Translations under genes and position numbers: made by a program | Shown here: positions 1 through 52,715 of the stretch, in pieces | Layout of the letters: every line of letters begins with the position of its first letter | How positions within the stretch are numbered: the first letter of the stretch is position 1 | Source of the DNA: Myxococcales bacterium | Lineage (GTDB): Bacteria > Myxococcota_A > Polyangia > Nannocystales > Nannocystaceae | Assembly: GCA_020633295.1 (NCBI GenBank) | Contig: JACKDW010000006.1 | Location: 462,181 to 514,895 of the forward strand | Length of the DNA: 52,715 nucleotides | Direction of reading: 5' to 3' | The notes under the pieces: model-generated | Told to the model about the DNA's origin: nothing | The model's input: the letters and a program-made list of their open reading frames with translations, nothing else | Databases searched by the model: none

Positions 1-687
1 GACCGCGACGCTCGAGCCCGCCAGCGCGCCGCCGACCCCCGCGCGCCAGGCGACGCCCTCCTCGATGGCGTCCAGCGCCATGATCAGCCCGACCCACAGC
101 GAGCAGGCCGCGAGCTGGTGCCCGTACAGCAGGTGCGCGTAGGCGTTCGCCGGCGTGCCCAGGGCGTAGACGACCAGCGCCAGCGCGACCGGAGCGTAGG
201 CGCGCGCGCCCCTCCGCGTCGCCCCTGCGGTCAGCCGTCGCCAGAGGAACCCGCACAGCAGCAGCGTCGGCGCGAGCCCGCCCAAGAGGCGCGCCCACCA
301 CGTGTAGCGCCGCAGCGTCAGCGCCTCGCCGCGCGCGCGCGCGTGCGCCCGCGCGAGCCAGTACGCCGGCGCCGTCGTCAACGTCGCGCCGGGCGGCTTG
401 TTCGGGTAGAGGCGCTGATCCACCGGGCTGCGCGCGACATCGGGCCCTGTCTTCAAGCCGCGCGCCGCGGGGCCGTCGATGGCCCACGAGCCCGCCTCGA
501 CCAGCGACATCCCCTGGATCAGCCGCGGGCGCTCGTTCGCGTTGCGCGTGGCCTCGGCGTACGGGAACGAGTAGCCGAGCAGCAGCGCCAGCGTCGCGAT
601 CAACGCGACGCCGACCCAAGGCCGCCGATCCGCTGCGCGCGGCGTCTCGAGGCGCCGCGTGTCGCTATCGTCCTGCGCGTCCCGCAT
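1..687 (-). CDS. Membrane glycosyltransferase-like protein, 5' portion (ArnT/PMT-like GT-C fold?). Gene continues past the window edge.
   Basis: Minus-strand reading frame is open from the ATG at 685-687 to the window edge. Manual translation (MRDAQDDSDTRRLETPRAADRRPWVGVALIATLALLLGYSFPYAEATRN...LYPNKPPGATL...) gives several hydrophobic transmembrane stretches, and a 'NKPPG' segment resembles the DKPPL motif of ArnT/PMT-type transferases. The ORF track omits it because it is truncated. A good RBS (GGAG) precedes the pspA gene just downstream on the same strand. Confidence 0.4.
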   Translation of the reverse strand, partial: MRDAQDDSDTRRLETPRAADRRPWVGVALIATLALLLGYSFPYAEATRNANERPRLIQGMSLVEAGSWAIDGPAARGLKTGPDVARSPVDQRLYPNKPPGATLTTAPAYWLARAHARARGEALTLRRYTWWARLLGGLAPTLLLCGFLWRRLTAGATRRGARAYAPVALALVVYALGTPANAYAHLLYGHQLAACSLWVGLIMALDAIEEGVAWRAGVGGALAGSSVAV

Positions 688-722
688 CGTCCCTGATGCG
701 CGCGCGACCCCTCGCGCGCGGC

Positions 723-1424
723 TCAGTCGCCGTCGGTGAGCGCCTTTCGGTCGAGCTTGGCCTTGAGCGCCGCGAGCTCGTCGTCGAGCTCATCGGTCGC
801 GTCGAGGTTGGCGAACTTCGCGTCGAGCTCGGCCTCGGCCACGCGCTCGTTCATCTCGCCCGAATTGACCTCGTTCAGCGCCTCGATCGCCGCGATCTTG
901 TCCTCGATCGCGTTAATGCGCGCGCCGGCCTCGCCGCCGCTCGAGATCTCCTCCTCGAGGTTGCGCCCCTTCTTGGCCGCGCGCGCCTGGGCCATCAGGC
1001 TCCCACGCCGCATGTTCAGCGACTTCAGCTTCGCCTTCGCCTCCTTGAGGCCGTCGCGCATGCTGTCGATCGTCTTCTGCTGCTGGGCCATCGCCTCCTC
1101 GAGCGACTTGCGCTCGGTCGTGACCTCGGACTTCCGCTGCAGCGCGGCGCGGGCGAGCTTGTCGTCGCCGATCTTGACCGCCTGGGTCGCGCGGCCGTGC
1201 CAGTTCGCCTCGTCCTTCTGCAGCCCCTCGAGCTTCCGCGCCATGACCTTCTGGTCCACCATCGCCTGACGCAGGTCGCCCTCGCCCTTCTTGATGTTGT
1301 CGGCGAGGTCATCGAGCATCAGCGCGACCTCTTGCCCGGGATCTGACATCGCATCGACCGCGTCGTTGAGCGTCGAGGAGATCGAGTTTCGGATCCGGGA
1401 GAACAGGCCTGGTTTCTTGCTCAT
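723..1424 (-). CDS. pspA: PspA/IM30 family protein (phage shock protein A / Vipp1-like)
   Basis: 233 aa. N-terminus MSKKPGLFSRIRNSISSTLNDAVDAMSDPGQEVALMLDDLADNI and a long heptad coiled coil are typical of PspA/IM30. GGAG lies 9 nt upstream of the ATG. Confidence 0.9.
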   Translation of the reverse strand: MSKKPGLFSRIRNSISSTLNDAVDAMSDPGQEVALMLDDLADNIKKGEGDLRQAMVDQKVMARKLEGLQKDEANWHGRATQAVKIGDDKLARAALQRKSEVTTERKSLEEAMAQQQKTIDSMRDGLKEAKAKLKSLNMRRGSLMAQARAAKKGRNLEEEISSGGEAGARINAIEDKIAAIEALNEVNSGEMNERVAEAELDAKFANLDATDELDDELAALKAKLDRKALTDGD

Positions 1425-1627
1425 TCTGGATGGCTCCCGCCGGCCGCCGCGGCGTCCGGCCAGCGGAAGTGTACGTCACGGGTGCTGCGCTGTCTCGCCC
1501 CTGCTCCGCGCGGTCGCCTCGGCCTGCGCGACCACGGAGCCCGCGGCGACGGGCCGCGGCGACCCGCTCGCGGGGGCCCTGACGCCCCGCGCGACGCGAC
1601 GATCCGGACGCGCTCGCGAGCGCGACG

Positions 1628-1706
1628 TGACGCGCTGACGCGCTGACGCGCTGACGCGCCGACGCGCCGACGCGCGCGCTCCGACGCGCGCTCCGACGCG
1701 GACTCG
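1628..1706. repeat. Short GC-rich tandem octamer repeats (GACGCGCT x3, GACGCGCC x2, GACGCGCGCTCC x2) in the pspA/ligase intergenic region
   Basis: Direct reading of the sequence at 1621-1706. Confidence 0.6.
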
Positions 1707-1733
1707 CCGGCCGACGCCGCGCGTGCGCGCGCG

Positions 1734-1860
1734 CAGTACATGACTAAATAGACAGGTTACGCGCGACGACGCGCGCGCACGCGCGGCGACGCGCGCTGAT
1801 CTCCACGCGATCACGCGGCGCCGCTACGCTCATAAAGAGACATGTACATAAAAACCTGTC
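1734..1860. promoter_or_regulatory. AT-rich divergent promoter region with paired inverted boxes (GTACATG...GACAGGTT at 1736-1758; CATGTACAT...AACCTGTC at 1841-1860)
   Basis: Two 7-8 bp boxes each recur as their reverse complement about 100 bp apart. ATGTACAT at 1842-1849 is a perfect palindrome. The region is much more AT-rich than the flanking 70% GC DNA and lies between divergent pspA (-) and the ligase gene (+). Confidence 0.3.
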
Positions 1861-1883
1861 CGATGAGACGATGACGAGCGCTG

Positions 1884-3164
1884 ATGTCGAGTAGCAACCA
1901 TGGAAAGCCGCCCGTCCTGCTCGCGCACAAGTGGGCGACAGGCCACGATCCCGCCGGCTGGTGGATGAGCGAGAAGCTCGACGGCGTCCGCGCGTACTGG
2001 GACGGGCGGCGCTTCCTCTCCCGCCAGGGTAACGAGTACATCGCGCCGTCGTGGTTCACGCGGCCGCTGCCGCGGCACCCGCTCGACGGCGAGCTGTGGA
2101 TCGATCGCAAGCAATTTCAGAAGTGCGTCGGGGTGGTCCGCCGGCAGAAGGCCGACGACGGCTGGAAGCAGGTCAAGTACCTCGTGTTCGACGCGCCCTC
2201 GCACGGCGGCATCTTCGAAGACCGGGTCGAGCACCTCACCGACCTCATCACCGGCATGGGCGCGCGCCACGTCGTCGCGGTCGATCACGTCCGCTGTCGC
2301 GATCACGCGCACCTGATCACCGAGTTCAACCGCGTCGAGGCGCTCGGCGGCGAGGGCCTGATGCTCCGCGAGCCGCGCTCGATGTACGCGGCCGGCCGCT
2401 CCCGCTCCCTCCTCAAGGTCAAGCGCTTCCACGACGCCGAGGCCAAGGTCCTCGGCTACATCGACGGTCAGGGGCGACACGCGGGTCGCGTCGGCGCGCT
2501 CTCGGTCGTCACGCCCGGCGGCGTACACTTCGCGATCGGCTCGGGGCTCTCTGACGCCGACCGCGATGACCCGCCGAAGATCGGCGCCATCGTCACGTTT
2601 CGTTACCAGGAGCTGACCGACGCGGGCGTCCCGCGGTTCCCGACCTTCGTCCGGATCCGTGACGACTTCGACTGGCCGACCAACGGCGCCAGCGCGAGCC
2701 GTCCCGTCGCCTCCAGCGTCCCGCTGACCCCCGCCGCCGCCAGGGCCTCGAGCGGCTCCGGCAAGACGACGAGCAAGACGAGCAAGACGAGCAAGACGAC
2801 GAGCAAGTCGTCGGGCAAGACGAAGAGCAAGCCCAAGAGCGCGCCCACGAGCACGCCCGCCGCGCCGACGGCAACGACGCCCGCGACGTCAACGACGCCC
2901 GCGACGTCAACGACGCCCGCGACGTCAACGACGCCCGCGACGAGCGCGGGCACCAACGTGACGCGCTACTTCGAAAAGCCGGGCGCGCCGGGCTCGTTTT
3001 GGGAGGTCACCGCCCAGGGCGTCGCCATGGCCGTGCGCTACGGCGAGCTGGGCACGCGCGGCAAGACCAAGCTCAAGACCTTCCGCGACGCGGCGCGGGC
3101 GACCCGCGAGGCCGAGCGGCTGCTCGCGATCAAGCTGAAAAAGGGCTTCGTCGAGAAGCCCTGA
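1884..3164 (+). CDS. ATP-dependent DNA ligase (minimal nucleotidyltransferase + OB fold) fused through a low-complexity Thr/Ser/Lys/Pro linker to a C-terminal WGR domain
   Basis: 426 aa. Ligase motif I KLDGVRAYWDG, motif III-like YLVFDAP, motif IV EGLMLRE, motif V LLKVKRF, and an OB domain (AIVTFRYQELTDAGVPRFPTFVRIRDD). The linker has TSKTSKTSK and (TTPATS)n repeats. The C-terminal 70 aa (TRYFEKPGAPGSFWEVTAQGVAMAVRYGELGTRGKTKLKTF...AIKLKKGFVE) match the WGR fold pattern. Confidence 0.85.
   Translation: MSSSNHGKPPVLLAHKWATGHDPAGWWMSEKLDGVRAYWDGRRFLSRQGNEYIAPSWFTRPLPRHPLDGELWIDRKQFQKCVGVVRRQKADDGWKQVKYLVFDAPSHGGIFEDRVEHLTDLITGMGARHVVAVDHVRCRDHAHLITEFNRVEALGGEGLMLREPRSMYAAGRSRSLLKVKRFHDAEAKVLGYIDGQGRHAGRVGALSVVTPGGVHFAIGSGLSDADRDDPPKIGAIVTFRYQELTDAGVPRFPTFVRIRDDFDWPTNGASASRPVASSVPLTPAAARASSGSGKTTSKTSKTSKTTSKSSGKTKSKPKSAPTSTPAAPTATTPATSTTPATSTTPATSTTPATSAGTNVTRYFEKPGAPGSFWEVTAQGVAMAVRYGELGTRGKTKLKTFRDAARATREAERLLAIKLKKGFVEKP
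2761..2945 (+). repeat. In-frame tandem repeats encoding the ligase linker (AAGACGAGC-type 9-mers at 2764-2810; 18-bp unit ACGACGCCCGCGACGTCA x4 at 2874-2945)
   Basis: Direct reading. The second block has three perfect plus one imperfect 18-bp copies and encodes TTPATS repeats. Confidence 0.7.
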
Positions 3165-3233
3165 GCCCGCCGCGGCGGCCCGCTCAACACGACCGCGTCG
3201 CGCGACCGCGTCGCGCGACGATCGTGACGCGCG

Positions 3234-3644
3234 CTAGCTCGCGGCGCCGCTGTCGATCCCGAGGATCTCCTTCACCTGGTTGATGAAGCGCTCCTCCTTC
3301 TCGGTGACCTTGCCGTCGGAGTACGCCAGCTGGATGAGGTGAATGACGACCGCGTTGCGCTGCTTCTCCGACATCCCGCCGGCGCCGTCGCGACCGTCGC
3401 GCAGGATCTCGACCGCCTTGATCACGGCGTCGTCGCGCGCCGCCTCGTCGGGCAGGCTGTTGTGCCACTCGCCGACCTCCGAGAGCACGCCCGCGATCTG
3501 CTCGCGCCGGGCGTCCGGGATCCACTTGTGCAGCAGGTCGACGGCCTTGACCACCTCGTCCGCGCTCATGCCTTCGTCCGTCGCGTGAATAAACCGGAGG
3601 TACAGGAACCCGAGGATGTGGATTGGGGTCATCTTCTCTAGCAT
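3234..3644 (-). CDS. TerB-like (tellurite-resistance TerB / DjlA N-terminal-like) domain protein
   Basis: The real start is probably the internal ATG at 3642-3644 (MLEKMTPIHILGFLYLRFIHATDEGMSADEVVKAVDLL...LIQLAYSDGKVTEKEERFINQVKEILGI), about 136 aa. The longer 290-aa ORF upstream is an Arg-rich extension that is unlikely to be coding. Confidence 0.65.
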   Translation of the reverse strand: MLEKMTPIHILGFLYLRFIHATDEGMSADEVVKAVDLLHKWIPDARREQIAGVLSEVGEWHNSLPDEAARDDAVIKAVEILRDGRDGAGGMSEKQRNAVVIHLIQLAYSDGKVTEKEERFINQVKEILGIDSGAAS

Positions 3645-4124
3645 CGGTGCTTCGCTCCTCGTCTCGAGGCGGTCCCGGCCGCCGCGTGAGTGTCGGGAAT
3701 CATATCGCAGCGCCCTCCTCCGCAGGGCAGCGAGCTCGCTGCGTGTACACGCGCACGCGTCGCGATCATCGCGCGACGGCGCGGGCACGCGTCGCGCCTG
3801 CGCGCTCGGGCGAGCTCGAGTCGCGCTCCTCGAGCGAGCCGCGAGCGATCGTGCCGGCCGCGGGACCGCGCGCGCGCGCGCGCTTCTGCGGACGCGCCGT
3901 AAAACCTGCGGCGACTCGACTCGAGTCTTCGGCAAAAACAGCGACGCCGCGCGCGAGTTCGCCCCGGATCGAGCGGGCGATCCGCGCGCCTCGTGTGATA
4001 CGGTTCGCACGCGCTGACTGGGGCCCCGACGCCGATCCCGTCCACAATCGGTGATCGCGCTCGGCGAGCGCCCGTCTGCGACGTCTGTTATCCGTCCGAC
4101 CCCCAACCTGGAATCACGACGACC

Positions 4125-4316
4125 TTGTCAAGCCCCGTAAAACCCCCCCAGACGGCCAGACCCGCCCAGCATCACGACACGTGGTTCGACAGCCTCCGGC
4201 GTGAGTACGCCGAGGTCAGCCGCTCCTTCCGCCGTCGACTCCGCGAAGAGCAGAGCTACGAGGGCGACGACTGGGGCGACCCCGACGAAGACGACTGGGG
4301 CCGCGAGAAGACCTAG
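4125..4316 (+). CDS. Small acidic hypothetical protein (63 aa), TTG start
   Basis: ORF in a 780-bp intergenic gap. Acidic C-terminus (EGDDWGDPDEDDWGREKT). Non-ATG start and no recognisable domain. Confidence 0.25.
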   Translation: MSSPVKPPQTARPAQHHDTWFDSLRREYAEVSRSFRRRLREEQSYEGDDWGDPDEDDWGREKT

Positions 4317-4428
4317 CAGCGCGAGGCGGCGAAACGCGGTGTACCGGGCCGCACCACAAGTTTCGCCAACGACGCCCACGGCGAAAAATACGACGCGGGC
4401 GACACGCGGACATTCGCCCTGGCAGCCG

Positions 4429-6363
4429 CTATCGCGCCGATCCGGCGACGCGACGTCGGCGGATCCCGAGCAGTGCCAGCAGCGCCAGCGAGCTCCAGGC
4501 GCCGCCGCCCGAGTCGGCCCCGCAGTCGCAGCCATCGTCGTCGAGTTGCCCCGCAGTCTCCGTCGTCGCCGACTCGGAGTCACTGTCAGTGTCGGACGCA
4601 GACGTCGTAGTCCCTGCGGTCGTGACGTCATCCGAGTCGGTCTCTGCCATCGTCGTCCCGTCGCCGGTCGTCGGGTCTACCGTCGTGCCCGTCGTCGGAT
4701 CGGGGCCGGTCGTCGTCGACGTCGTGCCAGGGTCGTTCGGGATCGGCTCGAACTCCTCGACCCCCGTGCAGGCCGAGTTGCCGGCGGCATCAATCGCGCA
4801 GTAGCGGTACCGGACCGTCAGCGCGTCGGGGACGATGAAGGTGTAGGTCCAGAGGTGCTCGCCGTACCACCACCCGTCGACCTTCACGCCGTCGGTCTCG
4901 ATGTCGTCCATGTCGACCGCGTACTCGAGGTACACGGCCTGCCAGTCGTGCCCGTAGTTGACCGTCTTGTTGTCGTGCACCCGCGCGCGCAGGGTCAGCT
5001 CGTCGCCGACCATCACCATGTCCTCGGGCGTGACGATCTGCGCGATCGAGATGATCGGCACGGCGGTGTCCGGCGCCACGTCCTCGCCGAAGAACACGAA
5101 GTTCTCGAACGCGTTGAGCCCGTCGCCGAGCACCGCGTCGAGCTTCGCGTCGCCGTTGAGATCGCCGACCTCGATGTCGAAGGTCCCGTCGGACGAGACC
5201 GCGCCGAAGGGCAGCGCGCCCGCCGTGACGAACTGCCCGCCTTGGTGCTCCAGCAGGCGATCGCCGTCCTCGGCCGCCGACGCGAGGAAGAAGTCGGGGT
5301 CGCCGTCGGAGTCGTAGTCCGCGAACGCGAGGCCGTAGTCGAAGGTCGAGATGTTGTCGATCGGCTGCCACCACGTCGCGGTCACGTCCATGAACGCGCC
5401 GCCGGTGTTGAGCAGCACGCGGCTGCGGAAGCCCTCCATGCCGCCGCCCTCGCCGTCCTGCAGCGACACGAGGTCGAGCAGCTCGTCGCCGTCGATGTCC
5501 AGCGCCGTGTAGCTCACGCCGTACTTGAACTGCGGCAGCTTGCCCACGGTGATGTCCGTGAACGTGCCGTCCCCGTTGTTCCGGTACAGGCGGCCGCCGT
5601 CGGCGCAGGTGAAGCACGCCGCGAGCACGTCGAGGTCATAGTCGTTGTCGATGTCGACGAGCTCGACGTCCCACGACCACCGGAGGTTGATGTCCGGCAT
5701 GCGCGCGAGCGTCTCGTCGGTGAAGTGCCCGTCGCCGTCGTTGATCCAGACGAGCGTCCGGCCGCCCTCCGAGATCTCGAGGTTCACCGGGATCTCGCCC
5801 CACTCGCTCAGCACGAGGTCGAGATCGCCGTCGCCGTCGACGTCGCCGAACTCCGCGTCGCCGATGCTGTGGTCGTCCTGGGGCAGCTGCTCGCCGCTGA
5901 CCTCGGTCAGCTGGAACTGCGTGTCGAGGTTGTTCTCGTCCCACACGAGCAGGCGGCTGCGGCTCTTCCAGTTGGCCGCGATGAAGATGTCGAGGCGCCC
6001 GTCGCGGTTGACGTCGCGCGCCTTGATCATCCGCCCCGTGTCCGGGATCGCCTTCGGGTCGTCCGGGATGGAGCCGAAGATCTCGACGCTCACGTCCGTG
6101 AACACGCCGAAGCCGTCGTTGACGAACGCCTGGTTCGGCTCGCCGGAATTGGGCGTGCCGGAGTGCCAGCCGCCGCAGTTCGCGAACAGCAGCTCGGGCG
6201 CGCCGTCCTCGTTGAGGTCCGCGAGCTCGACGTCGGTCGTGAAGTGGTTCCCCGCGTCGAGGAACTGCTGCGGCGTCGCCTTCACCCACGGCGCGGCTGA
6301 GGCCGCCGCGGGCAGGAGCAGAACCAATAGCGCGGGGACGAAGACCAAGCGAACGCGACGCAT
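4429..6363 (-). CDS. Secreted FG-GAP/VCBS-repeat (ASPIC/UnbV, CRTAC1-like) protein with C-terminal MYXO-CTERM sorting tag
   Basis: 644 aa. Signal peptide MRRVRLVFVPALLVLLLPAAASAAP; repeated DxDGDGxxD / FG-GAP-like motifs (DVNRDGRLDIF, DVDGDGDLDLV, DLNGDAKLDAV). C-terminus DDDGCDCGADSGGGAWSSLALLALLGIRRRR. Confidence 0.85.
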   Translation of the reverse strand: MRRVRLVFVPALLVLLLPAAASAAPWVKATPQQFLDAGNHFTTDVELADLNEDGAPELLFANCGGWHSGTPNSGEPNQAFVNDGFGVFTDVSVEIFGSIPDDPKAIPDTGRMIKARDVNRDGRLDIFIAANWKSRSRLLVWDENNLDTQFQLTEVSGEQLPQDDHSIGDAEFGDVDGDGDLDLVLSEWGEIPVNLEISEGGRTLVWINDGDGHFTDETLARMPDINLRWSWDVELVDIDNDYDLDVLAACFTCADGGRLYRNNGDGTFTDITVGKLPQFKYGVSYTALDIDGDELLDLVSLQDGEGGGMEGFRSRVLLNTGGAFMDVTATWWQPIDNISTFDYGLAFADYDSDGDPDFFLASAAEDGDRLLEHQGGQFVTAGALPFGAVSSDGTFDIEVGDLNGDAKLDAVLGDGLNAFENFVFFGEDVAPDTAVPIISIAQIVTPEDMVMVGDELTLRARVHDNKTVNYGHDWQAVYLEYAVDMDDIETDGVKVDGWWYGEHLWTYTFIVPDALTVRYRYCAIDAAGNSACTGVEEFEPIPNDPGTTSTTTGPDPTTGTTVDPTTGDGTTMAETDSDDVTTAGTTTSASDTDSDSESATTETAGQLDDDGCDCGADSGGGAWSSLALLALLGIRRRRVAGSAR

Positions 6364-6648
6364 GCTCCTGAATTACTCCGAGGCGACGACGCAGATCAAC
6401 ACGCGCCGCGGCTCGCGCGAATTCTCCCTTCAACGTGCGCTTTAGGACACTCTCAAAAATGCGCCGCGCGTCGGCGCATCACATGGCCTTCTAGCCATCA
6501 TGTCTTTAGAGGCATATTCAACCACGAGCGCTCGAACGCTCGCCCGCGCACGCCGCCGCTCCGTGTACGCGCACGCACCCGCAGGTGCGATCGCCGCTTC
6601 ACACCCGACGTTATCGCGCCCCGACGCGCTCGCCCGCGCGCCGCTCGC

Positions 6649-7353
6649 TCAGCGGCCCATCATCCGACGCCAGTCGTCGAGCGAGCGGATCCGGAGGTAG
6701 TGATTGGTGCGCCGCTGCTCCCGCATCGTGCTCGTCGGCGTCGGCCCGTAGTCGTGCCCGGGGTACAGCACGACGTCGTCGGCGAGCTTGGCGAGCCGCC
6801 CCGTCAAGGTCTCGTACATCTGCGCGGGATCGCTGCCCGGCAGATCGACGCGGCCGCAGCCGTTGACGAACAGGGTGTCCCCAGAGACGAGCCGGTCGTG
6901 GAGCAGGAAGCACTGGCTCCCCGGCGTGTGCCCCGGCGTGTGGATCAGCTCGACCGTCACGTCGCCGAGCTGCACGCGGTCGCCGCTCTCGTGACGCACC
7001 ATGTCGCCCTCGCTGAGCCCGGTGATCTTCTTCAGGCCGTCGGCCTCGAGCTTGTGGACGTGAACGCGCGCGTCGACCCTGCCCACGAGCTCGGCGACCC
7101 CGCCCGGGACCGTGAAGCCGAGCATGCTGCCGCCCACGTGATCCGGGTGGTAGTGGGTCACGAGCGCGCCGGTGATCCGCATGCCGTCACGGCCCGCGAT
7201 GTCGATGAGCGCGTCGGTGCTCCACGCGGGATCGACGACGAGGCACTCGCCCGCGCGCCGACTCCCGATCAAGTAGATGAAGTTCGCCATGGGCCCGAGC
7301 GGGACCTGGCGAAAGTAGAGGTCGGGGTTGTTCGGCGCGTCGGAGTGGCCCAC
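6649..7353 (-). CDS. MBL-fold metallo-hydrolase (glyoxalase II-like)
   Basis: 234 aa with the HxHxDH motif (THYHPDHVGG) and downstream HTPGHTPGS and PGHDYG motifs. Confidence 0.9.
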   Translation of the reverse strand: MGHSDAPNNPDLYFRQVPLGPMANFIYLIGSRRAGECLVVDPAWSTDALIDIAGRDGMRITGALVTHYHPDHVGGSMLGFTVPGGVAELVGRVDARVHVHKLEADGLKKITGLSEGDMVRHESGDRVQLGDVTVELIHTPGHTPGSQCFLLHDRLVSGDTLFVNGCGRVDLPGSDPAQMYETLTGRLAKLADDVVLYPGHDYGPTPTSTMREQRRTNHYLRIRSLDDWRRMMGR

Positions 7354-7508
7354 GACGCTGGTTGTGACAGGCCCCGAGGCGAGGGGTCAAGACCCCGGCC
7401 AGGGCGCGCGACGCGAGGCCTCGCGCCGTCGTCGACAGGACGCGCTCGCGAGCGCGTCCCGGCGCTCGCGGAGCGACCGGGGCGCGGCGTCACGAGCGGA
7501 CGCCCGGC

Positions 7509-9140
7509 CTAGAGCGCCTCGAGCACGGCGCGGATCTCGGCGAGCTCCGCGTCTCCCGGCAGCGCGGCCTCGGCCGCGCCGAGGGACTGCAGCGCGTCGC
7601 TGAGCATCACGCTCGGGTCCGCGTCAAAGTCGCTCTGCGCCTTCAGGGCCTCGGCGTAGTCGTACACCGCCCGCCCCTTGAGCAGGTTCACCGAGCTCTC
7701 CCCCATCAAGTCGCCGAAGGTGATCGAGTCCTCGATCACGCGCTCCTCGAAGGTGATGGCGTCCTTGTAGCGCACGGTGACGCGGACGGGCGTGTCAGGC
7801 TGCACGAGCTCCGGCGCGCACGTCTCGATCTGCTGGTAGAACACCATCGCGTCGTTCGGCGCCAGGTGCTGCGGCTCGACCTCCGCCGGATCGGTGCTGT
7901 ACTCCTCGCCGCTGAACTTCACGATCGCGAAGCCGGGCGGCAGCTCGAGCTCGACCTGAACATCACGGGCGGCGACGGCGAGCGTGTTGACGAACTGCGT
8001 ATTGAAGACCTTCCAGGCCTCCTCGGCGTTCGGGATGAAGACCGAGGCGCCCTTGCCGATATCCGTGACGGTGTCCATCAGCAGGTCGTTGTACGAGGTC
8101 GCCGAGCCGACGCCCACGCCGACCATGTAGATCCCGTCCTCGTTGTTCGCGCCGGCGTGCTCGGCGATGATCTGCTCATCGGTGATGCCGACATTGGCCC
8201 CGCCGTCGCTGATGAGGACGATGCGGTTGATGCGGCCGGGATCGTAGGAGGCCGTCGCCAGCTGGTAGCCTGCCTTGAGCCCGCCCGCGAGGTCGGTGCC
8301 GCCGCCAGGCTCGAGGCCGTCGCAGATCGCGACCACCTTCGGATCGTCGGGACCCGTGACCTGGTAGCCGCCGAGCTTGATCGCGTTGGTCGTGTCCCAG
8401 CCGACGGCCGAGAGCACGTCGCCCTCCTTGAGGCTCGCGGCGATCGCACGGCAGGCCTCCTGCTGCATCGCCATCGGCGTACCCGCCATCGAGCCGGACT
8501 CGTCGAGGACCAGCGTGATGTTGAGCGGCGCGCGCTGCTCGTTGCTGACGATCTCGCTGCCGACGCCGATCTGCAGCACGAACTCGCTGCGGTCGCTCGT
8601 CTCCTCGACCTTGAGCAGCTCCGTCGTCAGCGTCAGCTGACCTGTCTCCGCGGCCGGGTAGCCGAAGGTGTAGTAGTTCATGAACTCGTAGGTGCGAACG
8701 GGCACGTTGCTCAACGAGCCGAATTGGCCGAGCACGGCCTCGCGCGCCTGCACAGGCGAGGACATCGAGTTCGAATCGTCAGGCGAGAGGTAGAGGACGA
8801 CCGGCGTCTCGCTGTCGCACTTCACCTCCTCCGGAGGCGGCTCCTCCGGCGGGGGCTCCTCCTCCGGCGGCTCCTGGCCCGTGTCGCCGGCGCTCGAGGT
8901 GCCCGACGTCCCGGGTCCACCCGAGGAGTCGTACCCACCCGACGTCCCACCTGCGCCGCTCGCGTCGGAGCCACCGTACTCGCCGGCGCTGCTCTCCGAG
9001 CCATATGAGCCGTCGCTTCCCCCGCCGTCGGAGCCCGAGTCGCCGCAGGCGACGAGCGTAAACGACGCTGCGAGACCGACGGCCAGCGTCAGGCGAGAGC
9101 CGAGATCAGAAAGGGAGAGACGGGGCGCGTATGAAATCAT
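7509..9140 (-). CDS. Lipoprotein with von Willebrand factor type A domain (YfbK-like VWA + C-terminal domain)
   Basis: 543 aa. Lipobox LVACG; Gly/Ser/Pro/Glu-rich linker; MIDAS motif DESGSM...ISDGGAN. Confidence 0.85.
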   Translation of the reverse strand: MISYAPRLSLSDLGSRLTLAVGLAASFTLVACGDSGSDGGGSDGSYGSESSAGEYGGSDASGAGGTSGGYDSSGGPGTSGTSSAGDTGQEPPEEEPPPEEPPPEEVKCDSETPVVLYLSPDDSNSMSSPVQAREAVLGQFGSLSNVPVRTYEFMNYYTFGYPAAETGQLTLTTELLKVEETSDRSEFVLQIGVGSEIVSNEQRAPLNITLVLDESGSMAGTPMAMQQEACRAIAASLKEGDVLSAVGWDTTNAIKLGGYQVTGPDDPKVVAICDGLEPGGGTDLAGGLKAGYQLATASYDPGRINRIVLISDGGANVGITDEQIIAEHAGANNEDGIYMVGVGVGSATSYNDLLMDTVTDIGKGASVFIPNAEEAWKVFNTQFVNTLAVAARDVQVELELPPGFAIVKFSGEEYSTDPAEVEPQHLAPNDAMVFYQQIETCAPELVQPDTPVRVTVRYKDAITFEERVIEDSITFGDLMGESSVNLLKGRAVYDYAEALKAQSDFDADPSVMLSDALQSLGAAEAALPGDAELAEIRAVLEAL

Positions 9141-9592
9141 GCTATGGGCTCCTGCACGCGTGAATCAGTGCGTCGCGTGCACCGTCCAACCCCTTTGCAA
9201 CTTGTGTGCACCGTGTGATTTCAGGACGTTGCACGGCGTGCCAAGCTCGACCCCGACCGAGATGCCGCACGTTCCACCGGCGGTCGGACATTCGTGTCGT
9301 GAGTCGGGAAGTTACCGGCCTCGGCGCTTTTACGCTCGAAGAACCCGATTGGCTCGACCCGCGACTCAACCCCGAAGGTCACTCGCCAGAACGTGATACC
9401 AAGGCGAAGTGGACGACGAGGTCGAGGTCTGCTGTCCGTATTGTTGTGAGTGGATCTCGTTGTACGTCGATCCACACACGCGCGGCGAGCTCATCCAGGA
9501 CTGTGATGTGTGCTGTCGTCCGTGGCGCGTGTTCGTCGCGCGCGATGAGGACGGCCAGCTCGCAGTCACTGTGGACCGCGCGTGAGCGTCGG

Positions 9593-9757
9593 TCATGAGC
9601 GTAGCGGCGCGCGATCCGTCGCGCGTCGACCATCGGTGATCCGCAGCGCGGGGCGCTTGCGGAGATCAACGCGATAACCGGACTCAAAGAACAGACTCAG
9701 GAGCCCGAGCCCGAGGGAGAAGAAGCAACCGGCGAGTACGATGGTTGAAAATGACAT
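9593..9757 (-). CDS. Possible small membrane protein (54 aa)
   Basis: From the internal ATG at 9755-9757: MSFSTIVLAGCFFSLGLGLLSLFFESGYRVDLRKRPALR..., a single hydrophobic helix, with AGGA 8 nt upstream. Lies in an AT-richer 790-bp gap. Weak. Confidence 0.3.
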   Translation of the reverse strand: MSFSTIVLAGCFFSLGLGLLSLFFESGYRVDLRKRPALRITDGRRATDRAPLRS

Positions 9758-9931
9758 AGCGTGTCCTGTACCGGCTGCCACTAAGCAGACTCCAGGCCAA
9801 GCCCACGCGAACGCCAACCGTCTGATTTTTCTACACTTCACCACCCGCCCCCACAGGGAAGCCGGCCAGTCGGCTGGCCATCCCTGACCACTTTGGTTGC
9901 CCCCGCCGAGCGCGGGGCCAGCGGCCAGCGC

Positions 9932-11635
9932 TCAGCCGAGGCCGTACGCGCGAACCCGGTACTCGTCGAGCATCCGCTGGGCGTTGAAGTAGGACCCCGC
10001 CAGGGCGATCGAGCCGCGCATGACCTCGGACCACGCGTGGGGGTTGTCCCGGTACATCGGGAGCACCACCGCGTCGAGCAGTCGATACAGCTGATCCGCT
10101 TCGGCATCATCGGCGTCGTCCCCGTGATGGCCGTGGGGCTCAATCGCCCAGCCGGTGTGCCCGATGATGCAGCCCTCGACCCACCAGCCGTCGCGCACGC
10201 TGAGGTTGGGCACACCGTTGTGCGAGGCCTTCATCCCGCTCGTGCCCGACGCCTCGAGCGGCGCCCGCGGCGTGTTGAGCCAAAGATCAACACCAGAGGT
10301 CAGCAAGAGCCCGAGATCCATGTTGTACCCGGGGATATAGGTCAGCTGGATGTCGGGACCGACGCGCGCGCGCAGCCCGTGAATCTCGGAGATGAGCCGC
10401 TGCCCCTCCTCGTCGCGGGGATGCGCTTTGCCAGAGTACACGAGCTGCAGGCGCCCGTGACGCGCGGCGATCGCCCGAAGCCGCTCGATGTCGCGGAGCA
10501 CCAGCGTCGGGCGCTTGTAGGCGGTCGCGCGCCGGGCGTATCCGATCGTGAAGACGTCGGGATCGAGCTGCACGCCGCAGCGTGTCGCTACCTCGGCGAG
10601 CAGCGCGCGCTTGGCCGCGTTGTGGGCGGCGACGATCTCGTCGAGCGGGATCCGCTCCGCGAGGCGAAGCGCGTAGTTCTGGTGGCGCCACTGCGGGATG
10701 TGACGATCAAACAGCGCGCGAAACGACGGGCTCGTCCAGCTCGTGGAGTGCACGCCGTTGGTGATCGCGTGGATCTCGTGGCCGGGGAACATCCCGCGGG
10801 AGACTTCGCCGTGACGCCGCGCGACGCCGTTGACGAAGCCGCTCAGCGCCAGCCCGAGCCGGCTCATATTGAGCTCGGCGTGCTCCTGCTCGGGGAGGCG
10901 AGAGAACAGCGCGAGCCCCTTCTCGCCGAGCACGCGCCGCGCGAGGTCACGCGAGAACGAGTCATGTCCCGCCGGCACGGGCGTGTGAGTCGTGAACACG
11001 CAGGCGGCGCGTACGTCGTCGATCGCCTCGGCGAGCTGCGCGTCGCCGGGACCCTCGAGCTTCGCGCGCAGCAGATCGAGCGCGAGCAGGGACGAGTGCC
11101 CCTCATTCATATGGTAGACGCGCGGCGTGTAGCCGAGCGCGGCGAGCATCCGGCGCCCGCCGATCCCGAGGATGATCTCCTGGGCGAGGCGATAGCGCTC
11201 ATCTCCGCCGTAGAGATGATCCGTGAAGCGTCGATCGTCGGGGCTGTTGGGCGCGATATCGACATCGAGGTACAGGATCGGGATCACGTGCCCGTCGATG
11301 CCCGAAAGACGCAGGATCCAGGCCTGCACGGCGACGACGCGCCCCTCGATCTCGACGGTGACGCTCGGGTGCTCGAGACGCTCGAGGTGCTCGGACGGCT
11401 CCCACTCGACCGGGGCGACCTCCTGGCGTCCGTCGCTGGTAATGCGCTGCTGAAAGTACCCCTGGCGATGGAGCAACGTCACCGCCACAAGCGGCAGGCC
11501 CATGTCCGCGGCGGCGCGCAGCGTGTCCCCGGCCAGCACGCCGAGTCCACCCGAGTAAGTTGGGATACGCGCGGACAGCCCGATCTCCATGGAGAAGTAC
11601 GCGATCTGAGCGGGAGGCGTGATGTGGTCTGGCAT
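9932..11635 (-). CDS. glgP: Alpha-glucan (glycogen/maltodextrin) phosphorylase, GT35 family
   Basis: 567 aa. N-terminus IAYFSMEIGL...GGLGVLAGD and the PLP-site region EASGTSGMKASHNGVPNLSVRDGWWVEG are characteristic of the short alpha-glucan phosphorylases. Confidence 0.9.
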   Translation of the reverse strand: MPDHITPPAQIAYFSMEIGLSARIPTYSGGLGVLAGDTLRAAADMGLPLVAVTLLHRQGYFQQRITSDGRQEVAPVEWEPSEHLERLEHPSVTVEIEGRVVAVQAWILRLSGIDGHVIPILYLDVDIAPNSPDDRRFTDHLYGGDERYRLAQEIILGIGGRRMLAALGYTPRVYHMNEGHSSLLALDLLRAKLEGPGDAQLAEAIDDVRAACVFTTHTPVPAGHDSFSRDLARRVLGEKGLALFSRLPEQEHAELNMSRLGLALSGFVNGVARRHGEVSRGMFPGHEIHAITNGVHSTSWTSPSFRALFDRHIPQWRHQNYALRLAERIPLDEIVAAHNAAKRALLAEVATRCGVQLDPDVFTIGYARRATAYKRPTLVLRDIERLRAIAARHGRLQLVYSGKAHPRDEEGQRLISEIHGLRARVGPDIQLTYIPGYNMDLGLLLTSGVDLWLNTPRAPLEASGTSGMKASHNGVPNLSVRDGWWVEGCIIGHTGWAIEPHGHHGDDADDAEADQLYRLLDAVVLPMYRDNPHAWSEVMRGSIALAGSYFNAQRMLDEYRVRAYGLG

Positions 11636-11768
11636 GTCGAGCGACGGATCATTCCGGCCACGCGTTCGCGGGTCAAGACCGCGAGGTCACGCTGTACACA
11701 CGCACAGACGCGCGCAAGCGCGTTCGCGCCGGGGCCCGCGTCGTCACGCGCACGACCAACACGCTTCG

Positions 11769-14429
11769 CTATCGCCGCCGTCGTCGGCCCGACGACGCGA
11801 CCGCGAGCAGGAGCAGCGCGGCGAGGGACGGCCCACGCTCGCGGGTCGTGCTGCACGCGCATCCCGAGCCGCCACCGTCTTCGTCGAAGCCGGTCTCTGT
11901 GCCGCTCGTCGCCGTCGATCCGGCCGTGGTGCTCGCGGGGCCGTCGCTCGACGCGGCCGAGCCATCGCTGCTCGCGTCCACCGTGCTCGCGTCGGATCCT
12001 GAGCCCGTGGTCGTCGACGAGTCCTCCGTCGTCCCGCCGGTCTCGCTGTCCGTCGTTCCGGTCGTCTCGCCCGGGTCCTCCCCGTAGTACGCGCCGCACG
12101 CTGGCTCCGAGAACATCCCGGCCCGATGCGCGAGCGAGAGCGTGTAGGCGCCCGCGCCGAAGCCGAGCATCGGCGTGTTGAATTTGTAGGTCCCGTCGTT
12201 CTCGTCGAAGGTCTCCGCGACCATGAGGAAGTTGGCGAGCGCCTGGTCGAGCACCCAGTTCGTGAGCGCGTCGGCCCGCGCCGCGTCGCCGGCCATCCGC
12301 TTGGCGATCGACCCGCGAAGATCGGTGATCACCCACTCGGCGCTGTCGTAGTCGCTGCCCCAGGGGCTCACGTCCTCGGCGTTCGCGTGATCCCAGCGAT
12401 CGTCGTTGCGCGACCAGCCCTCGCCGGCCGCGACCGCGAGGTGCGCGTCGAGGCCGTCGAGCGTCGCCTGCGCGATCGGACCGGTCGGATCAAACAGCCC
12501 CATGGCGATCGCGTCGAGCACGGCCGCGTCCCAGTAGCCCTCGCCGACCGCGAGCTCCTCGGTGTTGACCGCGATCGCGCCGCCGCCGTCCGTGAGCCGC
12601 GCGGCGATCGCCCCGCGGAGCGCCTCGGCGGCCGCTTGATACGCCGACGCCCGCGCCGCGTCGCCGCGCCGCTCGGCGATCGCGGCGGCGTCGCACAGGC
12701 CCCGCGCCGCCGTGATGTTCGTGTAGGCGAAGTGGCGCTCGCGCCCGTTCCAGTGCGTCTCCCAGATCGACGAGTCGGGGCGCAGCAGGCCGGTGTCGGG
12801 CTCGATCAACGCGAGGATGACATCGGCGATCTCGGTCGCTATCAGCTCCCAGTTGTCGTCGGCCACGCTCGTGTCGCCGGTCGCGATCTCGTAGACGCGC
12901 AGCGCCCACAGAAACAGCCCGAAGCCGTCGAACTCGAGGTTGGGGCCGAAGTCGTTGAAGTCCGTCTCCTCGACGCCGAAGCCGTAGTAGCGCACCAGGC
13001 TGATCTGGTAATCGGGCATGTCGTACGAGGCGAGCTCGCCCCAGTCCTTGAAGCGGCCTGCCTCTGCGTTCAGGTAGAATCGCAGGCCGTCGCGCGCCTC
13101 GTCGGCCATCCCGAGGATCGCCATGGCCGCGACCCCGTAGGCGCCGTCGCGGATCCACGCGTACGTCCAGTTGCCCGGGGGCATGCTCGCGAGCAGCGCC
13201 CCGCGCGCGTTGTGCTCGACCTCCGCGGGCAACACCGCCGGGTCATCGGCGCCGGCGGGGAAGCGGGTCCTGCGGACATCCCCGTCGCTCGCGAGGTGCT
13301 CGCGGAGGAAGTAGCGATCCTCCTGCACCTGTCCCATGCGCAACATCGCCGCCGAGTGCCGCACGAGCGTCTCCTCGTCATCACCGAGCCCGTCGGGCGG
13401 GGTGAGCGTGCTCTGGAACGCGGCCCACGCCCCGAGCTCGGCCTCGACGAGCGTCTGCGCGCCCTGCCCCCCCGCGTAGTCCTCGAGCCACTGCTGCGCC
13501 GCGTCGCCCGCGAAGGGGTCGGGGTGATGCGCGAACGCGACGCCCGCCCACGCCTCCGCGCCCGCGTCGATCGTCCCGAGGTCGAACTGCAGCGCCGCGA
13601 CCGATCCATCGACCGCGTCGGCAGGCGGCGCGTTGTCCGGGAGGTCCGCGAGCGAGTCCTTCACGAGGTCATAGACGGCGACGCCGGGCGCGAAGCCCTT
13701 GTGCGCGATCGGTCCGAGGGCGCGGGTCGCGATGGCGCCGGCGAAGCCGCGCTCGAGGATCGTCTGGCCCGCGTCGGTGATCGTCTCGCCGTTCTCGCCG
13801 ATATCCTGCCCGACCTCCCAGGGCGAATTCGCGCGCCCGTACCCCAGATGAAAGTTGCTCAGCGAGAACGCCTGCACGCCCGGGAGCGCCTGATTCGAGT
13901 TGTTGCGCACGCGCAGCGCGAGCACGACGGCGGCGCGGGGAACGTCGCGCGGCGCGAACACGAAGGTCGTGAACTCGAGGTCGCCAGCGTGCTGCACCAC
14001 CGCCACGACCCCCGACCCGCCTGTCGCCTCCGACGTGTAGCCCACGTACCCGCTGGCGTCGTGGTCGACGGGGAGCTCGGTCAGCCAGAACTGCTCTCCG
14101 GCGACCCGCGCGCCGAAGTAGGCGTCGAACACGAGATCACGGGTGTAGACGGCGGCGAATTGGCCCCCGTCCCAGATCTCCTCGCCGTTCTCGTCGAGCT
14201 GGGGCTCCTCGGCGGCGAACAGGTGCTCGCGAAATTGCTCGAGCTTCCCGCTCTCGAGGTTCACCAAGCCGGCGCCGTGTCCATTCGAAAACGGCAGCTC
14301 AAAGCGCGTGCGCTGGACGGGCACGGCGGCCCGGGCGTCGGTCCCCAGCGCCCCCGCGAGCGTCAGGGTCACGAGCGAGAAGACCGCCACACCCCGACCG
14401 GGGGCTTGAGAGAGCAGGCGCGCGCACAT
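11769..14429 (-). CDS. Secreted GH15 glycoside hydrolase (glucoamylase/glucodextranase-like) with MYXO-CTERM tag
   Basis: 886 aa. Signal peptide; GH15-like (alpha/alpha)6 region with a WIRDGAY motif; C-terminal Thr/Ser/Gly-rich linker; then GGGSGCACSTTRERGPSLAALLLLAVASSGRRRRR. Confidence 0.8.
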   Translation of the reverse strand: MCARLLSQAPGRGVAVFSLVTLTLAGALGTDARAAVPVQRTRFELPFSNGHGAGLVNLESGKLEQFREHLFAAEEPQLDENGEEIWDGGQFAAVYTRDLVFDAYFGARVAGEQFWLTELPVDHDASGYVGYTSEATGGSGVVAVVQHAGDLEFTTFVFAPRDVPRAAVVLALRVRNNSNQALPGVQAFSLSNFHLGYGRANSPWEVGQDIGENGETITDAGQTILERGFAGAIATRALGPIAHKGFAPGVAVYDLVKDSLADLPDNAPPADAVDGSVAALQFDLGTIDAGAEAWAGVAFAHHPDPFAGDAAQQWLEDYAGGQGAQTLVEAELGAWAAFQSTLTPPDGLGDDEETLVRHSAAMLRMGQVQEDRYFLREHLASDGDVRRTRFPAGADDPAVLPAEVEHNARGALLASMPPGNWTYAWIRDGAYGVAAMAILGMADEARDGLRFYLNAEAGRFKDWGELASYDMPDYQISLVRYYGFGVEETDFNDFGPNLEFDGFGLFLWALRVYEIATGDTSVADDNWELIATEIADVILALIEPDTGLLRPDSSIWETHWNGRERHFAYTNITAARGLCDAAAIAERRGDAARASAYQAAAEALRGAIAARLTDGGGAIAVNTEELAVGEGYWDAAVLDAIAMGLFDPTGPIAQATLDGLDAHLAVAAGEGWSRNDDRWDHANAEDVSPWGSDYDSAEWVITDLRGSIAKRMAGDAARADALTNWVLDQALANFLMVAETFDENDGTYKFNTPMLGFGAGAYTLSLAHRAGMFSEPACGAYYGEDPGETTGTTDSETGGTTEDSSTTTGSGSDASTVDASSDGSAASSDGPASTTAGSTATSGTETGFDEDGGGSGCACSTTRERGPSLAALLLLAVASSGRRRRR

Positions 14430-14489
14430 GCACAGAATCTACTCCGAGTTCTCGCCCGGGAGGGCGACGCATTTTTGTATCGTGATGCC

Positions 14490-16883
14490 ATGCGCTCGCT
14501 CCCTGCACTCGTCGTGTTCACCGCCGTCGTCGGCATCGCCTGCGGCTCGGGCGACTCCGAGTCGACTGAGTCCAGCGACTCGACGCCGACGATGCCGTCG
14601 ACGAGCGAAGGACCGGTGCAGGTCAGCGAGACCGACGGGACCAGCGGCGGCGCCACCGGCTCGAGCGACACCACGACGGGCTCGCCCACAAGCGACACCG
14701 ACTCCACGACGGACGTCGAGACCACCACCGACACCGGCGGAGACGAGCTCGCCTGCCCGACCGAATTCCGCTTCGCGCTCCCCGGCGGCGCTTCGAATCC
14801 GCGCGTCGCGGGGGCGTGGCACGGCTTTGAGCTCGCGACCGCGACCGCGCTCGAAGGCCCCGACGGCGACGGCTACTACACGGCGACGATCGAGCTCGAG
14901 CCGGGGCTCTGGGCCTACAAGATCGTCTACGAGCAGGGCGGCGAGACGCGCTGGGAATTCGATCCGGAGCGCGCGCGACGAACCTACGTCAACGAGATCG
15001 AGAACTCCGCCGCGCTCGTGCGCGACTGCAGCCGCCCCGCGCTCGCGGTGAAGAGTTCGAACGCGACCAGCGACGGCTCGTTCACCGCGTCGCTGTCGTA
15101 CATCGACGGGATCACGGGGGATGGCCCCGCGCCCGCGGACTACACGGCCACGCTCGACGACGAGGGGACCGAGAGCCCGTTGAGCGCCGACGAATTCCAG
15201 ATTGATCCCGACAGCGGTGACGTCTCGATCGCGGTGAGTTCACTCACCGCCGGCAAGTACACGATTCGGGTGGCGGCCGCCGACACCAGCGGGCGCGAGT
15301 CCGAGGTCCTCCGGCTCGTGTTCTGGATCGAGGACGAACCCTACGACTGGAACGGCGCGCTGATTTACATGGTCATGACCGACCGGTTTCGCGACGGAGA
15401 TCCCGGCAACAACGGCGGTCCGACGCCGCCTGCCGATCCCCGGGGGGACTGGCAAGGAGGCGACTTCGAAGGTCTCCGCCAGAAGATCGCCGACGGCACG
15501 CTCGATCAGCTCGGCGTGCGCGCGATCTGGATGACCCCGTTCCAGACCAACCCCTCGGGCCCCTACCTCGCCGCCGACGGGCTCCACCACGTCACCGGCT
15601 ACCACGGCTACTGGCCGATCGCCGCGCGCGAGGCGGACGCGCGACTCGGCGGCGCCGCGGCTCTCCACGCGCTCGTCAAGGAGGCCCACGCGCACGGGAT
15701 CCGCATCCTCCAGGACTTCGTGATCAACCACGTGCACGAGGACCACGAGTACATGACGGAGCACCCGGATTGGTTCCGCACCGGCTGCGTCTGCGGCACG
15801 CAGGACTGCGACTGGACCGGGCACGCGCTCGACTGCATGTTCGCGCCCTATCTCCCCGACATCGACCACCGCGTGACCGAGGCCAACGCGGCCTTCGTCG
15901 ACGACGCGATCTGGTGGCTCGACGAGTTCAACCTCGACGGGCTCCGCGTCGACGCGGTCAAGCACGTCGAGGAGGCCGCCACCCGCAACCTCGCCGCGGC
16001 CGTCCGCGAGGGCTTCGAACCCGCCGGTACGCGCTACTTCCTCATGGGCGAGACCGCGATGGGCTGGTCCGACTGCCCCGACCCCTGCAACGACGAGAAC
16101 TACGGGACCATCTCGAAGTACGTCGGCCCGCTCAACCTCGACGGGCAATTCGACTTCGTCCTCTACCACGCGGTCTCTTACAACACCTTCGCCTACGGCA
16201 ACAAAGGCATGCTGCACGCCGCCTACTGGCTCGAGCACGGACTCGAGAAGTGGCCGGACGACGCCGTCATGACGCCCTACATCGGCAGCCACGACACCCC
16301 GCGCTTCGTCTCGCTCGCGGACTATCGCGGGCAGGACGGCGCGCACGACCCCGGCGTCGCCCACAGCCAGTGGGACAACGTCGCCGAAGCGCCCGGCGAT
16401 CCGGAACCCTACCGCCGCGCGCGGATCGGCATGGCCTGGCTGCTCGGCCTCCCGGGCGCGCCGCTGCTCTACTACGGCGATGAGTACGGTCAGTGGGGCG
16501 GGGCCGACCCCAACAACCGACAGATGTGGCGCTCGGAGGACGCGCTGAACCCTGACGAGTCGCAGACGCTCGACTTCGTCCGCCAGCTCGGCGCCGCGCG
16601 GTCCAACATCCCGGCGCTGCGCGTCGGCACCTACGTCGCCCTCGACGCGACCGAGGACAGCATCGTGTTCGGGCGTCACCTCGCGGGCGGCGAGTCAGCC
16701 GTCGTCGCGGTGACGCGCGCGGACCAGGCGCAGCAGCTCTCGGTCAACGTGAGCGAGTCGCTGGGGCTCGCGCCCGGGACCGTGCTCGCGGACGCGCTCG
16801 GGGGGCCCGACGCGACAGTGTCGGTCGTCGGGAACCTGATCGTGAACATCCCCCCGAGCGGCGCCGTGATCCTCGCGCCCTGA
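14490..16883 (+). CDS. Secreted alpha-amylase-family (GH13) lipoprotein with N-terminal Thr/Ser-rich linker and Ig-like domains
   Basis: Start at the ATG at 14490 (MRSLPALVVFTAVVGIACGSG, lipobox). GH13 conserved regions: DFVINH, GLRVDAVKH, GYHGYW, FLMGE and IGSHDTPRF. The 5' part of the 1585-aa ORF 12126..16883 is an antisense shadow of the GH15 gene. Confidence 0.9.
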   Translation: MRSLPALVVFTAVVGIACGSGDSESTESSDSTPTMPSTSEGPVQVSETDGTSGGATGSSDTTTGSPTSDTDSTTDVETTTDTGGDELACPTEFRFALPGGASNPRVAGAWHGFELATATALEGPDGDGYYTATIELEPGLWAYKIVYEQGGETRWEFDPERARRTYVNEIENSAALVRDCSRPALAVKSSNATSDGSFTASLSYIDGITGDGPAPADYTATLDDEGTESPLSADEFQIDPDSGDVSIAVSSLTAGKYTIRVAAADTSGRESEVLRLVFWIEDEPYDWNGALIYMVMTDRFRDGDPGNNGGPTPPADPRGDWQGGDFEGLRQKIADGTLDQLGVRAIWMTPFQTNPSGPYLAADGLHHVTGYHGYWPIAAREADARLGGAAALHALVKEAHAHGIRILQDFVINHVHEDHEYMTEHPDWFRTGCVCGTQDCDWTGHALDCMFAPYLPDIDHRVTEANAAFVDDAIWWLDEFNLDGLRVDAVKHVEEAATRNLAAAVREGFEPAGTRYFLMGETAMGWSDCPDPCNDENYGTISKYVGPLNLDGQFDFVLYHAVSYNTFAYGNKGMLHAAYWLEHGLEKWPDDAVMTPYIGSHDTPRFVSLADYRGQDGAHDPGVAHSQWDNVAEAPGDPEPYRRARIGMAWLLGLPGAPLLYYGDEYGQWGGADPNNRQMWRSEDALNPDESQTLDFVRQLGAARSNIPALRVGTYVALDATEDSIVFGRHLAGGESAVVAVTRADQAQQLSVNVSESLGLAPGTVLADALGGPDATVSVVGNLIVNIPPSGAVILAP

Positions 16884-17212
16884 CGAGGTCGCGGCGCGTG
16901 TCCCCGCGGCCATCTTCGAGCACAACCTCAAAAAACACGAAGTTTCTCGTTGACAGCCTTGCCGGCTGCGGCTACACCAACCACGCTCCACCAATATTGT
17001 GGTTGGAGGTCACGTCATGAATCGTTCCACGCACACAACAGGCATCCGCGCACCCATGGCGGACCGCGTCCTGTTCCTCGCCCCAGGTGGCGAGGGATAC
17101 GCGTGTTGAGCAGTTCCCGGCGTGAAAACGTTTATCTAGCGAGCCTCTCGTGGATTGACGCCGAAGCGCCGGGCCTCTCGGCACGCGCGGTCAGCCCTCG
17201 AAGACGCACTAC

Positions 17213-17284
17213 GCTGGCGTAGCTCAACGGTAGAGCACCTGCTTTGTAACCAGGTGGCTGTGGGTTCGACTCCCACCGCCAGCT
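17213..17284 (+). tRNA. tRNA-Thr (anticodon TGT)
   Basis: Manual cloverleaf: 7-bp acceptor stem GCTGGCG/CGCCAGC; D-arm GCTC-AACGGTA-GAGC; anticodon arm CCTGC-TTTGTAA-CCAGG (one C-C mismatch at the loop-proximal pair); T-arm GTGGG-TTCGACT-CCCAC. CCA is not encoded. Confidence 0.7.
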
Positions 17285-17324
17285 CAACGGTGCCTGATGA
17301 CCACCATCTTCAGGACCTCCGCGT

Positions 17325-17536
17325 CGCGTTGGTTGTCGAGTTGTTATCGAGCTGAGTTGTTATCGAGCTGCGTTGTTATCGCGTTGAACTGGTATCGAGT
17401 TGCGTTGTTATCGAGCTGCGTTGTTATCGCGTTGAACTGGTATCGAGCTGCGTTGTTATCGCGTTGAGCTGGTATCGCGTTGAGCTGTTATCGCGTTGAG
17501 CTGGTATCGAGCTGCGTTGCTATCGTGTTGAGCTGC
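17325..17536. repeat. AT-rich tandem array of about 13 degenerate 16-bp units (GTTGTTATCGAGCTGC / GTTGTTATCGCGTTGA / ACTGGTATCGAGCTGC, 48-bp higher-order unit), just 3' of tRNA-Thr
   Basis: Direct reading of 17325-17536. The units are contiguous with no spacers, so this is not a CRISPR array. GC is far below the genomic 70%. Confidence 0.75.
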
Positions 17537-17642
17537 CCGAGATTGGATCACAACCCGTAGACATCAAGTATCGCGCTGAGTAGCGTAGATCATGGGCCCG
17601 CCGCCGGTTTCACCGGCGCGCGGGCCCACCCGTTTCAGCGGC

Positions 17643-19991
17643 TCAGCGCTTCCACCACGGCTTGTCGGACTCTAGCGGCTCGGACGCCGGCTCGATCTTC
17701 AATCCCGCCGAGCTGATCTCGACCTCCAGCACGTCGTTCGGGCGCCTCCCAGAGTCCTCGACCTCGACCTCGACCTCGACCTCGACCTCATCCTCCAGGT
17801 CGACTTCGACGGACGCGCTGTCCATCGCGCCGAGATCGATCTCCACGCTCGTGACGGGATTCCTCGTCGGCTGGGCGAACGGCGAGCGCGGCTCTCCCGC
17901 GTGAAATGGGCTCGAGGTCGGCGGCGCGAAGGGCGAGCGCGCGCCGCGGGTCGACGACGAGCGGGGCGCGAGGCGTGACGCGGAGGCCATCCGGCGACTC
18001 TCAGCCTCCTTGAAGCGATTCGCTAGGGTCTTGATGAAGGCCCCCATCCAGGGCTTCATCGCGTCGAACTCCCGCTCGATCACGTCGCCGGTGACCATGA
18101 TCAGCTTCGTGTCCGTGACCGCGACGACGCTCGCCGTTCGCGGCGACTCGGCGAAGATCGCGGTCTCTCCGAACACGTCCCCGGGGCCGAGCATCCGCAA
18201 GGAGACGCGCTCGCCGTCGACGTTCTTGTAGACCTCGAGTCGCCCGACCTCGACGATGTAGGCGGCGTCGCCGACCTCCCCCTCGCGAATGACGTGGGAG
18301 CCCTGCTTGTAGGTGATCGCGGGGAAGTTGCCGCCGCCGCGGATCAGCCGCTGCAGGTCCTGCTTGAGCGCGTCGGTGGTGCCGTAGCGCTCGGCGGGCT
18401 TACGCGAGAGCGCCTTCATCGTGATCCGGACGAGCTCGCGCGGGTACATCACGCCGCTGACGAGCTCCTCGGGCGGCGGGATGACGCAGCGCTGGGCCAT
18501 CCGCAAGGTCTCGATGTTGGAGTGCCCGCGATACGGCGGCTGACCCGTGAGGACCTCATACAGGATCGCGCCGAGCGCGAAGATGTCCGAGCGCTGATCC
18601 ATCTCGGCGTGTCGGCCACGAGCTTGCTCAGGGGACATGTACCCGGGCGTGCCGAAGACGAGCCCCTCGGTCTCCTCGGGCGGCAGCTCCGGCAGCGGGT
18701 CGTGCACGATCATCCGCGACTCGCCCTCGACTTCGAACAGCCGCGCGCCGCCCCAGTCCATCAGATACACCTGCCCGTAGTCGCCGACCATGATGTTCTC
18801 GGACTTGATGTCGCAGTGCAGGACGCCGCGCGAGTGCGCGTAGCCGAGCGCGTCGCAGACCTTGATCAAGATCTCGAGGATGTTGAGCAGCCGATCATGA
18901 TCGTGGCGCTCGGGGTGCCGGATCACCTCCGCGAGGCTGCGGCCGTCGATCAACTTCATCGTGAAGTAGATGCGGTGCTTGGTGTCGAGCCCGAGCTCGT
19001 GCACCGGGACGATGTTGGGGTGCGCGAGCTGCCCGGTGATCTGCGCCTCGCGGAGAAAGCCGCGGACGAGCATCGGCTGCTGATAGGTCCGATCGTGCAG
19101 GAGCTTGATCGCGCAGCGCCGCTGCAGCGCCCGATCGAGGACGACGCCGATGGAGCCGGTCCCTCCACGCGCGATCTCGCCTTCGTAGCGCAGGCGCTCC
19201 CCCCCCTGGGCGAACACGGCGCGCACCATCTCCTGAATCCGCGGATGAAAGCCCGCGACGAGCGCGGCGCGCCTGCTCGCACGCGACGACCGCCGTCGCC
19301 GCGAGGACGGCGCGTCGTCCTCGCGCTCGACCTCATCGGCCTCGTCGCGCTCCTCGACGCGCTCCTCGCCGCGGCCATCTCGTGGCGCGCCCGAGCTGCT
19401 CGCCGGCTCCCGAGCGGACGCGCGCTCCGACGCCTCGCGCGCGCGCAGCAGCGGCGACGGGATCGCCGGCAGCGAGTCGCTCGGCGTGATCGCGTCGGGG
19501 AGCGTCGCGCTCGGTGACACGTTCGACGGCAGCGACTCCTCGAGGATCGGGGACCCGCGGGTTGAAGAGCTCGGGCTCAGCGGGCGCTGTACGCTCGCGC
19601 GCTGCCGGTGCGCGCGCGAGACCGGCGGCGGCGGCGGCTTCGACGACGTGCTGCCGCTCGCGGGCGTGCTGGTGCGGACGCGCACCATCGGCGGTGTGTC
19701 CGTGTTCTCATCGAGCGCGCTGCCAGCGAGCGGCGGCGGCGGGATCATCGACGCCGCGCCGACCGGATCGGCGCGCGGCGCCCTCGATGACTCTGCGCGA
19801 ACGCCCGTGGCGCGTGACGCCTTCGACCCTACGACCGGCGGCGCGGGCACAGGAGCGCCGCGCTTCGACCCGCCGCTCGGGGTCGCGGGCGGCGTCAGGC
19901 GTGAGGAGCCCCCGCTTGCGACGCGTCCGCGGCGACCCGCGCCGGAGCCGGTCGACGGCGGCTTCCCCACGCTCTTTTTCGAGTCCCCCAT
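17643..19991 (-). CDS. Ser/Thr protein kinase with C-terminal cyclic nucleotide-binding (cNMP) domain
   Basis: Kinase catalytic loop HCDIKSENIMV, DWGGA (DFG-equivalent) and GTPGYMSPEQ (APE). The cNMP domain has GDVFGETAIF...PRTASVVA. A Pro/Ser/Arg-rich N-terminal region leaves the start uncertain among several in-frame ATGs. C-terminal (EV)n tail. Confidence 0.85.
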   Translation of the reverse strand: MGDSKKSVGKPPSTGSGAGRRGRVASGGSSRLTPPATPSGGSKRGAPVPAPPVVGSKASRATGVRAESSRAPRADPVGAASMIPPPPLAGSALDENTDTPPMVRVRTSTPASGSTSSKPPPPPVSRAHRQRASVQRPLSPSSSTRGSPILEESLPSNVSPSATLPDAITPSDSLPAIPSPLLRAREASERASAREPASSSGAPRDGRGEERVEERDEADEVEREDDAPSSRRRRSSRASRRAALVAGFHPRIQEMVRAVFAQGGERLRYEGEIARGGTGSIGVVLDRALQRRCAIKLLHDRTYQQPMLVRGFLREAQITGQLAHPNIVPVHELGLDTKHRIYFTMKLIDGRSLAEVIRHPERHDHDRLLNILEILIKVCDALGYAHSRGVLHCDIKSENIMVGDYGQVYLMDWGGARLFEVEGESRMIVHDPLPELPPEETEGLVFGTPGYMSPEQARGRHAEMDQRSDIFALGAILYEVLTGQPPYRGHSNIETLRMAQRCVIPPPEELVSGVMYPRELVRITMKALSRKPAERYGTTDALKQDLQRLIRGGGNFPAITYKQGSHVIREGEVGDAAYIVEVGRLEVYKNVDGERVSLRMLGPGDVFGETAIFAESPRTASVVAVTDTKLIMVTGDVIEREFDAMKPWMGAFIKTLANRFKEAESRRMASASRLAPRSSSTRGARSPFAPPTSSPFHAGEPRSPFAQPTRNPVTSVEIDLGAMDSASVEVDLEDEVEVEVEVEVEDSGRRPNDVLEVEISSAGLKIEPASEPLESDKPWWKR
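17757..17799 (-). repeat. Hexanucleotide tandem repeat (GACCTC)n encoding the (EV)n tail of the kinase
   Basis: Reading of 17757-17799. The translation shows EVEVEVEVEVEVE. Confidence 0.7.
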
Positions 19992-20333
19992 TCAGCGCGT
20001 CGCATCGTCGTTCTACCACATTCCCTGGCCCAGTCCTCGCGCTCCAGGACGTGCGCGTGCGCGCTTGATTCTGCATCAAAAGACAGGTCCGTGGAGGCGG
20101 CCGAGGACCGCACGAACAACGCTCGCGCGCGCATCGCTCCCGAGTCGACGGCCGACGGCCGCGACCGAGCGTGATGTGGGGCGCGCACCGACGATCGCCT
20201 AGCGCTCCGCACCGGGATCTTGGGACGACATCGGACCCATGAGCGACGCGACGCCAGCACGAGCCCGCTGCGGCCGATGAGGGCGGCGCCCTCGGTCTCG
20301 TCCTCGCGCTCGAGTCACCGGCGGACCCCTCAC

Positions 20334-23300
20334 CTAGTCGCGCGCCGAGAACTCGAGCAAGCGGGCGACGAGGCCGGCGAGCACCGTGCTCGCGCGCTCG
20401 AGCTCGTCTCCGGTCTCGGCGTTGGCGATCGCGCCGAGCGGCGCGCGGAGCTCACGACCGACCGCGGCCAGGAACACGCTCGTCGCCCTGCTCGAGGCCT
20501 GCGCCTGCCGCTGCGCGTCTTCGAGCGCCGCCGCGCGCGTCCGCAAGCGAGCTTCCTCGTCACGGTGGGCGCTCACGTCCACGACGAGCACGTACTGGCC
20601 GTCGCCGGAGCTCCTGCCGGTGAAGCTCAGCTCAAACGCGCGCTTGGGGCCGCTCGGCGGCTCGATACAGCGCTCGACCGTGCGGACCGCCCCGTCGAGC
20701 GCGCGCGCGAGGCCGAAGTCCAGCCCTCCCCAGATCGCGCGCCACCACTCCGCCGAGCTCCCCCACTCGGTCGTCAGGTGCTCGAGCGTCTCGTCGCCGC
20801 CCAGCAGGGCCCCCGCCGCGTCGACCGTGATGACCGCGATCCCGAGGGCACGCGTCGCGCTCTCGAGCAGCTCGGTCGCCTCGCGGCGTGCCGCCGCCGC
20901 GGTGAGCTCGCGGCGAATGAGCCGCGCTGACTCAATCGCGAGCGCGACGTAGATCGAGATCGACTGCAGCGCGCGCTCGTCGTCCCGCGTGAACATCCCG
21001 GCCGCGAGGCGGTTGTCGACGTAGAGGACGCCGAGGGGGCGCTCGCCGAGGTTCACGGGCGTCGCGATCACGCTGCGGAGGCCGAGCGTTGTCTCGCTGC
21101 GGGCCCTGCCGGCGAGCTCTCCGGCGGCGCTGATGAACAGGGTGCGCTGCCCCGTGAACACGCGCGTGATGATCTCCTCGTCGCAGCTCGCGCCCGCCGC
21201 GAGCGGGCGACCTCCAGCGCCCCGCGCCGCGACGCGCCGCGGGCTAGAGCCTGTCTCATCGACCATAAACAAAAACCCGCGCTCGGCGCCTAGAAAGCCG
21301 AGCAGCGCGTCGAGGATCAGCTGCGCCTGGTGCTCGAGGCTGCTCGAGCGAGACGCGGAGAGGCTGAGCGCGAGGACGGTCTCGTGGAAGCGCGCGGGGC
21401 CGACATCGAGCTCGAGCGGCGACGCGCTCTCGCGCTTGTCGACGCGCGCGGGGGATGTCGGCGACGGCGGCGCCGGGCTCGGGCGCTCCTGCTGGATCCA
21501 CGCGGCGCGCGTCGCCATCCCGTGCCGATCGGCGAGCGCGAGCGCGAGCGCGCGCGCGCGCTCTGCCGCCGCCGGCATGCCGGCGGACGCGAGCGCGTGC
21601 GCGCGAACCCGCGCTGCCTCGCACAGCGCCCGGGGGCTGTCGATCCGCCGCGCGATGGTCTCGGCTCGCTCGAGCCACGGCTCGACGCGATCGGCCTGAT
21701 CGGTCAGGTAGCAGTACAGCCCCTCCATGACCGCCCACTGCGCCTCCAGGATCGGCACGTCGCTCGCGGCGCGCACGCGATCGAGCAGCATTCGAGCGCG
21801 GTCGCGGACGCGACCGCGGAGCCGTTGTCCAGGCCGCCGGAGCGCGCGAAGCAGCACGCCGTGGGCCGCGGCGAAGAAGCCGTGCCGTCCGTCGACCGTG
21901 AGGCGCCGAGGGTCGAGCCCCAGCTCGAGGAACTGCTCGACGCGGCGATCAAACAGCGCGTCGAGCTCGCCGGTCTCGACGTACACGGTCAGCTCGCCGC
22001 TGAGCAGGCTGGCGCGCGCGTAGATCTCGGAGGCGAACGGGCGCATCGCCGCGCGCGCCCGCTTGAGCTGCTGCAGCGCCGCGCCCCCGAGCCCGCGGCC
22101 CGCGAACACGCAGGCCGCGTAGACCGTGACGACGTGGGTCTGCGCCCGGCGGGCGTCCACGTTGACCAGGAAGCGCTTGCACGCGCGCTCCGCCCACACG
22201 CGCGCCTCCTCGACGTGCCCGCGATCGAACAGGTTCCAGATGAGCGCGAGCGCGATGTTGCCGTAGGCGTCCGCGTCGAGCCGCCGCTCGCCGAGCGCCA
22301 TCGCCTCGCGGTAGGCCGCGAGCGCGTCGCGGGAGTGGCCGAGGAGGTCGAGCCCGTAGCCGCGGTAGCCGACGGCGCGGGTGAGCGCGCCGCGATCGCC
22401 GATGACGCGCGCGAGCTCGATCGAGCGCTTGATGTAGCGACGAAACCGCCCCTCGAGCCCGAGCACCGCCATGACCATGGCGTAGTTGGTGTAGGCGAGC
22501 ACCTGGGCGCGATCGGGGCTCGCGCTCGTCGCCAGCTGGAGCGTGCGGACGGCGGACTGCACGAGCAGGCCGCCGCGCATCGAGAAGTAGGCGGCGTGGT
22601 CGACGACGTAGAGCAGGCGCAGCGCGATGCGGCGACGCTCGGCGTACCTCGCGGTCGTCGTGTCGGCGCGACGGGGCGCGCGGCGAACCAGCGCCGCGAT
22701 CGCGCTGAGCACCGCCCAGACGGACTCGGCGGGCGGCGTCTCGCCGAGCGCCGCGAAGCCGCGCTGGACCTCGTGCATGGCCTCCTCGAGGAAGAAGCCG
22801 GCGACCTTGACCTCCGCGATGCTCGCGTGGATCGACGCGCGCCGCAGCGGGGTGTCGGCGCGCGACAGCGCCTCCGCGAACGCGCGATCGGCCTCGTCGA
22901 TCCGCCCCACGAGGCCGCAGACCTCGCCGCGCAGCGCGAAGAACGAGCCGGGGAGCGCGATGCCGGCGTCACGCGCGACGGACTCCGCCCGCTCGAGGTA
23001 CTGGTGAGCGTCGAGCGGCGCGTGGCGGGCGTGGGCGAGCAGCCCGGCGCGATGGTTGCTCTCGAGCACGCGCTGCGGATCACCCACGCCGACGCCGCCG
23101 GCCGACGCCGCGTTGTAGTGACGCGCGATCGCGAAGACGCTGTCGTGGCCGCGCTCGCGGCTGCGCTCGAGCGCCCGCGCGCACCGGCCGTGGAGCGCGG
23201 CGGCCCGCTCGGCGTCGAGCTGCTCGAGCAGCGCCTCGTGCAGGCGCTCGTCGACGAACGCGTAGCGCCGCTGACCCACGCGCTCGATGACCCGCGAGTC

Positions 23301-25289
23301 GACGCCGAGCGCGAGCGCGCGGTTGAGGGCCGCGCCCGCACGCACGCGCCGCGCCGCGTCGCTCGCCGCGTCGTCGTCGACGAGGAGCTCGGCGAGCAGG
23401 TCGGCGTGAAACCGCCGCCCGATCACCGCGGCCGCGGCGAGCGTCTCGCGCACCGACGTCGGGAGCGCCGCGAGCCGCTGCAGGAGCAGCGTGAGCACGT
23501 TGTCAGGCAGCCCGAGCAGCGCCAGGCGCTCGCGATCAAACACCCACGCGCCCCAGTGCGGGCGCAGCACGCCCGCGTCGAGCATCGCGTGCACGTACTC
23601 GCAGACCTCGAGCGGCAGCCCGCCGGTGCGCGCCGCGATGTGATCGATCACCTTCGCGTCGAGGCCCCCGCCGAGCAGGCTCGCTACCAGGCGCGAGATG
23701 TCGCCGAGCTCGAGCGGGCCGAGGCGCACGCGTCGCGCGACGAGCTCGTCGAGCGGCGCGGCGTGACCGCCCTGCCGCGCGCCGTCCCGGGTAGCGACGA
23801 CGACGCACTGGTGCGCGCTCTCGTCGGCCAGCGCGATCCGCTGCAGCACCTGGGCGCTCGACCAGTCGATCCACTGCGCGTCGTCAATGACGAGCACGAG
23901 CGGCCGCCCGGCCGCGCCGAGCTCCTGGAAGAACTCGGCGATCGCGACGAAGAACACGTCGTCAGCGCTCGGCTCGCCCTCGTCGCGGGTCGGCGCGAAC
24001 GCGGCGAGCCGGGCGCAGAAGCGCGCCAGCGCGTGACCGCGATCGGCGGCGGCGCGCTCGATCGCCGCGCGCGTCGCCTCGCGCTCGATGGTCGGCATGC
24101 GCTCGAGGTCCGCCAGCGCGCGCTCGACCGCGCGACGCAGCGGCGCGAACGGGCTGCGCTGGCGGGGGTCGCAGGCGCCCATGATGACGAGCGCGCCGCT
24201 CGCTCGAGCCCGCTCGCACAGCTCTCGCAGCAGCCTCGTCTTGCCGGTGCCGCCGCGACCCGTGAGGACGATCGTGTCGGGCAGCCCCGCGGACGCGCGC
24301 TCGACCGCCTGACACAGCGCGCGCAGCTCGGCGCCGCGCCCGACGAGGCGCAGCGCGTCACTTGTCTCATAGGACATCCGGATGCCGCCGAGCGCGAGCG
24401 GCTCGCCCCGCGCCGCGCGCTCGTTGAGCTCGCCGACGCGCTCGAGATCATCGGTGAGCGCGAGCGCCGACTCGTAGCGATCGTCCGGGTCCTTGGCGAG
24501 CAGCCGCTCGACGATCGCCGCGAGCGCGACGGAGACGTCCGGCGCGTAGTCGCGGACCCGCGGCGGCGCGTCGCGCCTGTGCATCCGCATCAGCTCGCTG
24601 ACGTCGCTCGACAGGAACGGGGGGCGCCCGGTCGCGCACTCGAACAGGCTCACGCCCAGGGAGTAGAGGTCCGCGCGGCCGTCGACGGGTCGAGGGAGCG
24701 CGCCGGTCTGTTCGGGCGCCGCGTACAGGAAGGTGCCCACGACCGCGCGCCCGGCCTGGAGCTCGCGCGCGCGGGTCGCGAGCCCGAAGTCGACGAGCGC
24801 CGCGCCGCCGCCCGGCGGCAGGATGATGTTGCGCGGCTTGACGTCGCAGTGCACGACGCCGCGCCGGTGCGCCACGTGCAGCGCGCGCGCCAGGCTGCGC
24901 GCGAGCGCGATGATCCGCCCCTCGTCGAGCGGTCCGGCGCGCAGCACCTCGGCGAGCGTCGGCCCGTCGATGATGTCCATGACGAGGAACACGCGCCCGT
25001 CGCTCTCGCCGATCATGTGGATGCGGGCGAGCCCGGGATCATCGAAGCACGCGAGCAGCGAGGCCTCTCGCAGGAACTGCGTGCGCACCTCCGGCTCGAG
25101 ACCGCGGTGCTGGACCTTGATCGCGTAGCGCCGCCCCTTGTGCACGCCGCTGTACACGCGGCTGAAGCTGCCCTCGCCGATCTCGCGCTGCAGCGTGATG
25201 CCGTGCGCCTCGAGGTTCGGCGGCGGGCCTGAGCTGGCGGACGCCATCCGTGAGACAGTACCAGGATCCCGCGGCGCCGGGCCGCGCAC
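20334..25289 (-). CDS. Large multidomain signalling protein: N-terminal Ser/Thr kinase, AAA/NACHT-like ATPase, TPR-like helical repeats, GAF domain and a C-terminal HisKA-like helix
   Basis: 1651 aa. Kinase region (GEGSFSRVYSG...VHCDVKPRNIIL...DFGLA...APE). P-loop LTGRGGTGKTRLLRELCERA. A long alpha-helical repeat region. GAF-like segment (GFLFMVDETGSS...LGVLYVDNR). C-terminus ...VGRELRAPLGAI resembles a HisKA phospho-acceptor helix, but I see no HATPase domain. Confidence 0.85.
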   Translation of the reverse strand: MRGPAPRDPGTVSRMASASSGPPPNLEAHGITLQREIGEGSFSRVYSGVHKGRRYAIKVQHRGLEPEVRTQFLREASLLACFDDPGLARIHMIGESDGRVFLVMDIIDGPTLAEVLRAGPLDEGRIIALARSLARALHVAHRRGVVHCDVKPRNIILPPGGGAALVDFGLATRARELQAGRAVVGTFLYAAPEQTGALPRPVDGRADLYSLGVSLFECATGRPPFLSSDVSELMRMHRRDAPPRVRDYAPDVSVALAAIVERLLAKDPDDRYESALALTDDLERVGELNERAARGEPLALGGIRMSYETSDALRLVGRGAELRALCQAVERASAGLPDTIVLTGRGGTGKTRLLRELCERARASGALVIMGACDPRQRSPFAPLRRAVERALADLERMPTIEREATRAAIERAAADRGHALARFCARLAAFAPTRDEGEPSADDVFFVAIAEFFQELGAAGRPLVLVIDDAQWIDWSSAQVLQRIALADESAHQCVVVATRDGARQGGHAAPLDELVARRVRLGPLELGDISRLVASLLGGGLDAKVIDHIAARTGGLPLEVCEYVHAMLDAGVLRPHWGAWVFDRERLALLGLPDNVLTLLLQRLAALPTSVRETLAAAAVIGRRFHADLLAELLVDDDAASDAARRVRAGAALNRALALGVDSRVIERVGQRRYAFVDERLHEALLEQLDAERAAALHGRCARALERSRERGHDSVFAIARHYNAASAGGVGVGDPQRVLESNHRAGLLAHARHAPLDAHQYLERAESVARDAGIALPGSFFALRGEVCGLVGRIDEADRAFAEALSRADTPLRRASIHASIAEVKVAGFFLEEAMHEVQRGFAALGETPPAESVWAVLSAIAALVRRAPRRADTTTARYAERRRIALRLLYVVDHAAYFSMRGGLLVQSAVRTLQLATSASPDRAQVLAYTNYAMVMAVLGLEGRFRRYIKRSIELARVIGDRGALTRAVGYRGYGLDLLGHSRDALAAYREAMALGERRLDADAYGNIALALIWNLFDRGHVEEARVWAERACKRFLVNVDARRAQTHVVTVYAACVFAGRGLGGAALQQLKRARAAMRPFASEIYARASLLSGELTVYVETGELDALFDRRVEQFLELGLDPRRLTVDGRHGFFAAAHGVLLRALRRPGQRLRGRVRDRARMLLDRVRAASDVPILEAQWAVMEGLYCYLTDQADRVEPWLERAETIARRIDSPRALCEAARVRAHALASAGMPAAAERARALALALADRHGMATRAAWIQQERPSPAPPSPTSPARVDKRESASPLELDVGPARFHETVLALSLSASRSSSLEHQAQLILDALLGFLGAERGFLFMVDETGSSPRRVAARGAGGRPLAAGASCDEEIITRVFTGQRTLFISAAGELAGRARSETTLGLRSVIATPVNLGERPLGVLYVDNRLAAGMFTRDDERALQSISIYVALAIESARLIRRELTAAAARREATELLESATRALGIAVITVDAAGALLGGDETLEHLTTEWGSSAEWWRAIWGGLDFGLARALDGAVRTVERCIEPPSGPKRAFELSFTGRSSGDGQYVLVVDVSAHRDEEARLRTRAAALEDAQRQAQASSRATSVFLAAVGRELRAPLGAIANAETGDELERASTVLAGLVARLLEFSARD

Positions 25290-25355
25290 GTCCCCAGGGA
25301 CAGGCCAATTGTGGACGTCCGACGCGCCCGGGCGGCCCGGCGCGAGCGGCTCGCG

Positions 25356-26801
25356 CTACAGCGACGCGAACAGCTCGAAGGGGATCCCGACGCGCTCCGC
25401 CCAGGCCAGCTCGTTGTGGGGCGCGCCGGGCTCGTGCCAGTGGAACACGTCGACGCCGTCGGCGTAGCCCACGGACTGCAGCGCCGCGTGCAGCTGGAGG
25501 TTGACGCAGTAGTTGTCCGCGTCGTCGCCGTCGTCCTCGATCCCGTCGCCGTCCCCGTCGAAGCAGGCACCCTCGCCGCCCGAGTCGAGGTAGAGCGCGG
25601 TCGCGCGGTGTCCGGCGGCGAGGTAGCGGTCGATCATCGTCAACCCCGGCGGCTGGTCTGGATCGATCGATCCCCAGCCCATGGTGCCCGACATGCTGAT
25701 CGCCATGACGTAGCGCTCCGGGAAGCGGTCGGCGATGTGAAAGGAGATCAGCCCGCCGAGCGACGAGCCCATCACGCCGACGAGCTCGACCTCGCCGTAG
25801 GCCTCCTCGACGAGCGGACGAACGACCAGCTCCACCAGATCCGCGTAGTCGTCCCCGAGCCCGCCGATCGGCCCGCCGCCGATGTCGTCGACGACGTGCG
25901 TGTACTCGTCGACGCGATCGGGCGTGTTCTCGACGCCGATCAGCAAGACCCCTGGCGGCGCGCTCTCGAGCAGCTTCCAGCCGCCCCAGATCGACTCGGG
26001 GTCGAACAGGTTCTGCCCGTCGTGCATGTACAGCGCGCGATCGAACACGCCGTCGTCCGGGACCAGGATCTCGAGATCGCGGGGCGCGAGGCCGTAGCCC
26101 GCGATCGCGTACCAGCGCTCGAGGTGGGCCGCGCTCGCGCGCACCAGCGAGTAGCGCCCGAAGTCGTCGTAGCCGTGGCGACGCCCGAGCGGGTCCGCGA
26201 TCCACTGGTCGACGCCGTCGGTGAACTTGTACAGGCTGCCGTCGGGCGCGGCGATCTCGAGCTCGATCCACGACATCGCCCCGGTCTTCTCCATCGGCGC
26301 CCCGGTCCAGTCGTCGTGATCCCCGGCGAGGCTCCAGCTCTCCGGGCCGCAGAGGCAGGCGAACAGGAACCCGCCGTCTGCGGTCTCCACGGGCAGACCG
26401 CCGCGCGCGGCGATGGTCTCGAGCGCCTCTGCGGGATCGACCTCGCCGGCGATCGCCGCGCGCAGCAGCGCCTCGTCCTCGGCCAGCTCGTCGCCGGTCG
26501 TCGCCCCGCCCGTCCCCTCGCTCGTCTGCCCGGTCTCGCCGGTCTCGCCCGTCGCGCCCGTCTCGCCGGCCGTCGTGCCCGCCGTGGTCGACGGGCCCGT
26601 CCCGTCGCTGGTGGTCGCGCCCCCCGTGCCCGGGCCCGTCGGCGCGTCCGTGTCGACGGGCCCGGCGGTCGTCTCGGAGGGGACCCCGCTCGTCGGGCCC
26701 GCGATCGAGGTGTCGGTCGAGGCGCCGCCGTCGTCCCCGCAGGCCGTCCCGAGCGCCACGAGAAACGCCGTTATTCCGATTTGAGAGGCTTTTTGGAGCA
26801 T
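25356..26801 (-). CDS. Secreted esterase lipoprotein (alpha/beta hydrolase, esterase-D / enterochelin-esterase-like) with N-terminal Thr/Gly-rich linker
   Basis: Start at the ATG at 26799-26801 (MLQKASQIGITAFLVALGTACG, lipobox). GSSLGG nucleophile elbow. The larger 1266-aa ORF is mostly antisense shadow of the cytochrome gene. Confidence 0.85.
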   Translation of the reverse strand: MLQKASQIGITAFLVALGTACGDDGGASTDTSIAGPTSGVPSETTAGPVDTDAPTGPGTGGATTSDGTGPSTTAGTTAGETGATGETGETGQTSEGTGGATTGDELAEDEALLRAAIAGEVDPAEALETIAARGGLPVETADGGFLFACLCGPESWSLAGDHDDWTGAPMEKTGAMSWIELEIAAPDGSLYKFTDGVDQWIADPLGRRHGYDDFGRYSLVRASAAHLERWYAIAGYGLAPRDLEILVPDDGVFDRALYMHDGQNLFDPESIWGGWKLLESAPPGVLLIGVENTPDRVDEYTHVVDDIGGGPIGGLGDDYADLVELVVRPLVEEAYGEVELVGVMGSSLGGLISFHIADRFPERYVMAISMSGTMGWGSIDPDQPPGLTMIDRYLAAGHRATALYLDSGGEGACFDGDGDGIEDDGDDADNYCVNLQLHAALQSVGYADGVDVFHWHEPGAPHNELAWAERVGIPFELFASL

Positions 26802-26909
26802 CGGGCGCACGATATCGCGCTTCTCCTCCCGGGACAATGGGCCGCCGTCGTGACCGGGCGCGCCGCGCCGGCGGTGTATCATCGCGGGCGAGAGCGCGAG
26901 CCTTTTAAC

Positions 26910-28811
26910 ATGTCTTTTAGAGCATATTGCACACGCACGGGCGTCGCGCTCGCGACCTCGTTGACGCTGCTCTCGCTCGCGCCGACGCGCGCCGGCGCGG
27001 CCCCGACCGAGCCGCTGGAGCTCGACAACTCGGTGCAGGCGACCAACGAGTGCGCGAGCTGCCACCTGTTCCTCAACCCGGCGCTGCACCAGGGGGAGCC
27101 GAACGTCAGCCCGCAGGCCTACACCGGCTCGCTGATGTCGAACTCGGCGCGCGATCCGGTGTTCTGGGCGGGCGTGGCCATCGCCCACCAAGACGCGCCC
27201 GGCGAGACCCAGGACTGCGTGCGCTGCCACGCGCCGATCGCCTTCCTCGAGGGTCGCGGCGACGCGATCGCGATCGACGAGCTGCAGCCCCAGGACCTCC
27301 ACGGCGTCAGCTGCGACCTCTGCCACCGGATGATCGACGACGGCGAGACCCCGGCCGGCAACGCGCGCTACGTGCTCGACGACGTGGCCGTGAACGGCTC
27401 GGTGCCGCGGCGCGGCCCGTGGACCTACGGCCCCGGCGAGGACCCGCAGCACCCGACGAGCGACGACGACGCGCACCTCGCCAGCGCGCGGCTGTGCGGC
27501 ACCTGCCACGACGTGACGACGGCGCGCGAGCGCGTCGACGATCGCGGCGTAGGGCTCGGCGTCCCGTTCAACGAGCAGCGGACCTACAGCGAGTGGCTCG
27601 GCAGCGTCTACGCCCAGGACGGCCCCGATCAGCGCAGCTGCCAGGACTGTCACATGCCGGCGCTCGCCGACGTGGCGGGCTGCGACGGCTTCAACATCGC
27701 GCAGAGCTTCCACGCGACCGGCGGGCGGCGGCACGACCTCGTCGGGCTCAACCTCCCGGTCATCCAGCTGATCCAGGCGGTCTACGGCAAGAGCGCCGGC
27801 GGCACGCTCGACGATCCGTACTTCGAGCTCACGCGCGAGGTCGCCGAGCTCCTGCGCGAGCAGAGCGCGACGCTCGACGCAGCGTTCCCCGACGAGGTCG
27901 ATCTCGGCGTCGGGATCCCGGCGCTCGACGTCACGGTGACCAACAACACCGGGCACAAGCTGCCGACCGGCTACTCCGAGGGGCGCGTGATGTGGCTCGA
28001 GATCACCGCGACCTACGGCGACGCGCTGGTCTACAGCTCGGGGCGCTGGGACGAGCAGGCCATGACGATCGAGGACGACGCGCAGGTCCGCCGCTACGAG
28101 GCGATCGCCGAGGACGACGGCGACGGCGCGCGCCTGCACCTGCTGCGCAACAACCACTGGGTCGTCGACAGCCGCATCCCGCCCCGGGGGCTCACGCCGG
28201 ACCTCGAGACGGATCCCGTCGGCGATCGCTACGCGCTCGGACCCGACAACACCTGGCCGCACCAGGACAGCGCGAGCTTCAGCTTCCCGCCCGCGGTCGT
28301 CCCCGACCAGGGCCCCGACGTCGCGCCCGAGCTGACGCTGCGGGCGCGGCTCCTCTACCTGATCAACACGCCGGAGTACGTCGAGTTCCTCGCCGAGGAG
28401 AACAGCACCAACGCCGCCGGCACCGAGCTCGCGGCGCTGTTCGACGAGCACGGGCCGCCGACGCCGATCGTGCTCGCCGAGCAGGAGCTCGCGGTCCCGC
28501 TGCTCGGGCTCGATGACGGCGGCGGCAGCGACAGCGACAGCGACAACGAGAGTAACAGCGACAGCGACGGGACCAGCAGCGACAGCGCCGCGACGGAGAC
28601 CACGAGCACCTCCGCGGGGCCGGGCTCGACCGGCGCGGAGCCGACGACCGGCGCGCCGTCGACCGACGCCGGCTCCGACACGGACGGCGGTGAGGACGGC
28701 GCGGGCGGCTGCGCCTGCGCGGCCGGGCGCCCCGGCGCGCCCCGCGGCGCGTGGCTGCTGCTGCTCACGCTCGGCGCGTTCACGCGCCGGCGCGCGAACG
28801 CGCTCGACTAG
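26910..28811 (+). CDS. Secreted pentaheme c-type cytochrome with C-terminal MYXO-CTERM tag
   Basis: Start ATG at 26910 (MSFRAYCTRTGVALATSLTLLSLAPTRAGA, signal peptide). Five CxxCH motifs (CASCH, CVRCH, CDLCH, CGTCH, CQDCH). C-terminal Asp/Ser-rich linker, then GGCACAAGRPGAPRGAWLLLLTLGAFTRRR. Confidence 0.85.
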   Translation: MSFRAYCTRTGVALATSLTLLSLAPTRAGAAPTEPLELDNSVQATNECASCHLFLNPALHQGEPNVSPQAYTGSLMSNSARDPVFWAGVAIAHQDAPGETQDCVRCHAPIAFLEGRGDAIAIDELQPQDLHGVSCDLCHRMIDDGETPAGNARYVLDDVAVNGSVPRRGPWTYGPGEDPQHPTSDDDAHLASARLCGTCHDVTTARERVDDRGVGLGVPFNEQRTYSEWLGSVYAQDGPDQRSCQDCHMPALADVAGCDGFNIAQSFHATGGRRHDLVGLNLPVIQLIQAVYGKSAGGTLDDPYFELTREVAELLREQSATLDAAFPDEVDLGVGIPALDVTVTNNTGHKLPTGYSEGRVMWLEITATYGDALVYSSGRWDEQAMTIEDDAQVRRYEAIAEDDGDGARLHLLRNNHWVVDSRIPPRGLTPDLETDPVGDRYALGPDNTWPHQDSASFSFPPAVVPDQGPDVAPELTLRARLLYLINTPEYVEFLAEENSTNAAGTELAALFDEHGPPTPIVLAEQELAVPLLGLDDGGGSDSDSDNESNSDSDGTSSDSAATETTSTSAGPGSTGAEPTTGAPSTDAGSDTDGGEDGAGGCACAAGRPGAPRGAWLLLLTLGAFTRRRANALD

Positions 28812-28941
28812 AGAGGTCGTTTCAGACAGGTCCTGAGCGACATCGCTCATTGGACAGGCTGAAGACGAGCGAGCTTTGCCCGCGCGCCGCTCGCGATGGA
28901 CAATGCGGCCGACCGGACCGCCGCAGCGTCCGCCCGCGCCC

Positions 28942-29844
<903 letters not shown>

Positions 29845-29862
29845 TCACGGCCGACGCGCGGC

Positions 29863-30423
29863 TCACCCGCGCGCGAGGTCGCCGGCGCCGCCGAACTTCG
29901 TCACGCAGCGGCGCATGATATCGCTCGTGTGCTCGTACAGCTCGCCGTCGATCACCCGCAGCGCGTGGGCGTAGCAATTCGCCGACTCGGCCGAGGTGTT
30001 GAGCCGGCACTTCTCGCGGACCTCCGCGCGCTCGGCTCGACGGCGGTCGTAGTACATCATCAGCTGCTTGGCGTCGTCGGCCCAGCGCCGCTTCACCATC
30101 TCGTCGTAGGCGTCCGCGACGTCGTTGCACGCCTGCTTGTGACCCTTGACGGGCGACTCGGGCATCACCGCGACGCCCTCGAGCGCGGCGTCGAGCTGCG
30201 CCTGCTTGGCCGCTTCCTCCGCCTTCTTCTTGGCCTCGTACTCCTTGTCGAACTCGGCGTCGGTCTTGGTCGTGTCGAGCTCGGCGCGCATGTCGAGCGC
30301 CTTGGCGATGCTGCCCTCGTTCTTCTTCGCCTCGCCGCCGCCGTCGCAGCCCAGCGCCGCGCTGAGCGAGACCGACAGGAGGAGGGTGAGCGACAAGAGC
30401 GGGCGTCGTGGCATCGTGAGCAC
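29863..30423 (-). CDS. Lys/Glu/Ala-rich lipoprotein, hypothetical
   Basis: 186 aa. Signal peptide with lipobox (LSAALGCDGG). Coding-like composition that contrasts with the Arg-rich shadow ORFs. Confidence 0.7.
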   Translation of the reverse strand: MLTMPRRPLLSLTLLLSVSLSAALGCDGGGEAKKNEGSIAKALDMRAELDTTKTDAEFDKEYEAKKKAEEAAKQAQLDAALEGVAVMPESPVKGHKQACNDVADAYDEMVKRRWADDAKQLMMYYDRRRAERAEVREKCRLNTSAESANCYAHALRVIDGELYEHTSDIMRRCVTKFGGAGDLARG

Positions 30424-30657
30424 TCCGGGCGGGTCGAGGGCGCGGTCGTTGTATACGCGAGCGCGGCGCGAGCTCGCGTGGACTCGCGTGGACTCGCGGG
30501 GACATACTACCGGCGCGAAGCGTGATGATACAAGCGCTGACGCCCTGGCCCGCGCGGCCCCTCTCCGCGGACGGGGCGAACGCGTGGCGCTGGGGACAGG
30601 ACGGTGTTATTCGTCGGCGGTCCCGCGCGTCGCCACGCGTTCGTCCACGACGAGTCC

Positions 30658-31881
30658 ATGGAGGGCCTCACCACTCGCACCGCAGCACGCCTCGCGCTCG
30701 CGCGGGCTGGCCTGCTCAACCCGGCGTGGACCGGTCTGCCCGCGCGCGTCTCGCCGCGGGCTGGCGCCGCGAGCTCGCTCCCCGCCGCGCTCGCGCACAT
30801 CGAACGCGCCGGCTACCTGCAGCTCGACACCGTGGCCGTCGCTGGCGCCCGCAGCCACGGCATCGTGCTGGCGTCGCGGCTCGAGGGCTACCGGGCGGCG
30901 CACGCCGAGACGCTGCTCACCCCCGACTCGGCGCTGTTTGAGTACTGGGGTCACGAGGCGAGCTGGCTGCCGATCGAGCTGTACCCGGCGTTCGCGTTTC
31001 GCCGCGCCGCGTTCGCGGTGCACCCGTGGTGGGGCGACCTGCTCGAGGAGCACTCGCAGCAGGCGCGCGCGCTCGTCGAGCGAATCCGCGCCGAGGGGCC
31101 GCTGCGCTCCGCCGATCTCGAGGGCTCGTCGCGCGGCGGCTTCTGGAACCTCAAGCTGTCGAAGAAGATCGCGACGGCGCTGTGGTCGAGCGGCGAGCTG
31201 GCGATCCGCGAGCGTCGCGGCTTCCTGCGCGCCTACGATCTGTGCGAGCGCGTCATCCCGGCGCGCGCCCGCGCCCGCCCGCTCCCGCTCGCGGACAGCC
31301 TCCGCGTGCTGCTCGAGCGCGCGCTCGCGGGTCACGGCTGGGCGACGACGAGCACGCTCGCGGCGACCTGGCGGCTCCGCAACCTGCGGGCCGAGCTCGC
31401 CGCCGCGCTGTCGGAGCTGCGCGAGGCCGGCGTGATTCACCCCTGCGAGCTGCGCGCGGACGACGGTCAGCGGACCCGCGGCTGGATCCGCGTCGCCGAT
31501 CTCGAGCTCGCGGCGCGCGTCGGCCGAGCTCGCCCGCGACGCGATCGCGGCGTGCTGCTCTCGCCCTTCGATCCGGTGCTGTGGGACCGCGGCCGCGTCG
31601 CGCAGCTGTTCGCTTTTGACCAGAAGCTCGAGATCTTCAAGCCGCCCGCGACCCGCGTCTACGGCTACTACTGTATGCCCGTGCTCGCCGGGGACCAGCT
31701 CGTCGCGCGCGTCGATCTCAAGGCCGATCGACGCGCAGGCGCGCTCGAGCTGCGCGCGCTCCACTATGAGCCGCCCGCGTCGTGCGGGACCACGGCGGCC
31801 GAGCAGCGCGCGGCCGTCGAGCACGGGCTGCGCCGGTACGCGGCGAGCGTCGAGCTGCGCGCGCCGACGCTGCCAGGCTGA
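30658..31881 (+). CDS. YcaQ/AlkZ family winged-helix protein (DNA interstrand-crosslink repair glycosylase-like, DUF1006)
   Basis: Start ATG at 30658 (MEGLTTRTAARLALARAGLL). Strong block similarity to E. coli YcaQ as I recall it: EYWGHEASWLP, RSADLEGS...GFWNLK...RERRGFLRAYDL, LLSPFDPVLWDRGRVAQLFAFDQKLEIFKPPATRVYGYYCMPVL. Confidence 0.85.
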   Translation: MEGLTTRTAARLALARAGLLNPAWTGLPARVSPRAGAASSLPAALAHIERAGYLQLDTVAVAGARSHGIVLASRLEGYRAAHAETLLTPDSALFEYWGHEASWLPIELYPAFAFRRAAFAVHPWWGDLLEEHSQQARALVERIRAEGPLRSADLEGSSRGGFWNLKLSKKIATALWSSGELAIRERRGFLRAYDLCERVIPARARARPLPLADSLRVLLERALAGHGWATTSTLAATWRLRNLRAELAAALSELREAGVIHPCELRADDGQRTRGWIRVADLELAARVGRARPRRDRGVLLSPFDPVLWDRGRVAQLFAFDQKLEIFKPPATRVYGYYCMPVLAGDQLVARVDLKADRRAGALELRALHYEPPASCGTTAAEQRAAVEHGLRRYAASVELRAPTLPG

Positions 31882-32011
31882 GCGCCGGCGGGCGGAATTG
31901 CGGCGCGCGCCTCGAGCTCGGGGCGGCGTCCACGAGCGTCGTTCAGCGCGCGCGGCGGTTTCCAGCCCGCGTCCGCGGGCCGCTCGCGCGCGCGGCTGAT
32001 AGGATTGCGCG

Positions 32012-33310
32012 ATGTTCGGGTCCAGCCTGCTCGAGGTCGTCATCGGCCTCGCCTTCATGTTCACGCTCTTGAGCCTGACGTGTTCCTCGATCAACGAGCT
32101 GATCGCCCAGTACACCAAGCGCCGCGCGAAGAACCTCGAGCTCGCGTTGACGCGCATGCTCGGCGAGCGCCACGTGCACGCCTTCTACGAGCACCCGCTG
32201 CTGCGCTCGCTCTCGAAGGTCGGCGACGGCCCGAGCGGCGCCGAGCCCACGGCGCGGGGCGTGCGGCCGTCGCCCTCGTACATCCCGGCCAGCACGACCT
32301 CGACGATCATCCTGCAGATCATCGGCCGCGCGCAGAGCGACGAGGAGCGGAGCGAGCTGCAGGCGCTGCGCGGCAAGCTCGAGCAGATCGAGGATCCGGG
32401 CTTCGTCGCCATCCGCGCCCGCGTGTTCCAGACCTTCGAACCGATCTACGCCTGCGAGGGCGTGGACGAGAAGCAGCTCGACGCGCTGCTCGAGACCGTG
32501 CGCAAGCTCGAGCGACTCGACGCGCTGCGCGAGCCGGTGGTCGTGCAGATCGAGCGCTTCCGGACGCGGGTCAAGAGCGCGAGCGAGCTCGACGCGCCGT
32601 CGCTGTACCGCCGCGTGCAGCGGCTCGAGGACGGCGACCCGCTCAAGCGCACGCTGCTGGCGCTGATGGACTCGTCCAACGGCACGCTCGCGGGCATCCG
32701 CGCCAACATCGAGGGCTGGTACGACGACGTGATGGACCGCGCGAGCGGCTGGTACAAGCGCAAGACGCAGCGCTGGATGCTCGGGATCGCGGCCGCGCTC
32801 GTGCTGCTGGGCAACGTCGACTCGCTCGCGGTCGCCGACATGCTCTGGCGCGAGAACACGGCGCGCGCGCTGATCGCGAACTACGCCGAGATCTCGAGCA
32901 TGATCCAGACGGGTCAGGTCTCGGCGAACAATTCTGTCAACGCCAGCGCCAACGCGAATCCCAACGCCAGCGCCAACCCGGCGGACCCGAACGCGAACCC
33001 CGAGGACGACGCCGACGGTGACGGCGTGCCCGACGGCGCCGTCCAGGCGCCGCCCCAGCCCGTGCTCGTCGACATGACCCGGGACCCGCTCGCGCTCTAC
33101 ACCACCGGCTTCCCGGTCGGCTGGAAGCTCGAGACGCTGCCGACGCTGCTCAAGCTCGAGGTGCTCAGCAAGAAGCTCGCGGGCCTGCTGATCTCGCTGC
33201 TCGCCGCGGCCCAGGGCGCGCCGTTTTGGTTCGACCTGCTCAACAAGCTCGTCAACCTGCGCGGCTCCGGGCGGCGCCCGAGCGCGAACCAGGCTCCGCC
33301 CAACAGCTGA
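32012..33310 (+). CDS. Hypothetical membrane protein (hydrophobic N-terminal helix, central coiled-coil region, Asn/Ala/Pro-rich low-complexity segment, C-terminal hydrophobic segment)
   Basis: 432 aa. MFGSSLLEVVIGLAFMFTLLSLTCSSINELIAQY. Diverse amino-acid usage, unlike the overlapping Arg-rich ORF 32005..33021. Confidence 0.6.
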   Translation: MFGSSLLEVVIGLAFMFTLLSLTCSSINELIAQYTKRRAKNLELALTRMLGERHVHAFYEHPLLRSLSKVGDGPSGAEPTARGVRPSPSYIPASTTSTIILQIIGRAQSDEERSELQALRGKLEQIEDPGFVAIRARVFQTFEPIYACEGVDEKQLDALLETVRKLERLDALREPVVVQIERFRTRVKSASELDAPSLYRRVQRLEDGDPLKRTLLALMDSSNGTLAGIRANIEGWYDDVMDRASGWYKRKTQRWMLGIAAALVLLGNVDSLAVADMLWRENTARALIANYAEISSMIQTGQVSANNSVNASANANPNASANPADPNANPEDDADGDGVPDGAVQAPPQPVLVDMTRDPLALYTTGFPVGWKLETLPTLLKLEVLSKKLAGLLISLLAAAQGAPFWFDLLNKLVNLRGSGRRPSANQAPPNS

Positions 33311-33319
33311 CGCGCGGCG

Positions 33320-34231
33320 TCAGCGAGCGCCGCGCTCGAGATCCTCGAGCCGCGTCTTGCAGACGTGATCCCACAGCGTCAGCGGCTCGCCGAAGTTGGC
33401 GCGCACGTGCGAGTGGTGGATGTTGTGAAACGCCGACGTGTTGAGCCACAGCCGCGGGAGCGTGCGCTCGATCAGCGGCAGCGTGACGCCGCAGTGCAGA
33501 TAGAAGTTGAGGACGATGAAGCCGAGCACCAGCCCGAAGTAGGCGGGGCCCCAGTGCGTCGCCTCGGGGATGCACAGCAGCAGGATCGGCCAAAACGTCA
33601 TCAGCGACTCGACCGGCCCGACCGCGAAGCCGGCGAAGGGCGTGGGATCGCGGTAGGCGTGGTGGGCCTTGTGAAACACGAACAGCGCGCGCGTGTGCAG
33701 CAGGCGGTGCTTGACGTACAGCCACAGGTCGATCGCCAGCACGCCGAAGAAGGTCTGGACGAGCACGCCCCACAGGCTCAAGCCCGCCGCCTCGAGCGAC
33801 CACACCAGCCCGATCGGGTGGCCGAGCCACGACTGCGCGATCGGCCAGGCGGCGAAGCTCGCGGCGACCCAGGCCGCCTGCGCGGTCACGCCCGCCTCGC
33901 TGAGGATCGGCGGCGGGCGGCGACGCACGCCCTGGATCCGCGCGCCGTAGAACAGCGACGCGTACGCGCTGAGGCCCGCGCCGATCAGCAAGGTGCCCGC
34001 GATCGCCACGAACGCGATCGCCAGCGACGCGAACCAGATCAGCGGGCTCTCCGGGTGGAGCAGCCCGACGGCCGTGAGCGCGAAGGGGAGCGCGGCGTCG
34101 AACCGCTCGGCGAGGCCGCGCCGCTTGCTTCCGTGGGTTGCGTCGAGCACCGCGCGTGATTGTAGCGACTGCCGCCCGCGCGGCGCGGCCGATCCGGAGC
34201 GCCCGCGCGGCCAGCCTGTGTCGTCGCGCAC
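33320..34231 (-). CDS. Fatty-acid hydroxylase / sterol desaturase superfamily membrane protein
   Basis: Histidine boxes HKAHHAY and HNIHHSH plus several TM helices. Start uncertain; the Arg-rich N-terminal 40 aa may not be translated. Confidence 0.8.
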   Translation of the reverse strand: MRDDTGWPRGRSGSAAPRGRQSLQSRAVLDATHGSKRRGLAERFDAALPFALTAVGLLHPESPLIWFASLAIAFVAIAGTLLIGAGLSAYASLFYGARIQGVRRRPPPILSEAGVTAQAAWVAASFAAWPIAQSWLGHPIGLVWSLEAAGLSLWGVLVQTFFGVLAIDLWLYVKHRLLHTRALFVFHKAHHAYRDPTPFAGFAVGPVESLMTFWPILLLCIPEATHWGPAYFGLVLGFIVLNFYLHCGVTLPLIERTLPRLWLNTSAFHNIHHSHVRANFGEPLTLWDHVCKTRLEDLERGAR

Positions 34232-34243
34232 ACGCGACGCTGA

Positions 34244-35197
34244 TCACGGACGCCGTCGGAGCACGAACAGCGTGTCGAAGTCGAGCTCGTCGATCGTCCA
34301 GGACTGCTCGATATCGTACGTAAAGTCGTGGATCGCGGCGATCTCGAGGGAGGGCACGGTGGCGAGCAGCGCCAGCATCTGCCGCGGGCTGTACGTCCTC
34401 CACGTCCACTTCGTCTCGGTCCGCCGCTCGCGCGCGCCGTCCTGCACCCGCAGACGCGCGCGCATGCGCTCGGTTCGCGAGCGCGGGTCGGGCGGCCACG
34501 ACTGCACGTTGCAGACCACGTGCACCGGGCCGCGCGCGCCGACCCAGCGCTCGCGCTGCACGCCCGTCTCGTCGTACTTCGTCAGGTGCAGGCCGAGCAC
34601 GTAGAGGCCGCCCGGCGCGAGCGCGTCGGCGACGGCCTGGAGGTGCGCGCGCGCGGCCGCGTCGCTCGCGATGTACTTGAACGAGCTGACCAGGCAGTGC
34701 GCGAGCTGAAACGGCGGGCCCAGCCGCAGCTCGTCGCCGAAGCGCTCGAGGCTCGACCGGACGACGCGCGCGCGCAGGCCCGCGGCGCGCAGGCGCCGGT
34801 TGCTGTACGCGACCATCTCGGGCTCGAGGTCGAAGCCCGTGACCGCGTAGCCGCGACGCGCGAGCGCGGCGACCAGCCGCCCGCTCCCGCACGCGGGCTC
34901 CAGCGCCCGCGTGCGCCCGCGTCGTCTCGGCGGGCCGTAGACCTCGAGCGCCCGCTCGAGGAACTCGACCTCGCGCGGCGTGTCGGGCTCATAGATGATG
35001 TCGTACCACTCGGGCTCGGAGTACCAGTCGGTCGTCGTGAAGCGCGTCGCCACCGGCGCGGAGGATACACGCGCGGACCCGGGGCGCCCGCGCGGCGCTC
35101 GAGGCGTCGACGCGTGAGTTCTCGGGGCGCGCGTCGAGCACAGCTCTCTGAACCCCCGTCGATGAACGAGCCGCTCACGCGACGCGCGCGGCGCCAT
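34244..35197 (-). CDS. Class I SAM-dependent methyltransferase
   Basis: Motif I LEPACGSGRL and motif II-like YAVTGFDLEP. Start taken at the ATG at 35195-35197 (MAPRASRER...). The listed ORF extends to 35290 with a Cys/Ala/Gly-rich leader that is probably non-coding. Confidence 0.7.
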   Translation of the reverse strand: MAPRASRERLVHRRGFRELCSTRAPRTHASTPRAPRGRPGSARVSSAPVATRFTTTDWYSEPEWYDIIYEPDTPREVEFLERALEVYGPPRRRGRTRALEPACGSGRLVAALARRGYAVTGFDLEPEMVAYSNRRLRAAGLRARVVRSSLERFGDELRLGPPFQLAHCLVSSFKYIASDAAARAHLQAVADALAPGGLYVLGLHLTKYDETGVQRERWVGARGPVHVVCNVQSWPPDPRSRTERMRARLRVQDGARERRTETKWTWRTYSPRQMLALLATVPSLEIAAIHDFTYDIEQSWTIDELDFDTLFVLRRRP

Positions 35198-35526
35198 GAC
35201 GAGCTCAGCGCGCCCGCACAGCTCGCCGTCGGTGCCGCGCCCGCCGGCTGCTCCTGCGCCCGCCGCGAAACAACATGAACAGAAAGACATGTAAATTCAC
35301 CGTTCCGCGTCGACGTGGAGCGTGTGCGGCGTGGAGCTCGCGCGCGCCGCAGTTTTTTCTGGACGCCCGCGCGCGCGATGACGATGCAACGAATCCGACG
35401 CGAGCGGCCCCCTCGCGCCGCGCGAACAACGTTGACCCCCGCGTTTGTATGTACACGCTCCGCCCCGTGACGACGCTGGCGCGAATCGCGGGCCCTCGCT
35501 ACGCTGAATCCAAAGAAGGAGATCTG

Positions 35527-36513
35527 ATGTCACTGAGGACGACGCTCACCCCGAACCGTCCCGGCCCGCTCGTCGTGTACACCCTGCTCTCGCTGGCGCT
35601 GGTCGCCGCGTGCGAGAAGCAGGAGACGCAGGCGCCGAAGTCCCACCACGACTCCGTCTCCCGCGCCGACGAGCTCGCCGCGACCCAGGGGACGCGGGAG
35701 GAGATGCGCGCGATCGCCCAGGGCTTCGCCGACGCCTTCGACGCGCTGGGCTTCGGCGACGTCGACGGCGCCGTGAAGAGCTTCTCCGAGGACATCGTGT
35801 GGGAGACCCGCGGCGGCGACGAGCGCTCGGTCAAGGGCCGCGAGGAGCTGCACGCCTTCTTCGACGCCAGCGGCCGCAAGATCGGGGTCGCGCGCGTGTT
35901 CCTGACCGACGATGACGTCGTCATCTCCCAGGGCGTGCGCGTCGATCAGTCCAGGGGCGCGGGCTTCGTCGCGATCGGCCACATCAACGGCGGCGAGATC
36001 ACCGAGGTCCAGGAGTTCCGCACCTCCGCGCCGTCGGACAGCAAGGGGCCGTCGCTCCCCGGCGAGACCGAGGTGATCAAGGAGTACGGCGACGAGGTCA
36101 ACCAGGCGCTCGCCGAGTCCCTGCACATCGCGTGGAGCAAGCGCGACTGGGCGACCATCGAGGGCTCGCTCACCCGCGACGTCGTGTACCACGACGAGGC
36201 GAGCGGCGAGACGACGCAGGGCTTCGACGCCTACAAGCGCTGGTTCGAGGGCTTCACCGGCCCCTTCCCCGACATGAGCTTCGACATCGAGGAGTCGTGG
36301 ACCGCCGGTGACTACGTGATCGTCAAGGGCCGCACGCGCGGCACCCAGACCGCGAAGTACGGCGAGCTCGAGGCGACGAACAACTCGATCGAGCTCGAGG
36401 GCCTCGACATCTTCCGGTTCGAGAGCGGCGCCGTCGCCGAGATGTGGCGCTATCACGACGCCGCCGGGATCATGGCCCAGCTCACCGCGGGCGCCGAGAA
36501 GCCGGCCTCGTAG
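35527..36513 (+). CDS. Lipoprotein with tandem SnoaL-like (NTF2-fold, ester-cyclase-like) domains
   Basis: Start ATG at 35527, preceded by AAGGAG. MSLRTTLTPNRPGPLVVYTLLSLALVAACEKQ (lipobox). Two repeats of the ...AFDA...D...W...G...G...F fold pattern. Confidence 0.8.
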   Translation: MSLRTTLTPNRPGPLVVYTLLSLALVAACEKQETQAPKSHHDSVSRADELAATQGTREEMRAIAQGFADAFDALGFGDVDGAVKSFSEDIVWETRGGDERSVKGREELHAFFDASGRKIGVARVFLTDDDVVISQGVRVDQSRGAGFVAIGHINGGEITEVQEFRTSAPSDSKGPSLPGETEVIKEYGDEVNQALAESLHIAWSKRDWATIEGSLTRDVVYHDEASGETTQGFDAYKRWFEGFTGPFPDMSFDIEESWTAGDYVIVKGRTRGTQTAKYGELEATNNSIELEGLDIFRFESGAVAEMWRYHDAAGIMAQLTAGAEKPAS

Positions 36514-36528
36514 CGACGCCGCGCGCCG

Positions 36529-37887
36529 CTACGCGCCCGCGAGCGGCGCGCGACACAGCGGCATCGTCAGGCACCGCCCGCCGCCGCGGGCGCGCGAGAG
36601 CTCGCTGCCCGAGAAGCTGAACACGGTGCGCGGCTCCTCCATCCCCTGGCGCACGAGCTCGGCGCGCTGCGCCCCCGCCAGCTCCGCGCTGATGCGACGC
36701 TCGACGAAGCCGTGCTCTCGCAGCGCGCGGATCGTGTAGGTGTTGCGGCTGTAGAGGATGATCTTCCCCGGCGCGACGCAGACCGCGTTCGCGCCGTCCG
36801 TCCACTGCTCGCGCTCCTGCTGCACGATGTCGCTGCCGCCGCAGCGCACGAGCTCGAGCCCCGCGCCGAGCTCCTCGCGCAGCACGTCGAGCACGCTCGC
36901 GCCCTCGAGCAGCTCGGGCGGCGCCTCGCGGGTGAGGCGGACGACCGGCAGCGGCGCGATCGGCCGCCCGTTCGCGCTCGAGCCCGCGATCAGCGGCTCG
37001 TGCCCGAGGAACAGCCCGGCGTCGATCTGCGTCAGGATCGTGTCGAGGTGCATCAGCGAGCGGTGCGCCGGCATGAGCACGGCGTAGACGCGCCGCAGCG
37101 CGGGCAGGTTGGGGAACAGCAGCGCGCCCGCGAGCCGCTCGATCGCCTGCGCCGAGGTGCGCTCCGAGCAGCCGACGAGCAGCCACTCGCTCGACGGCAC
37201 CAGCACGTCGCCGCCCTCGAGCGTGACGTGGCGAGCGCCCCGGCCCCGGGTGGGCGAGATCGGGGTGATCGCGGGGCCGAAGCCCGACGGCAGCCCCCAG
37301 CGCAGCGCGAAGCGGACCAGCTCCGGCTCGCGACCCCGCGCCGCGCGGGTCATGTTGCCGACCACGATCTGATCGCCGATCACGATGCAGGGGTCGCGCA
37401 TGAACATCAGGTTCGGCACGGGCCGCAGCGCCATGTCGAAGCGGTCGAGCAGGCGCGCGCGCACGCGGGCGAGCCCGATCGGCGCGTCGGGCAGCTGCGA
37501 CCAGTGCACGCCGGCGATCAGCGCGGCCGCGAGGCGCTCCGGCGCCCACCGGTGCAGCAGCTCCGCGATCGGCAGGACGCCCTCGTGCTCGCACACGCGC
37601 GCGAGCAGGGCCTGGCTCTCGGCGATCGGCGCCCGCGTGAACGCGCGCCGCAGCAGCGACTCGACGCCGTGCACGCGCGCCCCGGCGCCGCGCAGGATGT
37701 CGGTCATCACGTCGTGCTCGAGCTGCGTCTCGTCGGGCGAGAGGATGTCGTCGAACAGCAGCCGGTCGAGCTCGTGCTGCGTCATGTGGGAGATCTCGAG
37801 CCCCGGGCGACGGACGACGACATCGCGCAGCGTCCCGATCTCGCTCGTGATCTGGATCGCGGGTTCTTGCGTGCTCGCTACGGACAT
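36529..37887 (-). CDS. arcA: Arginine deiminase
   Basis: Start ATG at 37885-37887 (MSVASTQEPAIQITSEIGTLRDVVVRRPGLE). Conserved FMRDP and HLDT motifs, and a C-terminal GGGRCLTMPL containing the catalytic Cys. Confidence 0.85.
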   Translation of the reverse strand: MSVASTQEPAIQITSEIGTLRDVVVRRPGLEISHMTQHELDRLLFDDILSPDETQLEHDVMTDILRGAGARVHGVESLLRRAFTRAPIAESQALLARVCEHEGVLPIAELLHRWAPERLAAALIAGVHWSQLPDAPIGLARVRARLLDRFDMALRPVPNLMFMRDPCIVIGDQIVVGNMTRAARGREPELVRFALRWGLPSGFGPAITPISPTRGRGARHVTLEGGDVLVPSSEWLLVGCSERTSAQAIERLAGALLFPNLPALRRVYAVLMPAHRSLMHLDTILTQIDAGLFLGHEPLIAGSSANGRPIAPLPVVRLTREAPPELLEGASVLDVLREELGAGLELVRCGGSDIVQQEREQWTDGANAVCVAPGKIILYSRNTYTIRALREHGFVERRISAELAGAQRAELVRQGMEEPRTVFSFSGSELSRARGGGRCLTMPLCRAPLAGA

Positions 37888-38012
37888 CCGCCGGATTGTA
37901 GCGGGGGATCTGCGGGCCCACGACGCGGGGCGCGCGCGATCGCGGGACGCGCTGAACGTGGCGCGTCGAGCTCGCCCAGCCGCCCGCAGCGAAGGTCCGC
38001 GTACCCGCCTCG

Positions 38013-39326
38013 CTAGATGCACTCGGCGCTGAAATGCATATGCGCGCCGACCTTCATGAGCGCGCACGCGGCCCCGCACGCGACGATCGTCGCGCCGTCG
38101 TCGGACTGACGGACCGTGTAGCCGTCGTCGGTCCCGCAGTCGGAGATCGGCGGGAACACGACGCCGTCGATCGTGACCTCGACCGACGCGTCGAACTCGT
38201 CGACGGTCAACTCCGCGAGCGCCGGCGGCAGCCGGCCCACGCAGAAGGTCAGATCATCGACGAGCGCCAGCTCCTTGAGCAGCCCCGCGTGCGTGTAGGC
38301 GGCCTTGAACTTGGGGTCGTCGTCCACGCCGACCATGCCGCCCGCGAGCGCCAGCTCGTTGAGCGTCGACCAGGGATCGACGTCGGGCTCGATGTCGCCC
38401 TGCTGAAACGCCGCCTGCATCTCGATCCCGAGCCCGACGACCATCGTGAACACGCCCTCCGCGCGCGCGTCGTCGATCTCGATCCACGCCTGCGGGTTGT
38501 AGTTGTCGAACAGCTCCGCGCCCTCGAAGTCGGGGTCGCAGTTGGGCGCGCCGTCGGTGATCAGCACCATGTACTGCAGGCCCTCCCCCACCGCGTCCGC
38601 GAGCTCGTCGCGCGCGGTGGCGACCGCGTCGCCGAGCGCCCGGGCGCCGCTCATGCCCTGGGGGTACGGCAGCGCGCTCTCGAGGGTCGCCGCGACGGGC
38701 GTCATCAGCGGCACCTCGGGCTCGATCGACACCAGGCACGCGCCCGCGCCGTCGCCCGGCGCGCCGATCACCGGCGCGAACACGACGCCCATGCTGGCGA
38801 AGTCCTCGAGCTTGCTCGCGCGATCGATCACGGCCTCGCGCACGCTCTGCCAGTGGTTCATCTGCCCGGCCATCATCTGCTCGCTCTCGGGGTAGCTGCG
38901 GCTCCCCATCGCGGCCGACTTGTCGAGGACGAACATGATGTCGGGCGGCGCGATGAACAGCTCTGTCTCGAGCGGGAGGCAGCCGGTGTCGTCGACCCCC
39001 GTCGTCTCGCCGCTCGAGCCCACGCCCACGCTCGTCGCGTCCACGCCGGTCGTCTCGCTCGCGCTCCCATCGCCCGTCGACGCGCTCGCGGTCGTCGTGG
39101 ACGAGTCGCTCGCGCTCGCGCTCGAGCCCGCGCCGGTCGACGCGCTCTCGCCGTCGACCGTCGACTCCGGCGCGATCCAGTCGCCGTTGAGCGCGACGCA
39201 GCTCGAGAGGCCCAGGCCGGCGAGCGCGAGCGCGAGCGACGACCCGCGAGAGGAGCGAGCGCACGAGCGCGCGACGCCGACGGCGCCGCCGCTCAGCGCG
39301 GAGGGACGAGGCGCGCGGCGATCCAC
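38013..39326 (-). CDS. VWA-domain lipoprotein
   Basis: 437 aa. Lipobox LGLSSC, Ser/Thr/Gly-rich linker, VWA/MIDAS motif FVLDKSAAMGS...VLITDGAPN, and a Cys-rich C-terminus. Confidence 0.8.
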   Translation of the reverse strand: MDRRAPRPSALSGGAVGVARSCARSSRGSSLALALAGLGLSSCVALNGDWIAPESTVDGESASTGAGSSASASDSSTTTASASTGDGSASETTGVDATSVGVGSSGETTGVDDTGCLPLETELFIAPPDIMFVLDKSAAMGSRSYPESEQMMAGQMNHWQSVREAVIDRASKLEDFASMGVVFAPVIGAPGDGAGACLVSIEPEVPLMTPVAATLESALPYPQGMSGARALGDAVATARDELADAVGEGLQYMVLITDGAPNCDPDFEGAELFDNYNPQAWIEIDDARAEGVFTMVVGLGIEMQAAFQQGDIEPDVDPWSTLNELALAGGMVGVDDDPKFKAAYTHAGLLKELALVDDLTFCVGRLPPALAELTVDEFDASVEVTIDGVVFPPISDCGTDDGYTVRQSDDGATIVACGAACALMKVGAHMHFSAECI

Positions 39327-39591
39327 GCCCTCTACGCTACTACATGACTCTTAAGACAAGTTGATCATCGCGCGAGCCGGGCGCCGGCGCGCGCGTTCTG
39401 GCGCCGGCCAGCCGGCGCCCGCGGCTGGAGTGAAGCTGCGGCGCGCGCGCGCGCCGACGCGCGACGTCGGCCGCCTCTCGCGGCCGTGTTGTCGATCGTC
39501 GCGGCGACGACCCTCGCGGCGCCGCGCCGGCGGCCCGACGCCCGCGCGGCGTACGTTCGCAGCGACCGGTTGGACGCGCCTCGGTCTCGGC

Positions 39592-40221
39592 CTAGCCCCG
39601 CCGCAGCTTCCCGGCGAGGTCGGTGCCGATCACGAGCTGCATCGCCGAGCGCAGCTCCGGCCGCGCGGCCAGCAGCGTCCGCAGCGCGTCGCAGTCCCAG
39701 GCCAGGAAGGTCGTCTCCTCCGCGGCCGAGACCTCGGCGGAGCACGGGCTCTCGGTCAAGAACCCCATCTCCCCGACAAATTGCCCCTCGGACAGGTGCG
39801 CGACGACCTCGCCGTCGACGAGCACCTCGAGGCGCCCGCGCTCGATGACCCGCAGCGCGTCGAGCTGCTGCCCGCGCGCGAGGATCGAGCGCCCCGCCGG
39901 CGCGGTCACCCACGCGCCGGTCCTCGAGAGCCGCAAGAACTCCCGCGGGCTCAGCGATCGAAACACGCGCTGGTACAGCCGCGTCTCGCGGGCGTCGAGC
40001 GTGACGGGGCGCCGCTCGAGCAGCAGCGCGCGGATCTGCAGCGCGTTGATGCCCAGGAACACGACGTTCCAGATGATCGGCGGGAGCAGGTTGTTCGCCA
40101 GGTAGTACGGGAACAGCATGCCGATGGCGATGACCGTCAGGCACCGCAGCCAGAGGATGTCGCGGACCAGGTACGAGAGCAGGAACAGGACGTTCGCGCC
40201 GTGGACCAAGAACGCCATCAC
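39592..40221 (-). CDS. Membrane protein with C-terminal cyclic-nucleotide-binding domain
   Basis: 209 aa. Three N-terminal TM helices. cNMP domain with FVGEMGFL and a C-terminal hinge. GTG start at 40219-40221; an alternative ATG at 40216-40218 overlaps the upstream gene's stop (TGATG). Confidence 0.75.
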   Translation of the reverse strand: MMAFLVHGANVLFLLSYLVRDILWLRCLTVIAIGMLFPYYLANNLLPPIIWNVVFLGINALQIRALLLERRPVTLDARETRLYQRVFRSLSPREFLRLSRTGAWVTAPAGRSILARGQQLDALRVIERGRLEVLVDGEVVAHLSEGQFVGEMGFLTESPCSAEVSAAEETTFLAWDCDALRTLLAARPELRSAMQLVIGTDLAGKLRRG

Positions 40222-40835
40222 ACCACCCCCTTGCCCGCGAGCGCGGCGGCGTCGCGCCGACCGACCACCCGCATCGCCGCCGCGACCAGCTCCCCGGGGT
40301 CGGCGTTGTCGGCGATGTACTCGCTGCGGTGCGCGTAGACGACGACGCCGTCGCCGTCCATGACGACCGCGCCGCCCTGCTGCGCGTGGTCACCGTCGCC
40401 GCGGTACTGACGGTAGCCGTCGCCGAGCGCCCGCAGCTGCGAGTAGATCGCGCGCCCGCCCAGCGTCCCCAGCCACGCGCGCCGCAGCCCGGCGGCGGCG
40501 TAGCTCGTGCGCTCCGGGTCGCTGACGATCGTCACGCCCTTGTCGGCGAGCCCGTGGCGCAGCACGAAGTCGCCGATGTGCTGCGGCTCGCCGTTGCCGA
40601 CCATCAGCACGCGGGCGCCGAGCGCCGTCAGCTCGTGCAGCCGCGGCGAGATCGTCGCGACGTGCTTGCTGCAGCCCACGCAGCCGAAGTGGCGCAGGAA
40701 CACGATCACCGTCGGCTGCCCGAGCGCCAGCTCGCGCAGCGGCCGGCGCGAGCCCGACGCGTCCGTCACGATCGCGTCGAGCAGCGCGTCGGGCAGCCGC
40801 TCTCCCATTCGAAGCCCGTCCATCGCCGCGATCAT
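40218..40835 (-). CDS. Peroxiredoxin-like / redoxin-fold protein (AhpC/TSA-2, PRX-like2) with CxxC
   Basis: Start ATG at 40833-40835 (MIAAMDGLRMGERLPD...). Thioredoxin-fold motif VIVFLRHFGCVGCSKH. The 5' part of ORF 40218..42119 is Arg-rich antisense shadow of the kinase gene. Confidence 0.75.
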   Translation of the reverse strand: MIAAMDGLRMGERLPDALLDAIVTDASGSRRPLRELALGQPTVIVFLRHFGCVGCSKHVATISPRLHELTALGARVLMVGNGEPQHIGDFVLRHGLADKGVTIVSDPERTSYAAAGLRRAWLGTLGGRAIYSQLRALGDGYRQYRGDGDHAQQGGAVVMDGDGVVVYAHRSEYIADNADPGELVAAAMRVVGRRDAAALAGKGVV

Positions 40836-40921
40836 AGTCGCAGCGCCCGCGCGTCCCCGCGCGACGTGAACACGCGAGCGGTCGCGCGTCGTGGGCCGTG
40901 GTCGGCCCCGCTCAGCCCCGC

Positions 40922-42640
40922 TCAGTAGAGGACGATCCGGACGTCGCGGACGCACGAGAGCCCGCGCAGCAGCTCGCGCGCGAGGTAGCGAAACAGCGTG
41001 TCGAGGCAGATCTCGCGGGAGAACCCGCCGTTGCCCGTCGCCAGCAGCGGCAGCGCCATCGTGCGCACGCCCAGCGTCTCCGCGTGATAGATGCAGCTGC
41101 CCAGGATCTCGCAGATCAGGTCGCGGCTCGGGCCCGGCCCGTCGTCGCGCCCGCGTCCGCGCAGCGTGATCCCGTGGAACACGAAGCGCGGGCTCAGCTC
41201 GCCGGCCGAGGTCACGACCGCCCGACCCGCGCGCACCGGCACGTAGCGCTGCGCCTCGGCGAACACGCCCTCCCCGGCCGCGGTGCGGATCGCTCGCGAC
41301 ACGCCGCTGCGCATGCTCAGGTACTGGTCGTCGGAGCTCACGAGCGCCTCGACGTCCTGCTCGACGAGGTCCCCGCAGAGGATCGTCAGCGTGCGCTCGC
41401 CCGGGAAGCTGAAGACGTCCAGCACGCGCCCGAGCGCCGCGCCCGTCCCGTCCGCGATCTCGAGGTAGCGCGCCCGACGAGCGCGGTAGCGCTCGAGGTG
41501 AGGCCGCAGCGCGACGTCCTCCACCGCGTCCCAGGGCGAGAGCGCGTCGACGACCGGGTCGATCACCGCGAGGACCTCGGCGAAGGACGAGAAGCGATCC
41601 GACGGCGACTTCGCCATGCAGCGCTCGATGATCTCGCTCGTGCGCGCGGTGATCCCCGGGCTCAGAGACCGCGGCGGCGTGAGCGGCTCGCTCTTGTGCT
41701 TGTGCAGGATCGCGAACCAGTTCCCGCCGTCGAACGCCGGGCGCCCCGTCAGCGCGTGATAGAAGGTCGCGCCGAAGCTGTAGATGTCGGCGCGCGTGTC
41801 GACCCGCCGCGGATCCTCGGCCTGCTCCGGCGCCATGTACCAGGGGCTCCCGAGAACCTGTCCGACGAGCAAGGCCTCGTCGATCTCGCTGGGCCCGCGC
41901 GCGAGCCCGAAGTCGACGACGCGCGCCGCCCCCTCGCCGTCGACGAAGATGTTGGAGGGCTTGAGGTCGCGGTGAATGATCCCGGCCTCGGCGGCCGCGT
42001 GCATGCCGCGCGCCGTGTCGCGCATCCACCGGATCACGCGGTCCTCCTCGATCCCGCCGGGCCCCGCCTCGCGCTCGTGCGCACGCATGAGCCGCGCGAG
42101 ATCCAGCCCGTTGATCCACTCCATCACGAGCACCGGGCCGCGCTCCGGCAGGATGTCGAAGTCGTGGATCTCGACAACGTGCGGCGAGTCGATCTTCGCG
42201 AGGATGCGCGCCTCCTGCAGGAAGCGCCCCTGCGGCGCGCCGGGGAGCAGCACCTTGATGGCGACCTGCTTCTCGAGCGTGCGGTGACGGGCCCGGTAGA
42301 CCACGCCCATGCCGCCGCGCCCGACCTCCTCGAGGACCTCGTAGCGCGCGCTGACGTCGCCGCCGCCGAGCGCGAGGCCCTGGAGATCATCACCCCTTCG
42401 CGCGACGCGATCCTGGGACGGCAGCGTCTCGGCCCCGTGGGCCCACAGGGTCTCCGCGTGGGACGCGGTCTGCTTCGCGCCGCCGTCGAGCGTCTCCGCT
42501 TGCGAGGCGAGCGCGGATCCCTCGAGCTCGACAGCCGGCCGCGGAGAGGTCCGCTCGAACATCGAGTCTCGATCGCCGCGCCGCGCAGTCACGGAGTCAC
42601 CCACCGGGGCAGCATGCCCCGCGGGACACCTCACGTTCAA
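40922..42640 (-). CDS. Ser/Thr protein kinase fused to a C-terminal macro domain (ADP-ribose/O-acetyl-ADP-ribose binding or hydrolase)
   Basis: Kinase: GRGGMGVVYRA...VAIKVL, HRDLKPSNIFV, DFGLA, SPWYMAPE. C-terminal ~150 aa: TLTILCGDLVEQDVEALVSSDDQYLSMRSGVSRAIRTAAG...VVTSAGEL...FVFHGITL...SIAFP-like MALPLLATGNGGF, which matches macro-domain conserved blocks. Confidence 0.85.
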   Translation of the reverse strand: MNVRCPAGHAAPVGDSVTARRGDRDSMFERTSPRPAVELEGSALASQAETLDGGAKQTASHAETLWAHGAETLPSQDRVARRGDDLQGLALGGGDVSARYEVLEEVGRGGMGVVYRARHRTLEKQVAIKVLLPGAPQGRFLQEARILAKIDSPHVVEIHDFDILPERGPVLVMEWINGLDLARLMRAHEREAGPGGIEEDRVIRWMRDTARGMHAAAEAGIIHRDLKPSNIFVDGEGAARVVDFGLARGPSEIDEALLVGQVLGSPWYMAPEQAEDPRRVDTRADIYSFGATFYHALTGRPAFDGGNWFAILHKHKSEPLTPPRSLSPGITARTSEIIERCMAKSPSDRFSSFAEVLAVIDPVVDALSPWDAVEDVALRPHLERYRARRARYLEIADGTGAALGRVLDVFSFPGERTLTILCGDLVEQDVEALVSSDDQYLSMRSGVSRAIRTAAGEGVFAEAQRYVPVRAGRAVVTSAGELSPRFVFHGITLRGRGRDDGPGPSRDLICEILGSCIYHAETLGVRTMALPLLATGNGGFSREICLDTLFRYLARELLRGLSCVRDVRIVLY

Positions 42641-42805
42641 CCACCGCGCGCCGATATTCGCGCGCGACGGCGCGCTCCCGCGCGTCGCGTCGCGATCGCC
42701 GAGGCTCGCCGCCGCTGGACCGACCGCCGCGCCCGCTCGCGGCGCCCGCTCGACGCCGACCGACGCGTCGCCGATCGCCCCGACCCAGGCGCGCCGTGAG
42801 CCTCG

Positions 42806-45800
42806 TCAGCGCCCCGCCGCGCGGTGACGCAGGCAGTAGAGGTGGCGGTCGTGACCGCCGACGATCACCTCGAGGACCCCGTCCCCGTCGACATCTGCGG
42901 CCGTCGGCGCCGCCTCGATCGGCTGATCGGGCGTCGTCCGGAACCGCCAGCGCGACGCGCCGTCGAGGGCCGAGAGCGCGTGCACCGTGCCGTCGCGCAG
43001 CCCGAGCAGCAGCTCGGGCGCCCCGTCCGACTCGAGATCGGCGACGGTCAGCGGGCTGCCGATCTCGAGCGCGTCGCCGTCGGGCCCGGTGAAGCTCCGC
43101 TCCCATCGCGGCGCGCCGTCGCGGTCCAGCGCGACGAGCCCGCGCGCGCGCGACCCCGCGATGATCTCGAGCGCGCCGTCCCCGTCGATGTCGACGATCG
43201 CCGGCGCGCTCCGGCTGGTCCCGAGGCCAGGTATCGCCCAGCGCAGCGCGCCGTCGGCCGCGCTCCTGCACTCCACGCCGTCGTCGTGGGTCAGCGCGAG
43301 CTCGAGGACGCCATCGCCGTCGAGGTCGGCGACCGCGGGCGCGTGGACCATGCGCTGCGCGAGCGCGACGCTCCACGCGGGCGCGCCGTCGCGGCCGCGC
43401 AGCGCGACCAGCGTGCCGTCGAGCAGCGTGAGGAGCACGATGGGCTCGGCGGCGGCGCTCGGGCGGATGATGAGCGGGGTCGCCCACGCGCCGGTGCTCA
43501 GCGTCCGCCGCCACAGCGTTCGACGCAGCGCGCGACCGTCGACGGCCACGACCTCGCGGGCCGCGTCCCACGAGACCATGACGAGCTCCGCGTCGCCGTC
43601 GCCGTCGAGGTCGCCGACGCCCGGCGACGCGTACGCGGTGAACGCCTCGACCTGCTCGAGCGCCCGCGCGTCGACGCCGGAGTGACGCTGCAGGCGACCG
43701 CTCACGAGCGTGATGACGTCGAGCCCGCCGTCGTCGCGGGGGAGCAGCGCGGGCGCGCGGATCATGATCGGCCGCTCGTCGCTGGCGGCCTGCAGCAGCC
43801 CGGTGCGCGCGTCGAACAGCAGCAGGCCCGAGCTCGCGCCCACGCTGTTGTGCACGACGAGCTCGGGCTCGCCGTCGCCGTCCGTGTCCGCGACGCGCGG
43901 CCGCCCGCGCACGGCGTCCGCCGCCCGTCGCTGCCACACGACCTTGGGCCCCGTGATGACCGTGGGCCCGTTGGTGTCGACGAGCAGCTCGTCGAATCCG
44001 TCGTGGTTCGCGTCGCGCGTGCGCTGGAGGCGAAGCACGCCCGAGGTCAGCGGGACGGTGCCCAGCGGCGCGAGCGATCGCGTGTACGCGTGCAGCGTCT
44101 GGCCGATGACGCCCACGAGCTCGCGCGCGCCGTCGCCGTCCCAGTCGGCGGCGATCGGGTGGATGAGCGGCGTGTCCGCGCGCTGACGCAGCAGCTCGCC
44201 GCTGGCGGCGTCTCGCAGCTCGAGCCGACCGTCCGCGACCAGCACGACGACCTGCGGTCCGCCGTCTTCGAAGCGGAGCAGTCGCGCGCCCCCGTCCGAC
44301 GGCCGCGTCCACAGCGGCCGTCCGCCTCGCCCGTCGATCATCGCGACCCTGACGCGCTCCTGCCCGTCGGCGCCCGGTGACGGCCGCGCGTCGTCGGGGA
44401 GCAGGCTGAGCACGTCCGGCGCGCCGTCGCCGTTGACGTCGCCGATCGCGTCCTCTCGCTCGAGCGCCGAGGCGCGCGCGACGACGACGCGCCACCCCAG
44501 CGCGCCGCCGCGCGCCGCCGCGCTCCACAGCGAGTCCTGCTCGCCGGTTCGCCCGCGGCCGACGATCCGCGTCTCGCCGTCGCCCCCGACGAGCGCGTGC
44601 AGACCCAGCTCGCGCGCGCTCGGTCGAAACCCGTAGGCGAGCTGCTCATCCTCGTGCGACGTCGACCACAGCAGCGCGCCCGACCCAGCGTCGCGGGCCG
44701 CTCGTCGCCCGCCGCCGACTTCGAAGATCACCGGCGCGCGCGCGTCGACGCGCGCGTGCCGGACCCCTGCCCCCGCGCTCGCGACGCTCCACAGCGGTCG
44801 CCCCGTCGCCCCGTCGAGCGCGACCAAACGGTCCTTCCAGACACCCCACGCGAGCACGTCGAGCTGCCCGTCGACGCCGACGTCGTGGAGCAGGAGCTCG
44901 TGGTCATCACCCTCGGCGGCCTGCGCGTGGTCCGGGAGCGACGCGGCGGTCCAGCGCGGCTCGACGAGGCCGCGCGCCCGCGACGACCACGCGCGCACCA
45001 CGAGCCGCCCGTCCTCCGCCGCGACGCCGACGATGTCATCGACCCCGTCGCCGTCGAGCTCGCCGACGCGGGTCGCGGTCAGGATCCCCGGGTGGACCAC
45101 GACGCGCCACAGCTTCGCGTCGTTCCACGGGTCGTAGGCCGTCCAGACCCCGAAGTTGAGGTGCGCGAGGTCGTCGAGGCCGTCGCCGTTGATGTCGCCG
45201 AGCCAGCGCAGATCGAGGTTGACCCCCGTGACCGGTCGACTCCACGCGACCGCGCGCGTGAGCGAGACGAAGCGCGAGTGAGTCTCGCCGGCGACCGCCC
45301 GCCACGCGAAGCGCTGCTCGTAGTGCCCCTCCTTGCTCACCCGGATCGCGTGCTCGCCCGTGTCGACCGCGAAGTTGCGCAGCCGCGAGCCGTAGTCGAC
45401 GTCGTCGACGAACACGCTCCCGCCCGTCGGCTCGACGTCGAGCTCGAAGATCGCCTGCTCGTGCTGGAGCGTGAACGCGAGCTCGTGCCGCGCCCCGGCG
45501 CTGACGTCCGCGATCGCCTCGGCGGGCAGGAAGCCGGGGTCGTCGATCGTGACGCGGTGCAGCCCGGGGCGCAGGCGCAGCGCGCCGCCGGGCGCGTCGG
45601 CCGGCGCGCCGTCGACGAGCACGCGCGCCGGCGTGTACGGCCGCCCGCGCCAGCTCGCCCGGAGCACGACCTCACCTGGCTGGATCAACAGGTACACGAG
45701 GTAGCCGAGCAGCGTCAGCGCCATCGGCACGCTCACGAGCGTCAGCGCGCGACGGAGCTGTCGCACCCGCCGGCGCTCGAGCGCCGCGATCAAGGCGTGC

Positions 45801-46831
45801 ACGTCGGGAAACCGCGCGTCACGATCCACGCTCAGCCCACGCCGCAGGAGCGCCCGCAGCCAGCGCGGGATCACCCGGGCGTCAGCCGGCGGGCTCGGGT
45901 CCCCCTTGAGGATGAGCGCGCGCAGGTAGCCGAGGCGCTTGGCCTGGAACGGGCGCTCGCCGTAGAGCGCCTCCCACAGCGCGACGCAGAGGCTGTACTG
46001 ATCGCCGCGCGCGTCCTCGGCGTGCCCGAGGTAGCGCTCCGGAGGGATGTACGCCGGGGTGCCGAGCAGCGCGCCCTCCTGCGTGAGCTGATCGGAGAGC
46101 GGATCGCTCTCGCTCGCGGACAGGGGCGCGCCCGCGTCGATCGACCTCGGCTCGCTCGCCTTGCCCGACGCGCCGAGCGAGACGGCGCGCGCGAGGCCGA
46201 AGTCGAGGATCACCGCGCGGCCGCGCTGGTCGATCATGATGTTGTCTGGCTTGAGGTCGCGGTGCAGCAGCCCCTGCTCGTGGGCCGCCGCGAGCCCGCG
46301 CGCGACCTGGACGAACACCTCGACGATCGCGGGGATCGATCGTTTCTGCTCCTTGAGCCAGGCGCGTAGCGTCACCCCCTCGATGAACTCGATCGCCAGG
46401 AACACGCGGCCGTCGACGAGCCCGACGTCGTAGACCTGCGCGACGTTCGGGTGCGAGATCCGGGCGCCCGCGCGGGCCTCTCGGAGCAGGCGCGCGCGCG
46501 CGGCCTCGGCGTCCTCCGCCGCCGAGATCCGATCGGTGCGCAGCAGCTTGATCGCGACCTTGCGATCGAGCTCGCGGTCGTAGGCGCGGTGCACGACGCC
46601 GAGGCCGCCCGCGCCGAGCTTGCCGATCAGCATGAAGCGCCCGACCACGCTGCCGGTCGTGAGCTCGGGCGCTCGCTTCGCGCGCGCGGGCCCGGGCGCG
46701 AAGCCCCACGCGAGCGCCCCCGCCGCATCGGTCGCCGGCGCGTCAGCGCCTGGCAGCGCGCGCGTCGGGGCGTCGTCCGAGTCGGTCGAGTCCGCCGACG
46801 CCGAACCGACGTGATGATCCGAGAGCAGCAC
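42806..46831 (-). CDS. Receptor-type Ser/Thr protein kinase: cytoplasmic kinase, one TM helix, large extracytoplasmic FG-GAP/VCBS beta-propeller repeat region
   Basis: 1341 aa. Kinase motifs GKLGAGGLGVVHRA, HRDLKPDNIMI, DFGLA. TM LTLVSVPMALTLLGYLVYLLI. At least 10 DxDGDGxxE/D-type FG-GAP repeats. Confidence 0.85.
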   Translation of the reverse strand: MLLSDHHVGSASADSTDSDDAPTRALPGADAPATDAAGALAWGFAPGPARAKRAPELTTGSVVGRFMLIGKLGAGGLGVVHRAYDRELDRKVAIKLLRTDRISAAEDAEAARARLLREARAGARISHPNVAQVYDVGLVDGRVFLAIEFIEGVTLRAWLKEQKRSIPAIVEVFVQVARGLAAAHEQGLLHRDLKPDNIMIDQRGRAVILDFGLARAVSLGASGKASEPRSIDAGAPLSASESDPLSDQLTQEGALLGTPAYIPPERYLGHAEDARGDQYSLCVALWEALYGERPFQAKRLGYLRALILKGDPSPPADARVIPRWLRALLRRGLSVDRDARFPDVHALIAALERRRVRQLRRALTLVSVPMALTLLGYLVYLLIQPGEVVLRASWRGRPYTPARVLVDGAPADAPGGALRLRPGLHRVTIDDPGFLPAEAIADVSAGARHELAFTLQHEQAIFELDVEPTGGSVFVDDVDYGSRLRNFAVDTGEHAIRVSKEGHYEQRFAWRAVAGETHSRFVSLTRAVAWSRPVTGVNLDLRWLGDINGDGLDDLAHLNFGVWTAYDPWNDAKLWRVVVHPGILTATRVGELDGDGVDDIVGVAAEDGRLVVRAWSSRARGLVEPRWTAASLPDHAQAAEGDDHELLLHDVGVDGQLDVLAWGVWKDRLVALDGATGRPLWSVASAGAGVRHARVDARAPVIFEVGGGRRAARDAGSGALLWSTSHEDEQLAYGFRPSARELGLHALVGGDGETRIVGRGRTGEQDSLWSAAARGGALGWRVVVARASALEREDAIGDVNGDGAPDVLSLLPDDARPSPGADGQERVRVAMIDGRGGRPLWTRPSDGGARLLRFEDGGPQVVVLVADGRLELRDAASGELLRQRADTPLIHPIAADWDGDGARELVGVIGQTLHAYTRSLAPLGTVPLTSGVLRLQRTRDANHDGFDELLVDTNGPTVITGPKVVWQRRAADAVRGRPRVADTDGDGEPELVVHNSVGASSGLLLFDARTGLLQAASDERPIMIRAPALLPRDDGGLDVITLVSGRLQRHSGVDARALEQVEAFTAYASPGVGDLDGDGDAELVMVSWDAAREVVAVDGRALRRTLWRRTLSTGAWATPLIIRPSAAAEPIVLLTLLDGTLVALRGRDGAPAWSVALAQRMVHAPAVADLDGDGVLELALTHDDGVECRSAADGALRWAIPGLGTSRSAPAIVDIDGDGALEIIAGSRARGLVALDRDGAPRWERSFTGPDGDALEIGSPLTVADLESDGAPELLLGLRDGTVHALSALDGASRWRFRTTPDQPIEAAPTAADVDGDGVLEVIVGGHDRHLYCLRHRAAGR

Positions 46832-47052
46832 TGGCGCGCGCCCGCGTGATTATCGCATATCGCCGCGGCGCGCCGACGCGTTATAGCTGTCTTAAACGAC
46901 AGAAGTATTTGTACATGTTGAAGAAGCCCGACGGTCGCGCGCGCGACGACCTCGAGGCGCCCGCCGCGGCGCGCGCCCGTCGGTCGAGGCGCGCGCCGCT
47001 GATCAGCGCGCGCTCGACCGGACGCCGCTGGCTCACCAGCGCGGGCGCTCGC

Positions 47053-48990
47053 TCAGCGCAGCGGGTACGCGCCCCGGTACTCGCGCTCGACGGCCTCGAC
47101 GACGCCGTTCGCGTCGACCAGGTAGTCCGTCGGGTGCGCCGCGCCGGAGTGCATCGCGCTGACGAGGAACAGCTCATCGTAAAGATCCTCGTACGGCGCG
47201 TTGTGCTCGAGGACCTCCGCGGGCGTCGAGAAGGCGTCGCGGTAGTGACCGCGCGCCATGTCCTCGATCCCCCAGCGCGCCGGGAAGCCGTAGAGGTCGA
47301 CGTCTTCGGCGCTGAGCAGCACCGGCCGCGCGCCGCCGTCGAGCGCGCCGCGGCGCGCGAGCCAGGCCGCGTCGAGGATCACCGGCCACATCGCCGCGCA
47401 GTCGTAGCTGTGAAAGATCGCGCGCACGCGCCCGCCGGGTGTCGGCAGCGCGTGGACCGTCAGCTCCTGATCGGCGTACTCGATCGCGGGGAAGCCCTGA
47501 CCCGGGGCCGGGCGCTCCTCGCCGTCGGCTTCACGCAGCACCACCAGCAGGGACTCGTCGCGCGTCGCGAGCTCGTCGCCGCCCGGCGTGACCAGCCTGG
47601 TGAGCAGCCTGAATTCCTGCTCGCCGCGCGCGGGGAGCTGCTCGCGCGGCAGCGTGAGCGTGTGCTCTTCACCAGGCCCAAAGGTCAGCTCTGCGAACGG
47701 CGGCTCGCCGAAGCGCGACACCGACAAGCGCAGCGTCGCGCCGCCGGGGTTGCGCGCCGCGAGCTCGATCGGCGCGCCGGAGAGCCCGTAGACCGAGCCC
47801 GGGAGGTCGAGCTCGAGCGCGTCGCCGGAGAGCTCGATCCCGATCCGATCGAGGTAGGTCCAGTCCGAGACGATCAGGTCCCCGCCGACGAAGCGCCCGC
47901 TCACCGCGGCGCCGGCGCTCGTGTAGGGCCACGCGCCCTGACCGATGAAGCCGGCCACGCGCGGCGCGTCCGCTTCAGTCGTCGCGAGATCGTAGAGGAA
48001 CACGCCCGAGAGCCCGACCGTCGCGAGCGCGTCGCCGTCGAGATCGGCGGAGGTCACGACCGTCGGCGGGCGCACCTGAGCCGCGAGCGCGAGGCCGGAG
48101 CCCTCTGACAGCTGGACCACGACCGCGCCCGCCGAGCCGAGCGCGACCGCCACGCGGTCTCCTCGAAGCGAGAGATCGAGCGCCGGCCCGTCGAGCGCGA
48201 GCGCCCCGAGCGGCTCGTAGTCGACGCCGGACCAGGCGAGCCGCGTGAGCGCGCCGTCGGCCGCGAGCGCGAGCACGCGCCCGCCGTCGGCCGCGACGTG
48301 GTGAATGTTGCCCGGCAGCGACGCGACGCGCGGCTCGCCGATGTCGCCGTCCGCCGCGATCTCGGCGAACCACAGGCCGTCGTCGAAGCGCGCGAGCAGC
48401 AGCCGATCGCCGTCGACGTGAAGATCGCGGACGTGCAGCTCGGGGTCGTCGATGATCGGCTTGCGCAGGCGCGGGACCGCCGGATCCGCGAGGTCGTAGG
48501 CGTACGCGGAGCCGCGATCCGAGGCGCAGTACAGCGTCTCGGTCGGCGCGTGGATCGCGAGCGTCGTGCAGCGGATCACCACGCCGGTCGCGGGCGGTCG
48601 ATCGAGCGTGAGCTCGAGCGCGCCGTCGGGCCCGACGCGCGCGGCGCCGAGCGTGTCGAAGCTGTTGCCGACGTAGACGTGCTCCCCGTAGACCGCGAGC
48701 TCGACGAGGTGCGCGCCCCGGATCGGGTACTCGATCTGCGCGCGCCGCTGCAGACCCGCGACGGCCGCGGGCGCGTCGAGCTCCGCCCCGCAGGCGACCG
48801 TCGAGCTCGCGGCGCCGAGCAGCGTGAGCGCGCCGCGCAACGTGGGCCGCGCGCGGCGATCCGACCGGCGAGTCGAGCGAGTCACGACGTCGAGCACAAT
48901 ACCAGCGGGCGCCGCGCGCCGGGCGTCCGCCGAGCGCCGCGTCGCGGCGGCGCGATCTCGAGCCGCGCCCCCGACTGCTCCATAGGACAT
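47053..48990 (-). CDS. Hypothetical secreted/lipoprotein with beta-propeller-like repeats and a conserved C-terminal domain
   Basis: 645-aa ORF. The signal peptide/lipobox (LTLLGAASSTVACG) lies about 50 aa downstream of the first ATG, so the true start is probably an internal GTG near 48860. Confidence 0.5.
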   Translation of the reverse strand: MSYGAVGGAARDRAAATRRSADARRAAPAGIVLDVVTRSTRRSDRRARPTLRGALTLLGAASSTVACGAELDAPAAVAGLQRRAQIEYPIRGAHLVELAVYGEHVYVGNSFDTLGAARVGPDGALELTLDRPPATGVVIRCTTLAIHAPTETLYCASDRGSAYAYDLADPAVPRLRKPIIDDPELHVRDLHVDGDRLLLARFDDGLWFAEIAADGDIGEPRVASLPGNIHHVAADGGRVLALAADGALTRLAWSGVDYEPLGALALDGPALDLSLRGDRVAVALGSAGAVVVQLSEGSGLALAAQVRPPTVVTSADLDGDALATVGLSGVFLYDLATTEADAPRVAGFIGQGAWPYTSAGAAVSGRFVGGDLIVSDWTYLDRIGIELSGDALELDLPGSVYGLSGAPIELAARNPGGATLRLSVSRFGEPPFAELTFGPGEEHTLTLPREQLPARGEQEFRLLTRLVTPGGDELATRDESLLVVLREADGEERPAPGQGFPAIEYADQELTVHALPTPGGRVRAIFHSYDCAAMWPVILDAAWLARRGALDGGARPVLLSAEDVDLYGFPARWGIEDMARGHYRDAFSTPAEVLEHNAPYEDLYDELFLVSAMHSGAAHPTDYLVDANGVVEAVEREYRGAYPLR

Positions 48991-49038
48991 ATTTAAAAAA
49001 GGGCGCCGCCGCCGTCGCGCCCGGCGAGCGGGCGCCGG

Positions 49039-50559
49039 CTACGGCAGCGCCTCGAGACAGGCGCGCTTGAGTCGCAGCGCGAGCTCGGGGGCGCCTTCGA
49101 AGTCGACGTGCAGCTGCCCGCCCGCGCGCATGTCGAGGCGCCCGCGCGCGCGCACGCCGAGCCCCTCGGGCAGCCCGTGGAAGCGCGCCGAGACGTGCTC
49201 GCCGTGGACGCCGTGCCCGCTCTCGATCGGGTCGAGCACGAGCGTCACGCCGACCGCGTCGCCCTTGAGCGCGACGCGGCGCGAGGGCTCACGCCGGCGC
49301 TCGCGGTCCACGGGGTCCTGCGTCTCCACGCGCTCGAGCGGCCCGGCGTAGCCCGTCGCCGCGCGCAGGATCGCCGCGAGCGCGCGCTCGAACTGACGCT
49401 CGCGCGAGAAGCGGTAGGCCCAGCCCTTGGGGACGGTGTAGCGGACCTTCGACGACGTCGGATCATCCTCGGCGCGCGCCCGCTGCGACAGCGGGATGAA
49501 GCGCTCGAAGCGGACCTCGCAGAAGCCCTCGTCGCCGAGGAAGGGCGCGAGCGCCTCGCGGATCGGCTTGCGCTGGCCCTTGTACGTGTCGAGCAGCGTC
49601 GTCTCGGTGTCGCTCACCCACGAGTCCACGCGGAACTCGCCGCAGCGCACCACGATCTCGCGACGCGCGAGCCACCCCTCGATCGCCGCGGGATCGCCCG
49701 CGCGCGTCACCGTGTCCACGAGCGCGTCGTCGAGCGCCATGCTGCCCGAGAGCCGCGCGCGGTCGAAGGCCTGGAACAGCTGCTCGTGCGCGTGCTCGGT
49801 CGGCGTCTTGCGGACGTACACGAGGCGCGGCGCCTCCTCCTCGCCCCCCTCCAAGCCGAGCTCGACGTACTGACCGCGCGCGTTCACGGCGAAGCCGGCG
49901 CGCGACCCCTCGCGACGCTGCGTCCACATCACCCGCGCGCGCGTCGGCCCGTGGGCGCCGAAGACCTCGTCGGCGCGGCGGCGGACGTCCTGGAGGTGCG
50001 CGGCCACGTGCGCCGGCGGCTCCTCCACGTCGTGTTCGGGATCCGCGAGCGCCATCGACAGCAGCTCGCTGCCCGCCCGCGTGTCGTCGGCGGCGAACGC
50101 CGAGGGCGCGCGCTCGCCCGGCACGAGCGACGCGATCCACCCCATCCACGGGCTGCGGCGCAGCCACCAGCTCGTCATCACGCGCGCGCAGGCCGAGGGG
50201 TCGCCCTGCAGGCGCTGCAGCAGCGCCTCGGTCCGGAGCAGCGCCGCGCGGACGAGCGCGGGGCTCGGCCCCTCGCGCTGCTCGTCCCAGCGCGCCAGCA
50301 GCTCGCGCGGGTAGGTCTCGCCGCCGGCGTAGCGCGCGAGGAAGGCGTGGGCCTGGGCGCGAGTCATCGCGCGGTAGCGGCTCGCCGAGCGCCCGCGGTT
50401 GTCGAGCGAGAACCAGGTGAAGCGGCCGTCATCGTCGCCGCGTCGGTGGTGCACGAGGTACAGCCCGCGGCCGCGCAGCGTCGGCAGACCGGTGACACAG
50501 AAGTCGCCGGTCGCCACGAGCTCGAGCGCCTCCGCGATCGGCAGAGCGTCGTCAGTCAT
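49039..50559 (-). CDS. Hypothetical protein (506 aa), no recognisable domain
   Basis: Long ORF with balanced amino-acid composition, not an Arg-rich shadow. No signal peptide. Confidence 0.5.
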   Translation of the reverse strand: MTDDALPIAEALELVATGDFCVTGLPTLRGRGLYLVHHRRGDDDGRFTWFSLDNRGRSASRYRAMTRAQAHAFLARYAGGETYPRELLARWDEQREGPSPALVRAALLRTEALLQRLQGDPSACARVMTSWWLRRSPWMGWIASLVPGERAPSAFAADDTRAGSELLSMALADPEHDVEEPPAHVAAHLQDVRRRADEVFGAHGPTRARVMWTQRREGSRAGFAVNARGQYVELGLEGGEEEAPRLVYVRKTPTEHAHEQLFQAFDRARLSGSMALDDALVDTVTRAGDPAAIEGWLARREIVVRCGEFRVDSWVSDTETTLLDTYKGQRKPIREALAPFLGDEGFCEVRFERFIPLSQRARAEDDPTSSKVRYTVPKGWAYRFSRERQFERALAAILRAATGYAGPLERVETQDPVDRERRREPSRRVALKGDAVGVTLVLDPIESGHGVHGEHVSARFHGLPEGLGVRARGRLDMRAGGQLHVDFEGAPELALRLKRACLEALP

Positions 50560-50792
50560 CGCGCGCGCGAGTATAGGACGCGCCGGCGCGCGCCTGCGTG
50601 CCGGCGCGGACGAACCTGTCTGCTCGTGCAGGCGTATCGAGGACGCGCGGCGTCACGTGACCGCGCCGCGGAAGTCGCGCAGACCCGCGACTGCGGGCTC
50701 CAGGCGTCTTGGCGAGAGCGCGACCAGGCGACTATACTGGGTCGCCCTGCGCATTTTGCGCAAACCGCGCAAACCGCAAGCTCCCGAATCGT

Positions 50793-52208
50793 ATGCTCTT
50801 TAACTCCTGGGAGTTCCTGCTCTTCTTCGTGCTCGTCTACGCGCTGTACCTCGCGTGTCAGCGCTGGGTGAAGGTGCAGAACGTCCTGCTGCTCGTCGCC
50901 AGCTACGTGTTCTACGGCTGGTGGAACTGGATGTTCCTCGGGCTCATCGCGCTCTCGACGGTCATCGACTACGTCGCGGCGCTGAAGACCGAGGCCGCCG
51001 AACGCGAGGAGGATCGGCGGCGCTGGGTCGCGCTCTCGGTCGTCAGCAACCTCTCGATCCTCGCGCTCTTCAAGTACTTCAACTTCTTCCTCGAGAGCCT
51101 GGGCGACCTGCTGCTGCTGCTCGGCCTCGAGGCCGCGCTGCCGTCCCTGAAGATCGTCCTGCCGGTCGGGATCTCCTTCTACACGTTCCAGTCGATGAGC
51201 TACACCATCGACGTCTACCGGGGCGCGACGAAGGCGTGCAAGAACCCGCTCGACTTCGCGGTCTACGTCGCTTTCTTCCCGCAGCTGGTCGCGGGGCCCA
51301 TCGAGCGCAGCAGCCGGTTCCTCCCGCAGGTCGAGGCGCCGCGCAAGCTGAGCGCGCCGGCGGTCGAGGCCGGGATCTTCCTGATCGTCTGGGGCCTGTT
51401 CAAGAAGGTCGTGATCGCCGACAACGCGGCGCTGATCGCCAACGCGGTGTTCGCCGAGCCCGCGGCCCACTCGGGGCCCGAGCTGCTCGCGGGCGCGCTC
51501 GCGTTCACGATCCAGATCTACGGCGACTTCTCCGGCTACTCCGACATGGCGCGCGGGCTGGCGATGCTCATGGGCTTCAGCTTGATGATCAACTTCAAGC
51601 TGCCCTACTTCGCGGTCAGCCCGAGCGACTTCTGGCGCCGCTGGCACGTGTCGCTCTCGAGCTGGCTGCGCGACTACCTGTACATCCCGCTGGGCGGCAA
51701 CCGCTTCGGCACGCTGTACACCTACCGCAACCTGATGCTGACGATGGTGCTCGGCGGGCTGTGGCACGGCGCGGCCTGGAAGTTCGTGCTCTGGGGCTTC
51801 TATCACGGCGCGCTGCTGTGCCTGTACCGCCTCGCCGAGGGCGGCGTCGCGGCGCTGCGGAGCCGCGGCAAGCTGGCGCTCGATCTCCCGCGCGCGCTCG
51901 TGATGTTCGTGTTCACGATCGGCGGCTGGATCATCTTCCGCATCGAGTCGCTCGCCGACCTCGGGCGCTTCATGGGCGGGCTGCTGCGCGGCTACGGCCA
52001 GCCGTTCCCGGACGTCATGTACGCCACGCTCGCGCTGCTGTGGCTGCCCGTGCTGATCATGCAGCTCGCGCAGCTCGTCGCCGACGACCTGCTCGTCGCG
52101 CTGCGGCTGCCCGTCGTCCTGCGCGGCCTGCTCTACGGGCTGCTGCTCGCGGCCTCGATGGCGCTCGCCACGGGCGAGTCGATCGAGTTCATCTACTTCC
52201 AGTTCTAG
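50793..52208 (+). CDS. MBOAT-family membrane-bound O-acyltransferase (AlgI/DltB-like)
   Basis: Start ATG at 50793 (MLFNSWEFLLFFVLVYALYL, the canonical MBOAT N-terminus). Conserved ISFYTFQSMSYTIDVYRG and the catalytic region GDFSGYSDMARGLAMLMGF...FWRRWHVSLSSWLRDYLYIPLGG. Confidence 0.9.
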   Translation: MLFNSWEFLLFFVLVYALYLACQRWVKVQNVLLLVASYVFYGWWNWMFLGLIALSTVIDYVAALKTEAAEREEDRRRWVALSVVSNLSILALFKYFNFFLESLGDLLLLLGLEAALPSLKIVLPVGISFYTFQSMSYTIDVYRGATKACKNPLDFAVYVAFFPQLVAGPIERSSRFLPQVEAPRKLSAPAVEAGIFLIVWGLFKKVVIADNAALIANAVFAEPAAHSGPELLAGALAFTIQIYGDFSGYSDMARGLAMLMGFSLMINFKLPYFAVSPSDFWRRWHVSLSSWLRDYLYIPLGGNRFGTLYTYRNLMLTMVLGGLWHGAAWKFVLWGFYHGALLCLYRLAEGGVAALRSRGKLALDLPRALVMFVFTIGGWIIFRIESLADLGRFMGGLLRGYGQPFPDVMYATLALLWLPVLIMQLAQLVADDLLVALRLPVVLRGLLYGLLLAASMALATGESIEFIYFQF

Positions 52209-52244
52209 GCCTGCGCGCGCTACCCTTTACCTGACCTCACGACC

Positions 52245-52715
52245 ATGCTCGAGCGCGGATACACCGAGACGCTGCACCCCACGCGCTGGCGATCGATCGC
52301 GCTCGCGCTCGCGCTCGCGCTGCTCGCCTTCCTCGCCGCCAACGCGCTCGTCGGCCGCTACCTCGACCGCTACGGCACCAACCTCGGCTACGTCTACGTC
52401 GCCCACAAGTGGCGCGTGCTGGGGCAGCTCTCGCGGCCCGTCGACTGGCTCGTGCTCGGCGACTCGACCGTCAACCAGAGCTTCGACCCGGCGCGCCTGC
52501 GAGAGCGCGAGGGGCTGCGCGCGGTCAACCTCGGCACCATCGGCAACTTCGGCGCGATCGACGATCTGTGGATGCTCGAGGAGTACCTGGAGCGCTTCGG
52601 CCCGCCCGAGGCCGTGGTCGTCGTCCACACCTACGACGTCTTCCACCGCCGCCCGCCGCGGATGCTGTTCGGCCGCGTGCCGCGGTGGCGCCCGCTGACC
52701 CGCGAGACCGCGCGC
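52245..52715 (+). CDS. SGNH/GDSL-fold protein, 5' portion (AlgJ/AlgX/DltD-like partner of the MBOAT). Gene continues past the window edge.
   Basis: ATG at 52245. MLERGYTETLHPTRWRSIALALALALLAFLAANALVGRYL (signal anchor), then LVLGDSTVNQSF, which is a GDS(L) motif. Open to the window end. Confidence 0.55.
   Translation, partial: MLERGYTETLHPTRWRSIALALALALLAFLAANALVGRYLDRYGTNLGYVYVAHKWRVLGQLSRPVDWLVLGDSTVNQSFDPARLREREGLRAVNLGTIGNFGAIDDLWMLEEYLERFGPPEAVVVVHTYDVFHRRPPRMLFGRVPRWRPLTRETAR

Follow-up and report, generated by a model that had tools for sequence, protein, structure and literature searches.

A leaderless ATP-dependent DNA ligase of the Lig E type joined through a disordered basic linker to a C-terminal WGR domain in a Myxococcales bacterium

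Among bacterial ligases, Lig E has been described as one of the most enigmatic. In its canonical form, represented by the enzymes of Psychromonas (Psy-Lig, PDB 4d05), Alteromonas (Ame-Lig, 6gdr) and Neisseria gonorrhoeae (Lig E, 8u6x), it consists of a nucleotidyltransferase (NTase) and an OB_2 domain with complete catalytic motifs, carries a periplasmic leader, and possesses neither a DNA-binding domain nor a latch. Its signature DNA-binding motifs are G-K-G-K-aromatic and F-basic-I-G-S-G-F-x-D: in Psy-Lig, measurable DNA binding is lost in K191A, and the EC50 rises 7-fold in K212A (PMC6144786). Leaderless Lig E-like sequences from Myxococcales are already on record (PMC8455567), and an 'NT-OB_2-WGR' ligase cluster was described in delta-proteobacteria and Planctomycetia (Williamson & Leiros, NAR 2020; PMC7470946). 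Database entries of this type are annotated merely as 'DNA ligase', and biochemical data on any ligase-WGR protein were absent from the searched literature. Among the eukaryotic 'ligase E' proteins, AvLigE of the rotifer Adineta vaga, which carries a PBZ domain and Pro/Ser/Thr repeats, is radiation-induced, improves the radio-tolerance of human cells and is tied by experiment to DNA-break repair (PMC10665377).

The WGR domains of PARP-1/2/3 touch the 5' side of breaks, and the exchanges R140A and R103A in PARP-2/3 leave a DNA affinity of ~25% of the wild type (PMC4081085). In MolR-like transcription factors, the bacterial WGR is given as the DNA-binding domain (PMC7824862), and in other proteins it is called RNA-binding (2020 review, PMC7470946). 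Broad literature searches on the function of bacterial WGR domains returned nothing relevant.

The window analysed here, a Myxococcales stretch of 52,715 nucleotides, carries a gene whose product is confirmed to be a Lig E-type ATP-dependent ligase core, followed by a disordered basic linker and a C-terminal WGR domain:

1884..3164, plus strand: ligase-linker-WGR gene, 426 aa, ATG start, stop codon at 3162-3164
1884..2438, plus strand: nucleotidyltransferase (adenylation) domain, aa 1-185 (PF01068, PRK09125, invariant residues, pLDDT >90)
1974-1985, plus strand: motif I, K31-L-D-G, with the adenylatable lysine (read from sequence)
2082-2099, plus strand: motif III, LDGELW, aa 67-72 (read from sequence)
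2178-2198, plus strand: motif IIIa, YLVFDAP, aa 99-105 (read from sequence)
2352-2369, plus strand: motif IV, EGLMLR, aa 157-162 (read from sequence)
2409-2423, plus strand: motif V, LLKVK, aa 176-180 (read from sequence)
2439..2675, plus strand: OB-fold domain, PF14743 (Lig E/viral type), aa 186-264 (Pfam score, Foldseek to 6gdr_A)
2466-2486, plus strand: degenerate Lig E motif G-Q196-G-R198-H199 (alignment to Lig E)
2529-2555, plus strand: degenerate Lig E motif F-A217-I-G-S-G-L-S-D (alignment to Lig E)
2631-2666, plus strand: motif VI, PRFPTFVRIRDD, aa 250-261 (read from sequence)
2676..2954, plus strand: disordered basic low-complexity linker, aa 265-357, 93 aa (pLDDT <50, composition, repeats)
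2761-2831: DNA tandem repeat in the linker, 12-nt unit, 6.4 copies
2866-2942: DNA tandem repeat in the linker, 18-nt unit, 4.3 copies, 98% matches
2955..3161, plus strand: minimal WGR domain of ~70 aa, aa 358-426 (Pfam, AF2 model, Foldseek, dN/dS)
3039-3047, plus strand: WGR motif Y386-G387-E388 (read from sequence)

The reading frame has a strong coding bias (GC3 0.93), and a stop codon lies in frame just 3 codons 5' of the ATG, so that a longer N-terminus is impossible. The exact 426-aa sequence has no database record; the sole 100% identical entry is a 295-aa partial protein from a Myxococcales MAG (P0002). An antisense ORF at 2603..2956 (minus strand) also shows high GC3, which is an artefact of the low complexity of the repeats.

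A first-pass annotation of this DNA had described a minimal two-domain ATP-dependent ligase fused to a WGR domain, and the Pfam scan bears this out: DNA_ligase_A_M (PF01068; aa 23-180, 35.2 bits, cut-off 26.2), DNA_ligase_OB_2 (PF14743; aa 195-259, 98.6 bits, cut-off 28) and WGR (PF05406; aa 371-425, 41.6 bits, cut-off 22, E 1.4e-10) all lie above their gathering cut-offs. The complete set of nucleotidyltransferase motifs and the OB fold that it had also listed are present, with six motifs legible in the sequence and KLDG situated within the adenylation domain. The motif residues are invariant in an alignment of 52 sequences. PRK09125, the NCBIfam equivalog for Lig E, is hit with 338.5 bits (cut-off 200), and Foldseek matches the solved structures of Lig E (4d05, 8u6x and 6gdr) at 38-43% identity (sequence E 4e-53 to 3e-65). 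The AF2 model of the core (pLDDT >90) fits the DNA-bound Lig E 6gdr_A with a TM score of 0.90 and an rmsd of 2.3 Å (Foldseek). The LigD models failed (TIGR02779, 47 against a cut-off of 227.75; TIGR02776, 36.6 against 373.2). The homology of the core to three characterised enzymes (Psy-Lig, Ame-Lig and Ngo-Lig) leads us to infer that it is an active ATP-dependent ligase.

Like canonical Lig E, the window protein has neither a DNA-binding domain nor a latch, but it differs in three respects: the leader, the signature motifs and a C-terminal extension of 160 aa, made of the linker and the WGR domain. The alignment to PRK09125 begins at profile position 24 of 283, leaving the leader segment (1-23) unmatched, and the N-terminus is hydrophilic (Kyte-Doolittle maximum 0.74 in a 9-residue window). 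Since the Lig E leader peptide is absent, the protein is predicted to be cytoplasmic. The signature motifs read G-Q-G-R-H and F-A-I-G-S-G-L-S-D: Q196 and A217 stand in place of the two DNA-binding lysines of Lig E, K191 and K212 in Psy-Lig, and only R198, the second basic residue, and the serine S220 are retained.

The linker was confirmed as the repetitive Thr/Ser/Lys/Pro tether of the earlier description. Pro, Ser, Thr, Ala and Gly make up 84% of aa 265-357, which hold 9 Lys and 2 Arg but no Asp or Glu (charge +11); a half rich in KTS and KSK is followed by TTPATS repeats, and tandem repeats in the DNA encode part of the segment. The segment is predicted to be disordered. In comparison with the orthologue at the syntenic locus L001, its length varies and its dN/dS is 0.62, against 0.15 for the WGR domain, a value indicating purifying selection.

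The WGR domain is modelled as four beta-strands, a long helix and a short strand (pLDDT 88.8 for the domain alone). Its closest structural match is Bacteroides fragilis Q64V53 (PDB 2ra8; TM 0.84, 1.0 Å, 38% identity, motif Y-G-K), followed by the WGR domains of PARP-3 (TM 0.72) and PARP-2 (TM 0.61-0.64); a profile of the family retrieves 2ra8 with E 1.4e-22 and PARP-3 WGR with E 7e-7. Fold, Pfam match, dN/dS and retention in relatives together establish the WGR as a real, maintained module. With the PARP domains it shares the fold (TM 0.61-0.72, Foldseek probability 0.97-1.0), the profile pairing the family's 'ryGRiG' with 'rWGRVG' of PARP-3 (E 7e-7) and 'sWGRVG' of PARP-1, and the aromatic residue that touches the 5'-end sugars in PARP-1 is kept as Tyr. 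By contrast, it is only ~70 aa long (~120 aa in PARPs), is 9-13% identical, carries Glu for the motif Arg, and belongs to a protein without an ADP-ribosyltransferase domain to regulate. Of the 52 family sequences, 38 begin the motif with Y, 11 with F and 3 with W; all have the Gly, which is followed by R in 36 sequences, by K in 14, and by E and S in one each. The window protein thus keeps the aromatic residue and the Gly and has lost the basic residue (Tyr for Trp, Glu for Arg). It further has Ser where 51 of the 52 relatives have Lys, and Phe where 50 of 52 have Tyr. The net charge of the domain is +8.

Of the 120 clusters that match best in the database, 117 have the same combination of ligase, OB_2 and WGR. 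Named relatives belong to Myxococcales, Nannocystaceae, Archangium, Kofleriaceae and Planctomycetes, and members in Myxococcota, Planctomycetota and Melainabacteria/Obscuribacterales are 45-82% identical. These proteins carry 1-5 WGR copies, at the N- or the C-terminus, and this free position fits an independent binding module. With PF01068, PF14743 and PF05406 in identical order, the window protein corresponds to the NT-OB_2-WGR cluster: the fusion is already catalogued, and the gene is a sub-variant rather than a novel architecture. It deviates from that cluster in its motif (Y-G-E for [Y/F/W]-G-[R/K]) and in lacking an N-terminal CxC...CxH module, a majority feature that is not stated as defining. 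The module, weakly SWIM-like (E 0.02), is present in 108 of 113 relatives; the window protein, P0001, P0004, P0006, P0007 and L001-L003 form a sub-clade without it, and no remnant was found 5' of the gene.

Compensation for the lost lysines by the WGR domain was checked as a rule for the family. In the near clade, the K191-equivalent position is basic in 26 of 108 proteins and the K212-equivalent in 3 of 108, which fits such a rule. Across 30 WGR-bearing representatives, however, Lys occupies the K191 equivalent in 9 of 23 readable motifs and the K212 equivalent in 12 of 24, and the share of Lys at the latter is about the same in WGR-bearing and WGR-less representatives. Compensation is therefore rejected as a family-wide rule, and is put forward as a hypothesis for the window protein alone.

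The gene is flanked on both sides by genes on the opposite strand:

723..1424, minus strand: PspA/IM30 gene, divergent neighbour (PF04012, E 2.6e-23)
1839..1850, plus strand: AT-rich palindromic element GACATGTACATA, 34-45 nt 5' of the start codon, in the pspA-ligase intergenic region
3234..3680, minus strand: TerB-domain gene, convergent neighbour, ATG probably at 3644 (PF05099, E 2.5e-9)

PspA and TerB are envelope and metal stress proteins, not DNA-damage proteins. Their presence had led to the suggestion of a damage or stress island; the neighbours are indeed there, but the island is weakly supported. Owing to their orientation, neither gene can form an operon with the ligase, and the order pspA(-)/ligase(+)/terB(-) recurs only in L001-L003, the three closest relatives, where ligase identity falls to ~50%; it is absent from L004-L024 and from six further annotated contexts. 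L001 shares additional flanking genes (FG-GAP, MBL, VWA and the gene left of pspA), which looks like general lineage synteny. No recurrent neighbour or operon partner of the ligase was found in nine contexts, and no conserved repair-gene neighbourhood in the contexts examined. Membership of an anti-phage defence system was rejected: PADLOC-DB models gave no match for the ligase, PspA, TerB, MBL and VWA proteins.

The element GACATGTACATA is conserved as GACATGTnCATA in four syntenic loci and occurs once in the window, against 0.03 matches expected; possibly it serves as a promoter or operator. A near-copy lies 5' of a kinase gene and contains a perfect CTGT-N8-ACAG, whereas the second half-site of the ligase copy is degenerate. 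CTG-N10-CAG does not occur consistently 5' of 21 other family genes, and L002 and L003 have a related motif 5' of a tRNA array. The element was therefore rejected as evidence of damage control of the SOS/LexA type. A search of the non-coding flanks for known RNA families yielded tRNAs only.

On balance, the gene product is probably a stand-alone intracellular ligase sealing nicks or breaks, in which the basic tether and the WGR domain supply DNA anchoring or targeting. ATP would adenylate K31, the NTase and OB domains would close round a 5'-phosphorylated nick, and the AMP would be moved to the 5' phosphate before the strand is sealed. This core chemistry is proposed because the motifs are conserved and the homology to characterised Lig E enzymes is close. 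As the two-domain core lacks a DNA-binding domain, a latch and both Lig E lysines, DNA engagement is proposed to come from the tether and the WGR domain: the former would contribute non-specific electrostatic affinity, while the latter would be a DNA-binding anchor, possibly a break sensor, that concentrates the core locally around nicks or ends. The enzyme could then take part in intracellular repair, sealing the nicks that excision repair leaves or joining ends, independently of Ku or LigD modules. The 'self-targeting nick-sealing enzyme' of the first-pass annotation is thus plausible as judged from sequence, and gains support from the dN/dS of the WGR domain, its PARP-2/3-like fold and the fusion of similar cores elsewhere to PBZ, BRCT and WWE. 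Against a DNA-engaging WGR speak the ~10% identity to PARP WGRs, a length shorter by ~50 residues, the Glu in place of the motif Arg and the occurrence of bacterial WGRs in proteins without an obvious DNA role; the lack of a conserved repair-gene neighbourhood and of an SOS-box-like operator speaks against a repair role.

The WGR domain could instead be an adaptor for proteins or ligands, by which a working ligase docks on a partner complex or on a polymer, for instance poly(ADP-ribose), RNA or polyphosphate. This is a serious alternative, although a rather unlikely one. Bacterial WGRs are indeed found in diverse non-DNA architectures: 2ra8, where the domain precedes ~280 residues, the fibronectin-binding family of Leptospira LIC_11051, a WGR + LRR protein (P0126), and a 2426-aa WD40/HEAT protein adjoining the ligase in Archangium. 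The window domain lacks the motif Arg and the near-invariant Lys, and in eukaryotic relatives its place is taken by PBZ, WWE and BRCT, which bind PAR or phospho-proteins, not DNA; the RNA-binding role given to WGR in other proteins (PMC7470946) points the same way. Against an adaptor, the nine contexts held no conserved partner gene beside the ligase and the window no visible PARP catalytic domain. The strong positive charge of the domain, after a lysine-rich tether, suits nucleic-acid binding, and WGRs of the PARP and MolR types are described as binding DNA (PMC4081085, PMC7824862).

A role in the pspA/terB stress response, with co-regulation, is improbable: the gene order kept in L001, L002 and L003 and the conserved intergenic element would fit it, but the opposite strands, the absence of this order from all other loci and contexts, the general synteny in L001 and the lack of any PADLOC match do not. 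Bacterial ATP-dependent accessory ligases often serve non-homologous end joining (NHEJ), and a Ku protein, with any polymerase or nuclease, might be encoded outside the 52.7 kb in view. Such a Ku-dependent role is slightly more improbable still, given an OB domain of type PF14743 and not of the LigC/LigD type PF04679, LigD models far under their cut-offs, and Lig E enzymes that are active without a binding partner (PMC8455567). The claim that no Ku or LigD partner is encoded nearby stands: none of these domains occurs in the ~29 gene-like ORFs of the window, and Ku and LigD polymerase/nuclease domains are also missing from the 8 kb left of the orthologue at L001 and from six further annotated contexts of relatives. 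The least probable reading makes the protein a canonical Lig E of the periplasm that works on extracellular DNA in competence or biofilm, as in Neisseria. PRK09125 is the best family match and Lig E enzymes are the closest solved structures, but the upstream stop, the hydrophilic N-terminus and the unmatched profile positions 1-23 make a leader peptide impossible, both signature motifs are degenerate, and canonical Lig E has no appended domains (PMC7470946, PMC8455567); the sequence effectively refutes this reading.

The favoured reading, an intracellular ligase anchored by its own tether and WGR domain, has functional analogues in human DNA ligase III and bacterial LigD, in which an ATP-dependent ligase core carries an appended break- or nick-recognition module. 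In ligase III, this is an N-terminal PARP-like zinc finger. The ligase cores of both match the window core at the fold level (Foldseek), but their accessory modules are unrelated to WGR, their OB domains are of the PF04679 type, ligase III also has a helical DNA-binding domain, and the LigD models do not recognise the window ligase. The protein 2ra8 and MolR-like proteins differ in another way, with an N-terminal WGR followed by non-ligase domains. The eukaryotic ligase E proteins are a further parallel. Four relatives with cores 50-57% identical to that of the window protein are fused to PBZ, BRCT or WWE (P0143, P0161, P0179 and P0186) and are presumably eukaryotic. As in AvLigE, a leaderless Lig E-type core is connected through a Pro/Ser/Thr-rich low-complexity tether to a damage-response recruitment module; only the module differs, being PBZ, BRCT or WWE there and WGR here.

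A bolder proposal, possible but doubtful, is that the minimal bacterial WGR is a genuine break or nick sensor, and that the fusion is a one-polypeptide, Ku-independent means of break sealing in Myxococcota, Planctomycetota and Melainabacteria. If so, a core poor at holding DNA would be delivered to 5'-phosphorylated breaks by 1-5 tethered WGR modules, which would be a prokaryotic precedent both for the way PARPs sense breaks through WGR and for the pairing of a Lig E core with a damage-reader module in radiation-tolerant eukaryotes.

The window itself adds a sub-variant and no new principle. The pairing of a leaderless Lig E core with a WGR domain nevertheless offers a simple system for two questions: whether the WGR domain was a reader of DNA breaks before PARPs, and how a ligase without a DNA-binding domain engages its substrate. 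As reagents for molecular biology, too, small ligases that bring their own DNA anchor could be of use. For the family, the parallel with eukaryotic ligase E, with its PBZ, BRCT and WWE modules and its link to extreme radiation tolerance, suggests by analogy that a catalytic cassette plus an interchangeable damage-targeting module may be a general design.

The ORF at 1884..3164 (+) starts with ATG, encodes 426 aa and has the codon bias of real genes (GC3 0.93, in a window of ~71% GC). Three Pfam domains, each above its curated cut-off, were identified in its product:

aa 23-180, DNA_ligase_A_M
aa 195-259, DNA_ligase_OB_2 (E 2e-28)
aa 371-425, WGR (E 1.4e-10)

Ligase motifs I (K31LDG), III, IIIa, IV, V and VI are all readable, and their key residues are invariant in an alignment of 52 family sequences. 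The fusion of a ligase to a WGR domain, which the first-pass annotation had proposed together with a Pfam scan as its check, is thus real. The repetitive linker that it described is also present: aa 265-357 consist for 84% of Pro, Ser, Thr, Ala and Gly, carry 11 basic and no acidic residues, and are predicted to be disordered, next to a ligase core and a C-terminal module with pLDDT of ~90 or more. Part of the linker DNA is made of near-perfect tandem repeats, with an 18-nt unit (x4.3, 2866-2942) and a 12-nt unit (2761-2831). An antisense ORF of 117 aa inside these repeats (2603-2956 (-), GC3 0.94) is almost certainly no gene but an artefact of the low-complexity composition.

Homology shows the product to be an ATP-dependent ligase, which would follow the standard three-step chemistry via K31. 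Of the family models, the NCBIfam equivalog PRK09125 (Lig E type) matches best (338.5 bits, cut-off 200), and the LigD/NHEJ models score far under their cut-offs. Among solved structures, Foldseek places Lig E of Psychromonas (4d05), N. gonorrhoeae (8u6x) and Alteromonas (6gdr) nearest, with identities of 38-43%, and the model superposes on DNA-bound Ame-Lig with a TM of 0.90 (2.3 Å). Canonical Lig E bears a periplasmic leader (PMC7470946, PMC8455567). The window protein, on the contrary, is predicted to be a cytoplasmic Lig E-type enzyme, because a leader is excluded by a PRK09125 alignment that starts at profile position 24, an in-frame stop three codons 5' of the ATG and a hydrophilic N-terminus. 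This agrees with the leaderless Myxococcales cluster noted among Lig E proteins (PMC8455567).

The claim that no Ku or LigD partner lies nearby holds: the gene-like ORFs of the 52.7-kb window contain no domain of Ku or of the LigD polymerase or phosphoesterase, and the 8-kb left flank of the orthologue in L001, one of the three syntenic loci of the closest relatives (L001-L003), has no Ku or LigD domain either. Across six Pfam-annotated contexts (Archangium, Obscuribacterales, Kofleriaceae, Planctomycetes and others), no common neighbour gene was found; Lig E likewise lacks operon-encoded partners (PMC8455567). No PADLOC defence model was matched. The adjacency of pspA and a TerB-like gene, initially read as a possible stress or damage island, is confirmed; the order pspA(-)/ligase(+)/terB(-) recurs in L001-L003 only. 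Further flanking genes are syntenic in L001 too; the arrangement therefore looks more like lineage synteny than a functional island. Nor do the three genes share one orientation. Directly 3' of pspA, on the same strand after a 35-nt gap, lies a gene cut by the window edge (1-687 (-)) that is probably co-transcribed with it. Its product lacks a Pfam match and shares 69% identity with the N-terminal part of a 560-aa protein (L001 5126-6808 (-)).

Elsewhere in the window, the sole other recognised DNA-repair gene encodes an AlkZ-like DNA glycosylase (30604-31881 (+), PF06224, E 4e-54), of an interstrand-crosslink repair family. At 40922-42640 (-), 38 kb from the ligase, a Ser/Thr protein kinase carries a C-terminal Macro domain (ADP-ribose-binding or -hydrolysing). 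This gene may be of interest, as eukaryotic WGR is tied to ADP-ribosylation systems. A glucan-metabolism cluster occupies 9932-16883:

9932-11635 (-), phosphorylase-like gene
11769-14429 (-), GH15 glucoamylase-like gene
~14700-16883 (+), alpha-amylase-domain gene
17213-17284, tRNA, 3' of the cluster

The ligase start is preceded, at a distance of ~35-45 nt and within DNA of 70% GC, by an AT-rich palindrome, GACATGTnCATA, possibly a promoter or operator specific to this lineage. It is conserved in the four syntenic loci:

window 1839-1850 (+)
L001 7952-7963
L002 7929-7940
L003 5730-5741

A near-copy, followed by a perfect CTGT-N8-ACAG palindrome, is located at 46887-46918 (-), upstream of a Ser/Thr kinase gene (42806..46831(-)), and in L002 and L003 a related GTACATGTACAT precedes a tRNA array by ~200 nt. 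The divergent pspA-ligase intergenic region also contains an 8-nt tandem repeat, TGACGCGC (x6, 97% matches, 1628-1675), which is not conserved in L001-L003.

The identity of the C-terminal module as WGR, indicated by Pfam, is confirmed by its fold. A domain-only AF2 model (pLDDT 88.8) matches the bacterial WGR protein 2ra8 (TM 0.84, 1.0 Å, 38% identity), PARP-3 WGR (TM 0.72) and PARP-2 WGR (TM 0.61-0.64). PARP WGR domains count ~120 aa, whereas this is a minimal version of ~70 aa; hence, an equivalent DNA-binding surface is not to be assumed. The family profile 'ryGRiG' aligns with 'rWGRVG' of PARP-3 and 'sWGRVG' of PARP-1, which makes Y386 the equivalent of PARP-1 W589, a residue touching the 5'-end sugars (PMC4081085). 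By the same alignment, E388 corresponds to PARP-1 R591 and PARP-2 R140; the substitutions R140A and R103A leave ~25% of the wild-type DNA affinity (PMC4081085). The E388 position is R or K in 50 of the 52 family sequences, T in L001 and S in the database relative P0001. S371 and F422 replace a K (51/52) and a Y (50/52), respectively. The net charge of the module, +8, is the highest of the set compared. Despite these motif changes, the module is maintained, as its dN/dS against the 76% identical L001 orthologue is 0.15, versus 0.62 for the linker (NTase 0.21, OB 0.07).

An N-terminal CxC...CxH module of ~60 aa is present in 108 of 113 ligase-WGR relatives (consensus DGE..V.GS...Y.L.N.GGVYSCTCPAW..QS..I..RTCKHL; P0008, P0014, P0015, P0049, P0063, P0090, P0116 and others). 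It probably represents a SWIM-like zinc finger that has escaped annotation, its Pfam match to SWIM being weak and under the cut-off (E 0.02). Some relatives additionally possess a BRCT domain. The module is missing from the window protein and its sub-clade (P0001, P0004, P0006, P0007, L001-L003), and no remnant was found upstream of the window gene. The latter is a sub-variant, without the zinc module and with an atypical WGR motif.

Lig E binds DNA without a DNA-binding domain, through the motifs G-K-G-K-aromatic and F-basic-I-G-S-G-F-x-D; in Psy-Lig, K191A abolishes measurable binding and K212A raises the EC50 7-fold (PMC6144786). In the window protein, by comparison, these motifs are degenerate (G-Q196-G-R198-H199 and F-A217-I-G-S-G-L-S-D). 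In the near clade, the K191-equivalent is basic in 26/108 proteins and the K212-equivalent in 3/108, versus Lys in 9/23 and 12/24 WGR-bearing representatives with readable motifs. The loss is a near-clade trend and not general.

For a core that has no DNA-binding domain or latch and, in this protein, neither of the Lig E DNA-binding lysines, we infer that the basic disordered tether and the WGR would provide an anchor on DNA or target the enzyme to breaks. Comparison lends most support to this through a domain substitution: in probable eukaryotic 'ligase E' proteins (P0143, P0161, P0179, P0186, P0133, P0165), whose cores share 50-57% identity with that of the window protein, PBZ (zf-CCHH), BRCT and WWE, all DNA-damage-response recruitment domains, are fused instead of WGR. 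In the rotifer AvLigE, PBZ domains are set in Pro/Ser/Thr repeats; radiation induces this enzyme, which ligates breaks and makes human cells more radio-tolerant (PMC10665377). The main alternative is that bacterial WGR acts as a protein or ligand adaptor and not as a DNA reader, to which the occurrence of WGR in non-DNA architectures and the lost motif Arg of the window protein both point; according to an independent survey, MolR-like transcription factors bind DNA through the bacterial WGR (PMC7824862). The first-pass observation of the fusion is thus confirmed, and its interpretation as a self-targeting enzyme is supported in part.

The fusion is not unusual. WGR (PF05406) and ligase domains occur together in 117 of the 120 best clusters (90% identity) from 5.8 billion proteins, with named members in Myxococcales, Nannocystaceae, Archangium, Kofleriaceae, Planctomycetes and Melainabacteria/Obscuribacterales; P0002, an incomplete sequence from a Myxococcales MAG, matches the window protein at 100% identity. 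Searched exhaustively, 1.84 billion cluster representatives gave 1,310 clusters at E <= 1e-30. Among the best 150 representatives of these, 30 carry WGR (1-5 copies), placed C-terminally in 16, N-terminally in 9 and on both sides in 1. Extreme variants of copy number and placement occur on the same core: P0121 bears five copies (1055 aa), P0003 four, P0160 three N-terminal ones, and P0126 WGR with leucine-rich repeats. In the Archangium sp. locus L025 (12620-17761), a 2426-aa WD40/HEAT-repeat protein with its own WGR, encoded two genes 3' of the ligase-WGR gene, shows the breadth of WGR use in myxobacterial proteins. The architecture is already catalogued, since a 2020 review had described WGR in the NT-OB_2 group: in its largest bacterial group (delta-proteobacteria, Planctomycetia), linked to fungal enzymes, WGR is annotated in more than two thirds of the sequences (PMC7470946). 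In the library searched, this review and one unrelated paper were the only texts to bring up WGR, ATP-dependent DNA ligase and bacteria together. The interest of the window gene is moderate to low, the architecture being common and already described; it nonetheless offers a clean way to study by experiment what bacterial WGR does.

Follow-up and report, generated by a model that had tools for sequence, protein, structure and literature searches.

Short non-coding tandem arrays in bacterial chromosomes tend to be written off as VNTRs or else classed with CRISPR, plasmid iterons or centromeres. Here, we ask what an array is for that fits none of these classes: a run of 16-bp units behind a tRNA-Thr gene, within a 52.7-kb stretch of the chromosome of an uncultured myxobacterium, analyzed at its full length (the window). 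A first-pass annotation had offered an integration scar, an iteron-like array of protein-binding sites and a hypervariable minisatellite. Judged from sequence comparison, the array is probably a selected set of binding sites, read at the level of either RNA or DNA.

The locus and its features

The comparison set consisted of the window and two loci from Polyangia MAGs, L003 and L010, with 31 readable array units in all. The features of the locus are as follows (window coordinates, strand).

14475-14487, + strand: core-like site TTGTATCGTGATG, before the GH13 start codon (−15 to −3)
14490-16883, + strand: GH13 alpha-amylase-family lipoprotein of a glycogen-catabolism cluster (GC3 frame analysis, Pfam Alpha-amylase, orthologs)
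16950-16978, + strand: promoter-like site read from the sequence (TTGACA 16950-16955, 17-nt spacer, TACACC 16973-16978)
16985-17212, + strand: conserved structured leader (82% identity to L003; 89% mean column identity over three loci)
17017-17109, + strand: 30-codon open reading frame in the leader, with GGAGG upstream and rare ACA codons
17213-17285, + strand: tRNA-Thr, anticodon TGT (UGU) (ARAGORN; Rfam RF00005; 97% identity to the L003 ortholog)
17281-17291, + strand: second copy of AGCTCAACGGT, straddling the tRNA 3′ end (first copy at 17221-17231, in the D arm)
17286-17323, + strand: spacer from tRNA to array with a weak hairpin (CCTGA 17293-17297, TCAGG 17310-17314); poorly conserved (44% identity to L003)
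17324-17339, + strand: decayed first unit (TTGGTTGTCGAG), the left array boundary, in register with the array
17340-17531, + strand: core array, 12 units of 16 bp without indels, motif G-T-T-G-K-T-A-T-C-G-M-G-Y-T-G-A (TRF, register, unit logo)
17532-17593, + strand: tail with a partial unit (17532-17541), a conserved box, an orphan unit and conserved CGTAGATCAT (62% identity to L003, blocks kept)
17548-17562, + strand: conserved tail box, TCACAAC-N3-TAGAC
17564-17579, + strand: orphan unit, in phase with the array
17594-17627, both strands folded: GC-rich hairpin (GGGCCCGC...GCGGGCCC), then ACCCGTTTC on the + strand
17643-19991, − strand: convergent Ser/Thr protein kinase with a cyclic-nucleotide-binding domain (Pfam Pkinase, 2.5e-36; cNMP_binding, 1.2e-21)

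The tRNA-Thr(TGT) gene claimed by the first-pass annotation was found by both ARAGORN and Rfam, the covariance match to RF00005 scoring 69.5 bits against a gathering score of 29. No other tRNA occurs in the window, and the gene does not encode its CCA end. Eleven nucleotides of its body had been described as repeated right after its 3′ end. The recurrence is real (two exact matches of AGCTCAACGGT in the window versus 0.02 expected), but the second copy straddles the end of the gene, and its five leading nucleotides are the acceptor stem and discriminator of the tRNA. Nine nucleotides of this copy are kept in L003, and in L010 it is broken (6 nt kept). The array does not follow the tRNA directly, as had been stated, but begins 38 nt downstream with the decayed unit and 54 nt downstream with the first full unit.

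Upstream of the tRNA, the hexamers TTGACA and TACACC are invariant in the window, L003 and L010, and the sequence upstream of them is 49% identical. The consensus scan does not call this site because the second hexamer lacks the final T; it is a putative promoter and the putative start of the tRNA-Thr transcription unit. The leader folds with a minimum free energy of −99.7 kcal/mol (z = −3.4), with four compensatory pairs among the three sequences. Its short reading frame is open in all three loci (with an in-frame 3-nt deletion in L010), ACA makes up 1.9% of Thr codons in the window genes, and the predicted peptide had no match in NCBIfam.

Downstream, the GC-rich hairpin lies 15 nt past the kinase stop codon. 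Its nine outer pairs are invariant in the three loci, and the inner stem is retained with a different sequence; it is probably a shared, bidirectional terminator, which the terminator scan does not call because there is no T-run. The order on one strand (promoter-like hexamers, leader, tRNA, array, tail boxes, hairpin) is conserved. [quoted passage not shown]

GC3 analysis set the GH13 gene at 14490-16883; the mechanical open reading frame at 12126-16883 is half spurious and overlaps a real minus-strand GH15 gene. The kinase shares 73% amino acid identity over 773 residues with its L003 ortholog. We treat it as genomic context.

Array structure and composition

TRF reported period 16 (12.2 copies, 17338-17532), period 32 (6.2 copies) and period 48 (4.0 copies, 85% matches). 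The full extent, including the decayed edge units, is 17324-17541 and is gap-free. TATCG occurs 12 times, spaced exactly 16 bp, and a 16-mer search allowing up to three mismatches gave 10 matches versus 0.30 expected, eight of them inside the array. Autocorrelation was 0.70 at lag 16, 0.73 at lag 32 and 0.74 at lag 48, so that the 48-bp higher-order periodicity is genuine, though modest; 47 of 48 positions agree between units 2-4 and units 5-7. The initial description of degenerate 16-bp units with a 48-bp order therefore stands, and the register is strict. The term AT-rich suits the array relative to its surroundings (GC content 0.51-0.525 versus about 0.70), but not in absolute terms, at 51% GC.

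No open reading frame of 60 or more amino acids was found in the array. A coding repeat was rejected: the sole 56-amino-acid frame is not conservable, the unit length is not a multiple of three, copy numbers differ and the codon style is wrong. The array RNA (17286-17640) has no stable fold, with z = +0.5 on the + strand and z = −1.6 on the − strand, the latter due to the terminal hairpin; a structured RNA was ruled out for the array by these scores. Rfam searches at gathering score and at E values up to 10 found the tRNA alone. The consensus scan called no promoter-like site within 16700-17800, which rules out a promoter array. That this is not a CRISPR array, as first proposed, was confirmed: the units abut without spacers, and the best such Rfam match (CRISPR-DR22) reached 16.3 bits versus 50 needed.

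In a second assembly of this organism, the sequence ends within the array when approached from either flank (L017 and L006), and the L010 array contains a 100-N gap. Because assemblies break there, the copy number of 12 in the window is not secure. Two of four assemblies are broken at the array, which makes the locus a practical warning for short-read assembly.

Constraint on the unit and turnover of the array

Ten columns are invariant in all 31 units (xxTGxTATCGxGxTGx). The variable columns K5, M11 and Y13 hold the same two bases each in all three genomes, and all eight combinations occur. Variants found only in the window fall in columns 1, 2 and 16, plus single changes at columns 5 and 11, and leave the ten invariant columns untouched. 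Two of the three genomes are close (96% amino acid identity in GH13), and shared variants may be inherited, not recurrent.

The array is 86% identical to that of L003 position by position, and the consensus is identical at 13 of 16 columns. Elsewhere, the window and L003 are 44-49% identical in unconstrained flanks and 57-63% identical at four-fold sites; assuming an identity of about 0.6 per neutral site, the chance of 13 unchanged consensus columns is about 0.001. Copy number does vary at this locus between the relatives, a possibility that the first-pass annotation had raised: the window has 12 units in a 48-bp order, a second genome has 11 units in a 32-bp order, and the third has at least 13 (the L010 array carries the N gap). 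Since the boundary string TTGGTTGT(A)TCGAG is common to all three loci and both boundaries are shared, the arrays are orthologous by descent; since copy number and higher-order pattern differ within those boundaries, it is the unit that has been kept, not a particular array. A unit that stays constant while flanks and four-fold sites diverge this far is therefore under purifying selection, and the array around it turns over. The label of hypervariable minisatellite thus describes copy number and higher-order pattern, but not the unit sequence, which is not free to vary.

Occurrence outside the locus

Beyond single near-matches at chance level, no other copy of the array was found in the window; near-matches of the core outside the array numbered three versus 1.84 expected. 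The two best (14475-14487 and 9667-9679) are both in the glycogen cluster and are sense to local transcription, and the first is partly kept in L010. We take the GH13-adjacent site as context, a weak lead only.

A scan of 185,579 species genomes with a three-unit pattern returned the ortholog L003 and two unrelated short repeats only. The same pattern found two unrelated short repeats in metagenomes and none in viral contigs. It was strict (10 of 16 positions fixed), and diverged arrays could be missed. These four further matches in genomes and metagenomes (L001, L002, L004 and L005) were rejected as relatives, being 3- to 4-copy 16-bp repeats in unrelated low-GC or gut contigs; by our estimate, a pattern that fixes 10 of 16 positions would yield about this number by chance, given how many 16-bp tandem repeats the collections contain. 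The array is thus not a generic dispersed repeat in the window, genomes, metagenomes or viral contigs, and, with the tRNA called as well, the annotation withstands the refutation test that it had set itself. Searches with blastn against plasmids and against phages gave no match; on these and the viral-contig scan, a plasmid, phage or virus origin was rejected. The closest kinase relatives in the database (59-64% identity; L007 and L008) have no nearby tRNA or array, and more distant GH13 orthologs (67-70% identity; L011-L016) have no tRNA, leader or array at this position. By eye, the unit fits none of the DnaA box, IHF site, parS, CRP half-sites, SARP heptads, TRAP triplets and Tn7-type end repeats.

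Competing explanations

tRNA genes are common integration sites, and the array had been proposed as an att-site scar or decayed element boundary. The 11-nt tRNA string that recurs at the tRNA 3′ end agrees with this, as do the distant relatives that lack tRNA and array after a GH13 gene 67-70% identical. The flanks, with GH13 upstream and the convergent kinase downstream, are nevertheless collinear with L003 (75-77% nucleotide identity) and with L010, and the island suggested downstream of the tRNA is absent, nothing being inserted in the window, L003 or L010. Among the approximately 31 window genes, Pfam scans turned up neither an integrase nor a transposase, nor any Rep, Par or phage domain. 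The 23 nt that end the tRNA do not recur within 52.7 kb at up to three mismatches, and the duplicated 11-mer corresponds to the D arm instead of the 3′ half of the gene. With the array itself under constraint, and with viral contigs, phages and plasmids giving no match, a scar or boundary of an element integrated at the tRNA 3′ end is largely refuted and almost certainly not the explanation. A neutral minisatellite is improbable on other grounds. Slippage and unequal exchange would expand and homogenize a functionless unit, with conservation left over from recent ancestry and concerted evolution; the genome-to-genome differences in copy number and higher-order pattern, the units decayed at both edges, the recent 48-bp duplication, the assembly breaks and the small set of three genomes all suit such a history. 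Homogenization, however, acts within and not between genomes, and the consensus is shared even though neutral sites are near saturation; variation is confined to the same few columns in all three genomes. Copy number thus varies between related genomes as in a VNTR, but the free drift of the unit between lineages that a VNTR would show is not seen: ten columns are invariant and one consensus serves three genomes.

Two further readings place the function in composition or in pairing. Read from the opposite strand, the array could be a Rho-utilization region or insulator, in which C- and A-rich, G-poor unstructured RNA loads Rho and stops kinase read-through antisense into the tRNA. The + strand has a GC skew of +0.18 to +0.20 and an AT skew of −0.28 to −0.41 across the array, which gives the − strand RNA a C content roughly double its G content; that strand folds weakly apart from the terminal hairpin, and the genes are convergent. 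Rut sites, however, need composition and require neither ten invariant columns nor a strict 16-nt register, and a strong conserved hairpin already stands between the kinase stop codon and the array, which makes this reading decidedly improbable. It is very improbable that the array RNA pairs in cis with the tRNA precursor and masks or guides its 3′ processing. In the window, CGUUGAGCUGG of the array is exactly complementary to CCAGCUCAACG (tRNA 3′ end plus trailer) as well as to 9 nt of the D arm; perfect inverted matches of 11 nt to 17279-17289 lie at 17462-17472 and 17494-17504, with a 10-nt match at 17478-17487. Reverse-complement matches to the array of 11 nt or more occur at only three loci in 52.7 kb (chance per 100-nt region, about 0.006), and the duplex energy beats 96% of shuffles. 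The pairing is real in the window but is not conserved in L003 and L010: these have 6 nt exact (8-10 bp with G-U), and duplex energies there are within the ordinary range (shuffle fractions 0.35 and 0.19). L010 carries the trailer string in broken form, and the invariant TATCG core takes no part.

The column-specific conservation fits a binding motif, and in this respect the early suggestion of an iteron-like array of protein-binding sites holds as a possibility, with binding putative. In a DNA-level version, which we regard as rather unlikely when taken by itself, a DNA-binding protein would coat about 200 bp, one protomer per 16 bp, in an iteron, operator or decoy array. It could titrate its protein (datA/incA logic), form a roadblock or insulator that separates the convergent tRNA and kinase units, or be the distal loop partner of the single site in front of GH13. 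The direct repeats keep a strict register without an indel in 31 units, the 13-bp core is non-palindromic, as is typical of sites bound as direct repeats, and the degeneracy (keto at K5, amino at M11, pyrimidine at Y13) is what major-groove reading might be expected to allow. The core-like site before GH13, partly retained in L010, points the same way. Against it, the adjacent genes include none for Rep, Par, a ribbon-helix-helix protein or any other DNA-binding protein, and the array lies between two 3′ ends, away from a promoter. A spacing of 16 bp (about 1.5 helical turns) places neighboring units on opposite faces of the helix, unlike most iterons. There is no similarity to plasmid or phage records, and the unit by eye is unlike the DnaA box, IHF site or parS. 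The closest anatomical precedent is the set of 11-bp iterons of R1 parC, each bound by one ParR dimer (PMC2241845).

A proposed tRNA trailer as binding platform

The RNA-level version, in which the tRNA 3′ trailer acts as a multivalent platform, is our tentative choice and is slightly favored over the DNA iteron or decoy array. Set between the 3′ ends of converging units, the array offers a DNA operator no obvious promoter to serve, which counts for RNA, as does the conserved order of the unit on one strand. Because it folds no better than shuffles, the + strand array RNA would be accessible as a single strand. Weak support comes from the two best near-matches, which sit sense-oriented in the glycogen cluster, one of them before the GH13 start.

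Transcription would start at the promoter-like site, run through the tRNA and the array and end at the hairpin, so that the platform would be part of a compact tRNA-Thr(UGU) unit composed of promoter-like site, structured leader, tRNA, array and GC-rich hairpin. Processing of the tRNA 3′ end would release a trailer of about 340 nt, the body of which is predicted to be an unstructured G/U-rich run with about 12 binding motifs, and the hairpin would protect its 3′ end. The array would offer about a dozen copies of a 13-nt recognition motif (TGKTATCGMGYTG), one per 16 nt, to a sequence-specific factor; a trailer that binds many copies of one RNA-binding factor may titrate or store it. In logic this would resemble the sponge function of a tRNA 3′ external transcribed spacer, except that the body is a tandem repeat.

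Several observations count against the RNA-level version. The hairpin between tRNA and array in L003 and L010 is fairly strong and could stop transcription. A single-stranded motif of 13 nt is long for most bacterial RNA-binding domains. The K and M degeneracy and the strict 16-bp register fit double-stranded DNA reading at least equally, near-matches outside the array are at chance density, the comparison comprises three genomes only, two of them close, and the analysis turned up no candidate binding protein. Where direct repeats of 11-22 bp stand in perfect tandem, they are classically sites in DNA, such as iterons and centromeres (PMC2241845).

A broader proposal, quite unlikely as a whole, is that the 690-bp locus is a self-contained regulatory tRNA operon of an undescribed kind, with an ACA leader peptide and a repeat sponge trailer. 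The ACA codons of the leader peptide would be read only by the downstream tRNA-Thr(UGU), and the peptide, with the structured leader RNA, would tune tRNA expression to the tRNA's own supply. The approximately 12 UGKUAUCGMGYUG motifs of the trailer would titrate a sequence-specific RNA-binding regulator, the single-copy targets of which might include the translation start region of the GH13 glycogen-catabolism gene. This would be Csr-like logic with an unrelated motif, coupled to a tRNA gene.

Relation to known systems

Csr/Rsm sponges (CsrB, RsmY/Z) sequester a global RNA-binding regulator by GGA motifs in hairpin loops at irregular spacing, and CsrA also controls glycogen genes. The array likewise has many copies of a short motif, is non-coding and adjoins a glycogen-catabolism cluster; unlike them, its unit GTTGKTATCGMGYTGA lacks GGA, forms no hairpins (z = +0.5), is spaced in perfect tandem and has no Rfam match. 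The distal repeats of Escherichia coli tyrT, which follow the tRNA-Tyr genes in the 3′ transcribed region, are about three units of 178 bp that repeat the tRNA 3′ end and include a small open reading frame and a Rho-dependent terminator. Tandem repetition 3′ of a tRNA gene and a short string in common with that gene are features of both loci, but the present units are 16 bp long, about 12 in number and non-coding.

A comparable RNA is 3′ETS-leuZ, the spacer of the E. coli glyW-cysT-leuZ tRNA operon that acts as an RNA sponge (Lalaouna et al. 2015, as relayed in PMC6191717). On the trailer reading, both would be non-coding stretches that reach from the final tRNA of the unit to its terminator, with a proposed release by processing and titration of a trans-acting regulator. 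3′ETS-leuZ is short and non-repetitive and base-pairs with the sRNAs RyhB and RybB, whereas the array has about 12 tandem 16-nt units, and its transcription and titration are putative. A protein partner is argued for over an sRNA because the variation allowed at K5 and M11 cannot pair with a single partner base.

ToxI, a type III antitoxin RNA, also consists of tandem direct repeats and is cut into units that each bind one protein; it has 3-5.6 pseudoknot-forming repeats immediately 5′ of the co-oriented toxin gene (PMC8860590). The array, unlike ToxI, has a 16-nt unit without a fold in about 12 copies, and the next gene is a convergent Ser/Thr kinase, so that neither a toxin gene nor a repeat fold places it with ToxI.

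The R1 parC/ParR system shares with the array about ten short head-to-tail direct repeats, each bound by one protein unit so that a multimeric complex forms (binding here putative), but its units are 11 bp long and form two blocks around a promoter, beside parR/parM on a plasmid (PMC2241845). The array has 16-bp units in one block, is chromosomal and is flanked by the 3′ ends of two genes; the 52 kb contain neither a par nor a rep gene. It therefore matches iterons and parC in its tandem repeats and not in an adjacent rep or par gene in a replicon or mobile context.

Implications

Viewed through its sequence, the array appears as a chromosomal, tRNA-linked and lineage-restricted element whose unit bears the marks of a binding motif kept by purifying selection amid turnover. 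To our knowledge, Myxococcota have very large regulatory networks and almost no characterized regulatory RNAs. If the trailer-RNA reading is true, the single well-studied tRNA 3′ spacer sponge, 3′ETS-leuZ, would be extended to a multivalent repeat form in Myxococcota; if the DNA reading is true, iterons or decoy sites would here form a chromosomal array that belongs to no replicon of its own. On either reading, the defined 13-nt motif would be a direct handle on the binding partner.

The window (GC content, ~70%), from an uncultured member of Polyangia (a "Myxococcales bacterium" metagenome-assembled genome [MAG]), contains a single tRNA in 52.7 kb, tRNA-Thr(tgt) (17213-17285, + strand), called with ARAGORN and scoring 69.5 bits against the Rfam tRNA model (threshold, 29), in agreement with the first-pass annotation. 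An array of 16-bp units lies downstream, beginning 38 to 54 nt past the tRNA rather than directly after it as had been described. Tandem Repeats Finder reported 12.2 copies of period 16 (17338-17532), its period-32 and period-48 descriptions being the same array; aligned in register, the array comprises 12 full units (17340-17531) with zero indels, TATCG recurs 12 times at exact 16-bp intervals, and GC content drops to 0.51 to 0.525. The 11-mer AGCTCAACGGT, earlier reported as repeated after the tRNA, does occur exactly twice in the window: one copy lies in the D arm, and the second straddles the tRNA 3' end rather than following it.

Features around the array (window coordinates)
9932-11590, - strand: phosphorylase, glycogen-catabolism cluster
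11769-14390, - strand: GH15, glycogen-catabolism cluster
14490-16883, + strand: GH13 amylase-family lipoprotein, glycogen-catabolism cluster
16950-16978: promoter-like TTGACA-17 nt-TACACC upstream of the tRNA, invariant in three loci
17324-17339 and 17532-17541: decayed edge units of the array
17564-17579: orphan unit, in phase with the array
17594-17627: hairpin, with ACCCGTTTC next on the + strand, 15 nt past the kinase stop codon
17643-19991, - strand: Ser/Thr kinase with cyclic-nucleotide-binding domain, downstream and convergent

Given this layout, the array is flanked by two 3' ends, that of the tRNA and that of a convergent gene. GC3 frame analysis indicated that a mechanical open reading frame (ORF) (12126-16883, + strand; 1,585 amino acids) is half spurious, being genuine only from 14490 and overlapped before that by the minus-strand GH15 gene. 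The database annotation of GH13 (763 amino acids) begins later than a conserved lipoprotein-like N terminus, MRSLPALVVFTAVVGIACG. Elsewhere in the window, a second noncoding tandem repeat (1628-1700; TGACGCGC, six copies, 97% matches, with CGACGCGC variants) occupies the divergent intergenic region between PspA/IM30 (723-1424, - strand) and an ATP-dependent DNA ligase (1884-3164, + strand). An unusually long 790-bp stretch (9141-9931; ~60 to 65% GC) without strong GC3 signal seems to hold small ORFs only, one Cys-rich (~9400-9585, + strand) and one hydrophobic (~9590-9756, - strand).

Relatives were sought among 185,579 species, each represented by one genome, using three consecutive unit cores as the pattern, which is strict and may miss diverged arrays; one true relative was found (L003, in another Polyangia MAG). 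L003 is collinear with window positions 15507-22000 (75 to 77% nucleotide identity) and carries, in order, promoter-like hexamers, leader, tRNA-Thr(tgt), a diverged spacer, 11 16-bp units, a conserved tail, a GC-rich hairpin, and the kinase 3' end. A GH13 ortholog (81% identical) led to a third locus, L010, also in a Polyangia MAG, which has the layout of the window and at least 13 units, broken by a 100-N scaffold gap (GCA_964496845.1; L010 3897-3996). Left and right array boundary strings are identical across the three loci, which indicates that the arrays descended from one ancestor. In GCA_020431325.1, an assembly of the window organism with 100% identical kinase and GH13 proteins, two contigs end inside the array, one per side (L017 5730-5791 and L006 3960-4024), and L017 shows two differences from the window in its terminal bases. 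Short-read assembly fails at the array; with two of four assemblies broken or gapped there, the copy numbers are lower bounds.

No further member came from scanning metagenomes and viral contigs for that strict pattern or from blastn searches of plasmids and phages. The tRNA, leader, and array are missing from the corresponding position of more distant GH13-ortholog loci (L011 to L016; 67 to 70% identity) and from the loci of the kinase's closest protein-database homologs (59 to 64% identity). The array is lineage restricted, in a comparison resting on three genomes, all MAGs and two of them close to each other. The 16-mer search of the window and the 185,579-species scan gave no sign of the dispersed repeat that the first-pass annotation had considered. 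Four further pattern matches (L001 2577-2640, L002 588-640, L004 39-83, and L005 3956-3992) are short repeats of three to four 16-bp units that share the core GTTATCG(C/T)GTTG, with T at free column 13 in all four. These unrelated contigs, from a Metamycoplasmataceae-labelled MAG, a Calditrichaceae MAG, a JGI metagenome, and a human gut metagenome, were set aside as probable chance products of the pattern, their number being about what chance is estimated to allow.

A unit logo was built from 31 complete units of the three genomes. Ten columns are invariant in 31/31 units (T3, G4, T6, A7, T8, C9, G10, G12, T14, and G15), and K5 (T/G), M11 (A/C), and Y13 (C/T) vary in all three genomes between the same two bases each, in all eight combinations. 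Further variants in the window are confined to columns 1, 2, and 16.

Nucleotide identity between the window and L003
Intergenic region upstream of the promoter-like site: 49%
Leader: 82%
22 nt before the tRNA: 45%
tRNA: 97%
tRNA-array spacer: 44%
Array, position by position: 86%
Four-fold degenerate sites of flanking genes: 57 to 63%

All array differences between the window and L003 fall in variable columns, and 13/16 consensus positions are kept (chance, ~0.001 by our arithmetic at 0.6 identity per neutral site), so the unit is not free to drift. The window array has a 48-bp pattern, including a recent duplication (47/48 identical); that of L003 shows strict 32-bp alternation (95% matches), and that of L010 is mostly one unit type, the latter two differing despite GH13 proteins that are 96% identical. 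By these comparisons, the array is dynamic while its unit stays under apparent purifying selection, and constrained units with array turnover are the signature of a putative recognition motif, TGKTATCGMGYTG. The kinase C-terminal region holds a perfect hexamer repeat (17755-17795; CCTCGA, 5.7 copies), which on the minus strand encodes a run of acidic dipeptides; at the corresponding position of L003 (2275-2330), the hexamer is GACATC instead. This is a second fast-evolving repeat, 200 bp from the array.

The leader region (window 16950-17212, L003 1470-1728, L010 3376-3634) is more conserved than the coding flanks, with a mean column identity of 89% across three loci, and has a significant fold (z = -3.4) with four compensatory pairs among only three sequences; it matched nothing in Rfam or NCBIfam. 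Its 30-codon ORF (17017-17109), preceded by a GGAGG Shine-Dalgarno sequence, is open in all three genomes, with an in-frame 3-nt deletion in L010. Codons 5 to 8 are ACG CAC ACA ACA in the window and ACG CAA AAA ACA in L003 and L010; ACA makes up only 1.9% of Thr codons here and is read solely by the downstream tRNA-Thr(UGU). The leader could be an attenuation-like self-control of the tRNA gene. On the 3' side of the array, tail boxes and hairpin are conserved across loci. No terminator-like site was called between tRNA and array in the window; L003 and L010 each have their own hairpin in this interval, which lacks a proper T-run. Most simply, the locus would be a single predicted transcription unit that begins at the promoter-like site and ends at the shared hairpin, the array being the putative tRNA 3' trailer.

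Several readings of the array were rejected: a coding repeat by ORF examination, a folded RNA by z-scores of +0.5 (+ strand) and -1.6 (- strand; due to the terminal hairpin), a known RNA family by Rfam, and a promoter array by the lack of promoter-like sites within it. An att-site scar, as first suggested, is very improbable: flanks are collinear in the relatives, no integrase, transposase, Rep, Par, or phage domain was found among ~31 window genes, and the tRNA 3' end is not duplicated (no second copy of its last 23 nt within the window). A neutral minisatellite is unlikely, contradicted by the invariant unit columns and the consensus kept between genomes; slightly less likely still is that the C-rich minus strand loads Rho onto kinase read-through transcripts, a role that would not require an invariant motif. 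Pairing of the array with the pre-tRNA in cis draws on CCAGCTCAACG, the reverse complement of some unit junctions, which is identical to the 3' acceptor strand of the tRNA and its trailer (17279-17289; exact over 10 to 11 nt at 17462-17472, 17478-17487, and 17494-17504). Junctions are also complementary to 9 nt of the D arm, linking the duplicated 11-mer to the array, and only three window loci have a reverse-complement match to the array this long (chance per given 100-nt region, ~0.006). In L003 and L010, however, exact complementarity is 6 nt (8 to 10 bp with G-U pairs), duplex energies are ordinary, and L010 has an interrupted trailer string; cis pairing is thus quite unlikely, and the complementarity is probably nonfunctional.

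The array is probably a multivalent binding platform of selected putative binding sites, at the RNA or DNA level. The K5 and M11 alternatives share no common partner base, which makes simple RNA-RNA pairing less plausible and favors a protein as the reader. Binding to DNA is a possibility with some weight: DNA with tandem direct repeats of this length, strictly in register, is classically a protein-binding site, as in R1 parC, with 11-bp iterons bound by one ParR dimer each (PMC2241845), and keto/amino degeneracy suits major-groove reading. [quoted passage not shown]

Near-copies of the unit core occur elsewhere in the window. One (TTGTATCGTGATG; 14475-14487, one mismatch) lies at -15 to -3 of the GH13 start codon, where its Shine-Dalgarno sequence is expected; TTTTTGTATCGTG is kept in L010 (about 880-895) and absent in the array-less L011 and L016. 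The other (9667-9679, - strand) lies past the 3' side of the phosphorylase gene and is sense oriented. Overall near-match density is at chance level, so the site before GH13 is a lead only.

The array was likened to iteron/centromere arrays and sponge RNAs, and the defining features tested failed in each family. It lacks the rep or par gene and replicon context of the former, the GGA hairpins of GGA-hairpin sponge RNAs, the downstream toxin gene and foldable unit of ToxI (PMC8860590), and, as the first-pass annotation had noted, the spacers of CRISPR arrays; by anatomy only, its position would fit that of a tRNA 3'ETS. We file it as a putative binding-site array or functional tRNA trailer.

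Follow-up and report, generated by a model that had tools for sequence, protein, structure and literature searches.

Macro domains and transmembrane (TM) effectors that bind cyclic nucleotides occur in known defence systems. In the macro domain enzymes MacroD1/2, the catalytic residues are the second Asn of an N-A-A-N motif and the Asp of a G-V-D motif. The animal POPDC proteins (POPDC1/BVES, POPDC2, and POPDC3) are cAMP effector membrane proteins; reviews describe the family and its Popeye domain as restricted to animals and its biochemical activity as poorly understood. The motifs DSPE and FQVT are ultra-conserved in the atypical phosphate-binding cassette of POPDC (PMC8706714). Large kinase expansions have been described in Myxococcota and Planctomycetota (PMC11032199), the phyla in which kinases of the type characterized below were found.

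In a 52,715-nt stretch of the genome of a Myxococcales bacterium (contig JACKDW010000006.1; here called the window), the minus strand was shown to contain three co-directional ORFs, g1, g2, and g3 (Table 1), and the ORFs, their order and the domain calls given in the preliminary description of this locus were all found to be correct. The longest ORF for g1 (40922–42640) reaches a TTG at 42640. The ATG at 42562 is the likely start, giving the 546 aa of the NCBI protein P0001, which showed a 100% match to g1. A gap of 86 nt between g1 and g2 had been described; this holds if g2 starts at the ATG at 40835, but a gap of 98 nt and a g2 of 201 aa are likelier, since close relatives have ATC at 40835 and keep the next ATG (40823). 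The stop codon of g2 and the start codon of g3 overlap in GTGTGATGG by 4 nt (GTGA) or 1 nt (TGATG), in agreement with the translational coupling proposed earlier. Larger gaps bracket the three genes, as had also been noted (~243 nt upstream of g1 and ~265 nt downstream of g3). A second Ser/Thr kinase gene was detected directly upstream of g1 (Pfam). Long antisense ORFs, e.g., 40898–42799 on the plus strand, were rejected as high-GC shadow ORFs.

Table 1. Features of the g1–g3 segment; positions are those of the window.
Feature	Position	Strand	Description
g1	40922..42562	(-)	546 aa; soluble predicted Hanks-type Ser/Thr kinase with C-terminal macro domain
g1 kinase domain	41579..42343	(-)	~residues 74-328 of 546 aa; Pfam Pkinase 1e-41
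g1 macro domain	40925..41425	(-)	~residues 380-546; Pfam Macro 53.5 bits
g1-g2 spacer	40824..40921	(-)	98 nt; 86 nt if g2 starts at 40835
g2	40218..40823	(-)	201 aa (205 aa from 40835); predicted cytoplasmic thioredoxin-fold CxxC redoxin, AhpC-TSA_2/SelL-related
g3	39592..40218	(-)	208 aa; bacterial POPDC (Popeye)-like membrane protein; alternative GTG start 40221
g3 membrane part	40012..40218	(-)	three helices; AF2 secondary structure and invariant columns
g3 CNB-fold domain	39595..39993	(-)	residues 76-208; Pfam cNMP_binding, PDB profile and Foldseek matches

The kinase part of g1 matched Pfam Pkinase (PF00069) with 143.5 bits (cut-off 31.7), and the catalytic set K103, E117, H197-R198-D199, N204, D217-F218-G219, and A244-P245-E246 was invariant among 44 family members. 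With these motifs intact, g1 is predicted to be a catalytically competent Hanks-type Ser/Thr kinase. It has the canonical kinase domain and all catalytic motifs in common with the Hanks-type kinases of Myxococcota and Planctomycetota, but differs from these in lacking a TM segment or extracellular sensor and in carrying a C-terminal macro domain, joined via a conserved linker helix. The AlphaFold2 (AF2) model of g1 had a pLDDT of 81.9 and a pTM of 0.82; residues 1–64 scored below 50, and the N-terminal ~64 residues are predicted to be disordered. Such a pTM for a two-domain protein suggests a defined arrangement of the kinase and macro domains. The architecture had been regarded as uncommon, but Pkinase and Macro were found combined in more than 120 database clusters (51–68% identity) across Myxococcota and Planctomycetota. 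The macro subtype of g1 was represented by 48 sequences at E ≤ 1e-30, and the 10 relatives sampled were all kinase fusions, some of them also containing SpoIIE, GAF, or ECF-sigma domains. Longer kinase-macro relatives showed the domain order kinase-macro-GAF-PP2C. A literature search found no paper describing the kinase-macro architecture of g1.

The C-terminal part of g1 gave a significant match to Pfam Macro (PF01661; cut-off 22), as the preliminary description led one to expect, and residues 380–545 were modelled by AF2 as an alpha/beta domain with pLDDT above 90. The best PDB relatives were TTHA0132 (2dx6, E 1e-14) and the macro domains of PARP14 and macroH2A1.1, the PDB entries being 2dx6, 3vfq, and 7ny6. 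The elements that bind ADP-ribose are kept: G397-D398 (D in 77 and N in 36 of 120 family members), with the adenine-contacting Asp in G-D-[IL], and loop 2, L-L-[GA]-T-G-x-G-G-F, in which T509 and G510 are nearly invariant. When aligned to TTHA0132, g1 has S409-S410-D411-D412 where N-A-A-N stands and S422 in place of the MacroD Asp; both MacroD catalytic residues are thus missing (D412 and S422). The same holds for most of the family (n = 120), in which positions 409–411 are S in 112, S in 118, and D in 92 members, position 412 is D in 64, T in 43, and N in 8, and position 422 is S in 79 and A in 32. Regarding the catalytic features named in the preliminary description, the Asn and Asp are replaced. 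Compared with MacroD-type and macroH2A-like macrodomains (TTHA0132, human MacroD2, PARP14, macroH2A1.1), the g1 domain shares the G-D-[IL] adenine contact and the G-T-G-x-G-G loop, but contains S-S-D-[DT] for N-A-A-N and M-x-x-G-V-[SA] for the G-G-G-V-D loop, and its subtype was fused to a Hanks-type kinase in every relative sampled.

Since the features that hold ADP-ribose are kept and the two MacroD catalytic residues are lost, the g1 macro domain is probably an ADP-ribose reader or sensor. A macro domain without the MacroD Asn and Asp may still have some hydrolase activity, as other macro classes use other residues, and the g1 domain could be an active ADP-ribosyl hydrolase (eraser), which would make g1 a bifunctional kinase and de-ADP-ribosylase. 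It is significantly similar to MacroD2 and Af1521-type enzymes (E 1e-7 to 1e-4), NCBIfam O-acetyl-ADP-ribose deacetylase models match it, though below their cut-offs, and acidic, His, and Cys residues around the predicted pocket are strongly conserved; H463, C490, H493, and D481 are invariant in the family. We nevertheless hold an eraser to be unlikely: of the 120 family members, 107 carry Asp or Thr in place of the catalytic Asn and 111 carry Ser or Ala in place of the catalytic Asp, and the non-catalytic macroH2A1.1 and PARP14 domains are among the closest solved relatives.

All three genes were found together only in L006 and L007/L089, two near relatives whose kinases are 85–91% identical. 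Among the best 80 loci with a g3 homologue, one (L007, kinase 91% identical) gave a macro match and 79 contained no macro gene. Around the kinase-macro genes of L001–L005, L090, L094, L095, L170, L171, and the P0111 context, there were no redoxin or POPDC genes and no neighbour common to one another, and orthologues at 67–68% identity and more distant ones had unrelated neighbours. This sample corresponds to about six independent contexts with usable flanks; a metagenome scan to enlarge it returned mostly other kinases. The preliminary description had proposed a three-gene system, to be checked by a macro search in g1 and by co-localisation in related genomes. The macro domain is present, but co-localisation is limited to close relatives, and both partners are missing from the about six other kinase-macro contexts, so the system as proposed was not upheld. 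We favour the view that the segment consists of two independent functional units, g1 and the g2–g3 pair, which are adjacent only in this lineage.

Lying on the same strand with a gap of ~98 nt and no terminator found, g1 may be co-transcribed with g2–g3. A different explanation is that the trio is a lineage-specific operon with a real signalling chain integrating NAD-metabolite, redox, and cyclic-nucleotide signals, in which an ADP-ribose-informed kinase phosphorylates, or is regulated by, the redoxin/POPDC-like pair. Co-directional genes with a spacer of 86–98 nt and no detected terminator would fit such an operon, as would the arrangement kept in the two related genomes (L006 and L007/L089), in one of which (L089) the trio is intact despite a different gene upstream of the kinase. 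However, both are close relatives and their synteny extends beyond the trio; the downstream VWA-like, ADI, and SnoaL genes are also kept in L089, so the arrangement there is plain synteny. Furthermore, kinase-macro neighbours are unrelated at 67–68% identity and beyond, 20 of the 21 loci bearing the pair contain no macro gene, and the spacer is poorly conserved. In a three-way alignment of close relatives, the spacers (~86–137 nt) varied in length and sequence except for a CTATNATC block immediately 5′ of the g2 ATG, and neither a consensus promoter nor a terminator was found in the g1–g2 spacer. Chance adjacency to a kinase is likely, given the abundance of Ser/Thr kinase genes in myxobacterial genomes and the presence of another such gene immediately upstream of g1. 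We regard the operon with its integrated signalling as improbable, and retain the view of two independent units.

The g2–g3 pair, on the other hand, was present in 21 of the best 80 g3-homologue loci, including 19 of 20 from Myxococcota, and is a conserved myxobacterial gene pair or module. The two genes were co-directional in 19 of the 21 loci, spaced by -13 to +50 nt (203 nt in one locus), and convergent in two; L088, beyond the 21, is a third convergent case. Across the pair loci, identity fell to ~40% for g3 and to ~33% for the redoxin, and the flanking genes differed. Pair counts within one phylum are not independent events, and part of the linkage could stem from inherited gene order; selection on the linkage is supported by the convergent cases and by flanks that differ between loci.

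That g2 is a thioredoxin-fold CxxC protein, as first described, agrees with its match to Pfam AhpC-TSA_2 (47.5 bits, cut-off 27; motif FGCVGC). The NCBIfam model SelL_rel_redox (NF040769) scored 104.8 bits, below its cut-off of 120; by these scores g2 is related to SelL_rel_redox but outside that subfamily. The motif FLRHF-x-C-x-x-C (C48-x-x-C51 in g2) was invariant in 20 homologues and across the 21 pair loci, all of which have CxxC. Compared with AhpC-TSA_2, peroxiredoxin-like 2, and SelL-related redoxins, g2 has the same thioredoxin fold (Pfam), an invariant CxxC and a length of ~200 aa, but besides its score below the SelL_rel_redox cut-off it differs in belonging to a subfamily defined by the pairing with a POPDC-like gene in Myxococcota.

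For g3, Pfam matches to POPDC1-3 (55.8 bits, cut-off 28.1) and cNMP_binding (51.6 bits, cut-off 27.5), together with an AF2 model (pLDDT 90.4) showing helices 2–15, 21–41, and 45–69 followed by a beta-roll, corroborated the three TM helices and cNMP-binding domain of the preliminary description. The helical part contains the family-invariant motifs H-x-AN, SY-x-x-DILWLR, and W-N-x-x-F. The CNB domain showed PDB profile matches to those of PKG and PKA-R and Foldseek matches to those of CRP, MloK1, and HCN. In its phosphate-binding cassette, FVGEM...C-S-A, G149-E150 is invariant, and the position of the canonical Arg is C159 (C, T, P, A, Q, or S in the family). Comparison of the g3 family with human POPDC1 by hhalign gave a probability of 99% (E 7e-18) over 212 columns covering POPDC1 residues 43–268, TM region included; the membrane part of g3 aligned to residues 43–116. 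Pfam POPDC1-3 matched 20 of 20 bacterial members of the g3 family (best E 4e-19), and human POPDC1, as positive control, scored 155.9 bits. Judged by these alignments, g3 is a full-length homologue of human and other animal POPDC proteins, membrane part included.

Animal POPDC proteins and g3 share an N-out three-TM region followed by a CNB-fold Popeye domain, the motifs H-x-AN in TM1, IWN-x-VF-x-G-x-N in TM3, RPV after TM3, and IG-x-D-x-x-x-KL in the C-helix, and the absence of the canonical phosphate-binding Arg. They differ in that g3 is bacterial, has 208 aa without an extracellular glycosylated N-terminus or a long disordered C-terminal tail, and is operonic with a redoxin; cAMP is a putative ligand of g3. 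The DSPE and FQVT motifs are missing from the g3 family, which has F-V-G-E-M and x-S-A-x-V instead; at the D-S-P-E position of POPDC, g3 thereby retains the F-x-G-E typical of ordinary CNB domains, and x-S-A-x-V occupies the position of F-Q-V-T. The family was present in at least 307 species genomes, with about a dozen taxonomic groups represented among the best 80 loci alone; cultured strains with homologues include Billgrantia endophytica and Marinospirillum celere. Recurrent partners of g3 in the best 80 homologue loci were a redoxin or a cytochrome, the gene adjoining the Planctomycetota homologues encoding a hexahaem cytochrome c.

The preliminary description also suggested a defence or abortive-infection role. 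Candidates for such a role would be a PD-T4-6-like defence kinase (g1) or a Pycsar-like system with a CNB-TM effector (g3). In PADLOC, g1 matched the PD-T4-6 models (235 bits) and mad6, and the CNB part of g3 matched Pycsar/TIR effector models (E 1e-6 to 2e-8). However, two unrelated kinases equalled g1 against PD-T4-6 (234 and 242 bits), and the NCBIfam scores for MAD6 (162.6, cut-off 460) and PglW (79.8, cut-off 990) were far below threshold. The companion genes of PD-T4-6, MADS MAD6, and BREX PglW were not present at the locus, and these kinase-based systems were rejected, the PADLOC matches reflecting generic kinase-domain similarity. Pycsar, composed of a PycC cyclase and a CNB effector, was rejected as well: no cyclase adjoins g3 here, none recurs in the best 80 homologue loci, and the PADLOC matches are limited to the CNB region. 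Like Pycsar CNB-TM effectors (PycTM), g3 is a small protein with TM helices and a CNB domain, but it has no adjacent cyclase, matched no PycTM model, with only CNB-level similarity to PycTIR-type models, and differs in its domain order (TM first) and its conserved partners. GC content was uniform, the neighbours scanned included no nucleotide cyclase, integrase, transposase, or defence genes, and the pair is not patchily distributed but tracks phylum boundaries. It is therefore extremely unlikely that the locus is an anti-phage or abortive-infection module.

From the domain identities and motifs observed, and from the finding that the pair is conserved and the trio is not, we infer ligands, signalling direction, and any physical contact between g2 and g3 as follows. 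In the first unit, the macro domain of g1 would serve as a sensor or targeting module, binding ADP-ribose, an NAD-derived metabolite or an ADP-ribosylated protein, and thereby control or direct the kinase; a sensor role fits the position of the GAF domain in the kinase-macro-GAF-PP2C relatives. In the second unit, g3 would lie in the inner membrane with three TM helices and its CNB-fold domain in the cytoplasm, and g2 would be a cytoplasmic CxxC oxidoreductase. The putative ligand of g3 is a cyclic nucleotide or, as the canonical Arg is missing, possibly another small molecule. Since g3 has no output domain of its own, it may act by contacting another protein, bringing the redoxin to the membrane or gating it there. 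More speculatively, and with considerable doubt, g2–g3 may represent an ancestral prokaryotic form of POPDC signalling, whose original job was to couple a nucleotide or small-ligand signal to a dedicated redox partner; Myxococcota would use a redoxin for this and Planctomycetota a hexahaem cytochrome c. Animal POPDC proteins would then be descended from the bacterial ones and may still gate partners by a related mechanism.

As a system the trio matters little, being an accident of local gene order. In Myxococcota and Planctomycetota, the macro subtype linked to kinases represents a large and uncharacterised connection through which Ser/Thr phosphorylation would be tied to the sensing of ADP-ribose or NAD metabolites. 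The POPDC homology of g3 is the most interesting by-product of the analysis: the g3 family provides bacterial full-length homologues of disease-linked animal cAMP effectors, in contrast to their description as animal-only proteins. With its conserved redox partners and its occurrence in cultured strains, a small bacterial POPDC homologue would be a tractable model in which to study structure, ligand binding, and the coupling to partners.

The ORF reading of the window showed three minus-strand ORFs within 39592-42640, in DNA of uniform composition with a GC content of approximately 72% throughout. The product of the kinase-macro gene (g1) was identical to the NCBI-annotated protein P0001 from a 'Myxococcales bacterium' MAG. 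As stated in the preliminary description, the stop codon of the redoxin gene (g2) was found to overlap the start of the gene for a POPDC-like membrane protein (g3; GTGTGATGG), and the flanking gaps (approximately 243 and 265 nt) exceeded those inside the trio. In place of the 86 nt described for the g1-g2 spacer, 98 nt and the shorter g2 product are probable, because in close relatives the ATG at 40835 is absent and the one at 40823 is retained. This spacer differed in length and sequence between trio-bearing relatives. A consensus scan found no promoter or terminator on the relevant strand, so co-transcription of g1 with g2-g3 is possible in this genome, and even if it occurs here it is no evidence of a system. 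Three other long ORFs (approximately 633-643 aa), located in another frame or on the opposite strand relative to g1 or its neighbour, were rejected as genes; they are Arg/Ala/Pro-rich shadow ORFs of the kind typical of 72% GC DNA.

Directly upstream of g1, a second Ser/Thr kinase gene encodes FG-GAP/PQQ beta-propeller repeats in addition to a PEGA domain; a gene for a 1419-aa HIT/DEAD-helicase/Peptidase_S24 protein takes its place in L089, a close relative. Downstream of g3, and syntenic with L089, are a VWA-like gene (437 aa, probable lipoprotein; VWA matches weak and below the cut-off), an arginine deiminase (ADI) gene and a gene for a SnoaL-domain protein. As listed, the ADI ORF (516 aa) runs into the VWA-like gene; its true length is probably less, because the L089 counterpart has 447 aa.

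Genes and ORFs in the window, and genes at homologous loci in other genomes (L-numbers)
Feature	Location	Coordinates	Strand	Remarks
Kinase-macro gene (g1)	window	40922-42562	-	ATG at 42562; 546 aa, same length as P0001
Redoxin gene (g2)	window	40218-40823	-	stop ends at 40218; probably 201 aa
POPDC-like gene (g3)	window	40218/40221 to 39592	-	
Second Ser/Thr kinase gene	window	42806-46831	-	1341 aa
VWA-like, ADI and SnoaL-domain genes	window	36529-39326 (-), 35275-36513 (+)		downstream of g3
Shadow ORF	window	40898-42799	+	rejected
Shadow ORF	window	40218-42119	-	rejected
Shadow ORF	window	42597-44528	-	rejected
Six-CxxCH partner gene	L032, L038, L040, L042, L044, L046, L047, L050, L053, L063, L066, L074, L084, others			approximately 100 nt upstream of POPDC-like gene
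EgtB-like gene	L018	6710-7999		near POPDC-like gene
EgtB-like gene	L025, L026, L029, L030, L033, L035, L048			near POPDC-like gene
Tandem POPDC-like genes	L078	6001-6618 and 6754-7374		Billgrantia endophytica MC28
Tandem POPDC-like genes	L064	1819-2439 and 2604-3218		

Relatives of g3 were found in 307 species genomes by a scan that took one genome per species. The best 80 loci (L007-L086) covered about a dozen taxonomic groups (20 Myxococcota, 28 Planctomycetota, 18 Pseudomonadota and a dozen others), and their neighbours were searched by tblastn with the proteins of the window. A redoxin gene adjoined the g3 homologue in 21 of these 80 loci, namely 19 of the 20 from Myxococcota, one from Nitrospinota and one from a 'Deltaproteobacteria' MAG, and CxxC was present in all 21 redoxins. 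In 19 of the 21 it lay directly upstream in the same direction, at a spacing of -13 to +50 nt (203 nt in one), and in two the arrangement was convergent, as it also was in a further locus, L088. The genes on either side of the pair varied from locus to locus. A protein of approximately 1000 aa with six CxxCH motifs adjoined the POPDC-like gene in 18 of the 28 Planctomycetota loci, co-directionally and approximately 100 nt upstream in 15 and on the opposite strand in three. Judged by its motifs, this putative haem-binding protein gives the POPDC-like family another redox partner, distinct from the redoxin. Eight loci from two phyla had an EgtB-like gene (DinB_2 and FGE-sulfatase) no more than a few kb away from the POPDC-like gene; genes of this type serve ergothioneine/ovothiol-type thiol biosynthesis. 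Tandem duplicates of the POPDC-like gene were present in two loci.

Of the three-gene module proposed in the preliminary description the g2-g3 pair stood, and the trio did not. A macro match was found in only one of the best 80 g3-homologue loci (L007, kinase 91% identical to g1), and the complete trio only in L006 (kinase 85% identical) and L007/L089. The kinase-macro loci L001-L004 (67-68% identity) had no redoxin or POPDC-like gene in their flanks, nor had the more distant Gemmataceae L005, L090/L171, L170, L094, L095 and the context of protein P0111; no neighbour was common to these loci, and the genes next to g1 homologues outside close relatives were unrelated. A metagenome scan with the kinase-macro alignment, for which generic kinase motifs served as patterns, yielded kinase-macro genes in only 6 of 80 loci among the matches listed and little neighbourhood information. 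L089 and the window also share the genes downstream of g3, and the trio in L006 and L007/L089 is ordinary synteny among close relatives. Two units, a stand-alone g1 and a coupled g2-g3 pair, are the best-supported reading.

A role in defence or abortive infection had also been considered. PADLOC gave strong matches of g1 to PD-T4-6 and mad6, but these matches are generic: control kinases scored alike on these models (235 bits for g1, 234 for the neighbouring FG-GAP kinase and 242 for an unrelated response-regulator kinase), and the interpretation as defence was rejected after this control. The NCBIfam MAD6 and PglW scores of g1 were far under their cut-offs, and the PADLOC matches of g3 were confined to its cyclic-nucleotide-binding (CNB) domain. 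No cyclase gene adjoined g3 in the window or recurred near g3 homologues in the best 80 loci, and no mobile-element genes were found among the scanned neighbours. A defence role of the trio is unsupported.

All domains predicted in the preliminary description were confirmed by Pfam, including the C-terminal macro domain of g1 (Pkinase 143.5 bits; Macro 53.5 bits, cut-off 22). The architecture had been called uncommon, which it is not: Pkinase and Macro were combined in all of the best 120 database clusters (51-68% identity over approximately 87% of the g1 query), originating from Myxococcales, Gemmataceae and other Planctomycetia. Among 44 family members the kinase catalytic residues were invariant, and the linker helix and macro domain were conserved to the same degree as the kinase. 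When 1.84 billion representatives were searched with the macro domain alone (window region 40925-41425), 48 relatives were obtained at E<=1e-30. All ten sampled relatives were kinase fusions or fragments thereof, and therefore this macro subtype appears to be dedicated to kinases and to occupy the place of sensor domains in signalling proteins. Longer forms among them were kinase-macro-SpoIIE (PP2C), kinase-macro-GAF-SpoIIE and ECF-sigma-kinase-macro-SpoIIE, and one had the reverse order, macro-kinase (variants in P0288, P0289, P0291, P0296 and P0304).

Alignment with the closest solved macro domain, TTHA0132, placed its N-A-A-N opposite S409-S410-D411-D412 of g1, and the catalytic Asp of MacroD corresponds to S422. 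Among 120 family members, position 412 was D in 64, T in 43 and N in 8, and position 422 was S in 79 and A in 32. Both the adenine-contacting G-D and the loop G-T-G-x-G-G were retained; thus, of the expected catalytic features, the Gly-rich loop was present and the MacroD Asn/Asp were missing. By these motifs, the macro domain is probably a reader or sensor that would regulate or target an active kinase; it may still act as a hydrolase through a different mechanism. AlphaFold2 modelled the full g1 protein with a pLDDT of 81.9 and a pTM of 0.82, with residues 1-64 and the activation loop disordered, which suggests that the kinase and macro domains are held in a fixed arrangement.

The g2 product is a cytoplasmic thioredoxin-fold protein (AhpC-TSA_2, 47.5 bits) with an FLRHF-x-C-x-x-C motif that was invariant among homologues. 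It scored under the cut-off of the NCBIfam SelL-related redox family, to which it is nevertheless related, and a word-index search gave only 29 matches.

For g3, Pfam matched cNMP_binding (51.6 bits) and POPDC1-3 (55.8 bits), and homology to the animal Popeye proteins was tested because of the latter match. Human POPDC1/BVES, confirmed as POPD1_HUMAN by exact-sequence look-up, is covered by POPDC1-3 at residues 41-266. BLASTP showed 28% identity between g3 and human POPDC1 over 170 residues (E 4e-18), and hhalign of the bacterial family profile gave 99% and E 7e-18 over 212 columns (human residues 43-268), a span that takes in the Popeye domain as well as the three TM helices. By these alignments, the homology of the bacterial family to animal POPDC proteins is judged to be full-length. 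Compared to the latter, DSPE and FQVT correspond to F-V-G-E-M and x-S-A-x-V in the bacterial proteins, which lack the long C-terminal tail and, unlike animal POPDC, have conserved gene partners. The g3 model (AlphaFold2, pLDDT 90.4) showed three N-terminal helices followed by a CNB beta-roll; its nearest solved structures in the PDB (Foldseek) were the generic CNB domains of CRP, MloK1 and HCN, and no POPDC structure was found there. In the phosphate-binding cassette Gly-Glu was kept and the canonical Arg missing, its position being occupied by C159 in g3 and, across the family, by C, T, P, A, Q or S. Automated annotation already labels bacterial homologues (Pfam; JGI 'Popeye protein conserved region'). 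A literature search, with subscription journals mostly outside its reach, found neither a paper on bacterial POPDC homologues nor a description of a kinase-macro fusion. Reviews place the origin of Popdc genes at the base of Metazoa, confine the Popeye domain to animal POPDC proteins and, for the next closest relative, point to bacterial CAP/CRP (PMC4821176, PMC6562197, PMC8706714, PMC9830914).

Established by the analysis are the identities of the domains, the states of their motifs and the patterns of conservation. We infer that g1 would be a stand-alone Ser/Thr kinase reading ADP-ribose, and g2-g3 a translationally coupled redoxin/POPDC-like pair, with ligands and direction of control being putative. 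The membrane-anchored g3 CNB protein would most likely work by contact with the g2 redoxin, since it lacks an output domain itself. A POPDC-like gene without redoxin was present in two cultured Gammaproteobacteria, Billgrantia endophytica MC28 (L078) and Marinospirillum celere DSM 18438 (L077), which are candidate experimental hosts for this gene. The finding as first framed is modest; its value for follow-up lies in the POPDC homologues of bacteria, with their redox partners, and in the apparently kinase-dedicated macro subtype.
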